Below are positions 1 through 64,000 of a stretch of DNA of 64,000 bases, piece by piece; positions within the stretch are counted from its first letter, which is position 1; each line of letters opens with the position of its first letter. Source of the DNA: Desulfatiglandales bacterium (lineage in GTDB: Bacteria; Desulfobacterota; DSM-4660; Desulfatiglandales; Desulfatiglandaceae); assembly GCA_963666345.1 (NCBI GenBank), contig OY762721.1, positions 1,312,001 through 1,376,000 on the forward strand. The letters run 5' to 3'. The position numbers were made by a program, and so were the translations under genes. The notes under the pieces were generated by a model. It saw only the letters and a program-made list of their open reading frames with translations. It made no database searches and had not been told where the DNA came from.

Positions 1-177
1 CACCCCGTTCCTTATCATTCATACAGAGAAAAAGACTCCAATGATCTGGACGAACTGGAAGATTACAAATATGACCTGATTGATACGGATCTTGAAATCA
101 TTGACGACCATACCCTTTTTAATGGAGTAAACGACCTTCCTGAAGAGCGAATTGAAGTACCGGATTCGGAATCCTGA
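1..177 (+). CDS. 3' end of an unidentified CDS (acidic tail), truncated by window edge
   Basis: Frame 1 is open from base 1 to TGA 175-177 (HPVPYHSYREKD...EVPDSES*). Confidence 0.5.
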   Translation, partial: HPVPYHSYREKDSNDLDELEDYKYDLIDTDLEIIDDHTLFNGVNDLPEERIEVPDSES

Positions 178-567
178 AGCGCCACGCACCGGGATTTTCA
201 ACACAGACCTACTGCGACATATGATTAAAGGCCTTCGGCCCGAAGGACAGGGTGACGAGCAAAGCGGCTTCACAATTCAAGGCGCTCTTGCTTTTGGTCG
301 CTTTTCTATATTACAGTCATCTATGTCTATCCATCAGGGCGGCGCCGTTTTTCTCAACCCGACTGACAACCCCCAGGTTTTATGTAATAAAACAGATGGA
401 GGTCCCTCTCCACCACCTTAAACGTCCGATGACAGGAATGAGAGGTCCGCTTCACGCTTAAATGCCGAAAGAGATTGCGGTAAAGCTGAATAAAAAGGGG
501 CTTGTCTCCGTCCGGATAATGTTTTATTAGTGAGAACAAATTTTAGCGGAAAACGGGAGATCGCCTT

Positions 568-1908
568 TTGCAGCCTGAAAATTTTCATACAAAGATATAT
601 TCCGTATCTCAACTGACTGAAGAGATTCAGGGCATCCTGGAAGACAGATTCCCCTTTATATGGATTGAAGGGGAAATCAGCAATTTCAGTGCGCCCGCGT
701 CCGGGCATTACTATATGGTCCTCAAGGACAAAAAATCTCAGATAAGGGCTGTTATGTTCAGGATGCAGGCCCGCTATATCAGATACGTTCCGGAAAATGG
801 AATGAAGGTCATAGCCCAGGGAAGGATAGGCGTCTATCCGCCCAGGGGTGAGTACCAGGTCATCCTGGATTATCTCGAACCGCTGGGCGTTGGAGCGCTC
901 GCAATGGCCTTTGAACAGTTAAAGAGGCGGCTTGCCGAACAGGGACTTTTCGATGAAGCGCTTAAAAGGCCGCTTCCCTTCCTGCCTCAGCGCATAGCGG
1001 TAATCACCTCTCCAACAGGTGCCGCCGTCAAAGACTTCCTCAAGGTTATAGGCAGAAGATTTGAGAACCTGGACATAATTGTCGTACCGGTAAGGGTTCA
1101 GGGAGAAGAGGCAAGCAGCGATATTGTAAAGGCCCTGGAGCTTGTGAACAGACAGCTGGACGTTGATGTAATCGTACTCACCCGCGGAGGAGGGTCACTT
1201 GAAGACCTGTGGCCTTTCAACCAGGAGGAGCTTGCCCTTTGCATAAGAAAATCGCGCATCCCTGTTGTATCCGCGGTCGGGCATGAAATCGACCTCACCA
1301 TCTCGGATCTTGCAGCAGACCTCAGGGCACCCACTCCATCGGCCGCTGCGGAAATGCTTGTCTCGGAAAAGAAAATCCTGAGAAACAGGATAGATGAGGC
1401 GGCAGCCAGGCTCGAAAACGGCATAAAGCACCGCCTGAAAGGCCTGGGAATGGAAGTCGAGGCCTTCAGAAAGGCGATAAAAGACCCTGGGAAAGGGTTG
1501 CAGGAAGAGATGATTCACCTTGATGACATGGTCTTTCGGCTTCAAAGATCCGTAAGACGTTTCATCGACAAGACAGCCCGGGGGCTTGAAGGTGAAAAAA
1601 GAGGACTTATCGGCAACTCGCCGTCCGCCTTCCTGACCTCTTTGAGGCAGGACCTCAAGTTCAAGGAGCGATCGCTTGAAGAACAGATGCTGAGGGTACT
1701 TCATGAAAAGAGGACAGGCATTTCCCACCTTGAAAGGAGGGCGGGAGACCTGGGCCCGCTTTCCGTTTTAAACAGGGGTTACAGTATCACCATGAAGCTC
1801 CCGGAAATGGGTCTTGTCAGGGACTCGGCAGATACCTCAAGAGGTGACAGGGTAAAAGTCATGCTTTCAAAGGGAGAACTCGAGTGTATCGTTGAAAAAT
1901 CCGATTAA
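568..1908 (+). CDS. xseA: Exodeoxyribonuclease VII large subunit
   Basis: WIEGEISN, SGHYY, VITSPTGAA, RGGGSLEDLW, SAVGHEID, RAPTPSAAAE motifs. Confidence 0.97.
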   Translation: MQPENFHTKIYSVSQLTEEIQGILEDRFPFIWIEGEISNFSAPASGHYYMVLKDKKSQIRAVMFRMQARYIRYVPENGMKVIAQGRIGVYPPRGEYQVILDYLEPLGVGALAMAFEQLKRRLAEQGLFDEALKRPLPFLPQRIAVITSPTGAAVKDFLKVIGRRFENLDIIVVPVRVQGEEASSDIVKALELVNRQLDVDVIVLTRGGGSLEDLWPFNQEELALCIRKSRIPVVSAVGHEIDLTISDLAADLRAPTPSAAAEMLVSEKKILRNRIDEAAARLENGIKHRLKGLGMEVEAFRKAIKDPGKGLQEEMIHLDDMVFRLQRSVRRFIDKTARGLEGEKRGLIGNSPSAFLTSLRQDLKFKERSLEEQMLRVLHEKRTGISHLERRAGDLGPLSVLNRGYSITMKLPEMGLVRDSADTSRGDRVKVMLSKGELECIVEKSD

Positions 1909-2069
1909 ACGTGACTCTTTTGCAGGGCATGATTCAAAATTGACAGAGATCTTTGCAAATTATAGAGTCATTTTATTAAATACGTGAAAGATAAATGTCA
2001 CAGATGCCTGAAAAGGTTTGGCAGATAACATATCTTTTCCCGCATATTTTTTTTGATCCGGAGGGGGAG

Positions 2070-2315
2070 ATGGTTGAGAAAAAATTTGAACCGGCGATGA
2101 AACGACTGGAGGAGATTGTTCAAAATCTTGAAGATGGGCAACTGCCCCTTGAAGACTCGCTCAAGGTGTTTGAAGAGGGGATGCGTCTTGTCAAATTCTG
2201 CTCCAAAAAACTCGAAGAGGCGGAAAAGAAGGTTTCTCTTCTGATAAAGGAAAGCGGCGGAAAACATAGCCTGGCCCCCTTTGATCCGGAAGGAGAAGAA
2301 GACGATGACCAATGA
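2070..2315 (+). CDS. xseB: Exodeoxyribonuclease VII small subunit
   Basis: FE.AMKRLEEIV..LE...LPLEDSLKVFEEG; start moved to ATG 2070 after the GAGGGGGAG RBS. Confidence 0.95.
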   Translation: MVEKKFEPAMKRLEEIVQNLEDGQLPLEDSLKVFEEGMRLVKFCSKKLEEAEKKVSLLIKESGGKHSLAPFDPEGEEDDDQ

Positions 2316-3213
2316 CGATTCTTTCGACCTAAAGGGATACCTGAGCATCAGGAAGGCCAGGGTTGACAAAGAGCTGGACAAATGCCTGCCCCAGGCGGGC
2401 GGACCGGCGAATGACCTGATCAAGGCCATGAGGTACAGTCTTTTTGCCGGGGGGAAAAGATTGAGGCCGATTTTGTGTATGGCAGGGGCGGAGGCGGTGG
2501 GAGGAAATGAGGAGCAGGTCCTGCCTGTTGCCTGCGCCCTGGAATTTATTCAGACCTATTCCCTTATCCACGATGATCTGCCGGTGATGGACGACGACGA
2601 CCTGAGAAGGGGAAAACCCACCTGCCACAAGGTATTCGGAGACGCGCTGGCGCTTCTTGCTGGCGATGCCCTGCTGACCGAGGCATTCACGATACTGTCG
2701 AACATCGCAATCTCGGAGCGCATTCCGGCCGGGGCGCTGTTAAGGGTAGTAGGCATTATTTCAAGGGCATCCGGATACGCGGGAATGGTCGGGGGACAGG
2801 TTGCCGATATCCAGTCCCAGGGCACCCCAGTGGACCTGTCTTTTGTTCAGTTCATCCATTCCCGTAAGACAGCGGCACTCATTGAAGGCTCTGTGGCGGC
2901 CGGAGCCGTGCTTGGGGGAGGAAACGAGGAAGAGATTAATGCCCTCAGCGATTATGGCCGAAAGATCGGCCTGGCATTTCAGATCTCAGACGATATACTT
3001 GATATTGAAAGCACGAGTGAGACCCTCGGGAAAAAGGTCGGGGCGGACGTGGAAAGGGGCAAAGCCACCTATCCTTCAGTGGTCGGAATGAAAAATTCAA
3101 AAGATGTGGGGATTGAACTTGTAGAGCAGTCCCTGGAGGCGATAAACGCCTTCGATCACAGGGCGGCCCCGCTCAGGAAGATAGCCCGATATATTGTTGA
3201 AAGGAAAAAATGA
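2305..3213 (+). CDS. ispA: Farnesyl/geranyl diphosphate synthase
   Basis: GGKRLRP, SLIHDDLPVMDDDDLRRG, FQISDDILD motifs; xseB-ispA-dxs synteny. Confidence 0.95.
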   Translation: MTNDDSFDLKGYLSIRKARVDKELDKCLPQAGGPANDLIKAMRYSLFAGGKRLRPILCMAGAEAVGGNEEQVLPVACALEFIQTYSLIHDDLPVMDDDDLRRGKPTCHKVFGDALALLAGDALLTEAFTILSNIAISERIPAGALLRVVGIISRASGYAGMVGGQVADIQSQGTPVDLSFVQFIHSRKTAALIEGSVAAGAVLGGGNEEEINALSDYGRKIGLAFQISDDILDIESTSETLGKKVGADVERGKATYPSVVGMKNSKDVGIELVEQSLEAINAFDHRAAPLRKIARYIVERKK

Positions 3214-5162
3214 CAGAAAAAATACTTGAAAGAATAAACTGCCCGGCAGAGCTTAAGGCTCTTTCCATATCCGAGCTGGAAACTCTGGCAGCAGAAATCA
3301 GGCAGAAGATAATCAAAACCGTATCCAAGACCGGCGGTCACCTCGCACCCAGTCTCGGGGTTGTGGAACTGACCCTGGCCCTTCATTATGTCTTTAATGC
3401 CCCGAAAGATAAGATCATCTGGGATGTCGGGCACCAGTGTTATGCCCACAAGCTCATAACAGGCCGCAGAGACGCATTTGACACGCTCAGGACCTACGGC
3501 GGAATAAGCGGATTTCCCAAAAGGGATGAAAGCCCTTATGACACCTTCAATACAGGCCACAGCAGCACATCGATCTCTGCCGGTCTGGGGATATCCACCG
3601 CCAAGGCCCTCAAGGGAGAAAAGGACAAGGTAATAGCCGTAATAGGTGACGGTTCCATGACCGCAGGCATGGCCTTTGAGGCGCTTAACCAGGCCGGGGA
3701 CAGCGAAAAGGACCTGATCGTCGTGCTGAACGACAATGAGATGTCCATCTCGCCCAACGTGGGGGCGGTGTCTTCCTTCCTGAGTCGAAGTATGACCGCA
3801 AAAAGGTTCGTAAGTATCAAAAAAGGTGTTGAAAACTTCATAAAATCCCTGCCCGGAGTAGGAGAGAATTTTCTCAACCTGGTGCGCAGGAGCGAAGACA
3901 CGTTCATGACCTTCTTTACACCCGGGATGCTCTTTGAGGCCTTCAAGTTCAAATATGTCGGCCCCATACAGGGTCACAGACTGGACAAGCTGATCGAGGC
4001 GCTGAAAAACACCACACATCTTGAAGGACCGATCCTGCTTCATGTAATGACCAAAAAGGGAAAGGGTTATATGCCAGCGGAAAAGGACCCGGCCCACTAC
4101 CACGGGGTCGGCTCCTTTGAGATCCCGACCGGAAGTCCCGTAAAAATTGAACCTTCGGAAGATGCAACGGAAAAGCAGGGAAAAGCCCCTAAGCCCCCTT
4201 CCTATACCGAGGTGTTCGGAAACGCCATGGCCCAACTCGGAAAAAGCGATCATAAACTGCTCGCCATCACCGCGGCCATGTCTGAAGGAACCGGTCTGGC
4301 TGATTTTGCCGAATCGTTTCCTGAAAGATTCCTTGATGTGGGAATAGCCGAGCAGCATGCCGTGACATTTGCGGCAGGGCTCGCCACAGAGGGGTTCAAA
4401 CCTGTAGTGGCCATATATTCCACTTTTCTCCAGCGGGCCTATGATCAGATTATTCATGACGTCTGTCTTCCCAATCTCCCGGTCGTCTTTGCCATAGACA
4501 GGGCGGGACTTGTGGGAAAGGACGGTCCCACCCACCATGGGACGTTCGACCTCAGTTACCTGCGCTGTCTTCCGAACATGGTAATCATGGCCCCAAAGGA
4601 CGAAAATGATTTAAGAAACATGCTCTACACGGCACTTCAGCAGAAAAATCCCGTGGCCATAAGATATCCAAGAGGCAAGGCCCTGGGGGTTGAAATTGAG
4701 GATGGATTCAGGAGCATACCGATCGGTAAGGCGGAGATCCTGAAACAGGGAAAGGATATGGTCATCTTCGCCGTTGGAAGTACCGTTTATCCTGCCGTTG
4801 CTGCTTCAAACGCCCTTGAAAGTCAGGGCCTGTCGGTAGGAGTCGTAAACAGCAGGTTTGTAAAACCCCTGGACCCGGTCCTGGCTCAAATCGCATCGAC
4901 AACCGGAAAGGTTCTGGTCGTCGAGGAAAACGTGAGACAGGGAGGTTTCGGATCAGCGGTGCTTGAACTTTTCAATGACATGGGGGTTCAAGGGATTCAA
5001 CTTAAAAGGGTCGGACTGCCTGACAGCTTTATCGAACACGGGCCTCGGGACATACTTCGAAAGGAGTGCCTTCTTGAGGAGTCAGGTATCCTGGCTCATG
5101 CCCTTGAGTTAATGAAGCTCCCCACTGCAAACGGCGGGCATCAAAGCGTAACTGCGCCATAG
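3210..5162 (+). CDS. dxs: 1-deoxy-D-xylulose-5-phosphate synthase
   Basis: GGHLAPSLG, WDVGHQCY, GHSSTSIS, GDGSMTAG, DVGIAEQHA, DGPTHHG, IRYPRG. Confidence 0.98.
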   Translation: MTEKILERINCPAELKALSISELETLAAEIRQKIIKTVSKTGGHLAPSLGVVELTLALHYVFNAPKDKIIWDVGHQCYAHKLITGRRDAFDTLRTYGGISGFPKRDESPYDTFNTGHSSTSISAGLGISTAKALKGEKDKVIAVIGDGSMTAGMAFEALNQAGDSEKDLIVVLNDNEMSISPNVGAVSSFLSRSMTAKRFVSIKKGVENFIKSLPGVGENFLNLVRRSEDTFMTFFTPGMLFEAFKFKYVGPIQGHRLDKLIEALKNTTHLEGPILLHVMTKKGKGYMPAEKDPAHYHGVGSFEIPTGSPVKIEPSEDATEKQGKAPKPPSYTEVFGNAMAQLGKSDHKLLAITAAMSEGTGLADFAESFPERFLDVGIAEQHAVTFAAGLATEGFKPVVAIYSTFLQRAYDQIIHDVCLPNLPVVFAIDRAGLVGKDGPTHHGTFDLSYLRCLPNMVIMAPKDENDLRNMLYTALQQKNPVAIRYPRGKALGVEIEDGFRSIPIGKAEILKQGKDMVIFAVGSTVYPAVAASNALESQGLSVGVVNSRFVKPLDPVLAQIASTTGKVLVVEENVRQGGFGSAVLELFNDMGVQGIQLKRVGLPDSFIEHGPRDILRKECLLEESGILAHALELMKLPTANGGHQSVTAP

Positions 5163-5277
5163 CCGATCCTGCTTCATTCCGGAACCGGCCCATGGTTCCG
5201 TTCGTCATTCAGCCCTGCGGCAGGCTGCAGGTTATCACATCGAATCGGGAAAGACCCGACGGCTGGAAATTCATGCC

Positions 5278-6021
5278 ATGGACAGAAAAGGCGAAAAGAC
5301 AAGGCTTGATCAACTGGTAGTAGCATGTGGACTCTGCTCGACCAGACAAAAGGCAAAGGCCGTGATTATGGCGGGGCAGGTCCTGGTGGACGGTAGAAGG
5401 GTCGACAAACCGGGCACCTTCGTTCCATCCGGATCATCGATAGATCTGATCCGAAAGGGCACGTCTTATGTCAGCAGGGGAGGACTCAAACTGGAACAGG
5501 CCCTGCATCATTTTTCGGTTGATGTAACCGGCCTCACCATCATGGACGTGGGGGCCTCTACAGGCGGTTTTTCCGACTGCCTTCTGAAACATGGGGCAGG
5601 CAGAATTATCGCGATTGACGTGGGCTACGGTCAGCTTGACTGGACGCTTCGCTGCGACCCCAGGATCGAGGTAAGGGAGAGGACAAACGCCCGGTATCTG
5701 AAGCCGGATGAATTCGATGAAGTGATAGATGGGGCGGTAATCGATGTCTCCTTTATCTCTCTCAGACTCATTGTCCCCGCCGTTATGAGACTTTTGAGAA
5801 AGGCATCCTTTATAATAGCCTTGATAAAACCTCAATTTGAGGTTGGAAAGGGTCAGGTTGGAAAAGGCGGAGTTGTCCGCGACTCCGCGCTTCATCAGGA
5901 AGTCATTGAGTCCCTGGATCGATTTTTCAGGGACACGGGCCTTACCCCCGACGGTGTAATACCCTCCCCCATCCTCGGCCCTAAAGGAAACAGGGAGTTT
6001 TTGACACACCTGAAATTATAA
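5278..6021 (+). CDS. tlyA: TlyA-family rRNA methyltransferase (S4 + FtsJ)
   Basis: YVSRGGLKL, DVGASTGGF, DVSFISL, LIKPQFE, GPKGNREF. Confidence 0.95.
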   Translation: MDRKGEKTRLDQLVVACGLCSTRQKAKAVIMAGQVLVDGRRVDKPGTFVPSGSSIDLIRKGTSYVSRGGLKLEQALHHFSVDVTGLTIMDVGASTGGFSDCLLKHGAGRIIAIDVGYGQLDWTLRCDPRIEVRERTNARYLKPDEFDEVIDGAVIDVSFISLRLIVPAVMRLLRKASFIIALIKPQFEVGKGQVGKGGVVRDSALHQEVIESLDRFFRDTGLTPDGVIPSPILGPKGNREFLTHLKL

Positions 6022-6150
6022 GGCGCACCTCTGCCGTTCAGTCCCATGTTATCACGGAAACCGTAAACCGGGCGGATTTTCTTCCAAGGCACAGATCCTC
6101 TCACCGCATTCAAACTGATTAATACGGAGAGCCGGAACTATCAGTCAGGA

Positions 6151-6429
6151 TTACGCAGTCCTGCGTTTTGAGGCCTTGATAGGATTGATTTTTCCGTTGG
6201 TCTTCTTGACTTCGATCTTGACATGAGTAGCCATGTTGCAGATTCCCAGTCGCCATTTGGAGGCGGGGTCAGGGGAGACGGTACAGAAAATACCTGTAGG
6301 AAACTCCTTTGCCCGTTGGCAGCCTTCACACTGCTCGACTACCTTGTGGCAGGTACCGCCGTTAAACTGGCAGCCCTTCTTTGACATAAACGCGCATTCA
6401 TAACCCTCTTTTACACTTGTACAAACCAT
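6151..6429 (-). CDS. Small cysteine-rich PxxKW-family protein
   Basis: Cys-rich, PASKW motif, CNMATH, KINPIKASKR tail; likely start ATG 6429. Confidence 0.8.
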   Translation of the reverse strand: MVCTSVKEGYECAFMSKKGCQFNGGTCHKVVEQCEGCQRAKEFPTGIFCTVSPDPASKWRLGICNMATHVKIEVKKTNGKINPIKASKRRTA

Positions 6430-6567
6430 TTTAACCACATCCTTTCTTTTTGTATTTTTGCAGACAAACATCTTTTTCTGCCTGACAGCTTTATGGTTGT
6501 CAAGGAAAATAGACATTATTTGTCTGTTTGCAAGGAAAAAACAACCGGATTCCGGTTTTCAGGCAGG

Positions 6568-8385
6568 TCACGACCCCAGAATTTCGCTATCCAGCTTAAG
6601 CGCCAGTTCCTTCAACTGGGACTCTGCAATCCCGGAAGGTGCTTCGGTAAGAGGGCATGTGGCGCTGGTGGTCTTTGGAAATGCTATCACTTCCCTGATG
6701 GAGGCGGCACCTGCAAGGATCGCCACGAGCCGGTCAAGACCGAGTGCTATCCCGCCATGCGGAGGAGCACCGTATTTGAGGGCATCCAGCAGAAACCCGA
6801 ATTTTTTATTTGCCTCATCTTCAGGGATACCGAGTATCTTGAATACCCTCTGCTGGGTATCAAGATCATGTATCCGTACGCTTCCGCCCCCTATCTCGGA
6901 ACCGTTCAATACTATGTCATACGATCTCGCCCTTACCCTTTCAGGGCTTTCCTCGAGCAGGCGGAGATCTTCCTCAAGAGGGGCGGTAAATGGATGATGC
7001 ACCGCCGTGAGCCTGCCTTCGGCCTCATCATACTCCAGAAGGGGGAATTTATTTACCCATGTAAAGGCATATTCATCGGCTGGTATCAGATCCATTTCCC
7101 TTGCCAGGCGAAGTCTCAGAAAACCGAGGGAACTGTTGACTACCGCCTCACTGTCGGCAACGATCAGGATAAGATCGCCCTGTTCTGCATCCACAAGCCG
7201 ATCAACCGTCTTTTTGCCCTCATCTGAAAAGAATTTTTCCAGAGACGACTGCCACCCGTTTCCAGTGATCTTTATCCACGCAAGACCTTTTGCCCCGAAT
7301 TCCTTAATGGATCCGGCGATATCATCTATCTTTTTCCTGGAATAGGGCCCGCTGCCGCCCTTTACGTTTAACGCCTTTATCACTCCTCCTCTTTCGACGG
7401 CACCGGTAAAGACCCTGAATTCGGAGCCTCCGGCAGGCCCTGAGATATCGATCAGTTCCAGCCCGAAACGGGTATCAGGCCTGTCCGTTCCGAATCGTTT
7501 CATCGCCTCATGATACTCTATTCTCGGAAGAGGCAAAGAGATCTCCTTTTCAAGAACCTCCTTGAAGATTCGCTTTATCATGCCCTCGACCGTGCCGATA
7601 ACAGCCTCTTCATCCACAAAGGCCATTTCCATGTCCACCTGTGTAAACTCAGGCTGGCGGTCGGCGCGAAGGTCCTCATCCCTGAAACAGCGGACTATCT
7701 GGTAGTATCTGTCGAACCCGGCAATCATCAGGATCTGTTTGAAAAGCTGCGGCGACTGGGGAAGCGCGTAGAAAAGCCCCCTGTTTACCCTGCTCGGGAC
7801 CAGGTAATCCCTGGCTCCTTCAGGCGTGCTTTTTGTGAGGAAAGGGGTCTCCACCTCAAGGAAACCGCTGTGGTTCAGATATTCTCTTATACAGGCGGAT
7901 GTCCTGTGCCTTGTGACGAAGTTTTTCAGCATCCCGGGTCTTCGAAGTTCAAGATACCTGTGTTTGAGCCTAAGGTTTTCAGATGCGTCCACAGGGCCGT
8001 CGACCTGAAAAGGAGGGGTCTCGGTCCTGTTCAGTATCCTGAGTTCATGGACCTGCAGCTCAATTTCGCCCGTTTCCAGTTTCAGGTTTTCCTGGCCTTC
8101 GATGCGTCTGCTCACCCGGCCCTTTACGGCGATTACCCACTCGTTTCTTAATACATGAGCCCTTTCATGGCTTACCTGATCCGTTTTAGGATCAAAAACG
8201 ATCTGGGTTATCCCTCCTCTATCCCTCAAATCGATAAAGATGAGGTGTCCCAGATCCCTCCTGGTATTAACCCATCCCATAAGGAGGACATCCTCTCCGA
8301 TGTTTTCCCCTCTTAAATCGCCGCAGTCATGGGTACGTTTCCACTGACCCATTGAATCGATCTTTATATCCCTTTTCTCTTCCAT
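6568..8385 (-). CDS. aspS: Aspartyl-tRNA synthetase
   Basis: RTHDCG, FIDLRDR, TPEGARDYLVPSR, LPQSPQLFKQ, FRDEDLRADRQPEF, PPHGG. Confidence 0.98.
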   Translation of the reverse strand: MEEKRDIKIDSMGQWKRTHDCGDLRGENIGEDVLLMGWVNTRRDLGHLIFIDLRDRGGITQIVFDPKTDQVSHERAHVLRNEWVIAVKGRVSRRIEGQENLKLETGEIELQVHELRILNRTETPPFQVDGPVDASENLRLKHRYLELRRPGMLKNFVTRHRTSACIREYLNHSGFLEVETPFLTKSTPEGARDYLVPSRVNRGLFYALPQSPQLFKQILMIAGFDRYYQIVRCFRDEDLRADRQPEFTQVDMEMAFVDEEAVIGTVEGMIKRIFKEVLEKEISLPLPRIEYHEAMKRFGTDRPDTRFGLELIDISGPAGGSEFRVFTGAVERGGVIKALNVKGGSGPYSRKKIDDIAGSIKEFGAKGLAWIKITGNGWQSSLEKFFSDEGKKTVDRLVDAEQGDLILIVADSEAVVNSSLGFLRLRLAREMDLIPADEYAFTWVNKFPLLEYDEAEGRLTAVHHPFTAPLEEDLRLLEESPERVRARSYDIVLNGSEIGGGSVRIHDLDTQQRVFKILGIPEDEANKKFGFLLDALKYGAPPHGGIALGLDRLVAILAGAASIREVIAFPKTTSATCPLTEAPSGIAESQLKELALKLDSEILGS

Positions 8386-8419
8386 TAAATTCCCTGTCTC
8401 ACAAAAATTTTAATTGGTT

Positions 8420-9679
8420 TCAGGAGCGGAGTCTCTCTATAAGATCGGCCGAGATGTTATCCAGCCCCACCTCTTCCTGATCCTTTGTAGCCATGTCCCG
8501 CAAGACAGCCCTTCCTGAGGCCAGTTCATCCTCACCTACCATCAGGACCTTTCTGGCGCCCATCCTGTCGGCCTTTTTCATCTGCGCCTTGAGTCCCTTG
8601 CGGCTATATTCCGCTTCCGCCCACAATCCCGCACTGCGCAGCATATCGGTCCACTTGAAAACCTCCTTTTCGGCCCTCTCACCCAGTGCCGCGATAAAAA
8701 GATCGGGCCTTCTGCCTTCGGAAAAATCATTTCCCTCAAGAAGCGCCACAAGCCTTTCCATGCCCATGGCAAAACCTACGGCAGGGTGATCAGGACCGCC
8801 CAGGAGTCTTACCAGGCCGTCATATCTTCCTCCCCCTGCCACCGCATTCTGGGCGCCCAGCAGATCGGTCTGGATCTCGAATGTGGTCCTCGCGTAATAG
8901 TCAAGTCCCCTTACCAGCTTGTGATCGATCCGGTATCCGACACCCACCAGTGAAAGATACTGCTTGACGGATTCAAAATGCTCCAGGCATTCATCACACA
9001 GAAAATCAAGGATCGAAGGCGCCCCCGCCACCACGACCCTGCACTGCTCAAGCTTGCAGTCAAACACGCGAAGGGGATTGAGCTGCGCCCTTCTCCTGCA
9101 GTCCTTGCAGAGTGAATCATCTTTTTCAGCCAGATATTGTCTTAGCTTTTCCCTGAAAGGGGCCCTGCACTGCCTGCAGCCCAGGGAATTGATTACCAGC
9201 GTAAGATCGGGCAGGCCCACGGCCTCAAGCAGTCTCACTGCCAGCAGTATCACATCCGCATCGCTCTTTGGCCCGGCATCACCGAAAATCTCCGCATCTA
9301 TCTGGTGAAACTGCCTGTAGCGACCCTTTTGAGGCCTCTCATGCCTGAACATGGGACCTATGGTATAGAGCTTCTGAACAGGATTTTTCAGGTAGAGTCT
9401 CTGCTGTATGTATGCCCTGACAATCGAGGCCGTGGCTTCCGGCCTCAGGGTCATTATCATCCCCTTGCTGTCTTCAAGGCGGTACATCTCCTTTGATACG
9501 ATATCGGTTTCCTCTCCGATTCCACGGCTGAACACCTCATTGCGCTCAAGAATCGGCATCCTTATCTCCTGAAAACCGAAGCATTCGAAAAGTTTCCTGG
9601 TCTCTTTTTCCAGTTTCTGCCAGGAACCCACCTCTTCAGGCAGGATATCCTTGAAACCCTTTATGGTAGTAAATTCCAA
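8420..9679 (-). CDS. hisS: Histidyl-tRNA synthetase
   Basis: LRPEAT, FRHERPQKGRYRQF, LVRGLDYY, GGGRYD; probable TTG start 9679. Confidence 0.97.
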   Translation of the reverse strand: MEFTTIKGFKDILPEEVGSWQKLEKETRKLFECFGFQEIRMPILERNEVFSRGIGEETDIVSKEMYRLEDSKGMIMTLRPEATASIVRAYIQQRLYLKNPVQKLYTIGPMFRHERPQKGRYRQFHQIDAEIFGDAGPKSDADVILLAVRLLEAVGLPDLTLVINSLGCRQCRAPFREKLRQYLAEKDDSLCKDCRRRAQLNPLRVFDCKLEQCRVVVAGAPSILDFLCDECLEHFESVKQYLSLVGVGYRIDHKLVRGLDYYARTTFEIQTDLLGAQNAVAGGGRYDGLVRLLGGPDHPAVGFAMGMERLVALLEGNDFSEGRRPDLFIAALGERAEKEVFKWTDMLRSAGLWAEAEYSRKGLKAQMKKADRMGARKVLMVGEDELASGRAVLRDMATKDQEEVGLDNISADLIERLRS

Positions 9680-9995
9680 AAGGCAAAATCTCCCCTCAGT
9701 AAAAGTCAAAGGTCTCTAACAGAAGAGACCTTTATCGTCAATGGTTTTATACTTCAGTAAACAAAGAACTGCAAGTGGGACAGGACAAAAGAATATTCGC
9801 GCCGGATAAAGATATGAGGATCATCTCCCGATCAGTTGGTGTTAAACAGGGCTAAATAAAGAAATTCTTCTTATTTAAGCGGCTGAGAGTTCGTAGGATC
9901 CTTCGCCCTCGCTTAGCTCAGCTCAGTCCCACTGCGTCGCAGCGGGTTCCCGGTTTCAAGGATTCCAGTGCTCCATTGAAACGGCGGATAAAACC

Positions 9996-10152
9996 CCTAA
10001 AGCATTACAAAGATTTAAAGCTGTTGCAGAAATTCTGCAAACTCTTTTCAGGTATAGAATAAATGAAAAATTCTCAAATAATAAAAGGAACACCGAGATC
10101 GATAAATTGTTAAAATGCTGATAAAGCCTTTAGAAAACATACCCTTGGACCC
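9996..10152 (+). pseudogene. Decayed four-helix-bundle (IVP-like) gene remnant
   Basis: Fragments read LKHYKDLKLLQK and EIDKLL/LIKPLENIPLDP, resembling the N- and C-termini of this family; flanked by TTCAAGGATTCCAG / CCCTTGGACCC-type repeats. Confidence 0.45.
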
Positions 10153-10253
10153 TCTTCGCCAACTAAGTTGGAAAAGAACCAGATATGATTCCGGGGGAGT
10201 CGGCGAAGCAGCCGGGCAGTCATGGAGAGGCGCGAATGAGCGGTCTCACGGAT

Positions 10254-10484
10254 TCATTCCACTTCGATTTTTTCGGCCTTCTCTTTTACATCCCCCTGCT
10301 GCCCCCCTTCGATACGTTCTATACCCTCCTCTAGAAAGGATTTTATCGCCTTCAGGAATTCAACGCGGGATTTTCTCATATGGCTTTTGAACCCGGAGTC
10401 CTTTGCGCACACCTTCCCGATATCGTTGAAAAACCTGGCCACGGGACACACAAAGACATCATCGTCTTTCCTTTCCATTTTCAT
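10254..10484 (-). CDS. Small hypothetical protein coupled to the ArsA/GET3-like ATPase
   Basis: Overlaps the upstream gene's stop; SHMRKSRVEFLKAIKS..., KIEVE tail. Confidence 0.7.
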   Translation of the reverse strand: MKMERKDDDVFVCPVARFFNDIGKVCAKDSGFKSHMRKSRVEFLKAIKSFLEEGIERIEGGQQGDVKEKAEKIEVE

Positions 10485-11664
10485 CTCCTGTGAAAAATAT
10501 GTTTAGATATTCTCCTTCAAACCGGGCCTTTATATTTCCAATGGCCGAGATCCGCCTTGGAAGCAGCAGGTGCCTCTTAAAAGACCCCATCTTCACTATC
10601 AACTCGTCATGAAGCCTGTGGAGTTCTATATCCCTTTTCCCGGCAAACGGGAGCCTTATTGTGAGGCGGTAATCCCCGTCCTCCTTCACCAGGTTGTAGG
10701 GTGCCCCTTCGAAAAAACGGTCAAGAGGATTTTTACCCTGGTAGATCTGTAACCCGAACTCTCTCAGGGCGTCATATCCGAAGACCTCTCCCCTGGAAAG
10801 CCTGGCGGGAAAAATCGGAACAGGCTGGAAATATGAATCAGCCAGTTCCATATACCGGTCCTGGCTGTCCCGCCAGTCGGAGAAGAACTCATCGTCTATA
10901 TCTTCCGGCAGCATCCTGTTCATTATTATCCCGTCGATAAGCATGTGATAAAGGGAAAAATACATAAACGCGCGTTGCGTCTCCTTGAGCACTATCTTCT
11001 CCGGATTTGCAACCAGCCGCACCGTGGTTATTTCAGGGTCTATCAGCAGCTTGTCCACGCCCCGGAGTCTCTCAAAAAGATAGGCCACCGCCTCGAAATA
11101 ATCATCGCCCGGAAGCGGGACATCGTAGATTTTTCTGGCAAGCGGTCTCATCACCTTTGCCAGACTTCTCTCGACCTTGAATATCTTCTTTATGTACCAC
11201 TCCAGGGTGGTGGGTATGCTGATAAAGCGAATCGATTCACCGGTGGGGGCGCAATCCAGGATAATTACGTCAAACATCTCCTCTTTGACATAGCGGTTGA
11301 TATAGAGAAGCAGGCTTATCTCTTCCATCCCGGGAAGGACTGCGAGCTCTTCGGCAAGGATTTCATCCAGCCCCGTAGTATTGAACAGGAGTGAAAGGTA
11401 CTTGTGGATATTGCCCCAGTTCTTTTCTATTTCCTCCTGGACATCGAGCTCCTGTATCCAGAGATTTTCTCCGACCTTTACGGGTCTTCCCCTCTTCTGA
11501 TCCAGAAGATCGTTTCCAAGATCGAATATGTCCGCCAGACTGTGGGCCACATCAAGGGACATGATAAGAGTCCTGTATCCCATCTCTGATACGTTTATCC
11601 CTGTGGCCGCGGCCACACTGGTTTTCCCTACCCCCCCTTTTCCTGCAAAAAAAAGAATCCTCAT
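10459..11664 (-). CDS. ArsA/GET3-family ATPase with C-terminal HSP20-like domain
   Basis: GKGGVGKT, D.AHSL, PGMEE, DCAPTG motifs. Confidence 0.9.
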   Translation of the reverse strand: MRILFFAGKGGVGKTSVAAATGINVSEMGYRTLIMSLDVAHSLADIFDLGNDLLDQKRGRPVKVGENLWIQELDVQEEIEKNWGNIHKYLSLLFNTTGLDEILAEELAVLPGMEEISLLLYINRYVKEEMFDVIILDCAPTGESIRFISIPTTLEWYIKKIFKVERSLAKVMRPLARKIYDVPLPGDDYFEAVAYLFERLRGVDKLLIDPEITTVRLVANPEKIVLKETQRAFMYFSLYHMLIDGIIMNRMLPEDIDDEFFSDWRDSQDRYMELADSYFQPVPIFPARLSRGEVFGYDALREFGLQIYQGKNPLDRFFEGAPYNLVKEDGDYRLTIRLPFAGKRDIELHRLHDELIVKMGSFKRHLLLPRRISAIGNIKARFEGEYLNIFFTGDENGKERR

Positions 11665-11982
11665 CTAATCCTCTGGTTCAAGGTTCAGGGGAAAACCGGC
11701 CCTGAAAACCTTAGCCACAAGGGTAACGCGATAATAACGGATCTATCCGCCTTTGTCGCAAAAACCGGGTTTGTCCCGGCAGACTTCATATCGTCTCCCT
11801 GTATTTTTTTATTTTAGCACAGAAACCTGCCGGTTAAAAGATCATCCGGCTCACCCTTATTCCCCACCCCCTGAATCCTTGAACCCTCATAAAAAATCAG
11901 GTAACCTGCAGGCATGTATATCCAGTGGTCCGGATGATCTACCTCTAAAATTCGGCTGCAATAAAAACCTTGAGATCGACCC

Positions 11983-12951
11983 ATGATACCTATAAGAGAC
12001 ACGATACAGTCAAAAAACTACCCTGTAGTGAACAACCTCATCATCGGCCTGAATATATTGGTGTATCTTGTGCAGCTGAGCCATGGTCAGGACCTGAACC
12101 GGTTTATCTTTACATACGGACTGGTACCGGCCCGTTTTTCCTCTCCTGAGATCTCAACCTATTTCAGCACGGGCCAGCAGATCCTTTCCATGTTCTCATT
12201 CATGTTCCTGCATGGCGGATTCTGGCACCTCCTCGGAAACATGTGGTCTCTCTACATATTCGGCGATAACGTGGAAGACAGGCTCGGCCCTGTACGCTAT
12301 CTGCTCTTTTATATTCTGTGCGGCCTCGCATCCGGGCTGAGTCATCTTATTTTGAACTGGAATTCACAGGTCCCGACTATCGGCGCAAGCGGGGCGATCG
12401 CGGGCGTAATGGGGGCCTATTTCATACTCTATCCGGGCTCCCGGATACTCACGCTCATTCCCATATTTTTCATTCCCTATTTTATCGAAATACCGGCATT
12501 TTTCTTTCTGGGCCTCTGGTTTTTCCTCCAGTTCATAAGCGCCGCCGGATCCTCCGCCCAGGGCGGAGGCATCGCCTGGTGGGCACATATCGGCGGTTTT
12601 GTATTCGGGATGATCTTTCTCAAGCTCATTGACAAACTGCCTTCATCCGGAATCACAAGCCGGGTCAGGGAAAAAACCGCCAAGAAAAAGACTCACCATC
12701 TGCAGTCCATAAGGGTGACCGGTTCGGCACGAGACCCGCATTTATACGGATATATTACCATCACTCCTTTAGAAGCTCGGCTCGGCACAAAAAAACTGGT
12801 GAACATCCCGTGGGGGTTTAAAAAACGGCTTTTCAACGTGAACATCCCCGCCGGAGTCTCCGAGGGATCTAAGTTGAGGCTCCAGGGAATGGGAAGGCTT
12901 ATGGAGGATGATAAAAAGGGGAACCTTTACCTCAAGGTGAAAATTGAATAA
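11983..12951 (+). CDS. Rhomboid intramembrane protease fused to a DnaJ C-terminal-like domain
   Basis: MFLHGG..HLLGNM, IGASGA, AHIGGF; C-terminal IT.LEA.LG...IPAG...G.KLRL.G.G...GNLYL. Confidence 0.9.
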   Translation: MIPIRDTIQSKNYPVVNNLIIGLNILVYLVQLSHGQDLNRFIFTYGLVPARFSSPEISTYFSTGQQILSMFSFMFLHGGFWHLLGNMWSLYIFGDNVEDRLGPVRYLLFYILCGLASGLSHLILNWNSQVPTIGASGAIAGVMGAYFILYPGSRILTLIPIFFIPYFIEIPAFFFLGLWFFLQFISAAGSSAQGGGIAWWAHIGGFVFGMIFLKLIDKLPSSGITSRVREKTAKKKTHHLQSIRVTGSARDPHLYGYITITPLEARLGTKKLVNIPWGFKKRLFNVNIPAGVSEGSKLRLQGMGRLMEDDKKGNLYLKVKIE

Positions 12952-13003
12952 ATTTTTCTGCCCCGGAACTATTTTTGATGACATCGTAACAAGGCGAAAT
13001 TCA

Positions 13004-13194
13004 GACGGCACAGTAGAAAGTTCAAATGCAAGGCTTGCGCTTCCGGGAACCCGCCCCGAGCCTGTTGAGGGGTGGGACTGAGCAAGGCCCTTAGGGCCTT
13101 GCAAAGAATCTTGAGGAATGAGGCGTACTTATAGTACGTCGCAATGACGAAAGATGAAGCATAACGCAGCAGTTGGACTTTTTACGAAGCCGTC
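13004..13194. mobile_element. MITE-like non-coding element
   Basis: Imperfect terminal IRs GACGGCACAGTAGAAAGTTCAA / TTGGACTTTTTACGAAGCCGTC with internal hairpins; right end overlaps the fumC stop. Confidence 0.6.
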
Positions 13195-14596
13195 ATTTTT
13201 TATCTACTTTCCCCGGTCTTATCATCTTTTCCGGTCTTACGAGTGTGTCAAATTCCTCCTCTGTGACATATCCCAGTGAAACCGCACTCTGCTTCAGGGT
13301 AAGCCCTTTTTCATGCGCCTCATGCGCTACCTCTGCGGCCTTGTCATAGCCTATATAGGGGCTGAGAGCCGTAACCAGCATAAGTGATTTGTTTAACAGT
13401 TCCTCTATCCTGCCCCTGTCGGCCGTAAGACCCTTCAACAGATTTTCGGTAAAACTCCCGGCTGAATCGGATATCAGTCTCACTGACTGCAGCAGGGAAT
13501 AGATCATTACAGGCTTGAACACATTCAGCTCGAAATTGCCCTGGGAGCCGGCAAAACCGACTGTCACGTCATTTCCTATTACCCTGGCCACAACCATTGT
13601 GAGGGCCTCGCACTGTGTCGGGTTTACCTTGCCGGGCATTATTGAGCTTCCAGGCTCATTTGCCGGGATAACAAGTTCTCCTATCCCGCATCTGGGACCA
13701 CTTGCAAGCCACCTTATATCGTTTGCGATCTTCATCAGGCTGCACGCGATCGTCCGAACCGCCCCGCTGGCCTCCACAACGGCGTCGTGGGCCGCCAGAC
13801 CTTCAAACTTGTTGTCGGCGGCATTAAAGGGCAGGCCGGTCAGCTCTGCGATATTCCTTGCGGAAATGAGATCAAAGCCCTCGGGCGCGTTAAGGCCCGT
13901 GCCCACGGCCGTGCCTCCTATCGGCAACCTGTACAGGTTTTTAAGACACCCCCTGGCCCTTTCTACGCCCAGTTCCGCCTGTTTTGAATAGCCTGAAAAC
14001 TCCTGGCCCAGAGTGAGAGGAGTGGCATCCTGAAGATGCGTCCTTCCTATCTTGACAATGTCTGCGAACTCTTCCGTCTTTTCATCGAGCACGGCCTTTA
14101 GCGATTCAAGAGACGGTATCAGATGCCGTTTTATCGATTCGGCTGCGGCAATATGCATGACCGTCGGGAATGTGTCATTTGAAGACTGGGACATATTCAC
14201 GTGATCGTTAGGATGCACAGGGTCCTTGCTCCCTAGCAGGCCGCCTGCCATCTCCACCGCCCTGTTGGAGACAACCTCGTTGACGTTCATATTGGTCTGG
14301 GTACCGCTGCCTGTCTGCCATACGACCAATGGGAAATGTTCGCCGAGCATACCCTCGATCACCTCTTCAGAGGCCCGTATTATCAGTTCTCCGATTTCCG
14401 GTTTGAGCATGCCCAGCTCCATGTTTGCCATGGCGCAGGCCTTTTTGAGTATGCCGAAGGCCCTGATTATCTCTTCAGGCATCCTCTCATTACCGATCCT
14501 GAAATTTTGGAATGATCTCTGGCTCTGGGCCCCCCAGTATCTGTCTTCAGGGACCTCGATGCTTCCCATTGAATCTCTTTCAATCCTGACTCCCAT
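13193..14596 (-). CDS. fumC: Class II fumarate hydratase
   Basis: [38 protein letters not shown] before ATG 14596. Confidence 0.97.
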
Positions 14597-14789
14597 CTGA
14601 TAAGCCTCCGATATACGCGATTTGTTTACCACGGGACCTTAAATCATGAAACCCTGCCTTTATTGAGAGCAAAACCGGACCAGGGCAGGCTGATTGCTCA
14701 GGCACCATGTCCGGGTCTTTTCTATGTCCCCCGGTTCCTGTTTTTTGAGAATGCGTCAAGGTCTTTCATTGGAACATGGATACAACCGA

Positions 14790-16181
14790 CTAAACGGACA
14801 AGCCTTCAAGGAACAGATGCCGCCTGTAAAGGGCTCCAAGGGTTCTTACGGCCCTGGGCAGAGAGGGAAGTGATACCACATGGCCGTCCCTTTCAAGTTT
14901 TCTGGAAACGGTTTTCTGCTCAGGCCCGTAGAGCCAGGCAACCACAGGCTTTTCCCGATATTTGGATGCAATATACCGTATTGTCCCTGTGGCATCAAGA
15001 TATGAGTTTTCCGGCAGTTCGGGGGCTATTGCGATACAGATCACACCATCCACGTTCGGATCTTCAAGCACTGCTTCCAGGGCCACGGAGTAGACATGAT
15101 CCATGCTGTTTTTCATGACGGCAGGCCAGATATCGACAGGGTTCCCTATCGGCATCCATGAAGGTGAAAGGTCCTTTATCGCGGTTATGGTATAAGGGGA
15201 TAATCGGGCCGGTTCAAGCCCCTGGTCATACATGTCGTCGATAAGGATGATCCCCCCGGCCCCCGTAAAGGTGACTATTGCCACCCGGTTCCCCTTCATC
15301 GGGGGGAGATTGAGCAGCGCCTTTGTAAAATCCAGGATATCCTCAGGGTCACTCGTGGATATGATCCCGGTCTGCCTGAATGCGGACTCAAAGACCTCAT
15401 GGCTTCCCACCATGGAACCGCTGTGAGACGCCGCGGCCCTGGCACCCATTTCAGACCTGGCGGTCTTGAGAGACACTATCGGCTTTCTGCGCGAAACCCT
15501 TTCAGCGGTTTCAAGAAAACGCCTGCCGTCGTTCATCCCTTCTATATGTAAAAAAATCACCTCTATGTCGTCATCTTCTCCGAAGTATTCAACGGCATCG
15601 GAAAAATCCAGGTCGCAGGAATTTCCCAGATCTATACCCTTTCCCATGATGCCCGTAAAAAGGGAAGAACCCACAAAAAATATGCCCGACTGGCAGACCA
15701 CGCCTACCGGCGCTATCTCCCTTTTGAGCGGCATAAAGGATGAGGTAAAACCTGAAAAGGCGTTAATCACGCCGAGAGTGTTGGGTCCGAGCAGTCTGAT
15801 GCCCGTTTCCCCGGCGATTTCCGTCAGACGTAACTGGAGTGAATTACCCTTTTCATCTGAATCGGAAAATCCCTGAGGAATTATGATTGCCGATTTTATT
15901 CCCTGAGATGCGCACTGCTTAAGGATTGGAGGGATGGTCTTTCTGGGCGTGTTTATAATGGCCAGATCAACAGGCTCTTTTATTTCCTTTACATCGGGAA
16001 ATGCCCTTATACCGGCGATTTCTCCCGCCATCGGGTTTACAGGGTAGATCTTTCCCCTGTAACCGAAATCAAGCATGTTTTCTATTACGTTGAAACTTCC
16101 CCTGCCCGTTTTTCTGCTCGCCCCTATTACTGCGACGGAACGTGGATTCATAAAAGGTTCGATCTTTTCCTTGCTCATCAC
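14790..16181 (-). CDS. Acyl-CoA synthetase (NDP-forming) alpha-like CoA-binding protein
   Basis: SVAVIGAS, LLGPNTLG, QSG, SHSGS, GNPVD. Confidence 0.85.
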   Translation of the reverse strand: MMSKEKIEPFMNPRSVAVIGASRKTGRGSFNVIENMLDFGYRGKIYPVNPMAGEIAGIRAFPDVKEIKEPVDLAIINTPRKTIPPILKQCASQGIKSAIIIPQGFSDSDEKGNSLQLRLTEIAGETGIRLLGPNTLGVINAFSGFTSSFMPLKREIAPVGVVCQSGIFFVGSSLFTGIMGKGIDLGNSCDLDFSDAVEYFGEDDDIEVIFLHIEGMNDGRRFLETAERVSRRKPIVSLKTARSEMGARAAASHSGSMVGSHEVFESAFRQTGIISTSDPEDILDFTKALLNLPPMKGNRVAIVTFTGAGGIILIDDMYDQGLEPARLSPYTITAIKDLSPSWMPIGNPVDIWPAVMKNSMDHVYSVALEAVLEDPNVDGVICIAIAPELPENSYLDATGTIRYIASKYREKPVVAWLYGPEQKTVSRKLERDGHVVSLPSLPRAVRTLGALYRRHLFLEGLSV

Positions 16182-16271
16182 AAAGATCTCCGGAATAAGT
16201 CAGGAGGAAGCTGAAGACAATTTAGTTCAGTTTTTATTAGGTTTAATAATAATATGTGTCAATAGAATTTT

Positions 16272-16628
16272 TTATTCCTCCTTTTCATCCTTATCTTCAG
16301 GAAGCCTCAATTTGCATGCCTTAAGTAATTGAGGATCACCTTCCACCTTGAGTTTTCCCTTTACAAGGGCCATCTTTATTTCCTCTATATGCGTCTTTTC
16401 ATCGTCAAAGATGACCGTCGCGGACTCTTCACCTTCGTAATTTGTCTTTACACCGGTTACTCCCTCAACATTCATAAGGATAGATCTTACCCTTTCAGGA
16501 GTACCCGCTCAAACAGGACCAGGTACCCTCAGTTTGACTACCCTGGCGTCAGCCTTGACCTGATACGGACAGGCCAGGGAATACATAAACGCCGTAACCA
16601 TCAACAGGGGAAGAATATGTCTCTTCAT
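16272..16628 (-). CDS. Secreted HMA/MerP-like domain selenoprotein (UGA at codon 40)
   Basis: ATG 16628 gives a signal-like N-terminus, then VVKLRVPGPV-TGA(16509-16511)-AGTPERVRSIL..VEGV, in frame with the 67-aa ORF. Confidence 0.75.
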
Positions 16629-16810
16629 TTCATTACCACCTTTCAGAGTTTTTTTATCCATACCCCTTAAAAATAACTACGATTGCCTTTATGACAAATC
16701 ATGTTTTAACAAGTCGTTGTAATTTCGGAAGAAAAAAGGGCGGCCACTTCACCGGCATATTATATTCAGGCAGGTATTTGATGAAAGGAGACCTTCCGGG
16801 CCGAGGTTTA

Positions 16811-17530
16811 TCACGGCTTTTTTCCAAAGGGGCACACCTTTATGCATATACCGCAGATGGGGGACCCGATCCCGGGCATTTCGGAAAACTCACTTATCAA
16901 CTTTTCCCTGCACCGGGAAAAATAAAGGGCCTCGTCTCTGTCCCGGTAGTGATCCTTCGTGGAGACACCTTTTATGGCCCCGGCCGGGCAGGCATCTTTA
17001 CAGAGGGTGCAATCCCCGCAGCGGTTTTTCAAAGGCTCATCAACCTTTAAAGGCGCCTCCGTCAGCACCGTCACAAGCCTCACCCTGGAGCCGTATTGAG
17101 GTGTAATAAGCAGCAGGTTTTTACCCTGCCAGCCCAGTCCGGCCACTCGCGCCACCGCCTTGTGGCTTATCGCCCCATAAAGGTTTTCTCTATCCGTGAC
17201 CTGGGATGCCGGTATCGGAAGGCTCCTGAAGCCGTCATTCTGCAGCGCCGCAGCCGTCTTAAATGCGATTTCATCAAGGACCCTGTTTGCGGTCCGGTAG
17301 ATTGACGCGTAAATCGGTGTCGGCCTGTCATCTATAGTCTCAAACACGGACAGGGGCAGCTTGAGGGCGATGGCGACTGCCCTTGAAAAGGGTTTCAACA
17401 GATCCGGCGGATCAACCCTGAGGGCCGCAAGTGAGTCTATATCCGCGACTCCTACCAGATCCGCTCCAAGACCTGTTATCTTTCCCCTGGTTTTTTCATC
17501 ATAATCCTGATTCAGAGCCAGTTTTTTCAT
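16811..17530 (-). CDS. Epoxyqueuosine-reductase-like 4Fe-4S protein
   Basis: GADLVGVA, SHKAVARVAGLG..GKN, CxxCxxCxxxCP and CxxCxxxCP. Confidence 0.85.
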   Translation of the reverse strand: MKKLALNQDYDEKTRGKITGLGADLVGVADIDSLAALRVDPPDLLKPFSRAVAIALKLPLSVFETIDDRPTPIYASIYRTANRVLDEIAFKTAAALQNDGFRSLPIPASQVTDRENLYGAISHKAVARVAGLGWQGKNLLLITPQYGSRVRLVTVLTEAPLKVDEPLKNRCGDCTLCKDACPAGAIKGVSTKDHYRDRDEALYFSRCREKLISEFSEMPGIGSPICGICIKVCPFGKKP

Positions 17531-17974
17531 GTTTCGCTCCCTTTGAACCACGTTTTTTGCCCTTGATAATAACCATAACATGCAAATTATGCAATCTTCT
17601 CTCCAAAAATGACTCGGCAAAAATCACGTTGAGCTTTGAATTATTATATTCTATTATATTAAGTGGTTCTTCTTCGATTTAGTTGTGTAAAAGGGTTCAA
17701 GGATTCCAGGGTTCCGGGGTTCAAGTGATTGATATTTAAATATGGTATTACTACCACATCGAATTTTCTTTTGCTTGTGTGCACATATTTTATCGACCAA
17801 AAATCAGAATCCTATTAAAGAAGACATGAAAAGGCCCTGCAGCCCTCCGTGCGGCGACCGGGACATATAAAGACGAATCAAAGCGCAGACGGGGCATTAT
17901 TCCACCGGCATGTTTCTTAAAACGTTTCTTTCATTTTCATGACCTTATTTTGCCCATAATCGGAGGACTCCCCT

Positions 17975-20335
17975 ATGCAGCAAAGGAAAAGCAAGGAGGA
18001 CCTTGAACAAAGGCTCACCGAGCTCAAAGATGAAGCCGAAAGGTTGAAAACAGCTGAAGAGGCACTGCGCAAAAGTCAGAGGCAGCTTTCTGAAATCGTT
18101 CAGGGAAGCCCCATAGCGACCTTTGTAATAGACGACTCACATATCATAACCCACTGCAACAGGGCATTTGAAAACCTCACCGGCATAACTCCCGGAGACA
18201 TCATAGGAAGTACCGACCAATGGAAGGCCTTTTACCCCAAAAAAAGGCCTGTTCTTGCCGATTTCATAGTCAACAAAGCCTCCGCCTCTGAAATCGCCGG
18301 ATACTACGGGGCCAAATTCAGGAAATCCACCGTCATTGAAGGCGGCTACGAGGCGGAAGACTATTTTTCAGGCCTTGCCGGCCAGGGCAGATGGCTTTTT
18401 TTCACGGCCGCCCCTCTCAAGGACGGAGAGGGGAATATAACAGGCGCCATAGAGACTCTTCAGGACATTACAGACCGCAAAAGGGCTGAAGAGGAACATG
18501 TAAAATCAGAGATACGCTACAGGACACTGCTTGATTTCGCCCCATATCCCATAGTGGTCTTCACCCTGAACGGACTTGTTACCTATCTCAACCCCTCCTT
18601 CACGGAAATCTTCGGATGGACGCTCGATGAACTTGAAGGGAAAAACATACCCTATGTCCCCCCCGGCCTTGAGCAGGAGACTCACGAAAATATCGAAAGG
18701 CTTTTTGAAGAAAAACAGCTGGTTCGCTTTGAGACAAAAAGGCTCACCAAAGACGGCAGGATACTTGACGTAATAATGCGGGCGGCGGTGTTTCTCGACA
18801 CCGAAGAAAGACCCGCAGGTGAACTGGTGATACTGCGTGATATAACCCAGGAAAAGAGGATCGCGCGCAGCAACGCGGCTATGCTCAGGATAAGCATGGC
18901 GCTTCCTGAATACCCGGAGCTTGAGTATCTCCTGGATTACGTGAGTAACGAGGTCAAGCGCCTTGTGGGCACGGAGGGGGCGTATTTCATATTCCTGGAT
19001 GAAGAAAGGGAGGAGCTCTATTTTCTGGGTGTTGCCCATGACAGGACCCTCACCAAAATAAAGCTGAAGGAAATCCGCTTTTCCATGGATGAACTGATAA
19101 CAGGCCAGGTAATAAGGACCGGAGAACCGGTCATAATATCCGACATATCGGCTAATTCCGAACTGCACAGGGCCAGAGACAAAAAGCTGGGGTACCATAC
19201 GAAAAACCTCCTTATAGTTCCCCTCAGAAGCAGCGATCGCATTATCGGGGCCGTGTGCGCCATAAACAAAAAGGAAGGGGACTTTGATCAGACAGATGTT
19301 GAACTGCTCAGCACCATAGCCGCTACGGTAGTTCTTTCCATTGAAAATGCCAGGTTTTCCGAGGAAATAAAAAGGGCCTACAGAGAAGTCACAGGCCTTA
19401 ACAGGGCAAAGGACAAGGTCATAAATCATCTGTCTCATGAACTGAAGACCCCGGTGTCCGTTCTTTCCGGTTCCCTCAATGTCCTGGAAAGAAGGCTCTC
19501 CCAGCTTCCTGAAGAAACCTGGAAACGTACCGTGCAGAGGGCGAGAAACAACGTGGACCGCCTTCTTGAAATCCAGTACGTGGTAGACGACATTTTGGAA
19601 GGCCGGCATCACAAGGCCTATAAGCTTCTTCCTCAGGTACTTGATCAGTGTCTGGATGAGATAGAGATAATGATAGCCCAGGAAATCGGGGAAGGCCCGT
19701 TAATCGATAGAATCAGAAAACGCATCGGCAGGCTTTTCGGCCCGAAGCAGGCGGAATACAGGAACATAATGCTTCACGATTTAGTGAAGGAAAGAATTGA
19801 GATTCTCAGACCCCGGTTCTCTCACAGGCAGGTGAAGCTTGAGACCCGGATGGATGAGGTCCCTCAGGTATACATGCCTTTAGATCCGCTGGAGAAGGTG
19901 GTAGACGGACTGATAAAAAACGCCGTTGAAAACACCCCTGACCAAGGGACAATCAAGGTGATCGTGGAAAAGCATGGTGAGGGGGCAAGCCTTACGGTCC
20001 ATGACTATGGAGTGGGCATAACAGAGGAGTCGCAGAGGCGCATTTTCGAAGGATTTTTCAGTACACAGGACACAATGGCCTATTCGAGCAAACGCCCTTT
20101 TGACTTCAACGCGGGGGGCAAGGGGGCGGACCTGCTGAGGATGAAGATATTTTCCGAGCGCTACAACTTCAGGATTGACATGGAGTCTTCAAGATGCAGG
20201 TTCATACCTGGTGAAAAGGACGTCTGCCCCGGAAGCATAAGCAGTTGCAAATTCTGCCGCAAAAAAGAGGACTGCATGAATTCGGGGGGAAGTTCATTTT
20301 CCATATTCTTTTCCGCCGCGCCTGACATGTCATGA
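17975..20335 (+). CDS. PAS-PAS-GAF sensor histidine kinase with Cys-rich tail
   Basis: DITDRK/DITQEK PAC ends, GAF, SHELKTP H-box, KNAVEN, DYGVGI, FEGFFST. Confidence 0.9.
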   Translation: MQQRKSKEDLEQRLTELKDEAERLKTAEEALRKSQRQLSEIVQGSPIATFVIDDSHIITHCNRAFENLTGITPGDIIGSTDQWKAFYPKKRPVLADFIVNKASASEIAGYYGAKFRKSTVIEGGYEAEDYFSGLAGQGRWLFFTAAPLKDGEGNITGAIETLQDITDRKRAEEEHVKSEIRYRTLLDFAPYPIVVFTLNGLVTYLNPSFTEIFGWTLDELEGKNIPYVPPGLEQETHENIERLFEEKQLVRFETKRLTKDGRILDVIMRAAVFLDTEERPAGELVILRDITQEKRIARSNAAMLRISMALPEYPELEYLLDYVSNEVKRLVGTEGAYFIFLDEEREELYFLGVAHDRTLTKIKLKEIRFSMDELITGQVIRTGEPVIISDISANSELHRARDKKLGYHTKNLLIVPLRSSDRIIGAVCAINKKEGDFDQTDVELLSTIAATVVLSIENARFSEEIKRAYREVTGLNRAKDKVINHLSHELKTPVSVLSGSLNVLERRLSQLPEETWKRTVQRARNNVDRLLEIQYVVDDILEGRHHKAYKLLPQVLDQCLDEIEIMIAQEIGEGPLIDRIRKRIGRLFGPKQAEYRNIMLHDLVKERIEILRPRFSHRQVKLETRMDEVPQVYMPLDPLEKVVDGLIKNAVENTPDQGTIKVIVEKHGEGASLTVHDYGVGITEESQRRIFEGFFSTQDTMAYSSKRPFDFNAGGKGADLLRMKIFSERYNFRIDMESSRCRFIPGEKDVCPGSISSCKFCRKKEDCMNSGGSSFSIFFSAAPDMS

Positions 20336-20370
20336 AAAAGGGGCAAAAGCCCCGTTCATCTTTGCCCCTT
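20336..20370. terminator. Hairpin between convergent genes
   Basis: AAGGGGCAAA...TTTGCCCCTT. Confidence 0.55.
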
Positions 20371-21548
20371 CAATTACCAAGAAGGGGATGAGTCCGGATA
20401 AGGGCATCTATCCTTTCCAGGACATCTTCCCTTACCTCTCCTTCCCGCGGCTCATCAAGGCGTGAGATGAAAAAATTCCCGTAATAGTCTTCTTCTTCAT
20501 CGTCATCCCATTCGACCCCTGCCAGGATCTCCGAGCCTTTTTCAGGAAGTTTGACAGGCAGATTCCGCCCGCTTATAAGCCCCCACATACCTGCCCAGCA
20601 GCGGGCGAGCGCCAGGGGGTGGTAACCTCCGCCGCCGATTACCAGGAGCCTTGGAATCCCGTTTTCATTTTCAGGGCAAAGCCCCGTTACCGTCCGGACC
20701 GCTTCAAGAAACAGCTGGGTGGATACCTCGAATTTTCCGAGCGGGTCTGAAAAGATGATGTCGGTGCCTGACTGAAGCACAACCGCATCGGGCCGGAAAC
20801 GCCTGAACAGCCGGGGGAATACCTGCTTGAAGGCCGCGCGGTATTCGCTGTCGTTAATACCCTTTGGAAGAGGAAGGTTTACGAGGTTGTCGTGCGCGCC
20901 TCTGTCCCGGATCCTTCCGCCTTCAAAAGGATAGGCATAAGAGGTGTCCATATGAATCGAGGCAACGACCGTGCCGGGATCATCCCTGAAGGCATGGACG
21001 ACCCCGTCAGGCAGATGCGCGTCGAGATCGATATAAAGCACCTTCATTCCTTCACTACGAAGCCTCATAACACCCAGCACTCCGTCATTAAAGAAACAGA
21101 ACCCGCGCGCCCTGCCGGGCATTGCATGATGCATTCCGCCTGCCGGATTAAAGGCGACCCTTCCGCCTATAACCTGCTCGGCCCCCTGAATGCTGGCCCC
21201 CGCGGCGGTCGCAGGTGTGGTGAAAAAGCCCTCGAACCAGGGGTTTTCAAAGTTTCCGAAGTTGTACTTTTCCCGGTAGCTGGCAGATATCCTGCGGGTT
21301 TTTTCGCACTCCCTTACAGCCTCGATATAGTCCCTTTTGTGAAACCGCCCGAGCTCCTCAACCGTCGCCTGCCGCGATTCGATGTATTCGCCGTCTTCGA
21401 TGGCACCGAAACTCCTTATGAGATCAAGGGTAAGCGCCACTCTCGGAATTCCGAGGGGATGATTTTTCCCGTAACTGTGCCGACGAAACAGAGGGGCACC
21501 GAATATTACAGCCGCATGCCCCTCTTCAAAGCTCCCTTTACCTTTCAA
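20370..21548 (-). CDS. AcuC/HDAC-family deacetylase
   Basis: HP...RV, GGMHHA, GFCFFND, YIDLDAH, DPLG, GGGGY. Confidence 0.9.
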   Translation of the reverse strand: MKGKGSFEEGHAAVIFGAPLFRRHSYGKNHPLGIPRVALTLDLIRSFGAIEDGEYIESRQATVEELGRFHKRDYIEAVRECEKTRRISASYREKYNFGNFENPWFEGFFTTPATAAGASIQGAEQVIGGRVAFNPAGGMHHAMPGRARGFCFFNDGVLGVMRLRSEGMKVLYIDLDAHLPDGVVHAFRDDPGTVVASIHMDTSYAYPFEGGRIRDRGAHDNLVNLPLPKGINDSEYRAAFKQVFPRLFRRFRPDAVVLQSGTDIIFSDPLGKFEVSTQLFLEAVRTVTGLCPENENGIPRLLVIGGGGYHPLALARCWAGMWGLISGRNLPVKLPEKGSEILAGVEWDDDEEEDYYGNFFISRLDEPREGEVREDVLERIDALIRTHPLLGN

Positions 21549-22062
21549 TTGTCAACCTGTTTATGACGACCTTCTTAAGCGGCCTGTCCTGGGAATCCGT
21601 ATTAACCGAACCGATCCGTCTTACCACTTCCATACCCTCCGTGACCTTACCGAAGACGGAGTGCCTGTCATCAAGGTGGGGTGTGGCATCCAGGGTCACG
21701 AAAAACTGACTGCCGTTGGTGCCGGGCCCCGCGTTTGCCATCGACAATATACCTTCGCCGTCATGCCTGAGTGAGGAGTCAAACTCATCGTCAAAATTAT
21801 AACCGGGACCGCCGGTCCCGTTTCCATCCGGACAGCCCCCCTGAATCATGAACTGATCGATCACCCTGTGAAAGATGAGCCCGTCATAAAATTTTCCACC
21901 CTTGATCGTGGTCTGCCTGCCTTCGGCAAGATTCACGAAATTCCAGACCGTATCAGGGCATTCCTTTGCATAAAGTTCAGCCTTAAAGGAACCCATGTTG
22001 GTATCAAAATTCGCGGTCAGTCTTTCAACATCTTCCGTGTAGTCGCTCTTTTTACCGATCAT
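21538..22062 (-). CDS. Cyclophilin peptidyl-prolyl isomerase
   Basis: FHRVI..FMIQGG, LSMANAGPGTNGSQFF, HLD..HSVFG. Confidence 0.95.
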   Translation of the reverse strand: MIGKKSDYTEDVERLTANFDTNMGSFKAELYAKECPDTVWNFVNLAEGRQTTIKGGKFYDGLIFHRVIDQFMIQGGCPDGNGTGGPGYNFDDEFDSSLRHDGEGILSMANAGPGTNGSQFFVTLDATPHLDDRHSVFGKVTEGMEVVRRIGSVNTDSQDRPLKKVVINRLTIER

Positions 22063-22446
22063 TATTTTCTCCTAATAGTTTTTTTGACCTGTCTTTATAA
22101 TCAAACTCATTTTAAATTCAAGCCGTTTTGTTTACACAAAAACCGTCAACGGACCCCCTGTCCATTTTTTATACCACGGTATGTCATCCCGCAAGCGCAG
22201 GTGCCGGGGCTCTTTTTTCAGGCCTTGTCTCACAAAAGAATACCACAGGCTGACGCAGTGGCCGCACACAGGGCTTTCCTCCCGGGAGCCCTGTCAGCCA
22301 AGGTAACGCCTGCAAAAGCCCATGGATGCGGGCACTTCTCCTTAAGAGATAGAGAAGGCCGGGTAAAAGAGTGCCGGCGGCGCAGCGATATCGTCGATGC
22401 CTTCCACTAGCACCCCCGGCCCCTTGACCCCTTAAATACGATCCTC

Positions 22447-23103
22447 CTAACGGCTGAAAAAGGGGTTGTGATCCTTTTCCCTTCCTACCGTGGAAACAGG
22501 CCCATGCCCCGGAAGCACAAGGGTATCATCAGGAAGGATGAACACCTTATTGCGGATATTTTCAAGAAGCAGCGGCATGTCTCCACCGGGAAAATCGGTA
22601 CGTCCTATGCTGCCCGCAAAAAGGGCGTCACCGCAGATCACCATATCTGCCGTCTTTCTTGAACCATTCAGATCCACTTCCCCTTTAAATACGAATGCCA
22701 GCCCGGCAGGCGAGTGTCCCCTGACATCGATCACCTTGAACTTGACACTTCCCACCTCTATTACATCACCTTCTTCAACGAATTGAGAAGCCTCTGATTT
22801 CCGGCTGGAAAAACCCCATTGAGCGGCCCTTTCAACAGCCTGGGAAAGGGCCGGAGCCTCATCCCTGTGTGTAACAATCGGTGCGCCCGTAGCCTCCTGC
22901 ATTTCGCTGTTTGCCCCGACATGATCCCAGTGGGTATGAGTGTTTACTATGTATTTTACCTTGAGTCCCTCATCTTTGAGGGCCTCCAGTATCTTGGCGG
23001 CATCTCCCCCCGGATCAAAGACCGCGGCCTCACCCGTATCCTCGTCCCCGACAATATAGCAGTTCACCATGAGTGGTCCTACCTCGAGCATCTTTAAGAT
23101 CAT
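22447..23103 (-). CDS. MBL-fold metallohydrolase (glyoxalase II-like)
   Basis: THTHWDH, GHSP, GDALF.GSIGRTD, PGHG. Confidence 0.92.
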   Translation of the reverse strand: MILKMLEVGPLMVNCYIVGDEDTGEAAVFDPGGDAAKILEALKDEGLKVKYIVNTHTHWDHVGANSEMQEATGAPIVTHRDEAPALSQAVERAAQWGFSSRKSEASQFVEEGDVIEVGSVKFKVIDVRGHSPAGLAFVFKGEVDLNGSRKTADMVICGDALFAGSIGRTDFPGGDMPLLLENIRNKVFILPDDTLVLPGHGPVSTVGREKDHNPFFSR

Positions 23104-23206
23104 ATATTCCCCTTTCCGTATCTGATGTGGATTTAAGCTATAATATTTGCATCGTTTCAGGCTTTTGCAACCGAAAATCCAACCGGTGCATTGTGAGGCG
23201 CCCTTA

Positions 23207-23929
23207 TCAACCCGGGAGATAATCCGTTCTGACGTTCTGGAGCGCGTGAAAGACGTTGCCTTTTGTCTTCCTGTTGGCCCTGTAGAACTTAACCAGCATC
23301 TGCTTTATCTCGTTTCTCTTTGAAGAGCCTGCCGTGGGGCAGTTGAGGCTTATCTTAGGCCACTGCATGGACCCGGCATATCTTGATATGACATCTTCAT
23401 CTACCATGTAAAGGGGCCTGATCACCGCAAGTCTACCGCCGAAGAATTCCTGCACAGGCAGCATCGTACTGATGGAGGCACCGTAGAACAGGTTCAGGAA
23501 GAATGTCTCTATCAGGTCGTCCTTGTGATGGCCGAAGGCGATTTTGCGGCACCCAAGCTCCCCTGCCGTCTCAAAAATGATCTTCCGCCTGAGCCTGGAG
23601 CAGAGAAAACAGGGGTTTTCCCTGTTCTCCGGGCTGTGGGCCTTAGGCCCTATATCGCTTTTGATAATCCTGTAATCGAACCGGTGGGTCTCAAAAAAAT
23701 CCTTGAGCCGACTTGAAGAGTCCGATCCGAAGCCCGGGTCCACATGGATGGCGGTGAGCCTGTAATCTATGGGTATCCGCCTTATCCTCTCTCTCAAAAG
23801 CCATAAAAGGGTCAGGCTGTCCTTTCCCCCTGATACCGCCACAAGCAGGTGATCACCGTCATGTATCATGTCATGTCTGTGAAGGGCCCGCCCCATGAGG
23901 CGTTTGAGTTCTTTGGCGACATATCCCAA
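23207..23929 (-). CDS. ttcA: tRNA 2-thiocytidine biosynthesis TtcA-family protein
   Basis: SGGKDS, CFLCSRLRR, GHHKDD, IRPL. Confidence 0.85.
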   Translation of the reverse strand: MGYVAKELKRLMGRALHRHDMIHDGDHLLVAVSGGKDSLTLLWLLRERIRRIPIDYRLTAIHVDPGFGSDSSSRLKDFFETHRFDYRIIKSDIGPKAHSPENRENPCFLCSRLRRKIIFETAGELGCRKIAFGHHKDDLIETFFLNLFYGASISTMLPVQEFFGGRLAVIRPLYMVDEDVISRYAGSMQWPKISLNCPTAGSSKRNEIKQMLVKFYRANRKTKGNVFHALQNVRTDYLPG

Positions 23930-23941
23930 GGCGATTATCTC

Positions 23942-24595
23942 CTATCTGCGTTCCCCGAAAAGCCTTGTTCCTATCCGCACCAGATTCGCCCCTTCTTCAA
24001 CGGCGATCCCGTAGGAATTGGACATCCCCATGGAAAGATATCTCATATCAACGCCCGAAATACTCAACCCCCTGATCTTTTCAAAGATAGCCCTTGTCCT
24101 GACGAAATAGGGACGCGCCTGTTCAGGATCACCGGCATAGGGCCCCATGGTCATAAGACCCTCTATCTTTATACCCTTTAGACCGGCGATCTCCCTTATG
24201 AAGGATACGGCATCAGCCGGCATTACACCCGCCTTCTGGTCTTCTTCACCGCTGTTTATCTCCACGAGCACCGGCATTATCCTGCCCGAGCTCAGGCAGG
24301 CCTTATCCAGTGCCTTGGCAAGTTTCATGGAATCAAGGGTCTCTATCATATCAAAGAGTTGAACGGCCTTTCTGGCCTTGTTGGACTGAAGATGCCCTAT
24401 CATGTGCACCCTGGCCCTGGCTGCGATCGTCTCAAAATCCTTTTCAGCCTCCTGGACATAGTTATGTCCCACCATCTTTATCCCCGCCTCAATCGCCTCA
24501 ATCACCTCTTCGGTCGACCTCGTCTTGGCGGCCGCCACAAGCCCCACCCCTCTGGGCAGCATGGACAAAATCTCTCTTACGTTTTCTTTTATCAT
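23942..24595 (-). CDS. yggS: PLP homeostasis protein
   Basis: HMIGHLQSNK, GLMTM, LSMGMS, VRIGT. Confidence 0.93.
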   Translation of the reverse strand: MIKENVREILSMLPRGVGLVAAAKTRSTEEVIEAIEAGIKMVGHNYVQEAEKDFETIAARARVHMIGHLQSNKARKAVQLFDMIETLDSMKLAKALDKACLSSGRIMPVLVEINSGEEDQKAGVMPADAVSFIREIAGLKGIKIEGLMTMGPYAGDPEQARPYFVRTRAIFEKIRGLSISGVDMRYLSMGMSNSYGIAVEEGANLVRIGTRLFGERR

Positions 24596-24829
24596 GGAAT
24601 ACCTCCGGATGATATCTTGATACTTTAAATCTCCTTACCTGTAAAGTGCCTCATTAAATATCCGCAATGAACTCCGCATTCAGGGAAACTCGGTGCAACA
24701 GGCGGCCTGACATCCGGTCGGAACTGAAGATTATTTCCCGACCGTAGAGGAACCGGTCCGTGCCGGATATTGATATTCAGGCCGGTCCATGATAGTTTAG
24801 GTAAAAAGATTTTTTTGGAGGGTTTCAAG

Positions 24830-25264
24830 ATGACTCATGAAGACAAAGGGCATTTCAGCAAAAAACACCCTGAAGGGCTGGAAATCATACCCGAGATTGC
24901 CGAGGCGATAAAACAGAAGGCATCCGACGGCACCATAACATGCGCCGCGGCCCACGGTATCGCAAAGGAACTGAACCGGCCTCCTTCCCTGGTCGGCATG
25001 AATATAGATTTTCTGGAGTTGTCCCTCTCAAAATGCCAGCTCGGACTTTATGGATACGGCCCTGGGAAAAGGATAGTCAAACCGGCTGAAACGGTCTCAG
25101 ATGAGCTTGAGACCGCCATAAGGGATTCTATTGTCGACGGCAGGGTCCCATGCATCTCTTTGTGGAATATAGCTGAAAGGTTCGGGATAAAAAAAATGGA
25201 TGCGTCATCGGCCTGCGACGCCCTCAAGATAAAGATAAAGCCCTGTCAGCTTGGGGCCTTTTAG
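24830..25264 (+). CDS. Hypothetical protein with duplicated CQLG motif
   Basis: C..AH...KCQLGLY / C...KPCQLGAF; GGAGG RBS before ATG 24830. Confidence 0.75.
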   Translation: MTHEDKGHFSKKHPEGLEIIPEIAEAIKQKASDGTITCAAAHGIAKELNRPPSLVGMNIDFLELSLSKCQLGLYGYGPGKRIVKPAETVSDELETAIRDSIVDGRVPCISLWNIAERFGIKKMDASSACDALKIKIKPCQLGAF

Positions 25265-25290
25265 CCCGCCTCACAAACCGGATAATGCAT

Positions 25291-25326
25291 AAAAAAAGGC
25301 CGACAACCAATTTGTCGGCCTTTTTT
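25291..25326. terminator. Bidirectional intrinsic terminator
   Basis: A7-GGCCGACAA-loop-TTGTCGGCC-T6 between convergent genes. Confidence 0.8.
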
Positions 25327-25351
25327 GAAAATTATTCCTAAAACTCAAACA

Positions 25352-25666
25352 TCAGCAGCTACATGACTGCCCACATGAGCCCCCCTGCGGAAGAGAGGAG
25401 CTTATCTGAAATCCTGCGCCGAATGCTGAGTTCACGTAATCCACTTTTATCGGCTTTACCTTGTTATAAAGGTCTTTTTCCACAAGATAGGAAAGCCCCA
25501 TGGAATCAAATACCTCATCTGTTTCTTTTGGCTCATCCAGAACCATGCCCAGGCTGGGCCCGGATCACCCGCCTTGGGAAAGCATGATCCGGATATGAGG
25601 TATTTCCTCTTTCTCCTTGAGAAACTCCTTGATCATCTCACTGGCCTTTTCTGTCACTTCAAACAT
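25352..25666 (-). CDS. HesB/IscA-like selenoprotein (UGA at codon 34)
   Basis: MFEVTEKA...IRIMLSQGG-TGA(25565-25567)-SGPSLGMVLDEP...GSCGQSCSC; GGAGG RBS. Confidence 0.9.
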
Positions 25667-25941
25667 GTTAGATTCCTCCAATCTATGCTATTTGGCTATA
25701 GGAAATGAAGTTATACATGATTATCATGTTGTCAACTAATTGTTTTTGACCGGCCGGAGATGACTCAGTTTTTTTGTCCTGTTCTTTTTCACCCTGAATA
25801 CCGGCGCTCGAGCATCGGCACTATTTTTTCCGCCTTATCAAATAAAATGATTCAGGGACCAGGGAGAAAAATCCGTTTTAGCGATTAATACCAAATTTCC
25901 TTGTTTTTTCAGGTCTTCTATGACACATGCCGCACGCCTCA

Positions 25942-26271
25942 TTACGCCTCTAATAATCGTCGCTGCAGAAGGGTTTGCATGTCACGACGGCCATCTGCAA
26001 TCAGCAGAACATAGACCTTCTTATCCATGACCCGGTAAATGATACGATAAGGTTTGAAAAAGATCTCGCGGTATTCTCTGATCCCCAGTTTCAGAAGTTC
26101 TTCTGGATAGATACCCCGCTCGGGGAATTCGGACAACATGGACAAGGTTTTCTCAATCCGTTCTAAAACACAGTCCGCTTTTCGAGGCGAATCATGCACG
26201 GCAATGTAATCATAAAGCTCATTGAGATCGCGTTCTGAGTCTCTGGTCAGCAGGACCGCGAACGGCATCAC
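25942..26271 (-). CDS. RelE/ParE-family toxin
   Basis: DL.E.YDYIA...P, L..FPERG, YRE, YRIIY, DGRRD; overlaps the antitoxin stop. Confidence 0.9.
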   Translation of the reverse strand: MMPFAVLLTRDSERDLNELYDYIAVHDSPRKADCVLERIEKTLSMLSEFPERGIYPEELLKLGIREYREIFFKPYRIIYRVMDKKVYVLLIADGRRDMQTLLQRRLLEA

Positions 26272-26543
26272 CGATTCTCGCGCCGTTCGCGAAGGCCATT
26301 GATCACACCCTCAGCCGGTAAAACCTTGCCTTCCTCAATCTGACGTACTCCGAGTGACAGAATTTTAAGGAGAGCAATAGTCTGCTGGGTCTGCTCATAG
26401 CTCTCGATGTCTTGTATGACCACCTTGGCTTCGCCGTTCTGGGTGATGACAAGCGGCTCTTGCTGTCTGGAAAGGTTTCTTACAATTTCAGCGGCATGGG
26501 CCTTCAGGTAGCTGATGGGCCTGATCTGGTTTGAATATTTCAT
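26268..26543 (-). CDS. Phd/YefM-family antitoxin
   Basis: IRPISYLKA.A, PLVITQNGEAK; AAGGAGG RBS before ATG 26543. Confidence 0.9.
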   Translation of the reverse strand: MKYSNQIRPISYLKAHAAEIVRNLSRQQEPLVITQNGEAKVVIQDIESYEQTQQTIALLKILSLGVRQIEEGKVLPAEGVINGLRERRENR

Positions 26544-26716
26544 GAGGGTACCTCCTTCTCTGGCAGGACTTAATATAGTCCATAAACAGGTCATATGTCA
26601 AACCTCAAAAAAGGTATACCCGGCACTTGTGGATCAGGGGTCACGCAAAGGCGTGACTTTGCAAACACCCGGCAGGGGGGTGTAATTCCACCCCGCTGGT
26701 TCTCTGCCATGCCCGT

Positions 26717-26785
26717 CACACATGCTTCGCATAACCGGACGGCAATGGAGCGAAGCGCAGGTCCGTGTTGATGCGGCTGTCAGCA
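26717..26785 (-). other. Degenerate attC-like site
   Basis: CGCATAACCGGAC...GTCCGTGTTGATGCG stem with bulges; core boxes decayed (GTCAGC). Confidence 0.45.
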
Positions 26786-26995
26786 ATCTGCTGAAAATCC
26801 TTCGTGAAACAGGACAGTGCCTTGAGGTATTTTACTCTTTCAACAATACTGCCGGCAGTGCCGTGCTTTTCAATGCCGAATTGCTCCCCCACCCCTGTTT
26901 CAGGGTATCATTTCGTAAACGTCTCAGAAGACAAGGGCATTTCCATGGGCATACGTGAAAAGTTAATTCTCTAATATTATCTGCGAACTTGTTTT

Positions 26996-28198
26996 TTATT
27001 CGTAATTATTCAGGGCATTACAGATTCGTTTCATGCCTTCGGCCGCTACACTCCTCGGACATGCCAGATTGAGCCTGATGTAACCATCCGAATTGGAAAC
27101 AAACATGTTTCCGCCTTCCAACAGTACGCCGGCGCGGTTGGCAAAAAACAGGCAGTAGTCCTCTGATGCGGGTAAATATTCTTCGATGTTGACCCAGGCC
27201 AGGTAGGTGGCTTCAGAAACACGGTATCCGGCCCTGGGCAGGTGTTCCGGAAGATACCGCCGCACAAACTCGAAATTGCCGTCCAGATAGTCCTTCAACC
27301 GGGCCAGCCATTCGCCCCCGTGGGTATAAGCGGCCTGAGCGGCTGCCACGCTGAGCGGATTTTCAAGGCCGTAATGTCTTGCCTTCCATGTCTTTCTCAA
27401 GCCGTCGCTCGGGATGATGACGTTTGAGATCATCATCCCCGCCATATTAAAGGTCTTACTGGGGGCCATGCAGGTGATGACGCGATCCGTCTCTGGAAAC
27501 AGCTTTGCAAGGGGTATATGAGTCATACCGTTACGCAGCAGATCGCAGTGGATTTCATCGGATATGATCCATACGTCGTTGGTCAGGCAGATTTCGCCCA
27601 TTTTTTTCAGTTCATCCTTTGTCCAGACACGTCCGGTAGGATTATGAGGGCTGCAGAAGATACACACCCGTACCTTTTCGTCCCGGGCAAGACGTTCGAA
27701 TTCCTCAAAATTCATGGTATAGCGGCCGTTTTCCTCTATCAGGTAAGAAGAGACCAGCTCGATATCGTTGTAGTCGGCGGCGTTTTTGAAATAGGCATAA
27801 GACGGAGTGAATATTATCACCTTGTCATCAGGCCTGCAGATGTATTCCACCAGTTCATACAAAGCCGGGATTATGCCGTTTGATGTTACGAGGGTGTCAG
27901 GGTCAAATTCCCAGCCGTACATTTTTTTCGACCAGGTGAGAAAAGCTTCTGTATATGCAGGGTCAAAAATTTTAGTATAGCCGAAGATCCTGCGGTCCAG
28001 CCGTTCCTTGACGGCCCGGATGATCTCCGGAGGTGTAGCAAGCTCCATATCCGCCACCCACATACGAATGAATTCCTCATCCTTAAACGGAAACTCCATT
28101 GTTGGAGGGGCTTTTAAGAGAGAATCCCTGAAGCCGTCCATGCTTAATGCATTGGTATTTCTGCGGTCTATGATTTCATCGAAATTGTATTTTACCAT
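26996..28198 (-). CDS. MalY/PatB-family PLP C-S lyase/aminotransferase
   Basis: MWVADM, CSPHNPTGRVW, ISDEIH, APSKTFN, RLNLAC. Confidence 0.92.
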   Translation of the reverse strand: MVKYNFDEIIDRRNTNALSMDGFRDSLLKAPPTMEFPFKDEEFIRMWVADMELATPPEIIRAVKERLDRRIFGYTKIFDPAYTEAFLTWSKKMYGWEFDPDTLVTSNGIIPALYELVEYICRPDDKVIIFTPSYAYFKNAADYNDIELVSSYLIEENGRYTMNFEEFERLARDEKVRVCIFCSPHNPTGRVWTKDELKKMGEICLTNDVWIISDEIHCDLLRNGMTHIPLAKLFPETDRVITCMAPSKTFNMAGMMISNVIIPSDGLRKTWKARHYGLENPLSVAAAQAAYTHGGEWLARLKDYLDGNFEFVRRYLPEHLPRAGYRVSEATYLAWVNIEEYLPASEDYCLFFANRAGVLLEGGNMFVSNSDGYIRLNLACPRSVAAEGMKRICNALNNYE

Positions 28199-28633
28199 AA
28201 TATCTTCTCTCTTTAATCATATGCAGAGCCTGATCCCTTCATCTTTTTATGTTTGAGCAAGTAATTCCCTCGCATTCCAAGATTGATGTTGAAATGACCT
28301 ACATGCCTTTCGCACAATACATCCTGACTGGATTGACAGATGAACCCATCGTTATGAGCAAGACATTAGAGCACTAAACTCATCACTGCCGGTAAAGGGT
28401 CGGCATGATTCTTCAATTTGAAAAAAATATTCAGATATCCGGATATTGGTAGTGATCCCCCTCTTCTGGAAGAAATTGAATCATGTAGGGAATCGCAGGC
28501 ACCCATTAAAGACATCTAATGAGTTCTCCCCACAGCCGGCTTCGGAGTTTACAGGCGCATTGCAAAAAGGAGGCATCGTAAGCGTATGTGTTAAATCTGG
28601 CTGACTTGTTATTACGGTCGAGCGGAATAGCAA

Positions 28634-28990
28634 TCAATGTTCAGTGCCATGCTGGGCCCTGGATTCAGCCAGGCTGATCTTATGGGGCGCAATCGGCTTG
28701 ATATTCTTGAGTTCATCTGTCTCAGATTCATGAGCAAAATACAGATCCCACCTAAGCTGCAGATTCATCCAAAATTCTGCAGAAACACCAAAAAATCTGG
28801 AAAGTCTTAACGCGGTGCTCGGAGTTATCCCGCGCCTACCATTAACAACCTCGTTTATCCGCTGATAGGGCACATGAATTGCGTCAGCTAATTCACGCTG
28901 AGTGAGCCCCATTGGCTTTAAAAATTCCTCCATAAGCATCTCACCGGGATGTGTAGGTGCTCTATGGGTTGGTATACGAATCATTTTCAA
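28634..28990 (-). CDS. higA: HigA antitoxin
   Basis: HPGE.L.EEFL, ALRL..FFG.SAEFW.NLQ. Confidence 0.92.
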   Translation of the reverse strand: MKMIRIPTHRAPTHPGEMLMEEFLKPMGLTQRELADAIHVPYQRINEVVNGRRGITPSTALRLSRFFGVSAEFWMNLQLRWDLYFAHESETDELKNIKPIAPHKISLAESRAQHGTEH

Positions 28991-29003
28991 TTCTCCTTAA
29001 AAT

Positions 29004-29297
29004 TTAATGGTAATCAGTAATCTCAACATTATCCGGACCAGTTTCAGTCCATTTGAAACAGATCCTGAACCGATCGTTTATTCGGATACTAAATTGGCCC
29101 TTCCTTTTTCCAGAGAGAGTCTCCAGCCTGTTTCCAGGCGGCACTCGAAGTTCATCAAGAAACAGAATGGAATCGAGCTGGTCAAGTTTTCTTGAGGCTA
29201 TTTTCCAGACTGTCTTAGGGCAGACTCTCATCGCGGCTTTACTTGACTTTCCGTTAAAAATATCCTCTGAGCCTTTATTATTGAAGGACTTTATCAT
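29004..29297 (-). CDS. higB: HigB toxin
   Basis: MIKSF, LRVPPGNRLE.L.G.RKGQ.SIRIN, DYH. Confidence 0.92.
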   Translation of the reverse strand: MIKSFNNKGSEDIFNGKSSKAAMRVCPKTVWKIASRKLDQLDSILFLDELRVPPGNRLETLSGKRKGQFSIRINDRFRICFKWTETGPDNVEITDYH

Positions 29298-29344
29298 GGA
29301 ATCACAATATCACGGTCACCATGCTATATCAATATAATTCATCC

Positions 29345-29475
29345 TGGTAATATAGACGACCAATCCGGTTTTACAGGTATCAAGCCCCTATGGCCCCGGC
29401 CCTTAGTTCCGTAATGGATTCTTCCCGATACAGATTACCCTTGTCCAACGTAAAGTCGATCATTTCATCATTCAT
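29345..29475 (-). pseudogene. Truncated/frameshifted hypothetical gene
   Basis: MNDEMIDFTLDKGNLYREESITEL..., then frameshift to LIPVKPD and loss of the rest; RBS present. Confidence 0.45.
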
Positions 29476-29493
29476 CTACTTCTCCTTTTTCTG

Positions 29494-30189
29494 TCATAAA
29501 TCACATTTAGCAGGCGGGCTGCCTTTAAGGGAGTTGATCGCCCCGGGTTTGCGGGGCGTATCCTTGAACAGATACTTCGAAAGCATGTCGGCCAGCCCGG
29601 AGATGAGCCGCTCCGGCTGCACCGGCGGCCGGGAGATGGTGATCATGTGTACCACCTCCTCCATGGCCAGGCTCACGATGACGGCCGCGGCCTCGACGTC
29701 CTCCACCCGGAGCTTGTCCCGGTAACGGTGGAACCAGCCGACCACCAGCTTCATGTTTTCCTTTTTATACTCGGCGGTCACGGCGGCCACATCCGGATCG
29801 GTAAGCTCCATGGCCGTTGCCTCGCGGTGAAACTCGGGCGACAGGTAGTGCGCGGCCAGGACCGCTTCGATCATTTCCCGCATCCCTTCGCTATGGAATT
29901 TCCCCTGCCTTTCGAGTTCCCGCTGCCTGAGCTCGATGACCTCCGTTACTTCAGTGACATGCCTGCGCATGACCTCAAGGAAGAGCTCTTTCTTGTCCGT
30001 GAAGTAATTGTAGAACGTGCCGATGGAGACTCCGGCCTCGGCCGCGATTTCCTTGGAGTTCGTCCCGTGAAATCCCTTTTGGGCGTAAATGCGCAGTGCC
30101 GCCTCCAGGATGCTTTCCCGGGTGACCAGGCTGCGTTGCTGTTTCGTCTTCCGGCCGCGTTTGTTTTGATTCGATTCCGAAGCGCTCAT
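29494..30189 (-). CDS. TetR-family regulator
   Basis: ILEAA...GF.GT...IA.EAGVSIGTFY.YF.DK. Confidence 0.93.
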   Translation of the reverse strand: MSASESNQNKRGRKTKQQRSLVTRESILEAALRIYAQKGFHGTNSKEIAAEAGVSIGTFYNYFTDKKELFLEVMRRHVTEVTEVIELRQRELERQGKFHSEGMREMIEAVLAAHYLSPEFHREATAMELTDPDVAAVTAEYKKENMKLVVGWFHRYRDKLRVEDVEAAAVIVSLAMEEVVHMITISRPPVQPERLISGLADMLSKYLFKDTPRKPGAINSLKGSPPAKCDL

Positions 30190-30201
30190 ATCAGGCCCAG
30201 C

Positions 30202-30783
30202 TTATGATTTTGTCAGGAGCATGGAATAACTCATGGCCGCCTTGGGGCCTTCCCCGACCGTGAATCCGGCGTCGCGGGCGGCCTGTTTCTCCCGCTCAAA
30301 TTCCCTTGCCGAGAAATGCCCTTTGGGTTCCAGGACCAGAAAACGGGCGCATGGTTTAAGCTGCTCGTAGACGTCCTGGAAAAAAGCCGGGATATCGGGC
30401 ACTTCATGCACCATCCAGCAGGCCAGGGCAAAATCAGCCTGCGTTGAAATGTCCAGGTTTTTGGAGCTGCATCTAAGCGCACGGATCCTCTCACCCAGGC
30501 CGCGTTTGCGGGCCCTTTTGGAAAGAATACTCAGCATCTGCCCCTGCAGATCGACCGAGGTTACGCGGCCCTTTTCTCCCACCATTTCGGCCATGGCAAG
30601 GGAGAAAAATCCCATGCCGCAGCCCAGGTCCAGGACATGCATGTCCTCTTTGACGTACGGGCCGACGATCCTGCGCGGATCGTGAATCAGCCTGCGTAGC
30701 CAGTTGTCAAAGAAATAGCCCTTCCACCAGGTGCACACCGAGTGGTTGCATGGTTCGATCAGGGTTGCCTGCTGTGCGTTCAT
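30202..30783 (-). CDS. Class I SAM methyltransferase
   Basis: VLDLGCGMG, VD.Q..ML, HE.PD. Confidence 0.9.
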   Translation of the reverse strand: MNAQQATLIEPCNHSVCTWWKGYFFDNWLRRLIHDPRRIVGPYVKEDMHVLDLGCGMGFFSLAMAEMVGEKGRVTSVDLQGQMLSILSKRARKRGLGERIRALRCSSKNLDISTQADFALACWMVHEVPDIPAFFQDVYEQLKPCARFLVLEPKGHFSAREFEREKQAARDAGFTVGEGPKAAMSYSMLLTKS

Positions 30784-30815
30784 ATCTCTCTCCTTTGTAA
30801 AGCGTTGTTTCTAAG

Positions 30816-30867
30816 AAAATATGAACTATAGTTCACCTTGTCAACAAAAAAAATGAACTAGAGTTCA
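30816..30867 (-). promoter_or_regulatory. Sigma70 promoter with two palindromic operators (probably for the TetR)
   Basis: TTGACA-17-TATTTT on minus strand; TGAACTATAGTTCA 30822-30835 and TGAACTAGAGTTCA 30854-30867. Confidence 0.75.
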
Positions 30868-31423
30868 GTTTTGTATTAAATAAATTGTAACAGGCTGAGA
30901 TATTTCAGGAAATAACCGACAAAGATGAGCGGGGACTGATGTGTACTTGGCACTTTTGCACTTGGGGTCGGGTGCACTTGGGGTCGGGCCATGACAACCT
31001 ATTGATTACACATGATAATCATTCCAAAAATAGCGGTTTACGAGGCCTATATCGCCGTTTTTAGCCCCAAAATTGACGATATAGGGAGTTACCGGCTCCC
31101 GAAGCTCATATCCATTTCCGGATTGTCTTACTTTTCTGCCAATTGCGGCTCCAAGCAAAAGCGATTTTAAATTTTCAACAAAGGTCTTGCTTCCTACACC
31201 TATGCTATCGGTCCATTTTTCATCTCTCTTAGTTTCTGTGCTTCCAATTGACTCCTCTATCCACTCCTTGTAGTGATTCCTCATTGCTTCATAAGAGTTT
31301 ATTCCAAGCAAGGCCCTCAACTTATCGTATTTTATCAACACATTTTTCTTTTTCGGCTTCTGTATTTCATTGTAACCGCAAAAAGGCCACATTGAAGGGT
31401 GCGTCACTACACCAGCTCTTACC

Positions 31424-31714
31424 ATATTTACCCTGTTAAATAAGATTTTAGCCTTCTTTTTATAAACATTTTACCATGGTGTGTTTTGAGATATTTCTCT
31501 CTTCTGGTTGCGTCCTCTTGGTTAAGGCACGCTTCATAATAAATGAGTCTAAGAGGTCTTCGATCTCGCGTTGAATCTACCAATCCCTTACCGTGCTGTT
31601 CAAATCTTAGTTTGAGATCTTTTATAAATCCAGTGTAGAATTTATCATCATATTCACTTTGCAAAACGTAAACGTAGTACATATTATTCTCAAACTATTT
31701 AACAGGGTGAATAT
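31424..31714. mobile_element. GIY-YIG mini-element with 18-bp terminal IRs
   Basis: ATATTTACCCTGTTAAAT 31424-31441 / ATTTAACAGGGTGAATAT 31697-31714 (one mismatch). Confidence 0.75.
31428..31682 (-). CDS. Small GIY-YIG nuclease
   Basis: YYVYVL, FYTG, RF.QH, A..RE.YLK. Confidence 0.9.
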   Translation of the reverse strand: MYYVYVLQSEYDDKFYTGFIKDLKLRFEQHGKGLVDSTRDRRPLRLIYYEACLNQEDATRREKYLKTHHGKMFIKRRLKSYLTG

Positions 31715-32082
31715 CAACATAGACCAGACACCTTAAAAGATGCTCTCCTTCCTCAATGGCAGTAGCATGATAGCGGTCTTCCCAGAAGGCACCCTTTCTA
31801 TTTTTCCTTTGATTGTATTCCTGTCCTGTTCTGCCGGCTATCAATTTGATGGATTTCGGGATAACATCCCTTTCTCCATCATCTGATGCTATCAGGTGTA
31901 TATGGTTTGATGTTACAGCGTAATTAAGGATAGTTAACCCGTAACGTTTTCTTGCCTGGTATAGCCAGTAAAGCCAGCGACGTCGGTCTCTGGCAAACTT
32001 AAGCAGAAATTCCCTTTTATGGCATCGGTGTGTTATATGCCATGTATAACCAGGGATAAAATGCCTTTTTGCTCTTGCCATC

Positions 32083-32321
32083 ACCACAAACCTATAATGC
32101 CCTTTTCGGTATCAAAAATCGCAATATAGGCCTTATTTCAGGCCCTTTTCAGACTTGTTTCTAAGTTATTTCAGAATGTTATCGTGGCCCGACCCCCAAT
32201 CAACCACAAACCTATAATGCCCTTTTTGGTATCAAAAATCGCAATATAGACCCGATTTCAGACCCTTTTCAGACTTCTTTCTAAGTTATTTCAGAATGTT
32301 ATCGTGGCCCGACCCCCAATC
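32083..32321. repeat. Tandem duplication, 120-bp period
   Basis: 32083-32201 and 32203-32321 are near-identical. Confidence 0.9.
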
Positions 32322-32344
32322 CTACAGGATGTTGGGCAGATCTG

Positions 32345-32587
32345 TTACAATAAACTTAACGTAATTGTATTAATTTCAAAAGGTTTCCCAGTCTCTCCGA
32401 AATGGCTCTTAACCTTATCTGAAAGAGAGATGGGAACTTTATGGCCGTGAATAATTTTATTCGCACCATTTCTGGAAATTCTATAATGAGTACATTTGGG
32501 ACAGATCACGTGTTTGCCGTCGTATCCATTGGGCCGATCAATATTTTTAGTCCCAGCATCATTACACAAAAAACATTTTTGATTCAT
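32345..32587 (-). CDS. Small Zn-finger-like cassette protein
   Basis: CFLC...CPKC; GGAGG RBS. Confidence 0.65.
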   Translation of the reverse strand: MNQKCFLCNDAGTKNIDRPNGYDGKHVICPKCTHYRISRNGANKIIHGHKVPISLSDKVKSHFGETGKPFEINTITLSLL

Positions 32588-32623
32588 TTTTTACCTCCGA
32601 AAAGGGACTATCCCAATACACTC

Positions 32624-33103
32624 CTAAGGTTGATTAAGATAATTATCAATAACCTCCCTATGACCGTTAAATTTGGCATATAGTATTTCCTTAAGACCTC
32701 TTAGCCCTGGTTCCGCAACGAGCCTATCGAATTCAGATGCCTTAAGATTCAATTGCCTGCAATATTTGTCTAAAACTGTTTGTGGAGCTATTCCACCATG
32801 CATTTTTGCTACCTCTTTTGTGGCTTTTGATCTTGGAACACCCGAAAAATGAGTCATATAAACGACTTGTAAAATGTGCTCAAGAGCTTTAGGTGTGCCG
32901 GCAGGAACTGGGGGAAGATTATGACTTGCCGCCTTTCTTGGTTTGAATTGAGTAAGATTTTCACTGCTGGTTTTCCCAAATAAAAGCCTACGTAAAACAT
33001 CATTAGGTGTGTCAGTGAATGGTTCAGCTTGACTTTTAAGATAATCTAATACCTCTTGATCTATATCGATCGTGTGCATACGCATAACAGTACCTCCTCG
33101 CAA
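32624..33103 (-). CDS. Cassette protein with SeqA-N/RHH-like N-terminus
   Basis: TIDIDQEVLDYLKSQAEPF.DTPNDVLRRLL. Confidence 0.7.
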   Translation of the reverse strand: MRGGTVMRMHTIDIDQEVLDYLKSQAEPFTDTPNDVLRRLLFGKTSSENLTQFKPRKAASHNLPPVPAGTPKALEHILQVVYMTHFSGVPRSKATKEVAKMHGGIAPQTVLDKYCRQLNLKASEFDRLVAEPGLRGLKEILYAKFNGHREVIDNYLNQP

Positions 33104-33196
33104 AAATAAAAGGTTAAAGTGATCGGCGCGCCACTGTTATGCGTAATATACTTCAGTAATTACAGTCTGTCAAGTTTTTTAAGTGTAAATATTTGT

Positions 33197-33244
33197 GCCC
33201 AACGCGAAAATCACCGGTTTATCCGGTGCATTTTCTGGTTAGGA
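33197..33244 (-). other. attC site (short)
   Basis: + strand GCCCAAC..GAAAATCACCGG TTTAT CCGGTG[C]ATTTTC..GTTAGGA. Confidence 0.8.
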
Positions 33245-33291
33245 ATTAAGGATTGTATCCCAGGAATTCTCTGAATTCCCGTACGTTAATT

Positions 33292-36200
33292 TCAATCTTT
33301 TTTGTGTAACTTATTTATGAAATCTGACAAGAGGTCTGCTCTCAGGAACTCTGCATTAATTCCTTCGGACGGGAAGCTGGTCCACCAATGACTGTTCCTG
33401 CTCAGGTATATTGTTATTATTTTGGGCGGGTTCTTTTCGTCTATAGGCCATCTTAGGGCTCGGGCGATTTCAGCCAGATGTTTCTTTAGGTAATCTTCCC
33501 GTCTGTTGATTTGCTCGAAATATCCTTGTGACTTGCCTGGTATGCCGAAAATTTTCTCTCTCAGCCTTCTTGCGTCTTTGAGAGAGTGCGCTTGGAGCAG
33601 GTCTTTGCATTCGATATTCAGGATGATGTTTTTATCTTGATGAAATGACAAAACGTCGTAATCGCCCAGCTCTTGAGGATGATGCCCTTTGGGTTCAAGC
33701 TTATCCAGCTTTAGGTTTTTTTGCGCAAGTGGCGTATGCCTTTTGACTATTTCAAACGTCTTGTCCGCTAAGGCATCCTCGATAAGCTTTTTTTCCGAGG
33801 CTATTACCTGTTCTATATTTGGTGACTGTAAATCTGTTGGCAACCTACCCTCCGGGATAGTTGCTGACCATAGGAGTGCTGTCCTTCTTGCGGAATATGC
33901 TCCCCAATGGAACTGATTTCCCACTTTGATTATCGGCCGCAGATTGTATCTTGCATACCTCTTCCTGTATTCCCATACCGGCAAGTCTGAACAGGGCTCT
34001 TCTTGTCCTAATACTCGGATAACATCTTCCTTCTTTAGCGTCAGGAAATCGATTATCCGGCCGGCCTCTTCTAAGCTACAATCTGGAATGTTTTTGCTAA
34101 ATATTTCGATTGTTTCCTCAGAAGCGGCTTTGTAGCTCGTGCTTTCTTCAACATCCTTGGCAAATGTTGGCCAGAAAGACAGAATTTGTAAGGCATTTAC
34201 CATATTCTTCAGACTAAATCCTAAGTCTGCGATGCTTGCCTTATCGATTTCGTTTAATAGTTCCTCAACAGGTCTTGGTGATTCCACCCGGTCCTCCGAT
34301 TTTCCGATAAGGCCTAATTCGAGTTGTGCCATCATTTCAGAATATTGTTTCTCCTTGGTTTCCATTTCGGGCTCGTACATTACCTCTAAAAGAAAGTCTC
34401 TGTCGAGCTTCATCCCAACCGGCAGGATTCCATAATGGAGGTTATCGCTTGCGCTGTACAACACATGAAGCCAGTCTATCAGCGCGATAAAATACTGGAA
34501 TTGGGTCCTGGTTATTTTTTCTTTTCCTTTCGGCTCTATCTGCACTAATTTTTCTATAATGTACCTATAGTTTTTGTGGGTCTTTATGAATTCCGTGTGC
34601 TTCTCCGCGTGTCTTACTTCCGGCTGGTAGTCTGTTTCGTGTTGTAACGAATGTTTGATTCTGTGTCGGTGGCGCTCGTTTTCCGCATTAAGAGCATCAA
34701 TTCTTGTGAGCAGAAATGGGATGGCGGTTGTAAAGTCATATTTTGACACCTCGGAGTTTATTTCGGCCACTATTGCATCTCTTAGCCTGTTAATGATTGT
34801 TTTGGCTTCCTCAAGATGGTATTCGCCTTCCTGGACGTCTAGCTGGCTTGCAATTTCCGCTATCCTTTTCTTGGCCCTTTTGAAATGCGCTTTTTCCGGC
34901 TCTAAGGGGCTTATGAATTCAGGAAAACTTGCCGGTTTATCTACGGCAAACATCTTGAAACGTGGCTTTCCCGGTTTGGTTTTTTCAAGCTTTTCTATTA
35001 TGCTTCCAATTTCTTTGTCTGGAACCAGTTCGTCTAATCGGGCTAAAACTTCCAGCAGGATATCGACTTCAAGAGAGCAATCCGTGGCGTCGTTAAAGGT
35101 CTTTCGTATTTCTTCGTCATTAAAAACGACTCTTACACCTATAGTGCCTTTTCTAATCCTGGATAGGTCAGAACACCAATATTTTTCGATTCCACAAAGA
35201 TGCCGTACATGTTTGAATTTTTCGTCCTTAACCACCATTGATAATGGGAAAAATATTATATGCAGTTTTTCTGGTCTCTTAAAAAACGCATGTTCAGTAA
35301 AGATTGACTCTCTTCTTGACATGGAATCTTCGAGGCATTCCATCAATAAATTAGACAAGCTACCTTGAGGGTAATCCATAGCATCGAATGGCGCAGTCAT
35401 AGAAACTTCAGTTGGACCGATTCTTGAATATAACGCCGAGCCGAAATATCCTCTTGCCACCAGTCTAATTCTTGTATCAGTCTCCTTTTTGACCTTCCAG
35501 CTTTGTGGATGTCCGAAAAATCCATGCTCCGGAAATTCTTCCCAAAATGAGGATAGGGTCTTGTAGCGAAGGCTCGTACCCCAATGAGGGTCAATACTTA
35601 TAAAGTCTGGCTCAAGGGCTCCTCCTATTAGTATTCCCTGAGAGTCCTTGTAGGAGGCGAACTTATCGAGCATAGTGAATCCGGTCTGTAGCTTAGGTTC
35701 TATTTCGTCCAAATATTCGAAAAAGTCAGCGAGAGTTTCTGGGTTTTCAAGCTCATCTATCATCCCGAGAAATGAATCGAGGAACATTACCCTGCCAGGC
35801 AAATCCACAGGTATTCCAAAAGATCGTATTTGGGTAGATACTTGTGGAATAATTATTAAGATTTCAGGTTGTAGAGTTCTCTTTTCGTCTTCTGAACGAA
35901 ATTGCACATTTTGCCTGTCTAAGTGGAGAGCCAGTGTTGCCGGTTGTTGGCTGGCTAGTTCTATAGCCTTGTTGAGTTCCGGCGCTATTTTTCTGAATTT
36001 TTTTTCCAGTGAATTTGAAGACACTTTCGGGGTTAAAAGGTAGATGAGTATGAGCTTGTTTCCAGCGATGAAGGCTGTAGTGAAAATTATATTATGCGGC
36101 TTTCCATCTTTTTCTACGGCGCTTGCCACGTAGAATATATTGTCTTTTGGGATACGGTATTTAACGTATTGATGCAATCTTGCGCCAATTTTAAAAAGAA

Positions 36201-37104
36201 GCCGTCGCTTGTCAGGTTCGATTTTATCGATATGATTTCTATATGTTTCTGACCATGAATCGAACAGTATCGCGGAGTACCGCCTTGGAAGTATAGGATA
36301 ATATCTTGCTTTGTTTTTGATAAAGAATGCGGGAATTAGAGTCCCATCGAATATGCTATTGCCAAAAGTTTCGTATTCCAGTGAATCTCGGGGGTATTCA
36401 CCGAGGTTTAGAGTATAAAGATTTTTGAACTGAGCAGGCTCCAACTCATCTGGTACGAATGCTGTATAAAATGTTTTAGCGTTTTCCCAGAATTCTTTCG
36501 GCGGTATCTCTATATGACCTGGTTCGATGTCTAAAGTCTTACTGTCCGGCTGTGCTGTTATCCCCTCAATTATGGTTTCTTGAAGGGTTAAGCAATATCT
36601 GAGCTCCAGGGCCGGGTCTCTATGGCAATGCCTATAATATTCTTCCTTGTATGGTCCGTAAACCATCTGGAATATTTCCAGGTATTCGTTCACGTTCGAC
36701 AACTCATTCCCGTAGAACATCTTATAATTTTTTTCATCATGATGGAATTTTATCTCTCCCCAGTCAGGTTCAGGGATGTAGTCCTCCAATGATGGGAATG
36801 CTGGAAGGAGATTATATATCTTTTCGAGGAAGGCTGAGAAGCCTTCATAAGTATTTATGATGTCTTCCGTGGAAAACTCTTCTGGCATAACAGTCGCGAA
36901 TATAGCAATAAGGAGCTGATGCTTTACTTGACTTGCGATATTCGGGAGCCACATATTTGAAACAAATAAGGATATGGCGACATCCTCAACGCTGTATTTG
37001 CGAAACTCGCTTCTGATACTCTCGACGCAATCACTGAAGGCCGCTTTTTCCTTTTCAGGATCTATGTCAAACATTCTTCTTATCGCTTCAATTCCATTTT
37101 CCAT
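33292..37104 (-). CDS. 1270-aa cassette protein with C-terminal PD-(D/E)XK-like nuclease motif
   Basis: Long ORF ending just before an attC; GDYDVL...NIECK. Confidence 0.75.
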   Translation of the reverse strand: MENGIEAIRRMFDIDPEKEKAAFSDCVESIRSEFRKYSVEDVAISLFVSNMWLPNIASQVKHQLLIAIFATVMPEEFSTEDIINTYEGFSAFLEKIYNLLPAFPSLEDYIPEPDWGEIKFHHDEKNYKMFYGNELSNVNEYLEIFQMVYGPYKEEYYRHCHRDPALELRYCLTLQETIIEGITAQPDSKTLDIEPGHIEIPPKEFWENAKTFYTAFVPDELEPAQFKNLYTLNLGEYPRDSLEYETFGNSIFDGTLIPAFFIKNKARYYPILPRRYSAILFDSWSETYRNHIDKIEPDKRRLLFKIGARLHQYVKYRIPKDNIFYVASAVEKDGKPHNIIFTTAFIAGNKLILIYLLTPKVSSNSLEKKFRKIAPELNKAIELASQQPATLALHLDRQNVQFRSEDEKRTLQPEILIIIPQVSTQIRSFGIPVDLPGRVMFLDSFLGMIDELENPETLADFFEYLDEIEPKLQTGFTMLDKFASYKDSQGILIGGALEPDFISIDPHWGTSLRYKTLSSFWEEFPEHGFFGHPQSWKVKKETDTRIRLVARGYFGSALYSRIGPTEVSMTAPFDAMDYPQGSLSNLLMECLEDSMSRRESIFTEHAFFKRPEKLHIIFFPLSMVVKDEKFKHVRHLCGIEKYWCSDLSRIRKGTIGVRVVFNDEEIRKTFNDATDCSLEVDILLEVLARLDELVPDKEIGSIIEKLEKTKPGKPRFKMFAVDKPASFPEFISPLEPEKAHFKRAKKRIAEIASQLDVQEGEYHLEEAKTIINRLRDAIVAEINSEVSKYDFTTAIPFLLTRIDALNAENERHRHRIKHSLQHETDYQPEVRHAEKHTEFIKTHKNYRYIIEKLVQIEPKGKEKITRTQFQYFIALIDWLHVLYSASDNLHYGILPVGMKLDRDFLLEVMYEPEMETKEKQYSEMMAQLELGLIGKSEDRVESPRPVEELLNEIDKASIADLGFSLKNMVNALQILSFWPTFAKDVEESTSYKAASEETIEIFSKNIPDCSLEEAGRIIDFLTLKKEDVIRVLGQEEPCSDLPVWEYRKRYARYNLRPIIKVGNQFHWGAYSARRTALLWSATIPEGRLPTDLQSPNIEQVIASEKKLIEDALADKTFEIVKRHTPLAQKNLKLDKLEPKGHHPQELGDYDVLSFHQDKNIILNIECKDLLQAHSLKDARRLREKIFGIPGKSQGYFEQINRREDYLKKHLAEIARALRWPIDEKNPPKIITIYLSRNSHWWTSFPSEGINAEFLRADLLSDFINKLHKKD

Positions 37105-37409
37105 AAAGACTGCTACTCGTAATCAATTTGTGAATTTTGGGGACAGTTTTTTAATTAATATCTTGTCCCCAGAATACCTTTATCTGCAGCGGCCGCAGTG
37201 CTTCGGAAGGGAAGCAGTGGAGATCACTGCTCGTTATTTCGTTCCGCGCCGAGGGTAAACCGTTGAAACAGGCCGAGGACTGTTGTCCCTTCTCTCGCGA
37301 AGGTGCTCCAGGGCTCGGAAAGGGTGATCTCCACCATGCCCGTTTGCCGCAGTGCCAATGACGGAGGCTCTAACGGTATTCTTTTAATGTCAGACCCTTC
37401 GCCCGGCGG

Positions 37410-37537
37410 AATCAACGAAAAGCTAACCAGCGGCGGGATGATTGCCAACCCTCTTGGGAAAGCTCAAACTCTGGTTAACTGCTAATTCATACAAAATGCC
37501 CCGGTTTTAGCCGTCTGAGTTAAGCGCCTGGTTAGGG
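37410..37537 (-). other. attC site (long)
   Basis: AATCAAC..CTAACCAGCGGC...GCCGTCTGAGTTAAG..GTTAGGG; R'' matches the cassette start GTTAGGG. Confidence 0.65.
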
Positions 37538-38587
37538 TGAATCGCTGGCGAGCCACTTGAATAACAATGCCGCCGCCAAGGATGCACTTGCGGCTACGAT
37601 CCAAGAAACGAGCGTTGGCCAGACTCGTTCAAAAGCGCTTGCCTTTGTCTTGGTCAGGTTGATTTTTGCATTTGGGATAAACTTTGAGTGAATCCAAAGG
37701 AACGCTGTCAAGAGTATAAAAATTGATGCTACAAATATTCCACGATTTGCCAAAGAATCAATATCGGGGATGGCCACCAGCATAGCCAAAAAGATGAATT
37801 GATTTAAATTAAGACCAAACTTTTTGTAGGTAGTTACAAGTGTGCTTTCGTTCTTTTTTATTGCAGACGCTAGCGCATTTGCTTTACCGATAACCCAAGA
37901 TTCTCGAACCCCTTGGACCCTAACTTCATTAACGCCAAATGATGATACTTCGACGGTTACCACTTTGTTTACACCATGCGCGTCAGGCTCTTGAACAAAT
38001 ATTTTAAGATATTTTAGCTCGGCAGCTTCTGGTGGATTCTTAAGAAAATCATCGGCGTATTTCGTAACATCTGGGCCACCATCATTATACGTAACGATGG
38101 CTCTTCCTGAATCGAAATCAACAAGCACGTGTCCAATTAATTTTCGAATATCCTCTTCATATAGTATTAAAGCTCCGAGTTGTATATTCTGGTTATAAAA
38201 TTGCTCTGGCACACCAGCAAGATTCTCTGCTGCTTCTTTTTGCCCTTCACCATGAGGGTATAGCGAAAACAACCCCCCTGTCCCTAGTGTTGACTCCCAT
38301 TTGCCTTTCAAATAGCCCTCGGGCGTGAGGGTTCCTTGAATCGTTAGCTCACCAAGCTCTACTCCCTCCCGAGATTGTTTTGGCTGACCTATAAGAGAAA
38401 TGGTCTCTCCATATTCACCCTCAACATGGTACACAGCAGCGCCATATTGGTCATCCAAGAAACGAAATGTCCCGGACAATTTTTCCTTGTCTTCATCAAG
38501 TGCCAAGAAAACGTTTCCGGTATTGGTCCCATAGACGCGGCCAGCCCACAGTTTTCCTAATGTGCTCATTCTTGGATATCTCCTCAC
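37532..38587 (-). CDS. Cassette membrane protein (beta-rich N-terminus, 2-3 C-terminal TM helices)
   Basis: ORF bounded by attC sites; hydrophobic C-terminal segments. Confidence 0.75.
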   Translation of the reverse strand: MRRYPRMSTLGKLWAGRVYGTNTGNVFLALDEDKEKLSGTFRFLDDQYGAAVYHVEGEYGETISLIGQPKQSREGVELGELTIQGTLTPEGYLKGKWESTLGTGGLFSLYPHGEGQKEAAENLAGVPEQFYNQNIQLGALILYEEDIRKLIGHVLVDFDSGRAIVTYNDGGPDVTKYADDFLKNPPEAAELKYLKIFVQEPDAHGVNKVVTVEVSSFGVNEVRVQGVRESWVIGKANALASAIKKNESTLVTTYKKFGLNLNQFIFLAMLVAIPDIDSLANRGIFVASIFILLTAFLWIHSKFIPNAKINLTKTKASAFERVWPTLVSWIVAASASLAAALLFKWLASDSP

Positions 38588-38588
38588 A

Positions 38589-38645
38589 CCCTAACGAATT
38601 AATCAGCGGCCCGCTTTTTGGGTCCGCTGAATTTTCATGTTAAAT
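38589..38645 (-). other. attC site
   Basis: CCCTAAC..ATCAGCGGCCC..GGG[T]CCGCTGA..GTTAAAT. Confidence 0.85.
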
Positions 38646-38647
38646 TC

Positions 38648-39346
38648 TTACTTTAATGACGGCATAGGCTTATGTTTAATCACTAAATATAGAACATCAG
38701 ATTGGAACCATGGAGACGTTGTTTTTTGATCTTTAGCGTCAAATGTTTCTTCCACGTGTGAGATTCCAATTAAAGATAAGGCGTCACTTAACCTTTTTGC
38801 ATCACCTAACCGTGTTCCTTCAAATATTCCAATTGAAACGCCATATTCGTTCTGCGTGTAATTCTTTATCCGCATCGTTTGCCAATGTGCCTCACGCAAA
38901 GCCACATCAAAATCATTCGCGAAATCTGAACTCTCCGCATCCATCAATGTTGAGACGATTGCGACAGTTCCCGGATCATCAGTGAGAAGCTTAATCAACT
39001 TCTCACTTTGAGCATTTGTCAAACGACGTGGCTTGACTTCGCTTTCAAGTTTATTTGCTTTAGCCTCCGTCCGTGCTAACTGATCTGATTGTGTCACAAT
39101 AAAATTTTGAAGCTCATCGACTTTCTTGTTGGAATTGTAGGTTTCCATCGAATTTATAACCATAAGCATCAATGCAAATACCGGGAGTCCCCAATTTACT
39201 AAAAGAAATTCCAAACCAGTGCGCCATTTTTCTTTTCCAATTTTAGCAGATTTGAATGCAACCCATCTCTTCCCATGATCGAAATATGCGGGAAGAAAAG
39301 AAATAAAGCAAAGAGCTATGTTTAAAAATAATGATAATTTCCACAT
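38648..39346 (-). CDS. Cassette hypothetical protein (two N-terminal hydrophobic helices, coiled coil)
   Basis: ORF bounded by GTTAAAT / ATTTAAC cores. Confidence 0.75.
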   Translation of the reverse strand: MWKLSLFLNIALCFISFLPAYFDHGKRWVAFKSAKIGKEKWRTGLEFLLVNWGLPVFALMLMVINSMETYNSNKKVDELQNFIVTQSDQLARTEAKANKLESEVKPRRLTNAQSEKLIKLLTDDPGTVAIVSTLMDAESSDFANDFDVALREAHWQTMRIKNYTQNEYGVSIGIFEGTRLGDAKRLSDALSLIGISHVEETFDAKDQKTTSPWFQSDVLYLVIKHKPMPSLK

Positions 39347-39364
39347 TTTTAATTTCTAATTTAA

Positions 39365-39515
39365 CGGCCCCGCGGATCAGCGGCGGGCGAACGCGCGAGC
39401 TTGCTCGCGTGGATGACCGACCGCTGCATCCGCTTGATGGCCGGCGCGCAGCGCCGGACAGCATGCGGATGATAATACGCGGGGCCGATGGCACGGCGCG
39501 TAGCGTCCGTGCCAT
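39365..39515 (-). repeat. 151-bp gene-less cassette, copy 4 from attI
   Basis: Near-identical to the three other copies; G|ATGGCAC...GGGGCCG|TT junctions. Confidence 0.95.
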
Positions 39516-39580
39516 CATCGAGATCACCTGCCGCTATGTAGCGCAGCGGAGTAGCGGTCAGGTGGAGCGCCTTGTTAGCC
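39516..39580 (-). other. attC site (R' converted to GATGGCA by the 151-bp unit)
   Basis: TCACCTG CCGCTA...TAGCGG[T]CAGGTG..GTTAGCC. Confidence 0.85.
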
Positions 39581-40211
39581 CAGTGACGGTTCTATAAAGA
39601 CTTGCTATTACTGGAATAAATATCGGCGGTGTCAGCTTTAGAACTATTTGTCTAATCGATTTTTTATCGGCTTTCTGCCATTTTGCGTACTTTTCTGTAA
39701 ACTCTGTTAAAGAAGGCTTATCATTTTTAAAGCCAATTCCTACTATTGTATGAGGAAAACTCTCATTACCTTGAAATCCCACGAAAGACTTATCGAAGGG
39801 CTTCAAAATTGATTTGAATGCTTCAGGTGTGAATCGCCAATAATCATAGGGATGATCGTGAATAGGAAAATCCATAACAGAACTAATTACTGCAATTCCA
39901 TTAGGTTTAAGTATTCGATGTATCTCTTCTAATGCCTTACGGGGATATTCAACATGTTCCAGTGTATCAAAACACAAAACTGTTCCAACGGATTCAGAAG
40001 GGATGTCAATCGCATGTAAATCCAATATCTTATCAACGCCTAGGCCTTCTCGCATGTCACAACCAATATATTCTTTATTGCGGAATAACGGACGCAAATC
40101 CGCAAACCCTATCTGCTCAGGTACTTGAAATGAACCAAATTCATATATAGGTTCAAGGGTTGGTAACGTTATGCTTACTATGCTTGCAAAGTCTTTAACG
40201 TTCTGTCTCAT
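39558..40211 (-). CDS. Cassette SAM methyltransferase (type 11-like)
   Basis: EFGS, YIGCD..G.GVD, TLEHV..P, RILKP.G, H..P.DYWRFT; stop lies inside attC. Confidence 0.85.
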   Translation of the reverse strand: MRQNVKDFASIVSITLPTLEPIYEFGSFQVPEQIGFADLRPLFRNKEYIGCDMREGLGVDKILDLHAIDIPSESVGTVLCFDTLEHVEYPRKALEEIHRILKPNGIAVISSVMDFPIHDHPYDYWRFTPEAFKSILKPFDKSFVGFQGNESFPHTIVGIGFKNDKPSLTEFTEKYAKWQKADKKSIRQIVLKLTPPIFIPVIASLYRTVTGLTRRST

Positions 40212-40235
40212 ACTAATTCCTCTTTTTCGGGCTAA

Positions 40236-40386
40236 CGGCCCCGCGGATCAGCGGCGGGCGAACGCGCGAGCTTGCTCGCGTGGATGACCGACCGCTGCAT
40301 CCGCTTGATGGCCGGCGCGCAGCGCCGGACAGCATGCGGATGATAATACGCGGGGCCGATGGCACGGCGCATAGCGTCCGTGCCAT
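40236..40386 (-). repeat. 151-bp gene-less cassette, copy 3
   Basis: As the other copies; hairpin-loop variant A. Confidence 0.95.
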
Positions 40387-40442
40387 CGCCGATCTTCAGC
40401 GGGCGCGGCTTTTTGCGATCCGCTGCAAGAGCATGGTTATGA
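40387..40442 (-). other. attC site
   Basis: CTTCAGCGG...CCGCTG[C]AAG..GTTATGA; matches the cassette start GTTATGA. Confidence 0.85.
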
Positions 40443-40482
40443 AATAATCAGTGTTACTTGCTCAAAACGCTCTTTCCCATTC

Positions 40483-41400
40483 TTATTCACTTTGAAGGTC
40501 GATACCCCAATCCGGTAACCGTGACTCCACGTAGTTTCGAAGAAGAGTGTATCGAAATCCCAGCTTAGAGTTCCGAGCTTCTTTATGTTTAATAGATTCA
40601 TGAATGATAAAGTTGTAAGCAATGCGAACATGTTCGACGTGCTTCTGGAACGTGGATCTGATATCAGACCCCAGCCAATCAAGAAACGTGCACCCGTCAT
40701 CATCTACCGCAAGAAGTCCCAGTGCTCTCGTAGCGAGGTCAGCGTGTGCCTGCTCCTCTGCTGCGGTTATCCCTTCCAGGCCCGAGATGGACTGAAGATA
40801 GCGCACAAGCTCCTCACCGACAACTACTCTAGGGTACTGAGCCACCTTGCTTTCCAGCCTGTAAGCTCTAGCGAGGGCTGGACCATACACTTCGCCCTCT
40901 TCGATGTCCATTGCTAGACCGAGTTCGATTCCGCCCCGAATTGTCCAAGAATGCACCAGGCATGAGAGAAACGTCATGGCTGTTGCAGCCAAAACCCCAT
41001 AAATAGCGTGACATTGGAATTTACCTACGTCGTTACGCAGCGGAATATGGACTATCAGTGAATCAGAAAAATGCCGATAGAAGACGGGGGTACTCCTAAA
41101 CTGTTTCAGAAGTTCCTTTTCCAAAGGCGAAAACGCGCTCTCGTCTGAACCCCCTTCAAGGAATGGCTTGATACTGGCACTAAAGAAGCTTTGCAGGCCA
41201 TAAAGTGGTCTGTAAAGTTCGGCCACTTTCTGCTTAAAGGCGGCCACCTCTTCTTGGTTCTCGACATTAGGCAATACCGTCATTTTGCTGAGCACATCCT
41301 GCTGTCCAAGTAGGTCCAGAAATGCCACTACATACCATGCCATATGTTTCGGTTTCTGGTTCTTCGGGTCTTCTGTTCTATTCGCATCCTGATTCATCAT
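40483..41400 (-). CDS. Cassette class III nucleotidyl-cyclase-like protein
   Basis: VAFLDLLG, FSDS, IRGG, YGPALARAY.LES..A.YPRV. Confidence 0.7.
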   Translation of the reverse strand: MMNQDANRTEDPKNQKPKHMAWYVVAFLDLLGQQDVLSKMTVLPNVENQEEVAAFKQKVAELYRPLYGLQSFFSASIKPFLEGGSDESAFSPLEKELLKQFRSTPVFYRHFSDSLIVHIPLRNDVGKFQCHAIYGVLAATAMTFLSCLVHSWTIRGGIELGLAMDIEEGEVYGPALARAYRLESKVAQYPRVVVGEELVRYLQSISGLEGITAAEEQAHADLATRALGLLAVDDDGCTFLDWLGSDIRSTFQKHVEHVRIAYNFIIHESIKHKEARNSKLGFRYTLLRNYVESRLPDWGIDLQSE

Positions 41401-41436
41401 ACATTCCTGACTTCTGGCCTACTTTCTATTTCATAA

Positions 41437-41587
41437 CGGCCCCGCGGATCAGCGGCGGGCGAACGCGCGAGCTTGCTCGCGTGGATGACCGACCGCTGCA
41501 TCCGCTTGATGGCCGGCGCGCAGCGCCGGACAGCATGCGGATGATAATACGCGGGGCCGATGGCACGGCGCGTAGCGTCCGTGCCAT
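41437..41587 (-). repeat. 151-bp gene-less cassette, copy 2
   Basis: As the other copies; loop variant G. Confidence 0.95.
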
Positions 41588-41668
41588 CGTTAAAATAACT
41601 GGCAAATTAAAGCGGTGCGGCGATAGGAGCGCCGCTTTAATTTGTCCAAGTTGATTTTCTTGTTATGT
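41588..41668 (-). other. attC site
   Basis: AACTGGCAAATTAAAGCGG...CCGCTTTAATTTG[T]CCAAGTT..GTTATGT; matches the cassette start GTTATGT. Confidence 0.85.
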
Positions 41669-41740
41669 GTTGATTGCATCATCCCTGCCAGACTTTATCA
41701 TCAAAAAGCACAATAGCTGCTTACGGCCAAAATCGGACAT

Positions 41741-44700
41741 TCAGAATCTATCCTCCATAAAATCGGATTTTTTCTCAGCTTCCATCATTTTCCGATTACC
41801 TTGCACATGCCTTTCAATATAAAGCTTATGTTGAAGAAGGTCTGCGGTGTTGCACAAGGGCAAAAGCGATTCCCAATATTCAACCCGCGCTTGATACATT
41901 GGCACCGCACTTCCTGAGCCACCCCAAGTATCAGGCTCCAATGCCAACCTCTCAAAATCTTCATAACTTTTATTGTTTTCAAGAAACAACTCTATGAAGC
42001 GCTTCCGCCTTTCCGGAGCAAAATGCGATATTGGCTTAAATATTAAAGCCATTAAGTAGGAGTCTTGTGCTTGCTCCTGAATTATTGCCACCAGAAATTC
42101 ATCCTGCTTTGCTACAGCTTCCGGCGGGCATTTTTTGTTGCCATGAACACAGAAGAGCCGTTCCATATAGCTTCCTAATATATATCCCCGCCCTTTTTCA
42201 TGTTGCAGTAAGCGCTCTATTGCACGCGACATAATGGTATCACAGTCATTGTGATGCCACAGAAACGCATAATCACGTGTGTCTGCATAACTGCGCGCCC
42301 ATTCATCACCATCATATACCCGATCTGTATACTCCAGTATAAAATCAGGATTTACGGACAGTATGCGGCCAAGCGTCGCGCCGTTATAATCAGCATTTCT
42401 ATCCACCTTTATGTGAACCATGTATGCTCTTTCCAAAGAGTCTTGATGACCGTCGAAAAGATCAAAAATTTGTTTATTAGCCTCCGAAAGCGGATTGAAG
42501 AGAGAGTCCAATCCGTGGCCAAAAAAATCATCTGTCTCTGCTTTTTCTACAATTATGTTTGTAACATTCACGACAACACCACTGTCTTGCGCTGTATAAT
42601 TTAGCAGATAATCGTAATCGTATGGCAGTTCGCTGCGTTCAGCATTCCGGTAGAGTTCATACAAATTTTCTATGGTTTCAGAGTTAATATCCTCGGGTGA
42701 TAGGCATAGATAGTAACCAAAAAGCCATTGCCGTTTGGCCGGATATTCAGGCTCTTCAACAATCTTAAGCGTTTGTTTAGCGCCGCACGTTTTCAGCAAC
42801 TTATCGACGATTATAGCAGGTTGCTGTATTGCCAGAGGGTTTCCCAATTTCAAATATTCCTGGATTACCTGTACATAAAGAGGGCCGTCTCTTTCTGCAA
42901 GAGCCAGTAGGGCCTGCAGGATTCCTGTCTTAACTTCGTGCGTTTCGTGACTGCCGCTTATATAGGACATTATTTCTATAAACTGCTGAATAAGCCGTAG
43001 ATAGTCATCAAGACCAAATTTGCTTGTATAGTCCTTTATTTTTTGTTTTTTGAATTTTTCAAATTCACGAAAGCCCATATCTCCTGCATCGGAGTAATCA
43101 AAAGACAGCAATTTGTATATTTCATAAATTCCATTACGGAAGTTTTCGGAAAGCTTGTCCATATCAGGAATATCGCGGAGGTCGAGCATGGCAAGATAAT
43201 CCTGTACAATAAGGCAATGTGAAAAATTATCCGGGTCGAGCGTGTCTCTAATAAACGGAATTACAACCTCTGCATCTTTGACTGCGATCTCTTTTTGTGA
43301 CAGGTAATAGCCCGAATTGCTGTAGCTTTTCAAAACGCCCAAAGCTTCTTTTTGAAAAGAGAAGTTTTGATACAGATGAAAAATACCGTTCCAAATAGCC
43401 CTCCGTAGCTCGAAAATCGGTTCAATTGCTATGAGGTTAAACTGATGTATGGTTATAGAGTTTTTTGACGCCTCGTGGCTTTCAAACCGTGTGGGCATAT
43501 ATTTTTTTGCAACAGCAAGAAACAGCTTCGAAAACAATTCATTCCTGCCCTGATCAGCTTTTTGCCAGAGAGTTTCAATCACAATCCTTTGAATGATATA
43601 TTCCCGAAGATGAGAATGGTGCGTAAATCCAAATCTTTTTGTTAGGAGATTAAGAAATTGGGGAACAGCTTGCGGTATTTTCTCCACATAATTAAAGGCC
43701 AATTCAAGCGCAGAACGGAAAGTGCCCTTTTCATCTGCCTGTTTAAAGAGACCCAAAAGGTCTAGAAGAGGGTGCAAATCTGTATCAGGGTTTTCCGCCG
43801 CCCAGTCTATGGAAGCGAGTTCAACTGGTTTTGCCTCTACTGCTTCAATGCAGTCACGGATATAAACAAGAGCATCCGATTGAAGCAAAAACCAGAATAG
43901 CCGGATGAGCGAATGCAGATTGTTTGTATCCCCGCTATTCATTAAATCGCGCCTTTTCTTTTGTATATGAGGACGCATCTGCGCTGTGAGCCTTGCGAAG
44001 TCAAACGCGTTCAAACAGGGATAAATGGCATCTCTAAAACGGTTAGTTTGCCCAGGAAAGAAATTGTCTATGAGGGTAGTAAAGTCGAGAATCTCATCTT
44101 TGAAAAAGCAAAGATAAAATAAATAAGTGACAAAAACTTGATCACTGATTTTTACAACTTCACGTTCATAAATATTAACAACCTCACAGTCGTGAAGATG
44201 TTGGACCGCTTTCCAGAAATCTTCAGGAGCAATTCCAAAAATATTTTGTATGAGTTGCATCAATTCTGTGTTGGAGCGATCTATAGTCCTGAAAAAAGAA
44301 ATGATTCCTGCAACCTTCAAAACATTCTCATCCTGCAGGTTTCTAAGGTCATTAGATATGGAGGCAAAATATTCATCATATAGGACAGAGACATCCCTGA
44401 TGCTGTCAAAACTACCGTGTTTGACCGCTACTTTTGCTGCCATGATTGCAAGCCGTGGGTTGCCCCCGGAAATCTCAGCAATTCTGTCCAGAAATAATGG
44501 GTTTGTTATGTTGTATTGCTCCTTAACCAAATCCTTTATTTCTTGCGCCTGCATCGGTTTCAACTCTATTTCAGGGGTTGCTCCCAAGGGTTTTGCGGCC
44601 TGGTTTATTTTGTCACGTGCGTAATCGCGCACGGTTGCGATCACTTTTATCTGCTGATCTTGTCTTTGGTTTTGGATAAGATCGACAACATAATCAAACC

Positions 44701-45511
44701 GTGTGATACGGTTTGCATCATCCACTAAAATCAGAAATTGGCCGGGCTGTGAAAAATGAGTGCGTATATCTTCGAACAGGTCGGGTCCCCTGTTATATAT
44801 GCACCGCGTTTCAAAATCCGGATGTGCTTCCTCAAAATCTTGAAGAGCCTGCAGGCCAAGGCGGGATTTACCAACACCAGCTTGGCCTGATAAAACCACA
44901 AGGTTATTGTTTACCAGTCCTTCCAAAACTTGTTGTATTTCCTGCTCCCGGAAATGAAAATCTGTATCCAATGGTGTGGTAAGCTGATTTCTTCCTACAT
45001 TCGCTACAAAATCGCCCGGCTCCAAAATTTGCCCTGTATCAATGCTAATGCCCAGAAAAGCCTGCGCTAGGCCCGGATACTTTTGATAGAGGTCAAAGGA
45101 GATACTGCCTATTCCAAAAACCTGAATATTTACCCCTTTTTGCTTGCCTTCATCGTAAAGCTCTTTCTCTTCTTCAGGTGAAAGAAGAGATGTATGGCAG
45201 AAAACAATTTCCTCAATCTCAGTTAATAGAATGCCAGTTTTAGTCTCATCAAGGCATTTACTCAGATCGCCTTTTAATTTAGACGCAATATTCGTTTGGT
45301 CTGTGGTAAATTCTGCAAAAATAAGTTTGCCATTTTTCTGTCGTATATAAGTATCTGGTGTCCCTTTTCGTACTTTATTTGCACCGATCACAGAACCGAT
45401 AGGGTTGATATTGTTATAGCCTTTTTTGTGTATATAACTGTCTGCCAGTTTTTGGAACTCTCCGCATCCAATTTCTTTTAGGGCCTTTTCTATCTGGTTA
45501 ATCTTAGACAT
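41741..45511 (-). CDS. Cassette REase-like + STAND-type P-loop NTPase with long helical C-terminus
   Basis: EFQ..A, GTPD..AEFT N-terminus; GQAGVGKSR Walker A; LILVDD Walker B; TVR; GGNPRLA. Confidence 0.8.
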   Translation of the reverse strand: MSKINQIEKALKEIGCGEFQKLADSYIHKKGYNNINPIGSVIGANKVRKGTPDTYIRQKNGKLIFAEFTTDQTNIASKLKGDLSKCLDETKTGILLTEIEEIVFCHTSLLSPEEEKELYDEGKQKGVNIQVFGIGSISFDLYQKYPGLAQAFLGISIDTGQILEPGDFVANVGRNQLTTPLDTDFHFREQEIQQVLEGLVNNNLVVLSGQAGVGKSRLGLQALQDFEEAHPDFETRCIYNRGPDLFEDIRTHFSQPGQFLILVDDANRITRFDYVVDLIQNQRQDQQIKVIATVRDYARDKINQAAKPLGATPEIELKPMQAQEIKDLVKEQYNITNPLFLDRIAEISGGNPRLAIMAAKVAVKHGSFDSIRDVSVLYDEYFASISNDLRNLQDENVLKVAGIISFFRTIDRSNTELMQLIQNIFGIAPEDFWKAVQHLHDCEVVNIYEREVVKISDQVFVTYLFYLCFFKDEILDFTTLIDNFFPGQTNRFRDAIYPCLNAFDFARLTAQMRPHIQKKRRDLMNSGDTNNLHSLIRLFWFLLQSDALVYIRDCIEAVEAKPVELASIDWAAENPDTDLHPLLDLLGLFKQADEKGTFRSALELAFNYVEKIPQAVPQFLNLLTKRFGFTHHSHLREYIIQRIVIETLWQKADQGRNELFSKLFLAVAKKYMPTRFESHEASKNSITIHQFNLIAIEPIFELRRAIWNGIFHLYQNFSFQKEALGVLKSYSNSGYYLSQKEIAVKDAEVVIPFIRDTLDPDNFSHCLIVQDYLAMLDLRDIPDMDKLSENFRNGIYEIYKLLSFDYSDAGDMGFREFEKFKKQKIKDYTSKFGLDDYLRLIQQFIEIMSYISGSHETHEVKTGILQALLALAERDGPLYVQVIQEYLKLGNPLAIQQPAIIVDKLLKTCGAKQTLKIVEEPEYPAKRQWLFGYYLCLSPEDINSETIENLYELYRNAERSELPYDYDYLLNYTAQDSGVVVNVTNIIVEKAETDDFFGHGLDSLFNPLSEANKQIFDLFDGHQDSLERAYMVHIKVDRNADYNGATLGRILSVNPDFILEYTDRVYDGDEWARSYADTRDYAFLWHHNDCDTIMSRAIERLLQHEKGRGYILGSYMERLFCVHGNKKCPPEAVAKQDEFLVAIIQEQAQDSYLMALIFKPISHFAPERRKRFIELFLENNKSYEDFERLALEPDTWGGSGSAVPMYQARVEYWESLLPLCNTADLLQHKLYIERHVQGNRKMMEAEKKSDFMEDRF

Positions 45512-45567
45512 CAGAAGTTTATCCTTTCAAACGTCCGCTATGGGTCGAAAAAGGACATTCCCAAGAC

Positions 45568-45625
45568 ACATAACGATTGAACTGTGCGGCGCGTTTTTTG
45601 CGTCCGCACCAGTGACAGGTTAGCC
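45568..45625 (-). other. attC site
   Basis: ACATAAC..ACTGTGCGGCGC..GCG[T]CCGCAC[C]AGT..GTTAGCC. Confidence 0.85.
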
Positions 45626-45631
45626 AAATTT

Positions 45632-46522
45632 TTAATCAACTCCCCATATTCTTTTACGTGAGTTGATATAATTTAATAACCGGAAATATCTTGAGGATAG
45701 TTTATCATTTTCAGCCTTTACGTATTTTTGATGCTGAGAGACCACAAAATCATATGCAAGATTTACTACTTCTGTATCAATGGAATTATCTGCCGTTTCC
45801 TTGGATTTTTCCCCCATAAAATCGAGCATGAAACGTCCATCTGTGTCTCTAATAATCATTTCTCTACAAAATTTGGCCATATCTTTTGCCACCAAACCAA
45901 GTCGAGTTTTACACTGTTGATTTTCAACCCATAACAAATAATTTATGAGTTCTTTTCCGACAACAAAACGAGGATACTCAGCTAAATTGCTTTCGATAAA
46001 ATATGCACGTTCAAGCGCTGGCCCATATATTTCCTGTCCTTCGATTTTTGTTCCAATCCCTACATCTAATCCAGCCCGCAAAGCAATAGTGGCAGCTAGG
46101 CTGATAAAACCAATACCACAAGTTGCTACAAGTGCAGAATAAACGCCATTAATGGCAGTACAATTCTCATCGTCACTCATTAGTGGTACAGCGACTATTA
46201 TTGAGTCAGAAAAACTATAAAAATAAACCTCAGATTTTTGTGAAGCTATAAACTCTTCACGATGTTCAGGTGGCACAAGATCGGTATTTGGAATATGCGA
46301 ACTGGAGGCTTTAAAGAAATCACTAAAAGCATTTCTAAGTCTATCAACTTTACCTACTGTTTGGCGTATTTTATCTAAAAAGACCTCTTTTTCCTCCTCA
46401 TTTGTAGGCAAATCTCTAATCTCACGCAATATGCTTCTTTGCCCAAGAATATCGAGAAAAACAATAAGATAGTGTTGAAATACCAAGTCACTTTTATTTT
46501 TTTGATTAATTTTAATATTCAT
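45632..46522 (-). CDS. Cassette nucleotidyl-cyclase-like protein (homologue of 40483-41400)
   Basis: VFLDILG, FSDS, LRAG, YGPALERAY.IES..A.YPRF. Confidence 0.7.
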   Translation of the reverse strand: MNIKINQKNKSDLVFQHYLIVFLDILGQRSILREIRDLPTNEEEKEVFLDKIRQTVGKVDRLRNAFSDFFKASSSHIPNTDLVPPEHREEFIASQKSEVYFYSFSDSIIVAVPLMSDDENCTAINGVYSALVATCGIGFISLAATIALRAGLDVGIGTKIEGQEIYGPALERAYFIESNLAEYPRFVVGKELINYLLWVENQQCKTRLGLVAKDMAKFCREMIIRDTDGRFMLDFMGEKSKETADNSIDTEVVNLAYDFVVSQHQKYVKAENDKLSSRYFRLLNYINSRKRIWGVD

Positions 46523-46537
46523 ATTTTTATTTGCTAA

Positions 46538-46688
46538 CGGCCCCGCGGATCAGCGGCGGGCGAACGCGCGAGCTTGCTCGCGTGGATGACCGACCGCTGC
46601 ATCCGCTTGATGGCCGGCGCGCAGCGCCGGACAGCATGCGGATGATAATACGCGGGGCCGATGGCACGGCGCATAGCGTCCGTGCCAT
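46538..46688 (-). repeat. 151-bp gene-less cassette, copy 1 (first position, at attI)
   Basis: As the other copies; loop variant A; no attC upstream. Confidence 0.95.
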
Positions 46689-46778
46689 CTAGTGAGTAGT
46701 GAGAATTATTTCCCGTTTAACAGTAAACGCGACTTTTTTCTCGTTTATTCAATATCCCGGAAGTAATTCTCGTTTATT
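46689..46778 (-). other. Putative attI region
   Basis: Crossover G at 46689 between the first cassette and intI; direct repeats TTCTCGTTTATT x2 and IR GAGAATTATTTCCCG / CCGGAAGTAATTCTC. Confidence 0.6.
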
Positions 46779-46810
46779 GAGTCCTCTTGCACCTCTGTGG
46801 AACAAGCCTT

Positions 46811-46927
46811 TGCACAAAAACCTGTGCATGATTGCCCTAAAAATTGTGCAAATTCGCCGATCATATTTGCTGTCACCTTCTTAAAGTGCTGAATTTTATG
46901 GACATTCTTATCTGGCATGTTTCATGC
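46811..46927 (+). promoter_or_regulatory. Candidate sigma54 promoter plus enhancer sites upstream of intI
   Basis: TGGCAT-N5-ATGC 46913-46927; TGCACA-N6-TGTGCA 46811-46828 and TGCCCT-N6-TGTGCA 46833-46850. Confidence 0.5.
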
Positions 46928-47011
46928 GTTCTTTTTCTGCATGCGCATGCTGCTAAGAGGTTAATATTACATAATATCACGCCATAAAGCTCGTATATTG
47001 GATTTATTGAA

Positions 47012-47980
47012 ATGAATACCACCTCTAAACCCAAAAAGCTGCTCGACCAGGTCAGGGACGTGCTTCGAGTAAAGCACTACGCATACAGGACCGAGAAAAC
47101 CTACATATTCTGGATTCGCAGATTCATCCTTTTTCATGAAAAGAAACACCCTTCGGAAATGGGCTCAAAGCAAATCCAGGATTTTTTGACACACTTGGCA
47201 GTGGAACGTAACGTCTCCGCCTCCACCCAGAACCAAGCTTTGAACGCTTTAATTTTTCTGTATAAAAAGGTCCTCCGCATTGATTTAACGGATCCCATTG
47301 AAGCCGTCCGCGCCAGACGGCCGACCCGACTTCCGGTCGTGCTTTCCAAACCGGAGGCATTTAAGATCATCGACCTCATTTCCGGCGAGTCTCAACTCAT
47401 CGTCAAGCTCCTCTACGGAAGCGGGCTTCGCCTGATGGAATGCATGCGGCTCCGTGTAAAGGATATCGACTTTTCAATGAACCAGATCCTTGTTCGTCAC
47501 GGTAAGGGCGGAAAGGACCGTGTGACAGTGCTCCCGGCGAATGTCACAGACTCTCTTCAAATGCATTTGAAAAAGGTCAGGGCCATTCATGAAGATGATT
47601 GCAGACATGGATTTGGCCATGTCAATCTTCCCGGGGCTCTCGCCAGAAAATATCCCAATGCCTCTAGTCAATGGGCGTGGCAATTTGTTTTCCCGTCCAG
47701 ATCTCTTTGCAAAGATCCACGCTCCGGAGAAATCCGGCGGCATCACCTGCACGAAAGCTGTGTAAGAAAGGCCCTTAAAAAGGCTGTAACTCTTGCCGAC
47801 ATCCATAAGCAAGTCGGATGCCACTGCTTCCGGCACAGCTTTGCAACTCATCTCCTTGCAGACGGTTACGACATCCGCACTGTGCAGGAGCTGCTCGGGC
47901 ACAAAGACGTTTCCACAACAATGATTTACACGCACGTCCTGAACAAAGGCGGCCGTGCCGTTCGGAGCCCGATCGACTGA
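47012..47980 (+). CDS. intI: Integron integrase
   Basis: [30 protein letters not shown], integron-specific insertion (LP.ALARKYP.A...W.WQFVFP), [24 protein letters not shown]. Confidence 0.97.
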
Positions 47981-48205
47981 GCTATTTGCTGAAGGTCTCA
48001 AAGAGCTTTCTTATTTAAAATCCACGTCATAGACAACAAAAACCCCACCTCTCTATCTGAGAAACGGGGTCTGATTGCCTCATGGGTGCCTCCGGTTATG
48101 TTTATTTAATGCAGATAAGCAAAAATAATTTAACGCTTGCCATGTTGATATTTTTATCTGTTTTTGTCAAGTTTTACACTTACTTGATGGACCATTCGGA
48201 GATGG

Positions 48206-48859
48206 TCAGAAAGGCTCTTCCGCAAGCCTCTGTGAGAGCCAGATCATGACCTTATTAAATTCATCCTTCAGCTCGTTCATGGCCCTTCCCCTGTGGCTTA
48301 CGCTGTTTTTTTCATCAGGCGTCATCTGTGCGAACGTCTTTTTCATGGAAGGGTAATAAAAAAGCGGATCATAGCCGAACCCCCCTTCCCCTTTCATCTC
48401 GTGTGCTATCACGCCTTCGCATTTTCCCTCATATATGAGCGCCGGCCCCCTTGGGACCGCAATCGCTATTACGCACATAAATGAGGCCCGCCTGTCTTCC
48501 ACCCCCTCCATCTCGGCCAGGAGCTTTCTGTTGTTTTTAAGGTCTCCTGCATTTTCACCCGCATATCTTGCAGAATACACCCCCGGTCTTCGGTCAAGAG
48601 CATCCACCATAAGGCCGGAATCATCAGCCAGGGCGGGAAGGCCGAGCACCCTTGCGGTGAACCTTGCCTTTTTTACCGCGTTTTCCTCAAATGTGTCCCC
48701 GTCTTCTTCGACCTCCGGGATCGGCCCGAAATCACCGAGCCCCTTTATCTCAATGGGAAAATCCTTGAGCAGCCTTTGAAACTCCTTTGCCTTTCCCATG
48801 TTTCCGGTTGCTATCACAAGCTGTCTTTTAACACCGCTTTTCACTATTGCCCCGTCCAT
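48206..48859 (-). CDS. rdgB: XTP/dITP diphosphatase
   Basis: AT.N.GK, ADDSGL, PGVYSAR, GFGYDP, SHR. Confidence 0.95.
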   Translation of the reverse strand: MDGAIVKSGVKRQLVIATGNMGKAKEFQRLLKDFPIEIKGLGDFGPIPEVEEDGDTFEENAVKKARFTARVLGLPALADDSGLMVDALDRRPGVYSARYAGENAGDLKNNRKLLAEMEGVEDRRASFMCVIAIAVPRGPALIYEGKCEGVIAHEMKGEGGFGYDPLFYYPSMKKTFAQMTPDEKNSVSHRGRAMNELKDEFNKVMIWLSQRLAEEPF

Positions 48860-48868
48860 ATCCGATCC

Positions 48869-50380
48869 TTAAACCCTTACTTTTTCGATTTCTTTGATAT
48901 CTTCTTTCATATCTTGGGCGATTTCCTCATAACCCGGCTTTCCGATCATGGCGAACATCGCCTTCTTGTACGCCTCAACCCCCGGCTGTACGAACGGATT
49001 GTGCCCCATCAGATACCCGCTTATTGCAACGGATCTTTCCATCATGTAATAGAGCTGGCCCAGGTTGAAGGCGTTTCTTCGCGGGATCTCAATCGTAATG
49101 TTTGGAACGCCCCCCTTGTAATGGGCGTAGGCAGGCCCTTTGATCACCTTTCGGTTCAAAAAATTCATGTCGATCCCCTTTTCAGGCAGAAAATTGAGCC
49201 CGTCAAGGTCATCTGCTGTTGCCGGAATATCGATCCCGTTTTCATGTTCCTTAAGATAAAGAAAGGTCTCAAATATATTCCTTTCCCCGTCCTGTACCAT
49301 CTGACCGTTTGCGTGAAGTTTCTCTGAGTAAAGTGCGGGCGCGACCCACATGCCGTGACCCTCGTGGCCCTCACTTTCCGGAAAAAGCTGCTCCATCCAG
49401 CGCGCGACCGGGTACAGGTGAACCGAGTTTGTGGCAACCACCTCTATCTTTTTTCCCTTTGTCCATGCCGCGTGACGGGCCGCCGCGTGCACAAGGCAGG
49501 GGTTTTTCCAGAAATCGTCATTAAGCGCGATCTCCCTCATACGGGCAAAGCCTGCAATAAACTCCTCTATGTCGATATTTGCCATGGCAAGCCCCACAAG
49601 GCCCACATCGCTTAATACGGAAAAGCGTCCCCCTATATCGTCAGGCACCACGAACGTGCGGTATCCCTTCTTACCGGCCAGGCTCCTTAAGGCGCCCTTT
49701 TCTTTGTCGGTCGTGACAAGGATCAGATCTTGAGCCTTGTCAGGCCAGCTTTCCTCCAACAACTTTTCAATGATCCTGAAGGCGACCGCGGTCTCTGTTG
49801 TTGTGCCTGATTTTGAGATCACGTTTACTGCCACCCTTTTTTCCTCGAGCATGTCGAGCGTGTCCCTGAAACAGTCGGGATCGAGGTTGTTTCCGAGAAA
49901 ATAGATCTCAGGCGCGCCACCCCGCTCATCCCTAGAAAGCCGGTTGAAAAAGGTGTGCGTCAAGGCCCTGAAGGTTGCTTCGATACCCAGGTATGAGCCT
50001 CCTATCCCCAAAGAGACGAATGCGTCCGTCTCCCGGCCAAGCTCCTTTGTGACTGAGATAATCTCTTTTATGTGCTCCACCGGGATTGTGACAGGCAGAT
50101 CAAGCCAGCCTGTCATCGGGATACCGTTGTCAAAGATATCGCCCTGGTTGTCTTTGAGCATCCGGTCGGCCTTCATGATTTCAGGGATCAGCGCCTCAAG
50201 ATCGCCTTTTTTGATCGCACCTTTGCCCGGGGAGTCGAACAGGTAGGTGGCGTCAAGCACAATCCGGTTCGCGTTCAGAAAGGATTTTGATCCGTAAGGG
50301 TTGTTTTCACCTTCACCCCTTTTGATCCGGCGCCTTACGGTCCTGTTTTGCTCCATGCCGGTCAGTTCCAGTCCCTTCAT
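48869..50380 (-). CDS. pgi: Glucose-6-phosphate isomerase
   Basis: GIGGSYLG, SKSGTT.ET, IGGRFSV, QL..ESEG, QPGVEAYK; start likely ATG 50380 (AGGAG RBS). Confidence 0.9.
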   Translation of the reverse strand: MKGLELTGMEQNRTVRRRIKRGEGENNPYGSKSFLNANRIVLDATYLFDSPGKGAIKKGDLEALIPEIMKADRMLKDNQGDIFDNGIPMTGWLDLPVTIPVEHIKEIISVTKELGRETDAFVSLGIGGSYLGIEATFRALTHTFFNRLSRDERGGAPEIYFLGNNLDPDCFRDTLDMLEEKRVAVNVISKSGTTTETAVAFRIIEKLLEESWPDKAQDLILVTTDKEKGALRSLAGKKGYRTFVVPDDIGGRFSVLSDVGLVGLAMANIDIEEFIAGFARMREIALNDDFWKNPCLVHAAARHAAWTKGKKIEVVATNSVHLYPVARWMEQLFPESEGHEGHGMWVAPALYSEKLHANGQMVQDGERNIFETFLYLKEHENGIDIPATADDLDGLNFLPEKGIDMNFLNRKVIKGPAYAHYKGGVPNITIEIPRRNAFNLGQLYYMMERSVAISGYLMGHNPFVQPGVEAYKKAMFAMIGKPGYEEIAQDMKEDIKEIEKVRV

Positions 50381-50476
50381 TTCTCTCTCCTTTTTTGCCG
50401 TCAAAATCTTGTGGACATATAGCCGGCCCTGTGGGAAAAAGTAGACAAATCCGATCAATAAGATCTGCCGAGGTAT

Positions 50477-51145
50477 GTGTTGGGCCAGCTTAAGACCTTT
50501 TACAGAGAATATGAAACAGATACCACAGATGTGGCGGTAAGGGAAAGACCTTTCAAGATCCTTGTGCCCAAGACGATCGACAGGTTCATCAATCCGGACA
50601 ACTTTATGAAGGGCTTCCCTCTCTGGGCAAAGGTGTGGCAGGCCTCGATGATACTGGCCGATTACATGGCGGGCCTTGAGCCTGACCCGGACAAAACATT
50701 CCTTGAGATAGGAGCAGGCCTCGGGCTTGTGGGAATTGTCGCGGCCTCTTTCGGTCACAGGGTAACCATGACCGAGTACAACAAAGACGCGCTCAAGTTC
50801 GCAAAGGCCAACAAGGAGCTTAACATGACCGATAACAAGGCGAACCTTGAGATAAGAAAGCTTGACTGGACAAGGCCCAAGCTCAAGGGCTCATTTGACT
50901 ATATTATCGGATCGGAGGTGGCATACAAGGAAGGCAACGCTTCTCATCTGTTAGATCTGTTCAGGAAATACCTTAAGCCGGAAGGTGAGATCATACTCGC
51001 CGAAGGGGTAAGAAAGACAAGCGTTGATTTTTTCAGACAGATGTCGGAGCACTTTGACATGAAGGCACAGAAGAAGGTCCTGCGCTCAAAGGATGAGGAA
51101 ACTAGAGCGATATTCTGCACGATGTCCTGGAAAGCCTCTCGGTAA
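50477..51145 (+). CDS. Methyltransferase-16-like SAM methyltransferase
   Basis: P.WAKVW.AS, LEIGAGLG, LDW, IIGSE. Confidence 0.85.
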   Translation: MLGQLKTFYREYETDTTDVAVRERPFKILVPKTIDRFINPDNFMKGFPLWAKVWQASMILADYMAGLEPDPDKTFLEIGAGLGLVGIVAASFGHRVTMTEYNKDALKFAKANKELNMTDNKANLEIRKLDWTRPKLKGSFDYIIGSEVAYKEGNASHLLDLFRKYLKPEGEIILAEGVRKTSVDFFRQMSEHFDMKAQKKVLRSKDEETRAIFCTMSWKASR

Positions 51146-52463
51146 ATATCTCCTTTATCTCCTCGAGTCTCTTTTTATCGGTTGCCTCAAAGCGAAGCAC
51201 AAGCACGGGCTGGGTGTTTGAGGCCCTGATCAGTCCCCAGCCCCCGTCAAAGATGACCCTTGCCCCGTCCACATCGATCACGGGATAGTCCTTTTTGAAG
51301 TCGCGCGCGATCTCTTTGACTACATCGAATTTTTCGTCATCAGGGCACTCGACCCTTATTTCAGGGGTATTTACCATTTGAGGGATACCGCTCAGCAGCT
51401 TACTTACCTTCACACCGCTGCCCGAGATTATCTCAAGGAGCCTTGCACCCGCGTAAAAGGCGTCGTCATATCCGAGGTAGCGTTCTTTGAAAAAGAGGTG
51501 CCCGCTCATCTCGCCTGCCAGAAGGGCCCCTTCTTCCTTCATCTTGCTCTTTATAAGGGAGTGGCCGGCCTTCCACATTATGGCCTTTCCCCCATGTCTT
51601 TCTATATCGTCGTATAGCACCTGGGAGCACTTTACCTCCCCGATTATCTTTGCGCCCGGATGCCTTTTAAGGAGATCTCTTGCAAATATTATCATAAGCT
51701 GATCCCCCCAGATAATGTTTCCTTCCCCGTCCACCACGCCCAGCCTGTCCGCGTCCCCGTCAAAGGCAAGGCCTAAAAGCGCGGATTCGCTCTTCACCCT
51801 TTTTATCATCTCAGCCAGATTTTGAGGCACGGTCGGGTCGGGGTGATGATTCGGGAACCTCCCGTCAGGCTCGCAGAACATAGGGATCACCTCAAAGCCG
51901 AGCCTCTTGTAAAGTTCGCAGGCCACAGGACCGCCCGCGCCGTTTCCCGCATCAACCACTATTCTTCCCGTAAAAGGGCCTGTGGAGATGTTTTCTTCGA
52001 CATAATCGAGATACGCGGCATCTATTTGAAACTCCTCGATACTACCCTCGCCTCTTATGAAATCACCCTTCTCTATGATTTCTCTTACCGCCTGGATCTC
52101 ATCTCCGTGGATGGAGTGCTCCCCCACGCAGATTTTGAATCCGTTGAACTCGGGCGGATTATGGCTGCCCGTTATCTGAACTCCCCCGTCAAGCTTGAGA
52201 CGGCATATGGAAAAATAGAGAAGCGGGGTGGGAACCATGCCCAGATCGACTATCTCAAGTCCCGTCTCAAGCAGGCCCTGAGTCAGATAATCACGAAGCG
52301 CAGGTGAGCTCAGCCTGCAGTCCCTTCCTACGGACACTTTCCTTACATTGTTATTTCCGTAATATGTGCCGATCCCGAGGCCGAGCCTGTAAACGGTTTC
52401 CTCGCTCAACTTATCCGGCACCGTACCCCTGATATCATATTCCCTGAAAATACCCGCATCCAT
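51102..52463 (-). CDS. Phosphomannomutase/phosphoglucomutase
   Basis: FREYDIRG, TGSHNP, FDGDADR, GEMSGH, RASNTQP. Confidence 0.95.
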   Translation of the reverse strand: MDAGIFREYDIRGTVPDKLSEETVYRLGLGIGTYYGNNNVRKVSVGRDCRLSSPALRDYLTQGLLETGLEIVDLGMVPTPLLYFSICRLKLDGGVQITGSHNPPEFNGFKICVGEHSIHGDEIQAVREIIEKGDFIRGEGSIEEFQIDAAYLDYVEENISTGPFTGRIVVDAGNGAGGPVACELYKRLGFEVIPMFCEPDGRFPNHHPDPTVPQNLAEMIKRVKSESALLGLAFDGDADRLGVVDGEGNIIWGDQLMIIFARDLLKRHPGAKIIGEVKCSQVLYDDIERHGGKAIMWKAGHSLIKSKMKEEGALLAGEMSGHLFFKERYLGYDDAFYAGARLLEIISGSGVKVSKLLSGIPQMVNTPEIRVECPDDEKFDVVKEIARDFKKDYPVIDVDGARVIFDGGWGLIRASNTQPVLVLRFEATDKKRLEEIKEIFTERLSRTSCRISL

Positions 52464-52493
52464 ATCAAGTTCCCTTTTGGCCGCCTTCAGGCA

Positions 52494-53684
52494 TCAGCTC
52501 CTGTAGTCCGCGTTGATGGTGATATAGTCGTGAGTCAGATCGCATGTGTATATCCGGTCCTGAAATTCGCCCTTTTTAAGATCTATCCTGAGTACGAAAT
52601 CGTTTTTTTTCATCCTCCCGGATGCCTCTTTTTCCGCATCACCACCTTCTGCAAGCCCACCCTTGACGATACGGACCTCATCTATAAAGATATCCACATC
52701 TCTTTCATCAAAGACTATGTCGGACCTTCCAAGTGCCGCCATTATCCTTCCCCAGTTCGGGTCTCTTCCGCACACGGCCGTCTTTACAAGGCATGAATTG
52801 GCCACCACCCTTGCCGCCCTTTCGGCCTCGGATGCGCTGGCCGCGTTTGTCACATTCACCTGAAAGGTGCAGGAGGCCCCTTCCCCGTCTCTTACTATCA
52901 TGCGGGCCAGGTCCTCCATCACCCTTTCAAGCCCCTTTGAAAAGGCCGCGTAATCGGCCTCAGACAGGGTTTCGTTTCCCGCCTCCCCGTTTGCCAGCAC
53001 TATGACCATATCGTTTGTGCTGGTGTCGCCGTCAACGGTTATCCGGTTGAATGTGGTTTGAACCGAGGACTTGAGCGCCCTGTCCAACCGGTCATGATCT
53101 ATTGCCAGATCGGTCAGAATAAAGCTGAGCATGGTGGCCATGTTGGGCATTATCATGCCCGCGCCCTTTGCCATGCCCCGGATAAGGTAGGTTTTTCCTT
53201 CCGCCTCACCCAGATACATGCTCTCCTTTGGAAAGGAATCGGTCGTCATAAGGGCCTTTGCAACTTCCGGAAACCCATCAGGTGAAAGCGAAGACGCAAG
53301 ACCTGGTATGGCCTTTTTTAAAAGCTCCATCCTCAGCGGCTCTCCTATGACGCCTGTTGAGGCGACAAGCACCTCGTCTTCGGATATCTTGAGGCTCTCG
53401 GCCGCAAGCCTTGCGCACTCGCGCGCGTCCGCCATGCCCCGCTCCCCTGTGCAGGCGTTGGCGTTTCCCGCGTTGGCAAGTATTGCACGAACCTTTCCGT
53501 CCCGGATGTTTTCCTGCGACACCAGGACAGGCGCCGCCTTTACCCTGTTTGTGGTAAAGGCGGCAGCTGCCACAGCCTCATGTTCTGAAAAGATCATCGC
53601 CAGATCGGTTTTCCCGTCCTTTTTGAGTCCCGAGGCGACTGCCCCCGCCTTAAAGCCCCGGACCTTCATATTGTCTAAGCCCAT
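52494..53684 (-). CDS. argJ: Bifunctional ornithine acetyltransferase
   Basis: [47 protein letters not shown]. Confidence 0.97.
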
Positions 53685-53723
53685 CTAAATGTCCCTTTTT
53701 GGTATTATTATTTTCAACCATCT

Positions 53724-56585
53724 CTAGGCATTTCTGCCGCAACATTTCTTATACTTTTTGCCGCTGCCGCAGGGGCAGGGGTCGTTTCTGCCTATCTTCT
53801 TGCCTTCCCGCTTCACGGTAACCGGCCTTGCACCCTCGTCGCCATGGCTCATCCTGAGCTGTCTTTTTTTCTTTTCCTTTTCCTCGTCAGGAGGTCTTTT
53901 CATCATCTGCACCCTGAAGACCGTGCCGAGTGTCTCCTCCCTTATCCTGTCCATCAGTTCCCCGAACAGCGAAAAACCCTCTTTCTGATATTCCTTCAGG
54001 GGATCAAGCTGGCCGTAGCCCCTCAGGCCGATGCCGCCTTTCATATGCTCCATGTCCTGAAGGTGATTGACCCACTGGCTGTCGATGATCTGCAATATAA
54101 TGAAGCGCTCTATCTGAGCCAGATCTTCCCTGCCGAACATCTTCTCCTTTTCCTTGTAGGCCGCATGGGTCTGATCCTTGATCATTTCACCCAGCTCTTC
54201 CGGCTTTAACTGCGAAAAGGCATCATCTCCCAGGTCTTCCGGCCCTATCCTGGCAATGAAGCCGAAGAGCCTGAGCAGGTTGTCTTTCAGGCCTTGGATA
54301 TCCCAGTCCTCCGGATACGCATTCGGGTCTATCCATTTTTCGATCAGGGTCTCGACCTTTTCCTCGATCATCTCCTTGAGGATATCGCCTATCCCCTCTC
54401 CGTCCAGGATATCCCTTCTGAGGGTGTAGATAATCTCCCTGTGTTTGTTCATCACGTCGTCATATTCAAGGAGATGCTTTCTTATATCAAAATTGTGGCC
54501 CTCCACCTTTCTCTGCGCGTTTTCAATGGCCCTTGATATGAGATTGTGCTCGATCGGCTCACCCTCTTCCATCCCGAGCCGCTCCATGATGCTCGATATG
54601 CGGTCCGAGCCGAAGATTCGAAGCAGGTCGTCTTCAAGAGAGAGATAAAAGCGGGATGACCCGGGGTCTCCCTGTCTTCCGGCCCGGCCCCTCAGCTGGT
54701 TGTCCACGCGCCTGCTCTCATGCCTTTCGGTTCCCAGTATGTGAAGCCCTCCAAGGTCCACTACCCCGTCACCCAGGACTATGTCGGTTCCACGGCCCGC
54801 CATGTTGGTTGAAATGGTTACCGTGCTTTTCTGTCCAGCATTGGCAATTATCTCCGCCTCTCTTTCATGATGCTTGGCATTTAACACGGAATGGGGCACG
54901 CCCGCCCTCTTGAGCATCTTACTCAGCATCTCCGATTTTTCCACGGAGATGGTTCCGACCAGGACCGGCTGACCCTTTTCATACAGCCCCCTGATTTCAT
55001 CCACCGCGGCCTGAAATTTCTCTCTTTCCGTCTTGTAGATCATGTCGGGGTTGTCGATCCGGACCATATTCTTGTTGGTCGGCACTACCACCACGTCCAG
55101 TTTGTAGATGTCCTTGAATTCCCCAGCCTCGGTGTCCGCGGTGCCGGTCATGCCGGCAAGTTTCTCATACATCCTGAAAAAATTCTGAAAGGTAACGGTC
55201 GCAAGGGTCTGGTTTTCACCCGCCACACTGACCCCTTCCTTGGCCTCAACCGCCTGGTGAAGCCCGTCGCTCCACCTTCGGCCGACCATCATCCGGCCGG
55301 TGAATTCATCCACAATGACGATCTGCCCGTCCTTTATGACATAATGGACATCCTTTTCAAAAAGCCAGTATGCCTTTATGAGCTGCTGGGTGGAGTGAAG
55401 GAGTTCGGAGGAATTCATGTAGCCGTCCTCCAGTTCCTTCATTTTCGCGGCCTTTTCCTCATCAGACAGCGACTCGTCTTCTCTTATGTTGTGGGCCTGT
55501 TCATCCATGTCGGGAAGCGTGAAGTTGCCCAGGCCCCCGCCGGTCAGAAGCTCTATCCCCTTTTCCGTAAGCTCGACCGCGTTGCTTCTCTCATCAATGG
55601 TGCAGAAGAGGATTTCATCCAGCTCCGGCAGCATCTTCTGCGAGCTGAGCATGCTCTCAAGCCTGTCGATCTGCTTTTTCAGGGCCTGATTCTTTGAAAG
55701 TATATCCAGGAATACCGGGTTCTTGGGGTCGCCTCTTTTTACCTGAAGAAGCCTTTCTATTACCTCGTCACCCGGCTCCTCGCTGTCCAGTCCGGCGCGC
55801 ACCTCCTTGAGCAGAGAGCCAACCACACCGCTCTGCTTATTGCGCAGATTGATAACCAGCGGCTTGACCTGTTCATAGATCTTGTTCTCACTGTGCTCCA
55901 CCGGACCGCTTATTATGAGAGGGGTCCGGGCCTCATCGATCAGGATGCTGTCCACCTCATCGACTATGGCGAAGTGAAAATCTCTCTGCACATAGTCTTT
56001 CAGGTCGAATTTCATATTATCCCTGAGATAGTCGAAACCGAACTCATTGTTCGTGCCGTAGGTGATATCGCAGTCATAGGCCGCTTTTCGCTGCGGGTCA
56101 TCCAACCCGTGCACTATCACGCCGACCGACAGGCCCAGCATATTGTAGATGCCCGACATCCACTCGGCATCACGTTTTGCCAGATAATCGTTTACCGTAA
56201 CGAGATGGGCGCCTTTACCGGTAAGGGCATTGAGGTACAAGGGAAGCGTCGCGGCCAGGGTCTTTCCCTCACCGGTCTTCATTTCAGCAATCTTTCCATT
56301 GTGAAGCACCAACCCGCCTATGAGCTGGACATCAAAATGCCTCATGCCGAGAGATCTTACCGATGCCTCCCTGACCAGGGCAAAGGCCTCCGGCAGGATG
56401 TCATCCACGGTCTCCCCTTGAGACAGCCGCCCCTTGAATTCGTCGGTCCTGGCCCTTAACTGCTCATCAGACAGGGCCTTGAATTGAGGCTCAAGCTCGT
56501 TTATTCGATCAACGACGGGGGCCATCAGCTTGAGCTCCCTTTCGTTCTTGCTCCCGAAAATACCCTTTAATATTTTCCCAATCAT
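53724..56585 (-). CDS. secA: Preprotein translocase ATPase
   Basis: [49 protein letters not shown] zinc tail. Confidence 0.98.
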
Positions 56586-56783
56586 TGTGTCCTTCCGATC
56601 ATTTTTTTATATTCATGCACTGCCGGGGTGAGACATATATCCGTAAGATACCTTAAATGCTAATTTACGGCAAAAATCAAGGTCATATATGCATTACGGC
56701 CCTGTTATTTCCGTGCCTTTACGGAAAACCCCGTCGGCTGGGTCCTACTGGCAGGCTTTATTATATTTGGCAATTGATTAGAA

Positions 56784-57752
56784 CTAATTGAGGATATACC
56801 TGAGTGGATCAACCTGCACGTTGTTGAGATGGACCTCGTAATGCAGGTGCGGCCCGGTGGATCGGCCGGTACTACCGACCAGGGCTACGGTTTCACCCCG
56901 CTTTACATGCTGGCCCTTTTTGACCAGGGCCTTTTTGAGGTGCGCATACTTGGTTTTAAGTCCATAGCCATGGGAGATTACGACTACCCTTCCATAACCC
57001 CTGTCACTGCCCACAAAACTGATTATCCCGTCTGCGGGAGATATTATGGGGGCGCCTCTGCGCGTGGAGATGTCAATGCCTTTGTGAAATTCCTTTCGGC
57101 CGGTAAATGGGCTTTTCCTGGGTCCGAACCTGGAACTGAGCCATCCCTTTGTAGGCCATATGGAAGGAGTTGACGCGAGCAGTATCTTCTGGCTCTCCAG
57201 AAATTCAAACAGGTCTTCCTTTGTCTGTTTTCCATGCACGACATTGATTTCAATCTCATCCAGTGCGCCGTGCATCTTGTCAACCACCTCTTGATGGCTT
57301 TCTTTTATCGCGCTCTTGGGATCCATTATAAGCGGATCCGAACCACCGATCCCCTGAAACTGTCCTTCCATGTCCTCTTTTTCAAGGTTTACCATAGTCC
57401 TGAGTCTATGGTCGAAATCATTAAGATCGCCAACCTGCCGGGCAAGGCTGTTTATCCTCTCGGTAAGGTGCGCAATCTGATCCTGCTTGTGCCTGTTTTC
57501 ATCTTCAAGTATCGCCAGCCTGGGGATCCGGCATTTTATATCCCTGTAATCACGGAGAGTACAGAAGAAATAGGAAAAGGAGGCAATCAGGGCCAGGATC
57601 AAGAGCAGCGGCAGGACCCGTGGAAGCCTTATCTGCCTGATCTTTTTCGTGCCTTCAGGAATCAGTATTATTGTGATCTTTTTTGGCGCCAAAGCGACCC
57701 CTTGCTGAGGGTATTGACAACGATTAATAATCCTGGAAAAATTTCTTACCAC
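56784..57752 (-). CDS. M23 metallopeptidase
   Basis: HKGID, YAHL, GSTGRSTGPHLHYEV; N-terminal TM and coiled coil. Confidence 0.92.
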   Translation of the reverse strand: MVRNFSRIINRCQYPQQGVALAPKKITIILIPEGTKKIRQIRLPRVLPLLLILALIASFSYFFCTLRDYRDIKCRIPRLAILEDENRHKQDQIAHLTERINSLARQVGDLNDFDHRLRTMVNLEKEDMEGQFQGIGGSDPLIMDPKSAIKESHQEVVDKMHGALDEIEINVVHGKQTKEDLFEFLESQKILLASTPSIWPTKGWLSSRFGPRKSPFTGRKEFHKGIDISTRRGAPIISPADGIISFVGSDRGYGRVVVISHGYGLKTKYAHLKKALVKKGQHVKRGETVALVGSTGRSTGPHLHYEVHLNNVQVDPLRYILN

Positions 57753-57758
57753 AATGAA

Positions 57759-59609
57759 TCACCGGGTGTCAACCCGCTCGATTTTACCCTGACCTGACAG
57801 ATATCCAAGAATTCCTTCAGCCATGCCGCGGCTGATGCCGGGGACCTTGATCAGTTCATCCAGTCCCGCATGGCTGATTGCGTTTATATCCTTGAAATAA
57901 TTAAGCAATAGTCGCTTTCTCTTCCTGCCTATGCCGGGGATACGGTCAAGATCAGACTCGGTCAACTGCTTCCGCATCAGCCTTCTGTGGTAGGAAATCG
58001 CCCTTCTGTGAGCCTCATCCCGTATCCTCATCATGAGGAGAAGCACCGGATGATCAGAGGCAAGCCTTACAGGGTTTTTCCTGCCGGGAAGGAAAATCCT
58101 GTCTGTTGATCCCTCTTTTTCCTTATCAGCCTTTGCAATCGATATCACCTGCGGCGCACGGTCCGCCACGGTATCGAGAACCCTCTTTACAGTGGCAAGG
58201 TGCCCTTTCCCGCCGTCAATCAGGAAAAGGTCGGGAAGAGGGCTCCTTGAAAGCCTTCTTTCCACAAGCTCCTTCATCATGGCATAGTCATTGATGCCCT
58301 CAACGCCCCTTATCCTGTAATTCCTGTATCCCGCCTTATGGGGAAGGCCCTCCACAAAAGAGACCACCGTGCCCACGGCCATGCCGCCGTAGAGGTTCGA
58401 TATATCAAAGCCCTCTATTGTCCTTGGCCTTGATTTCAGCCTCAGTACCGATCCGACAGACTCCGTCAGATCGATCATCTTCTCATCCTCGTGGCCTGCA
58501 AGGACCTCTTCCGCGTTTACAAGGGCCATCTTCACCATGTTGAGTTTTTCGCCCCTAAGGGGCACTGTTATCTCCACCCTTTTTGAGGCCACCCCGCTCA
58601 AATATCCCTTTATGGAATCAAGGTCTTCGATTTTGTCCGACAGAAGTATCTGTCCGGGGATAAATGAATCGACCCTGTAAAACTGCTTGACAAATGCCTC
58701 CAGGACTTCGCCCTTCCCGGCGTCTTCATCCCTGAAAAGAAAGTTCCTGCTCCCCAGGAGCTGGCCCTTGCGCACAAACAATACGACAACCTGGTTTAAT
58801 TGACCTTTTCGCTTGATTCCTATGACATCAAGATCCTCAAGGCGCTTTGAAACGACATGCTGACGCTCCACCACCCTGTCTATCGACCTTATCTGATCCC
58901 TCAGCTGGGCCGCCTTTTCGAAATCCATACGCCTTGAGGCATCTTCCATGTCTTTTTTCAATCCGGCTATGAGTTCCCTGTTCCTGCCTTCAAGAAACAA
59001 CCTCACCCGTGTCACTATACCCCTGTACTGCGGGAAAGGGACATGGTTGGCGCATGGTCCCAGGCAGCGTCCCATCTGGTAATTGAGGCAGGGTCTGGAC
59101 ATCTTCGGGAGCCTGCCCCCTTTGCATTTTCTCAGCTGAAACACCCTGTCCACCAGCTTAACCGTGTTTCTCACGGCATAGGCCGATGAAAACGGTCCGA
59201 AGTAGAGTGATCCGTCCTTTTTGATCTTTCTCACTATGCTCAGTCTGGGATATGGTTCATTTATGCTGAGCCGCAGGCAGGGGTATCTCTTATCGTCCCT
59301 TAAGACGACATTGTAGCGGGGCATATGCCTCTTTATCAGGTTGCTCTCAAGGATGAAGGCCTCCTGCTCGGTGGATGTCACGATAAAATCAAGAGAAGCG
59401 GCCCTTTCAAGCATAATGGAGGTCTTATCCGGAATCTCCGACGCGGATCTGAAATAGGAAAGGACCCTCTTTTTTAGATTTTTGGCCTTTCCCACATATA
59501 TGGGGCGAGCCCCGGGATCCTTGAAAAGATACACCCCGGGAAGATCGGGAAGCTGCCTTCGCAGATGGCCCGGTTCGATCCTCAACCGTCCCTGTACCTC
59601 CGTTTCCAT
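57759..59609 (-). CDS. uvrC: Excinuclease ABC subunit C
   Basis: PGVY, YVGKAKNL, FDISN, DGGKG, RDEAHR, HhH. Confidence 0.97.
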   Translation of the reverse strand: METEVQGRLRIEPGHLRRQLPDLPGVYLFKDPGARPIYVGKAKNLKKRVLSYFRSASEIPDKTSIMLERAASLDFIVTSTEQEAFILESNLIKRHMPRYNVVLRDDKRYPCLRLSINEPYPRLSIVRKIKKDGSLYFGPFSSAYAVRNTVKLVDRVFQLRKCKGGRLPKMSRPCLNYQMGRCLGPCANHVPFPQYRGIVTRVRLFLEGRNRELIAGLKKDMEDASRRMDFEKAAQLRDQIRSIDRVVERQHVVSKRLEDLDVIGIKRKGQLNQVVVLFVRKGQLLGSRNFLFRDEDAGKGEVLEAFVKQFYRVDSFIPGQILLSDKIEDLDSIKGYLSGVASKRVEITVPLRGEKLNMVKMALVNAEEVLAGHEDEKMIDLTESVGSVLRLKSRPRTIEGFDISNLYGGMAVGTVVSFVEGLPHKAGYRNYRIRGVEGINDYAMMKELVERRLSRSPLPDLFLIDGGKGHLATVKRVLDTVADRAPQVISIAKADKEKEGSTDRIFLPGRKNPVRLASDHPVLLLMMRIRDEAHRRAISYHRRLMRKQLTESDLDRIPGIGRKRKRLLLNYFKDINAISHAGLDELIKVPGISRGMAEGILGYLSGQGKIERVDTR

Positions 59610-59613
59610 GTCA

Positions 59614-60207
59614 TCACACCTGCGGCAGAGTCTTGGTCATTATCACCAGGTCGTGGGGATTCCCATCACTGTCAAGGACATAGTCCTCCAGGTTCGCCTC
59701 TTCAGTAAAACCCAGTTTTTGAACCGCCTTTATTATCGAGTCGTCCCTGTCGGAAACGAGCCTCATAACGAGCCTTCCGAGCCCCAGGGACATACCGAGA
59801 TTGACCAGATCCAGGAGCAGCCATGTGGCGAGTCTTTTCCCCCTGAATAAAGGATCAACCGCTATCCTTATCTTTCCTATGTGGCTCCTGGCGCCGTAGC
59901 GTTTCATCATCATGGCGGCATTTGCTATTATTCTTCCTTCCAGAATTGCCACAAGAGATATTATCCTCTTTGGATCCAGATGCCTCAACCATCTGCCTAT
60001 GAGCGCGGGATCGGAAAGGTCGTGATTGAGGAACCACAGATCCTCTTCTGAAAATCTTTTGAACATGGCCGCAAGCGCATCCCTGTCGCCATCATCAAGC
60101 GGCCTTATGGTCACGCCTGTGCCGTCGTTGAGGATGAATTCCTTGGGATACGCGCCGATCGCTTCAAACGTGCTCTCCGATTTTTTCATCTTTCTTTTAT
60201 CCTTCAT
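59614..60207 (-). CDS. GNAT-family N-acetyltransferase
   Basis: L.DG..V.IRP, V.P.FRGK.LA, KLGF..E. Confidence 0.85.
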   Translation of the reverse strand: MKDKRKMKKSESTFEAIGAYPKEFILNDGTGVTIRPLDDGDRDALAAMFKRFSEEDLWFLNHDLSDPALIGRWLRHLDPKRIISLVAILEGRIIANAAMMMKRYGARSHIGKIRIAVDPLFRGKRLATWLLLDLVNLGMSLGLGRLVMRLVSDRDDSIIKAVQKLGFTEEANLEDYVLDSDGNPHDLVIMTKTLPQV

Positions 60208-60276
60208 TTTGTGCCATAAAAAGGGAGGCTTGCATCCGGTAAGGGTAAATGATAGTCATTACACCAGTCAAGGCCA

Positions 60277-61263
60277 ATGTCCGAAAGAAAATCGCGGAGC
60301 TTTACCATGAAAAAAAGTGCCGGTCTGTTATGCCTCTTTTTCCTGCTGTTGGTAATTTCAGGAGGCTGCACCGCCGGGAGGCCTAAAATGCCCCCTGTTG
60401 CCACCCTTGAAGGGTCTGATGCCCATTTTTTTGCCGGACAGATTATCGATACATCCACCGGCGGGAAAATTACCTTTGATGAGCTTATATCAAGGCTTTC
60501 GGAGAAAAGGCTTGTATTTATAGGTGAAACGCACAGCAACCCCGAGCACCACCTTATCCAGACGCAGCTGCTTCAGTCTCTTTTTTCAGCTCATAAGGGC
60601 CGCATCTGCGTTGCCATGGAATCCTTTGAAGGCGATCAGCAGGATGCCATAGACCGTTACCTTGAAGGAACCACTCACGAGGAAGAGTTTTTAAGGGAAT
60701 CCGACTGGTACCGTACATGGAGATTCGACTACAGCCTCTACAGGCCTCTGATCCTTGCGGTTAAGGAAAACCGGGGAGGGCTTTTTGCCGTAAACGCCCC
60801 GGCAAAGATAGTGAAAAAGGTCGCAAGAAAAGGTCTTGAAGGCCTGGAGCCACAGGAAAGAAAACGGCTTGCCTGGCACATCGACCTTAAGGATAAAGAT
60901 CATCGCGCATATCTGAAGTCTATATTCGGAAAACATGATCACAAGGGACTTGAAAACTTCGAGTATTTCTATCAGGCCCAGTGCGTATGGGAAGATACCA
61001 TGGCTGAAAACATCGCCCGGCTGCTTGTGAAAGGGTGCGAAAGGATCATAGTAATTACCGGAAACGGGCACATAATCAACAGGTTCGGAATCCCTTCAAG
61101 AACCGCGAAAAGATACCCGTCGGATTACGCCACGGTCATGCCCTTTCCCATCCGGGGAAAAGAGGCGTTAAAAGTCCAAATCGCCGATTTCATATGGCTT
61201 ACCGACGGCTGCTCCATCAGGAGATTTACCCATATGCTTCAGATGAAGGCGCCTCCGGATTAG
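60277..61263 (+). CDS. ChaN-family lipoprotein
   Basis: Lipobox-like SGGC, IGE.H.NP.HH, AME, Q..W..TMA, G.GH; start may be ATG 60307. Confidence 0.8.
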   Translation: MSERKSRSFTMKKSAGLLCLFFLLLVISGGCTAGRPKMPPVATLEGSDAHFFAGQIIDTSTGGKITFDELISRLSEKRLVFIGETHSNPEHHLIQTQLLQSLFSAHKGRICVAMESFEGDQQDAIDRYLEGTTHEEEFLRESDWYRTWRFDYSLYRPLILAVKENRGGLFAVNAPAKIVKKVARKGLEGLEPQERKRLAWHIDLKDKDHRAYLKSIFGKHDHKGLENFEYFYQAQCVWEDTMAENIARLLVKGCERIIVITGNGHIINRFGIPSRTAKRYPSDYATVMPFPIRGKEALKVQIADFIWLTDGCSIRRFTHMLQMKAPPD

Positions 61264-61372
61264 CCGGCCGTATTTTCCGACCTGGTTCAAAAGTGCCGGG
61301 TTTTCCATGAAGAACCGCATAATAAAAGACTTTGACATTTTTTTGTCTTGAATTCTCAAAAGGAAAAATCAG

Positions 61373-61909
61373 ATGGGCCACTTTCACGATCAGTTAAAGC
61401 TGAGCTTCTGCCCTGTGTGCGGCGGCAGTCTCAGGCATGAGCTATTAAAGGAAAACGAACCTGCCAGGCTTAATTGCCCTGATTGCGGGTTTATCTTTTA
61501 TCAGGACCCTAAGGTAGTGGCCTGTTCGGTCGTTGAAATGCCGGACGGGATTGTCCTGCTCAAAAGGGGGATCAATCCTCAGAAGGGCAAATGGGTCATG
61601 CCGGGAGGCTACGTGGAGCGGGGCGAAAAGGTGGAAAACGCGGCCCTGCGTGAAACAGAAGAGGAATGCGGCTTAAGATGCACAATAGACAGGCCGCTTG
61701 GCGTGTATTCCTACACTGGAAGCATTCCTGTCGTTATAGTATATGTGGCACTCCCTGTTTCAGGGGAGCTTTCGGCCTGCGACGAAACCCTTGAAGCGGC
61801 CGTCTTCAGCCTGGAAAACATACCATGGGCTGATCTTGCCTTTAAGAGCACTGAAGAGGCCCTAAGGGATTATCTCAGGACCGGAAAAACCGGAAAGATG
61901 GAGGATTAG
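61373..61909 (+). CDS. NUDIX hydrolase with zinc ribbon
   Basis: CPVCG..CPDCG, PGGYVERGE....ALRET.EE.G. Confidence 0.92.
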   Translation: MGHFHDQLKLSFCPVCGGSLRHELLKENEPARLNCPDCGFIFYQDPKVVACSVVEMPDGIVLLKRGINPQKGKWVMPGGYVERGEKVENAALRETEEECGLRCTIDRPLGVYSYTGSIPVVIVYVALPVSGELSACDETLEAAVFSLENIPWADLAFKSTEEALRDYLRTGKTGKMED

Positions 61910-61915
61910 AAAAAG

Positions 61916-63214
61916 ATGAAGATTATACCTGAAAGGATAGACCGGCTGGGCCCTGAAAGAAGGGCCTCGATCATGAGAAGATCCATGGAAGAGCTTACAT
62001 CTATCTATGAAGATATGAAAGGGATCGTGGAGGATGTAAGAAAAAGGGGAGATGCCGCGCTCCTTGATTCCTGTCTTGAGTACAAGGACAAGGTGGAACC
62101 GGATGAGATGGTGGTAACGGATGAGGAGATCATAAGGGCCTACGACCGGGTGGATACCGAAGTGGTCGACGCCCTCAAAAAGGCCGCAGACAATATAAGG
62201 CGTTTTCATGAGGCACAGCTTGAAAGGGACATGTGGAGCATGGAGCTCTGCCCGGGCGTTCTCGCAGGGAGGATAACCAGGCCCCTTGACCGAGTCGGCT
62301 GCTACATACCGGGGGGAAGGGCCGTCTATCCGAGCACCATATTGATGACCATTCTGCCCGCGATTGCGGCAGGGGTAAAAGAGATATTCGCCACGACCCC
62401 GCCGAGAAAGGGGATGATCGTTCCCCCGGCCACACTCGTTGCGGCCGACATCGCGGGATGTCACAGGCTTTACAAGGTTGGAGGCCCCTGGGGTATCGCG
62501 GCCCTTGCCTATGGAACTGATACCGTACAAAAGGTTGACAAGATAGTTGGCCCGGGAAACAAATATGTGACCGCGGCTAAGATGATCGTTTACGGTGAAG
62601 TGGATATAGACTCACCGGCAGGCCCGAGTGAGTCTCTCATACTCTGTGATCAAACAGGAGATCCCAGGCTAATCGCGTTCGATTTTCTCTCCCAGACCGA
62701 GCACGATCCCGACTCGGCCGCGGTAATCGTGACCACGGATCAAAACATAGCTGAAAAGGTCTGCCGGATAATAGAGGAAGAATTTGACACCCTGCCCAGA
62801 AAGGAGATCATGGAATCTGCGGTAAGGGGACATTCCGCCGTTCTCATAGCGCAAGACCTGGATGAAGCGATCAGGTTCACGAATGAATACGCACCCGAGC
62901 ATCTGGAGATAATCACGGAGGACCCGTTTATCACCCTTAACAGGATAAGACACGCAGGGTCCATATTTATGGGCCGCTACGCGCCCGTGCCTGTGGGAGA
63001 TTACGCCTCCGGCACGAATCATGTGCTCCCCACCGGGCAATGCGCCAGGATGTTTTCCGGGCTTTCCGTGGATGACTTCCTGAAAAAACCGACTTTTCAA
63101 TATCTAAGCAGGGAAGGCCTCGATTCACTCAAGGACACGGTCGTAACCCTTGCAGAGGCCGAAGGTCTTCCCATGCATGCAAGGGCGGTTAAGGAAAGAT
63201 TCAGACAGGGATAA
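61916..63214 (+). CDS. hisD: Histidinol dehydrogenase
   Basis: GCYIPGG, GPGNKYV, ID.PAGPSE, Q.EHD, APEHLE, GDY.SG.NHVLPT. Confidence 0.93.
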   Translation: MKIIPERIDRLGPERRASIMRRSMEELTSIYEDMKGIVEDVRKRGDAALLDSCLEYKDKVEPDEMVVTDEEIIRAYDRVDTEVVDALKKAADNIRRFHEAQLERDMWSMELCPGVLAGRITRPLDRVGCYIPGGRAVYPSTILMTILPAIAAGVKEIFATTPPRKGMIVPPATLVAADIAGCHRLYKVGGPWGIAALAYGTDTVQKVDKIVGPGNKYVTAAKMIVYGEVDIDSPAGPSESLILCDQTGDPRLIAFDFLSQTEHDPDSAAVIVTTDQNIAEKVCRIIEEEFDTLPRKEIMESAVRGHSAVLIAQDLDEAIRFTNEYAPEHLEIITEDPFITLNRIRHAGSIFMGRYAPVPVGDYASGTNHVLPTGQCARMFSGLSVDDFLKKPTFQYLSREGLDSLKDTVVTLAEAEGLPMHARAVKERFRQG

Positions 63215-63584
63215 TCCTTGATTCAGTGTCCGATAACTGCTAAACAGTGTTCATTCATAGATTAAGATTTATGGACTCATGCTATCAGCTCTCAGCCGTC
63301 AGACACCTGGAATATCAGCTTATCGGCTACCTGCCGATGGCTGACGCTTGCCCGCCGTGAATGTGGCGGGGCTGAAAGCTGCATCCGGAAATGATCCCCG
63401 GATCGGCACTAATTGATGCACAGCAACAGCTTCAGGATTTCAGCAGCCGTTTCAAGCACTCGCGCTTAATCAAATCAGATCAGTGAGTAAAGGATTTTTC
63501 TTCCGGTAGCATCGCCTAACCCGTTTTTATTCTTTATCATCCAGAACCGGCCCCGGCCGGTCAGATTCAAAAGGGAGGTGAAAA

Positions 63585-64000
63585 ATGGCCGACATCAAAG
63601 GTTACAACATGCCTGACGAACTCTATTACAACAAGGATCACAGCTGGGCCAGGGTCGATGGGACAACCGTAACGGTGGGTATGGATGATTTCTTTCAAAA
63701 AGAGGCTGGAGACATTGTGTTCGTGGATCTTCCCGAGGAGGAAGAGGAAGTGGAGCAGGGAGAGGTGTGCGGCAAGATCCAGTCAAGGAAATGGATCGGG
63801 AAGCTGGTTTCCCCTGTCTCGGGAGAAATCACGGAGATAAACGAGGAGATCGAAGAGGACACAAGCTTTATCAATTCAGACCCTTACGGGGCAGGCTGGA
63901 TACTCATGATAGAGGCTGAAAATCTGGATGAAGAGCTCAAAAATCTCATGCAGGGGGATGCCCTTGTCGAGTTCATCGAATCGGAAATAAAGGTCGCTGA
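63585..64000 (+). CDS. gcvH: Glycine cleavage H-like lipoyl carrier protein (runs off window; absent from ORF track)
   Basis: GGAGG RBS; MADIKGY.MPDELYY.KDHSW...GDIVFVDLP...IQSRKW...SPVSG...NSDPYG.GW. Confidence 0.85.
   Translation, partial: MADIKGYNMPDELYYNKDHSWARVDGTTVTVGMDDFFQKEAGDIVFVDLPEEEEEVEQGEVCGKIQSRKWIGKLVSPVSGEITEINEEIEEDTSFINSDPYGAGWILMIEAENLDEELKNLMQGDALVEFIESEIKVA

Follow-up and report, generated by a model that had tools for sequence, protein, structure and literature searches.

A non-coding, self-folding repeat at integron cassette junctions of a Desulfatiglandales bacterium: a probable cassette that is nearly all recombination site

The window, which is the whole stretch of 64,000 nucleotides analyzed here, contains an integron in whose array short, near-identical units without a gene alternate with gene cassettes. 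The initial annotation had read these units as separate gene-less cassettes, each with its own attC and a GAT/ATC core. The question is whether they are indeed cassettes of the integron, modules kept for a function, or transposable elements that home to its recombination sites.

Copies of the unit and their place in the array

The features are listed below from intI through the array; strands are those of the window.

47012..47980, plus strand: intI, integron integrase of 322 aa, divergent from the array (TIGR02249, 471.6 bits against a cut-off of 265; Pfam PF00589 and PF13495)
46689..46760, minus strand: attI region, ending ...CTCACTACTCACTAG, with the crossover base G at 46689 (placed by sequence, empty-site relatives and the X1/X4 contigs)
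46538..46688, minus strand: unit copy 1, first in the array and adjoining attI; position 16 of the unit is T
45574..46537, minus strand: gene cassette 2, a paralogue of cassette 5; ORF 45632-46522 (296 aa, no family), attC 45625-45574
41588..45573, minus strand: gene cassette 3; ORF 41741-45511 (1256 aa), long attC ending at G 41588
41437..41587, minus strand: unit copy 2, array position 4; P0 hairpin 41587-41560, P1 41558-41550 with 41446-41438, P2 41543-41499, P3 41498-41450
41437..41514, minus strand: attC-like 3' half of unit copy 2; R'' GGCCATC, 5-nt spacer AAGCG, L'' GAT[G]CAG..., L' ...CTGATC, 9-nt spacer, final G
40387..41436, minus strand: gene cassette 5; ORF 40483-41400 (305 aa), attC ending at G 40387
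40236..40386, minus strand: unit copy 3, sixth in the array; position 16 of the unit is T
39516..40235, minus strand: gene cassette 7; ORF 39558-40211 (methyltransferase), attC 39580-39516
39365..39515, minus strand: unit copy 4, array position 8
38595..39364, minus strand: gene cassette 9; ORF 38648-39346, canonical attC 38645-38595, followed by G|TTAGGGT

Read from attI, the order is unit, cassette 2, cassette 3, unit, cassette 5, unit, cassette 7, unit, cassette 9, in agreement with the array positions 1, 4, 6 and 8 first assigned to the units. The repeat search returned a single direct-repeat family (39351-39516, 40222-40387, 41423-41588 and 46524-46689), and the four 151-nt units within it vary only at position 16, which is C or T. 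Their G+C content is 71.5%, against 41.1% in the surrounding array. On the minus strand a G stands before every array copy and TT after it (G|ATGGCAC...GGGGCCG|TTA), and each gene cassette retains an inverse core that matches its own start (TTAGCA/GGCTAAC, TTATGTG/CACATAAC, TTATGAA/TTCATAAC, TTAGCCC/GGGCTAAC and TTAAATT/AATTTAAC). Near-identity, exact placement at the crossover and intact core pairs in the flanking cassettes had all been proposed beforehand and are borne out. Matches of the cassette 3 ORF to STAND NTPases were weak and below cut-off.

Two close Desulfobacteraceae MAGs (L063 and L065) carry an identical attI that continues directly with G|TTAT (...CTCACTACTCACTAG|TTAT...), and this empty site fixes the ends of the unit at the IntI crossover. 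In contigs of two public runs (X1 and X4), the attI G at 46689 is joined straight to 40235, which places cassette 7 at attI; among the five joints listed for contigs of public runs, none was a circle joint and none skipped a single unit.

BLAST of the unit against the genome gave six full copies, four in the array and two in other cassette clusters, with no partial end matches and no longer element sharing its ends. All six lie at cassette junctions, none elsewhere, and G|ATGG...CCG|TT is reported at each, both ends coinciding with the IntI crossover of attI or of the preceding attC. Five copies in the genome are near-identical, and a divergent copy at L006 starts with AAT and has a compensating ATT. 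A group II intron adjoins an attC in the second cassette cluster of the genome (L006, RF02005, 105.2 bits). Copies thus occur only at attI or attC crossover points and in cassette orientation, and the unit has neither terminal inverted repeats nor a target duplication. A simple sigma-70 consensus scan, which is not a functional assay, placed no site inside any unit and 12 in the 7.9-kb region, where 17.3 were expected. Rfam, searched with the window at gathering score and with the unit at E values up to 10, gave no intron in either and no IS RNA in the unit.

The attC-like half and the fold of the whole unit

The 3' 78 nt of the unit are built like the attCs of its neighbours, with an inverse core, a 5-nt spacer, an imperfect stem with an extra-helical base, a second spacer and a final G. 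The boxes read GGCCATC-AAGCG-GAT[G]CAG...CTGATC-CGCGGGGCC-G with one extra-helical G in the stem, and the box order, the [G/T]CAG...CTGA stem and the extra-helical position are common to the unit and cassettes 5 and 9. The R'' box, the L''/L' stem and the 9-nt spacer named in the initial annotation are therefore present. The canonical core triplets AAC (R'') and GTT (R') are absent from the window copies, which have ATC and G|AT instead; the GCCATC inverse core is complementary to the unit's own GATGGC start and would give a paired R box in a circle. Folded as a single hairpin, the 3' half reaches -22.7 kcal/mol, and the hairpin test used to pick the attCs of the neighbours was passed by 19 of 25 representative family members compared with 60 of 500 shuffles. 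Some members, such as L033 and L034, have textbook attC boxes (GGCTAAC-AATAC-GTTCGACC...GGTCAAC-GCGCC-A|TT). Judged by its boxes and predicted folding, the 3' half is an attC homologue with an ATC...G|AT core. The length of the L'-R' spacer, 9 nt compared with 5-8 nt in the neighbours, counts against reading the unit as a cassette.

The altered core bears on how IntI would treat the site. In published IntI1 assays, a compensated T2 to A2 change was tolerated and even raised attC x attI1 recombination, while a non-complementary GTT-ATC site recombined at 6e-6 compared with 2.2e-3 (PMC2811028).

As a whole the unit folds at -100.2 kcal/mol (z = -6.4), and none of 200 shuffles folded as well. Its 5' 73 nt contain an inverted copy of its own start and of the attC 3' spacer (P0 and the P1 5' arm), as well as a mismatched partner of the inverse core (P2 5' arm). 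With these inverted attC parts a single strand can, as modeled, fold in two ways, either into a very stable hairpin plus three-way junction or into the attC-like hairpin. The fold of lowest energy differs from the attC fold; it covers the inverse core, both spacers and the start, so that the attC fold must compete with it, and this too speaks against a cassette. Across the family, both sides carry compensatory changes in 39 of 52 pairs, and 93.7% of cells are paired, compared with 74.5% in shuffles.

Relatives in other genomes

The family was present in 21 of the 105 genomes of the host's family and in 23 of the 151 of its order; around a Sulfurimonas MAG, 13 of 151 genomes have a divergent branch. 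Between genomes the sequences diverge while the fold is kept; within a genome copies are identical or 1 nt apart, both in the window and in, for example, G013 and G284. Relatives have GTT/AAC or ATT/AAT cores, and the GAT/ATC of the window is one lineage state among them. The middle core base changes in concert at three sites, and does so in both branches. Among family members, this base of the start forms AU 12 times and UA 10 times with the internal box (other, 3), and AU 13, UA 11 and GC once with the P0 3' arm. The proposed pairing of the start with the internal ATC box is thus upheld across the family. The same triple change is seen in the Sulfurimonas branch, where G201 has ATG.../...CATC/CCATC and the relatives set beside it have TTG.../...CAAC/CCAAC. 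The last base of the element is A in 12 of 14 members with T after P0 and G in 30 of 31 with C, and the base preceding the element is G in nearly all members. Since the last base follows the base after P0 and the preceding G is near-constant, the last base belongs to the element.

The two further genomic copies, the conserved fold of the 5' half, the most stable fold being other than attC, the standing of GAT/ATC as one core state among several and the occurrence of the family elsewhere all go beyond the initial annotation. Several observations on the relatives sit poorly with a cassette. In ATT/AAT-type relatives the internal box is still AAC, which sets A against C at the first position of the attC fold, and the IntI1 rule, applied by analogy, predicts poor recombination between an A|TT junction and G|TT sites. 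Mini versions that lack the entire attC part also occupy junctions. Under strict rules, 11 of 46 and 8 of 14 copies in the two phyla lie directly at attI, a strikingly large share that may point to a platform role and not to recent insertion.

Origin of the unit and comparison with known systems

We consider it probable that the unit is a non-coding, self-folding integron cassette, nearly all of it recombination site, that has been multiplied by IntI through copy-and-paste; every sequence-level prediction of the initial annotation for such a cassette holds. IntI would cut the unit out as a circle, closed by the junction G|ATGGCAC with its core perfectly paired again, and would insert it anew, chiefly at attI. 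In integron recombination a single strand is exchanged and replication resolves the product, so the process would be of the copy-and-paste type, which would account for five near-identical copies and for the frequent first position. At attI, a cassette can be duplicated when recombination is resolved by replication (PMC3458562), and first-position copy and paste has been observed (PMC8024014). In the array, a GAT-type unit creates a middle-base mismatch at both junctions (AAC/GAT upstream and ATC/GTT downstream), and in IntI1 assays such a mismatch cuts recombination several hundred-fold (PMC2811028). By that analogy, insertion of the unit may be easier than its loss. As no product or promoter is evident, we take it to be primarily selfish and dependent on IntI, though it may incidentally affect how stable the neighbouring cassettes are and how they are expressed.

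A cassette by origin might instead have been retained as a structured ssDNA or RNA module at attI and between cassettes, serving the integron or the host, which we regard as rather unlikely. Possible roles are the tuning of IntI by switching between a masked and an attC-like fold, the locking of neighbours through mismatched cores, and effects on transcript stability or translation. Such retention would fit the conservation of both mutually exclusive folds, the pairing of the 5' half with precisely the attC parts that IntI needs unpaired or paired to R', the recurrence of the first position in two phyla and the three compensated core types (GTT, GAT and ATT). It would also fit the window, in which each attC of cassettes 3 to 7 is followed by a unit, so that a mismatched middle base stands at all those junctions. 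The near-identity of copies within genomes and the patchy presence of the family are, however, the pattern of a mobile parasite; the closest relatives have an identical attI without the unit, the X1/X4 variant has a gene cassette there, and the scan placed no promoter- or terminator-like site in the unit. It is likewise doubtful that the family is a control module of sedentary integrons, an ssDNA switch whose 5' 'anti-attC' masks and releases its own attC. Were that so, junctions would acquire new specificities through the core variants: insertion of GAT-type units would be easy and would leave a mismatched middle base at both flanking sites, ATT-type units would make A|TT junctions able to pair only with each other, and units at attI and between cassettes would be locks or private landing pads deciding which cassettes still move.

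We regard it as improbable that the unit is a non-autonomous transposon (a MITE or a palindrome-associated element of the IS200/IS605 type) brought to the GTT of attC and attI not by IntI but by another enzyme, such as a DEDD transposase of the IS1111 type, a Y1 transposase or the protein of a group II intron. Matches to the Y1 transposase family PF01797 number 17 in the genome, with one inside the window (31746-32045), and a single DEDD transposase is present (PF01548, C1:2029062-2029496); hairpins lie near both unit ends, the absence of a target duplication would fit, and the AAT of the L006 copy with its compensating ATT would suit an element that includes its own first base. Elements that home to attC are also known (PMC3001079, PMC11187229). 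Against this, no longer genomic element has the ends of the unit, Rfam gave no intron or IS RNA match in it, its 3' half shares a homologous build with the attCs of this host, and the co-variation of its last base is that predicted if crossover takes place behind the first triplet base. The unit also lies in sense at the 3' crossover and at attI, whereas IS1111-attC elements and group IIC-attC introns are reported near the attC 5' end in antisense (PMC3001079). An assembly artefact, in which one unit was misplaced repeatedly in a repeat-rich region, is highly improbable, although short-read contigs end at the unit ends and cannot confirm the cassette order. The genome is a single contig in which every copy is bordered on either side by sequence of its own, a 137-nt unit contig in X1 has a depth of 85.3 compared with 10.1-24.8 for cassettes, and unrelated assemblies likewise contain multiple copies amid different flanks.

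Among known systems, IS1111-attC elements have a DEDD transposase with a seeker or bridge RNA region, and group IIC-attC introns have group II ribozyme domains and a reverse transcriptase and lie in the attC bottom strand. IS200/IS605-derived elements keep the end hairpins of a Y1-bearing parent and insert 3' of a fixed tetra- or pentanucleotide anywhere. The unit was identified with none of these: 151 nt leave no room for an IS1111-attC gene and the sole PF01548 match is far from any copy; no Rfam intron match fell in the window or unit, though the L006 intron was detected; and despite the Y1 matches there is no parent sharing its ends, and all copies are at integron junctions. With IS1111-attC and group IIC-attC it shares a specialization on integron recombination sites. 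Those elements encode their own enzyme (PMC3001079, PMC11187229), whereas the unit encodes nothing and has a host-type attC. Like MITEs and REP or other palindrome-associated elements, it is a short, hairpin-rich, multi-copy sequence without a gene, whose copies are nearly identical inside one genome and diverge from genome to genome, but it lacks their terminal inverted repeats, target duplication and autonomous parent and is confined to integron junctions. The Clostridiales-1 RNA (RF01699) was rejected at 23.9 bits against a gathering score of 48; it has weak full-length similarity on the plus strand, including a GCUUGC-tipped hairpin, with a different helix layout, and we know of no link of this RNA to integrons.

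The family is widespread and apparently undescribed: gene-less cassettes are known, and in the literature searched we found no description of a self-folding gene-less mini-cassette architecture. ORF-less cassettes with promoter activity, from Vibrionaceae superintegrons and from Treponema and oral integrons, likewise lie between gene cassettes and are proposed to act on their neighbours; they were chosen as lacking ORFs of at least 70 aa, and most drive transcription (PMC11014356, PMC6557892). In comparison, the unit is G+C-rich, almost wholly paired, multi-copy and conserved in structure across genomes. From ordinary integron gene cassettes and their attCs (59-base elements) it differs in having no gene, in that about half of its 151 bp is attC and the rest inverted attC parts, in its ATC/GAT core (ATT/AAT in some relatives) in place of AAC/GTT, in its 9-nt 3' spacer, in a most stable fold that is not attC and in five near-identical copies in one genome. 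It resembles them in being bounded by a crossover between bases one and two of the core triplet, whether at attI or behind an attC, in array orientation, in an inverse core complementary to its own first bases, in the R''-spacer-L''...L'-spacer-R' order with an extra-helical base, and in a multiplication that replicative copy-and-paste could explain.

The four units and their array

A repeat search of the window returned a single long direct-repeat family (39351-39516, 40222-40387, 41423-41588 and 46524-46689), which corresponds to the four near-identical 151-nt units described in the initial annotation, differing from one another only by a C/T at unit position 16. Their G+C content is 71.5%, compared with 41.1% for the array. 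In total, BLAST identified six copies of the unit in the genome, a single contig (C1) of 4.16 Mb on which the window occupies C1:1312001-1376000; four of the six are in the window. The copies and the integrase gene are listed below.

46538-46688, minus strand: unit, array position 1
41437-41587, minus strand: unit, array position 4
40236-40386, minus strand: unit, array position 6
39365-39515, minus strand: unit, array position 8
47012-47980, plus strand: intI, TIGR02249 integron integrase (471.6 bits, cut-off 265)
C1:3098499-3098652: copy outside the window, identical
C1:3278070-3278226: copy outside the window, 86%

The cassettes point away from intI, on the minus strand, where each of the four units is preceded by G and followed by TT. 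The pairs of cassette start and inverse core (the internal R'' box, ATC in these units) place the units at array positions 1, 4, 6 and 8, as previously suggested, and the gene cassettes between them do keep matching pairs of their own, each TTxxxx start fitting its own inverse core before the hairpin (TTAGCA/GGCTAAC, TTATGTG/CACATAAC, TTATGAA/TTCATAAC, TTAGCCC/GGGCTAAC and TTAAATT/AATTTAAC). Both outside copies are also located at cassette junctions, with an attC-type hairpin upstream and GTT downstream, within clusters of small cassettes, one of which includes an intI fragment and toxin-antitoxin-like genes and the other a group II intron. This intron (L006:2536-2800, about C1:3279105-3279369; RF02005, 105.2 bits) follows immediately after an attC and shares its cluster with the 86% copy. 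The terminator-like sequence at window positions 48040-48100, past the 3' end of intI, recurs at the start of a third cassette cluster (L004:1-260, C1:3096999-3097258), where a fragment of the intI C-terminus (residues 292-322) comes next; this suggests a rearranged or duplicated integron end.

Cassettes 2 (45632-46522, minus strand) and 5 (40483-41400, minus strand), both directly downstream of a unit, encode paralogous proteins (34% identity over 299 aa, E 1e-49) for which no Pfam or PADLOC family was found. The array also carries two very large cassette-borne ORFs, of 1256 aa (41741-45511, minus strand) and 1270 aa (33292-37104, minus strand), which may be defence-type genes. The former shows weak matches to STAND NTPases, under the Pfam cut-offs, and a PADLOC search of six cassette proteins gave one weak match only, between the latter and 'Upx' (E 4.9e-6). 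Beyond the units, the window contains a match to Y1 transposases at 31746-32045 (minus strand); two direct repeats of roughly 120 nt are located at 32088-32344.

Anatomy, fold and core triplet of the unit

The last 78 nt of the unit read GGCCATC-AAGCG-GAT[G]CAG...CTGATC-CGCGGGGCC-G, and this 3' half matches the attCs of cassettes 5 and 9 in box order, in the CAG.../...CTGA stem and in the position of the extra-helical base. The reported peculiarities of this attC, ATC in place of AAC and a 3' spacer of 9 nt, were both recovered, the spacers of the neighbouring attCs being 5-8 nt. The rule originally used to select the neighbours' attCs (a triplet followed by a single hairpin of at least 10 pairs whose two ends have no more than 8 and 10 unpaired bases) was applied with the same criteria to the unit family and to a shuffle control; it accepted the 3' halves of 19 of 25 representative family members, at the expected box, and 60 of 500 shuffles. 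An earlier attC finder, which required 5 of 7 complementary core bases in array context, missed known attCs and was rejected. Alignment of 13 neighbouring attCs (MAFFT, RNAalifold) gave 0 consensus pairs, and hence no independent attC covariance model.

The first 73 nt of the unit are complementary to the remainder and are not cargo in the usual sense. The predicted fold (-100.2 kcal/mol, z = -6.4) is a 5' hairpin, P0, followed by a three-way junction of helices P1, P2 and P3, and an equally good fold is predicted for the opposite strand. In P0, ATGGCACGG pairs with CCGTGCCAT; P1 joins C-GGCCCCGCG, next after P0, to the 3' spacer and the final base; and in P2, a further 5' arm pairs with the inverse core and its spacer, with regular mismatches. 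In a circular unit, P1 and P0 would join as an uninterrupted 19-bp stem spanning the junction. Several genomes also have short versions of about 60 nt that consist of just P0 and P1, and a deletion between two ATCCGC repeats of the full unit would explain them. Among 26 family members, both sides changed in 39 of the 52 pairs of the hairpin-plus-junction fold, and 93.7% of the cells were paired, compared with 74.5% in shuffles and 30-45% with slid partners, in an alignment that is model-fitted and hence favours this fold. For the attC-type pairing, in which the start is matched to the internal box, the corresponding values were 79.2%, 68.7% and 15-39%.

Three core states occur in the family. 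GAT/ATC is one, many relatives have G|TT...AAC, and members of the third end in A, giving their own junction A|TT, and have AAT in P0. There are close pairs that differ only in the core, for example ATGTTGCC/...CAACATC/CACATC in genome G013 and TTGTTGCC/...CAACAAC/CACAAC in G178. The middle base of the start forms AU in 13, UA in 11 and GC in 1 case with its P0 partner, and AU in 12, UA in 10 and other combinations in 3 cases with the internal box; the same triple change is seen in a Sulfurimonas MAG relative to the relatives compared. The base after P0 tracks the last base of the element (T with an A end in 12 of 14, C with a G end in 30 of 31), and the base preceding the element is G in nearly all. 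This is as expected if crossover follows the first base of the triplet, in which case the last base would travel with the element and the first would not. Exceptions are found at locus L006 (AAT start with compensating ATT), L058 (A end, no compensation) and L022 (one 5'-cut copy, T with a G end). In two relatives with GAT-type units, G|AT is followed by non-unit sequence (attI|ATTTAAC at L041:256-300; unit|ATGCTC at L017, reverse complement, 1641-1660); inspection of both sites revealed no matching inverse cores, and they hint at the possible existence of gene cassettes that likewise begin with AT.

Distribution, placement and mobility

Relatives were searched by BLAST and with a covariance model built from six copies, and were identified in 21 of 105 genomes of the same family and in 23 of 151 genomes of the order (12/54, 4/34 and 6/53 in families f1, f3 and f6, with the genome under study left out), frequently in several copies per genome. 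The nearest IntI relatives belong to uncultured Desulfobacteraceae MAGs (88-94% identity). A covariance model of the family (R1) weakly matched copies in the Sulfurimonas MAG (31 bits) and thereby led to a divergent branch; a second model (R2), built from 26 family members, gave no match in that genome at E <= 0.001. In the integron of this MAG, one element is located directly at attI and a second within the array, and BLAST with the MAG's own copy identified the branch in 13 of 151 genomes of its family, also as multiple copies. At L051:1423-1659, one member breaks off right after its internal CACAAC box and continues into the 3' end of another, in inverted orientation (...CCCCG|TTG), as though the internal box had served in recombination.

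We scored a copy strictly as lying directly at attI, only where there was an attI-like motif or a full intI on the opposite strand no more than 700 nt away. This applies to 11 of 46 copies in the order and 8 of 14 in the Sulfurimonas branch, and a further 17 of the 46 are preceded by a hairpin accepted as attC by our script; many of those left unclassified (18/46 and 6/14) are visibly attC ends or near-variants of attI. At three loci of relatives (L039:979-1377, L042:887-1189 and L017:884-1180, all minus strand), a short ORF lies ahead of the attI-like motif AGAAACTATATA..ACTTG|, with no full intI within 1.5 kb. The only domain in these ORFs is the SAM-like one of the integrase N-terminus (PF13495 in L039); they share 43% identity across genera and may represent remnants or an independent small protein.

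In two MAGs whose IntI is 93-94% identical, the attI is the same (...CTCACTACTCACTAG) and leads straight into TTAT and a gene cassette, an empty site for copy 1. In contigs from two public sequencing runs, X1 (possibly from the source sample) and X4 (a marine-sediment metagenome), the attI G (46689) abuts the T that opens cassette 7 (40235); the X4 joint is on an 845-nt contig with one differing letter in cassette 7 and a 57-nt deletion in the attI flank. Since attI is followed by other cassettes in the two MAGs, X1 and X4, the unit is no obligatory part of attI, and the joints with cassette 7 show that cassettes reshuffle exactly at these points. Contig depth in X1 was 24.8 for cassette 7, 10.1-12.7 for cassettes 2-3 and 5, and 85.3 for a 137-nt unit contig, the last indicating that the unit is truly multi-copy; that the units are an artefact is scarcely credible. 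Two letter states are present at positions 46829-46831 in X1, and several variants of the array, at least two, seem to coexist in the source sample. A second attI-flank variant in the X1 and X4 contigs combines the 57-nt deletion (46714-46770) with three adjacent substitutions (46829-46831). One X1 contig joins 46691 to 39492 (side 29), that is, the attI flank to unit position 24 without the 5' arm and loop of P0, which may be a real deletion or a hairpin artefact. None of the five contig joints listed skips a single unit or represents a circle junction, which is uninformative either way since contigs drop rare variants.

Interpretation and relation to known systems

Integron cassettes are usually viewed as genes with a recombination site. 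Here, a recombination site doubled back on itself has apparently become the passenger. In our view the unit is probably a minimal integron cassette without coding content, which IntI excises and re-inserts, mostly at attI, in a copy-and-paste manner. What the sequences show is its placement, anatomy, co-variation and distribution; that IntI is the catalyst, which way the bias runs and that the unit is selfish are inferences. The GAT/ATC core would pair perfectly in the circle and be mismatched at both junctions after integration, and by analogy with IntI1, such a mismatch would make loss of the unit harder than gain. According to the accessible part of PMC2811028, IntI1 recombination of attC with attI1 rose after a compensated T2->A2 change and fell from 2.2e-3 to 6e-6 for a site with GTT opposite ATC, and both partners need an identical first base. 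The portions available of two further sources describe replicative resolution by which cassette duplication at attI is possible (PMC3458562) and 'copy and paste' to the first position as observed (PMC8024014).

The main rival explanation also takes the unit to be a cassette by nature, but one that modulates recombination or expression. Both the conserved alternative folds and the placement bias towards attI fit such a role, which we regard as possible though doubtful. Movement as a transposable element by an enzyme other than IntI is unlikely; the genome has 17 matches to Y1 transposases (IS200/IS605) and one DEDD transposase, but genome-wide BLAST with the unit found no longer element having its ends.

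If the IntI-dependent cassette is the true reading, we would be dealing with a minimal replicator that lives off IntI; its family is present in roughly one of every six to seven genomes sampled from a sulfate-reducer order, and a divergent form in those sampled around the Sulfurimonas MAG. These natural units make it testable how much of attC IntI needs, how competing structure controls it, and how a change of core affects arrays, given GTT, GAT and ATT versions each compensated at two partner sites. They also fragment short-read assemblies at attI, can be mistaken in counts for attCs or intergenic RNA motifs, and may affect which chromosomal-integron cassettes stay mobile.

No Rfam family matched the window at its gathering score. 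For one unit searched with E up to 10, the only notable match was a weak, full-length one to the orphan motif Clostridiales-1 (41443-41583, plus strand; 23.9 bits, E 0.0019, gathering score 48), on whose name a literature search returned nothing related. Our search for unit-like elements, with many subscription journals outside its range, retrieved gene-less promoter cassettes, cassette duplication, and attC-targeting IS elements and introns, and neither a multi-copy self-folding mini-cassette nor natural GAT/ATT core lineages. Gene-less cassettes are described chiefly as promoters in the parts seen of PMC11014356 and PMC6557892; the units differ from these in that a simple scan revealed no promoter-like or terminator-like sites inside them, with counts not above shuffles. 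IS1111-attC elements and group IIC-attC introns, as far as the text at hand of PMC3001079 and PMC11187229 describes them, insert near the 5' end of attC in antisense orientation and encode their own enzymes, whereas the unit encodes nothing, is situated at the 3' crossover and lies in the sense orientation.

Follow-up and report, generated by a model that had tools for sequence, protein, structure and literature searches.

A self-complementary, cargo-less unit at the crossover sites of a Desulfatiglandales chromosomal integron: a probable selfish cassette

A 151-nt, almost fully self-complementary unit, present four times in one chromosomal integron of a Desulfatiglandales bacterium, is best explained as a cargo-less, selfish and insertion-biased integron cassette, made of a long attC site and at most 16 further nucleotides, which hold a GCGNAGC mini-hairpin. 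We put the probability of this reading at about 0.7. The evidence for it is the unit's anatomy, its copy number, its insertion points, a rule that its junction triplets follow, covariation among its relatives and a bias for one strand, all of which can be seen directly in the sequences compared.

The host array and the anatomy of the unit

The locus at about 30.8–47 kb of the window (the whole stretch of 64,000 nucleotides that was analysed) is a chromosomal integron, in which the plus strand of the window corresponds to the bottom strand of the attC sites. Its intI gene (47012–47980, + strand) encodes an integron integrase of 322 aa that scores 471.6 bits against TIGR02249 (cut-off 265) and matches Pfam PF00589 and PF13495; the closest relatives of this IntI, with 88–94% identity, are found in Desulfobacteraceae MAGs. 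The array itself is AT-rich and consists of co-oriented minus-strand genes with short hairpins between them, which read on the plus strand as AAC, 8 nt, stem…stem, 9 nt and GTT. A canonical unoccupied attC with exactly this layout lies at 38593–38641 (+), and another canonical unoccupied site in the array, at 45572–45621 (+), served for comparison. Array cassettes without the unit have complete attCs of 49–76 nt. The canonical sites were read by eye: a strict energy-density scan gave only two sites, and a looser scan three true and five doubtful ones but not the site near 33199.

The first copy of the unit occupies 39365–39515 of the plus strand, i.e. the bottom strand of the integron, between an AA↓C crossover at 39364/39365 and an AT↓C crossover at 39515/39516 (the arrow marks the point of exchange). 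It stands out as a GC-rich island (~70% G+C) amid two AT-rich minus-strand genes. The initial annotation had given its length as 151 bp, which is correct, and its span as 39365–39516, which amounts to 152 nt and is one base too long because the crossover C was counted twice.

The unit is closed by a helix, P1, in which 39365–39374 (the 5' arm) pairs with 39478–39487 (the 3' arm). The first C of P1 is the third base of the left junction triplet AAC (39363–39365), and its last G (39487) is also part of an internal triplet, GAT (39487–39489). Between the arms lies a variable terminal structure (39376–39476), which is absent from the 'mini' relatives described below and which itself has two arms, one at 39378–39426 with a hairpin at 39392–39411 within it, and one at 39427–39471 with a hairpin at 39441–39457 and a GCA loop. 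In the predicted fold the 3' arm carries unpaired A and ATA (39472–39477), and the 5' arm a single unpaired G (39375).

To the right of P1 is a terminal hairpin (39487–39516, + strand), which is the element's own attC R box (GAT…ATC) folded on itself over a 10-nt loop. The R-box halves that pair in it are 10 nt apart, whereas in ordinary cassettes a gene separates them. Within the hairpin there is an inner stem of 3 bp, a loop of 3 nt and a single bulged T, and the 10-nt loop includes the GCGNAGC mini-hairpin. Its last base, C 39516, is the crossover base of the target and part of the R' box of the upstream attC. The 9–10 bp that follow the core triplet are fully paired in the predicted fold, with no unpaired central spacer, and they covary among relatives. 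Read on the top strand, the unit begins with six bases where TTRRRY is usual and continues with at most 16 nt (the terminal-hairpin loop), the R'' box, the paired 9-bp stretch, the bulged region, the variable terminal structure of ~100 nt and a return arm that ends in the crossover G.

Folding as single-stranded DNA bears out the earlier description of the unit as nearly all self-complementary. The plus strand has a folding energy of −72.8 kcal/mol, whereas shuffled sequences average −43.3 ± 3.1 (z −9.67; none of 200 dinucleotide shuffles was as good), and the minus strand at −62.3 kcal/mol (z −7.20). As a circle, the form that the initial annotation had proposed to fold along with the bottom strand, the plus strand reaches −73.1 kcal/mol with 81% of its bases paired and the other strand −62.7 kcal/mol, so that in both forms the bottom strand folds better than the top. 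Every inverted repeat named in that annotation was found in place, namely 39365–39374/39478–39487 (10 bp), 39392–39399/39404–39411, 39427–39433/39465–39471, 39441–39447/39451–39457 and the terminal hairpin at 39487–39516. The 19-bp stem said to arise when the ends are joined is exact: 39507–39515 followed by 39365–39374 is the reverse complement of 39478–39496. A second candidate for a structured element, at 37105–37531, was rejected, as it is single copy with a z of only −1.83.

Copies, insertion points and junction triplets

The genome holds six copies of the unit, three at 100%, two at 99% and one at 86% identity. Apart from the copy described above, the window contains three more on the plus strand. 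Copy 2 (40236–40386; 99%, with a G>A change in a loop) lies between the start of the methyltransferase cassette, whose gene is at 39558–40211 on the minus strand, and the attC of a cassette for a 305-aa protein (gene 40483–41400). Copy 3 is at 41437–41587 (100%), and copy 4 (46538–46688; 99%, again with a loop G>A) occupies the first cassette position, directly at attI. The two copies outside the window are at genome positions 3098499–3098650 (100%) and 3278073 (86%).

The left junction is AA↓C in all six copies. On the right, three of the window copies run directly into an attC, with its 8-nt spacer and stems, and the fourth into attI. The three attCs, all on the plus strand, are those of the methyltransferase cassette (39514–39580; R' triplet now ATC, R'' GTT at 39574–39576), of the 305-aa cassette (40385–40438; ATC where unoccupied homologues have AAC) and of a 1256-aa cassette (41586–41661; R' triplet ATC; gene 41741–45511), while attI and the intI-proximal region extend over 46689–47011 (+), with C 46689 as the crossover base. 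As the plus strand has 226 AAC triplets in 30784–46760, the position of four units at junction triplets is not a matter of chance, and five near-identical copies together with one at attI imply a moving element.

Comparison with empty sites locates the right junction at the AA↓C position of unoccupied homologous attCs, although in the presence of the unit it reads AT↓C. All nine unoccupied homologous attCs from other genomes have AAC, 7–8 nt before the common L stem, where window positions 40385–40387 are ATC. A paralogous attI elsewhere in the same genome (locus L093, about 6900–7039) joins the methyltransferase cassette directly, without a unit; that cassette is a 99% duplicate, the first bases of which are identical to those after unit 2 in the window. 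In metagenome contig L141 this second, L093-type attI is occupied by the unit instead of the methyltransferase cassette, in another metagenome contig the unit sits at the homologue of the window attI with a different downstream cassette, and in a third (L139) an attC related to the 39514–39580 site is again to its right. The identical unit was found in five metagenome loci with four distinct contexts, and a contig from the sequencing run of another study has it next to yet another left neighbour. Within the genome itself, the copies have six different contexts. On the strength of these empty-site comparisons and of the changed neighbours in other samples, the unit is mobile on its own, with ends that coincide with the integron crossover.

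Contigs of three sequencing runs (DNA or unknown type) contained no joint across the unit, and a BLAST search of plasmid sequences with the unit and its flanks gave no match. In this genome, the second copy of the methyltransferase cassette has a group II intron at its crossover.

The same comparisons bear on a different reading, in which the unit is part of the gene cassette upstream, as an unusually long attC or an extension of one. Such a reading agrees with the fact that the unit abuts an attC-like hairpin or attI and ends with R-box-like triplets. However, the identical 151 nt abut three unrelated attCs, attI and one site that is not an attC (the 100% copy at 3098499–3098650 has no recognisable attC to its right, and an intI remnant is ~1.2 kb away), the attCs of unit-free array cassettes are already complete, and the methyltransferase cassette is known both with and without the unit. 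The unit-free methyltransferase cassette and the metagenome contexts contradict this reading, and we consider it scarcely credible.

Three triplets describe the junctions of a copy: L in the left flank, M between the closing helix and the terminal hairpin, and R, the last. They were taken from columns of the model alignment, in which 10 rows were re-registered by 1–3 bases under a fixed rule. Among 65 copies of the family, L/M/R is AAC/GAT/ATC in 31, AAT/ATT/AAC in 12, ATC/GAT/ATC in four, AAC/GTT/AAC in three and AAT/ATT/AAT in two, and the other 13 are decayed, cut by a contig end or odd. The triplet of the circle, composed of the first two bases of R and the last base of L, is complementary to M in 56 of the 65 copies, the rule being broken in nine, whereas M is complementary to L in 24/65 and to R in 43/65. 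In the circle form the core triplets of the unit are ATC/GAT and not AAC/GTT, with the complementarity of the two triplets kept.

A crossover between bases 2 and 3 explains the three junction types, and a cut at this point of a target AAC predicts the pairing of the circle triplet with M. With the cut placed there, the base-3 change of the AAT type stays on the left and the base-2 change of the ATC type stays on the right. Cuts before the triplet, after it or one base earlier within it were also considered, and each fails for one main type. Among the copies that break the rule are the 86% copy in this genome, which is AAC/AAT/ATT, and its relative in another study's run, which also ends in ATT. 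In this lineage the last base pairs inside the hairpin and so seems to travel with the element, which would not be expected from a strict AA↓C crossover.

Of the 63 distinct right flanks in the family, 27 fold as a single AAC…GTT hairpin with an energy of at most −8 kcal/mol, as against 12 of 315 control AAC positions. Many of the other right flanks are mutually alike and, by eye, attI-like. Integrase genes also lie beside the unit: intI is full-length in L119 and L108 and degraded in L104, L039 and L007, the match in L066 spans residues 8–191 only, and in L100 an intI-like gene directly adjoins the unit with its C-terminal part.

Relatives, covariation and the structured strand

BLAST found partial relatives of the unit in six of 61 related genomes, the window genome included. 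A first covariance model, built from six copies, was run on 105 genomes from 45 genera of the same bacterial family and matched in 20 of the genomes and 14 of the genera, with up to seven matches per genome, and a second model (R2, from 23 copies) matched in 18 of 151 genomes sampled evenly across the phylum. Among 27 loci encoding IntI relatives there were two unit matches, both in one Sulfurimonas MAG (Campylobacterales), where one unit is ~260 nt from intI; BLAST with the Sulfurimonas copy gave matches in five of 201 genomes of its order. Model R2 is blind to the copies of this Sulfurimonas genome (G275) genome-wide, both of which match in a single-locus search, and the order was surveyed by BLAST. 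The family thus delimited spans two phyla, and its members range from 'mini' forms of 56–61 nt, which lack the variable structure, to 188 nt. Several matches lie a few hundred bases from a contig end (e.g. in L023, L027 and L030).

Covariation across homologues, which the initial annotation had named as a check on the structure, is strong. In an alignment of 23 sequences, which was fitted to the model structure and is to that extent biased toward pairing, 92.3% of the cells are paired and 47 of the 55 pairs have changed on both sides, with none of 500 shuffles as high and slid controls at 33.5–42.4% paired; copies from one genome are not independent. A plain MAFFT alignment of six sequences has 21 of 55 pairs compensated. 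In P1, nine of nine pairs show changes on both sides among relatives.

The bottom strand is the structured strand. The terminal-loop motif GCGNAGC is found on it in 40 of 61 distinct sequences and on the other strand in one of 61, GC-GNA-GC occurs 73 times on the bottom strand versus 19, and G.T cells outnumber A.C cells by 122 to 53 among 2960. GCGNAGC is called an 'extraordinarily stable' DNA mini-hairpin in the portion of PMC13037366 used here.

A structure so stable and covarying, with each copy within ~40 nt of the next gene's start, could also be that of a structured RNA: a small antisense RNA, a processing site or 5'-UTR, or an element that insulates cassettes from one another or terminates transcription between them, the DNA-level features then being secondary. 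Some gene-less cassettes of Vibrio do carry promoters, according to the part of PMC11014356 drawn on here. The initial annotation had offered such an RNA, terminator or processing site as its alternative, and the searches speak against it. Rfam 15 has no match at any unit, with one sub-threshold chance match elsewhere in 28000–48000 (E up to 1), and a consensus scan of 38500–41800 returned four promoter-like (sigma-70-like) and three terminator-like sites, totals at the level of shuffled sequence, with none inside the three units of that interval. Moreover, the G.T pairs and the GNA triloops lie on the strand antisense to the cassette genes, the GCGNAGC motif is one of DNA mini-hairpins (in the same part of PMC13037366), and the junction triplet rule has no RNA explanation. 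We therefore judge a structured RNA improbable.

Some members of the family are dispersed. In one genome (G172), which has an IntI above the cut-off, ten unit matches are distributed over nine contigs, and the three examined are in ordinary intergenic DNA with ATC on both sides; the family is therefore not confined to arrays. Dispersal of this kind, hairpins at the ends, orientation-specific insertion by a fixed short motif and the absence of a target duplication are also what one would find in a non-autonomous element of the IS200/IS605 PATE or REP-like kind, transposed as a single strand by a Y1 (HUH) transposase with cleavage 3' of a short guide-paired motif, and the array does contain a RAYT-like Y1 transposase ORF at 31695–32087. 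However, this ORF scores 58.2 bits against NF047646, below the cut-off of 80, and the Y1 gene has 119-nt repeats of its own, which are unrelated to the unit. The left triplet is AAC or AAT by subtype and the last triplet is the opposite, ATC or AAC, and such opposite changes at the two ends fit only a cut inside the triplet. The targets, furthermore, are the R' boxes of attCs and attI sites next to intI, and the ATC-flanked dispersed copies fit insertion by IntI at GWT sites. A Y1-driven element is, in our estimation, highly improbable.

Spread, neighbouring cassettes and known elements

Taking the unit as a selfish cassette, we infer catalysis by IntI, a circular intermediate and an effect on excision. 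IntI would excise the unit as a circle, the bottom strand of which would form a dumbbell whose helix runs unbroken over 19 bp and includes an ATC/GAT core triplet that is perfectly paired. It would cleave between triplet bases 2 and 3 and insert the unit at AA↓C of attI or of another attC, and occasionally at plain genomic sites (GWT). The exchange of one strand would be resolved by replication with the donor copy kept in one daughter, and copies of the unit would therefore accumulate. Once inserted, the R-box halves, 10 nt apart, would snap into the terminal hairpin, which would make the R' box of the upstream cassette unavailable along with the unit's own R''. With both R-box parts masked, insertion would be favoured over excision, so that the element would accumulate as a parasite of the integron, and the unit should slow the excision of adjacent cassettes too. 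A more far-reaching version of this scheme, toward which we remain rather sceptical, makes the unit a recombination ratchet: a nuclease-resistant dumbbell attC as a circle, which would insert in a nearly one-way manner, multiply and freeze its neighbours.

An effect on neighbours was already part of the initial annotation, which had proposed that the integrated unit gives the upstream cassette an R' triplet mismatched with its partner and sequesters it in the terminal hairpin, as a recombination lock. For the three attC-adjacent units of the window the first statement is true: the occupied upstream attC carries ATC on the bottom strand (GAT on the top), which mismatches its GTT. As a mechanism, the mismatch applies to the ATC type but not to the AAT/ATT/AAC and AAC/GTT/AAC types. 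Because these two sister types make no mismatch, it is not a property of the family, and only the competition by the hairpin is. Sequestration of the upstream R' likewise agrees with the modelled structure, in which the ATC triplet and seven further bases would be held within the perfect terminal hairpin.

The cost of this competition was estimated from folding ensembles with DNA parameters. At the three attC-adjacent copies, the price of pairing just the two outer positions of the upstream R-box triplet is 6.0, 6.9 and 6.0 kcal/mol when the site is occupied, and 0.6, 1.2 and 0.5 kcal/mol in its reconstructed empty form. For the recombinogenic fold this would mean, roughly, a fall in probability from ~0.1–0.4 in the empty sites to ~1e-5 in the occupied ones, and pairing of the unit's own L with M costs 4.0–4.2 kcal/mol. 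In the portion of Loot et al. 2017 (PMC5371416) that bears on this, attC sites at such low folding values have low or undetectable excision. In terms of these models, a lock is a reasonable physical consequence of insertion. The folding energies in silico hence favour the lock as a physical effect, and it is locking as a selected function that is left without support.

That selected function would be one in which the host keeps the unit as a recombination lock or array stabiliser, freezing adjacent cassettes by R' mismatch and sequestration and by weakening the attC of the downstream cassette. It would draw on the energies just given, both for the occupied against the empty sites and for the unit's own L/M pairing, on the published decrease of excision at such folding probabilities (in that same part of PMC5371416) and on the three consecutive cassettes in 38648–41400, each separated by a unit. 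Yet the AAT/ATT/AAC and AAC/GTT/AAC types are without mismatch, copies that are 99–100% identical, with one at attI, are signs of recent movement rather than long-kept fixtures, and the identical unit has other neighbours in other samples. The methyltransferase cassette, though flanked by units on both sides, has still been duplicated elsewhere in the genome. The spread of the unit can be explained without selection at the level of the host, and we regard its maintenance as a lock as unlikely.

With an attC of ~145 nt, the unit is at or above the usual upper limit of attC length. A canonical attC is recognised by its AAC/GTT triplets, its bulged central spacer and its extrahelical bases, and exchanging its variable structure for three bases changes little, as set out in the part of Bouvier et al. 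2009 (PMC2727003) that was consulted. Within the bounds of that portion, the unit is like canonical sites (VCR, attC-aadA7) in being an imperfect palindrome with recombination at a triplet and a G after it, in the greater stability of its bottom strand, and in a terminal structure that is variable and dispensable, as the mini variants of 56–61 nt show; its unpaired bases are predicted to lie mostly on the bottom-strand 3' arm and may be comparable. It differs in its triplet, ATC/GAT (AAT/ATT in sisters), in a central spacer that is fully paired and in an R box of 10 bp. The unit has the context, the boundaries, the mobility and the strand bias of a cassette, and lacks the canonical triplet and the unpaired spacer.

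Gene-less cassettes have been described in Vibrionaceae superintegrons, where they measure 491–666 bp, with 335–515 bp outside an attC of 101–127 bp, and were studied for promoters (Blanco et al. 2024, PMC11014356), and also in an oral metagenome (PMC6557892), to quote the relevant portions of the two papers. Like these, the unit lies in an integron array, has no protein-coding gene and is bounded at the attC crossover. It is unlike the Vibrionaceae examples, as far as that portion details them, in having at most 16 nt outside the attC and no promoter-like site, and unlike gene-less cassettes in its non-canonical core triplet, its multiple copies and its membership of a covarying family in two phyla.

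Insertion of cassettes at genomic attG sites has been reported with an IntI1 consensus of GWT (preprint 10.1101/2022.09.11.507474, from the part relevant here). GAT is therefore accepted by IntI1 and within the reach of the integrase, and attG insertion fits the ATC-flanked copies in G172 and the copy at 3098499. That work, in the part referred to, used laboratory constructs with a canonical attC, whereas in the unit the non-canonical triplet is in its own site and is inherited.

The unit shares with IS200/IS605 PATEs and with REP/RAYT systems that it is short, non-coding, rich in hairpins, strand-specific, ssDNA-based and multi-copy. What sets it apart from them is its junction rule, its attC and attI targets and its position next to intI, which together point to a crossover by a tyrosine recombinase within the triplet. 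IS1111-attC insertion sequences also home to attC sites. The same is true of group IIC-attC introns, according to part of PMC3001079. Like both of these, the unit would be a parasite of arrays that sits at attC sites; the introns (with a ribozyme and reverse transcriptase) and the insertion sequences (with a transposase) encode their mobility, whereas the unit encodes nothing and appears to use IntI. In the literature covered in full text (subscription journals and bioRxiv supplements excepted), neither a family of self-complementary cassettes without cargo nor natural attC cores of the ATC/GAT or AAT/ATT kind turned up.

Integron cassettes are regarded as carriers of genes. A widespread cassette that has only its own recombination site means that the integron has selfish passengers. 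The three junction types provide a natural read-out of the cut made by the integrase, and they make it plain that cores other than AAC/GTT can serve. In practical terms, a multi-copy unit may break integron assemblies made from short reads, and a non-canonical core may be missed or misread by attC finders. Were the ratchet version to hold, it would show, for the first time from natural sequences, that cassette cores of the AT↓C and AA↓T kind are routinely cut by integron integrases. Inheritance of the base on the 5' or the 3' side of the cut would then follow exactly from the model of single-strand exchange. Should the hairpin, by masking the R box, reduce excision as the folding energies predict, these units would shape which cassettes stay in chromosomal arrays.

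A possible gene-less cassette, large ORFs and other genes in the array

Besides the copies of the self-folding 151-nt unit, the cassette array holds a non-coding, GC-rich stretch of 427 nt at 37105–37531, with one cassette gene on either side. It is present once in the genome and has no match in Rfam, and on the minus strand 37180–37420 folds only slightly better than shuffled sequences (z −1.83). This stretch could be another gene-less cassette. Two ORFs, at 33292–37104 (1270 aa) and 41741–45511 (1256 aa), are very large for an integron array. The latter has weak matches to STAND NTPases (nSTAND3, E 1.5e-5) and so may represent a cassette-borne defence gene. Also inside the array is an ORF for a RAYT-like Y1 transposase (31695–32087), which matches Pfam Y1_Tnp and scores 58.2 bits against NF047646, below the cut-off of 80 bits for that model; it is adjoined by two tandem repeats of 119–120 nt (32083–32201 and 32203–32321) that are 95% identical. 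The array's far end holds a HigB-like toxin gene paired with an HTH antitoxin gene (28634–29297).

A second platform and a shared attC type

The same genome carries a second integron platform, without an integrase, at approximately 6900–8230 of locus L093 (G000:C1:3094000–3106000). Its attI-like region is 87% identical to 46760–46884 of the window, and directly after it lies a duplicate (7063–7716, 99%) of the methyltransferase cassette whose gene is at 39558–40211 in the window. A group II intron is placed exactly at the crossover G of this duplicate, on the cassette strand, where it is matched at 7841–8038 (RF02001, 83.7 bits) and 8095–8225 (RF01998). A remnant of intI, 31 aa long, is located at L044:165–257. 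The attC at 40385–40438 of the window and those of loci L079–L092 form one sequence family. Within the bacterial family, more than ten genomes have it at 84–98% identity, in 19 match rows, so that as an attC type shared between genomes it can be compared with the VCRs of Vibrio.

Unusual members of the self-folding family

Family members also occur outside arrays. One GC-rich genome (G172) has 10 matches spread over nine contigs, and the three members examined (L095, L112 and L120) are sited in ordinary intergenic DNA, all with ATC on both flanks and at least two with small palindromes directly to their right. In G249, a different genome, an AAC/GTT/AAC-type unit directly adjoins an intI-like gene of which the C-terminal 113 residues are present (L100:1125–1666), and it looks as if the integrase gene either received the unit as an insertion or was truncated by it. 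Finally, an element in G194 (L096:377–531) is chimeric: the two halves match different subfamilies, one at the 5′ and the other at the 3′ side, a pattern that suggests recombination between family members.
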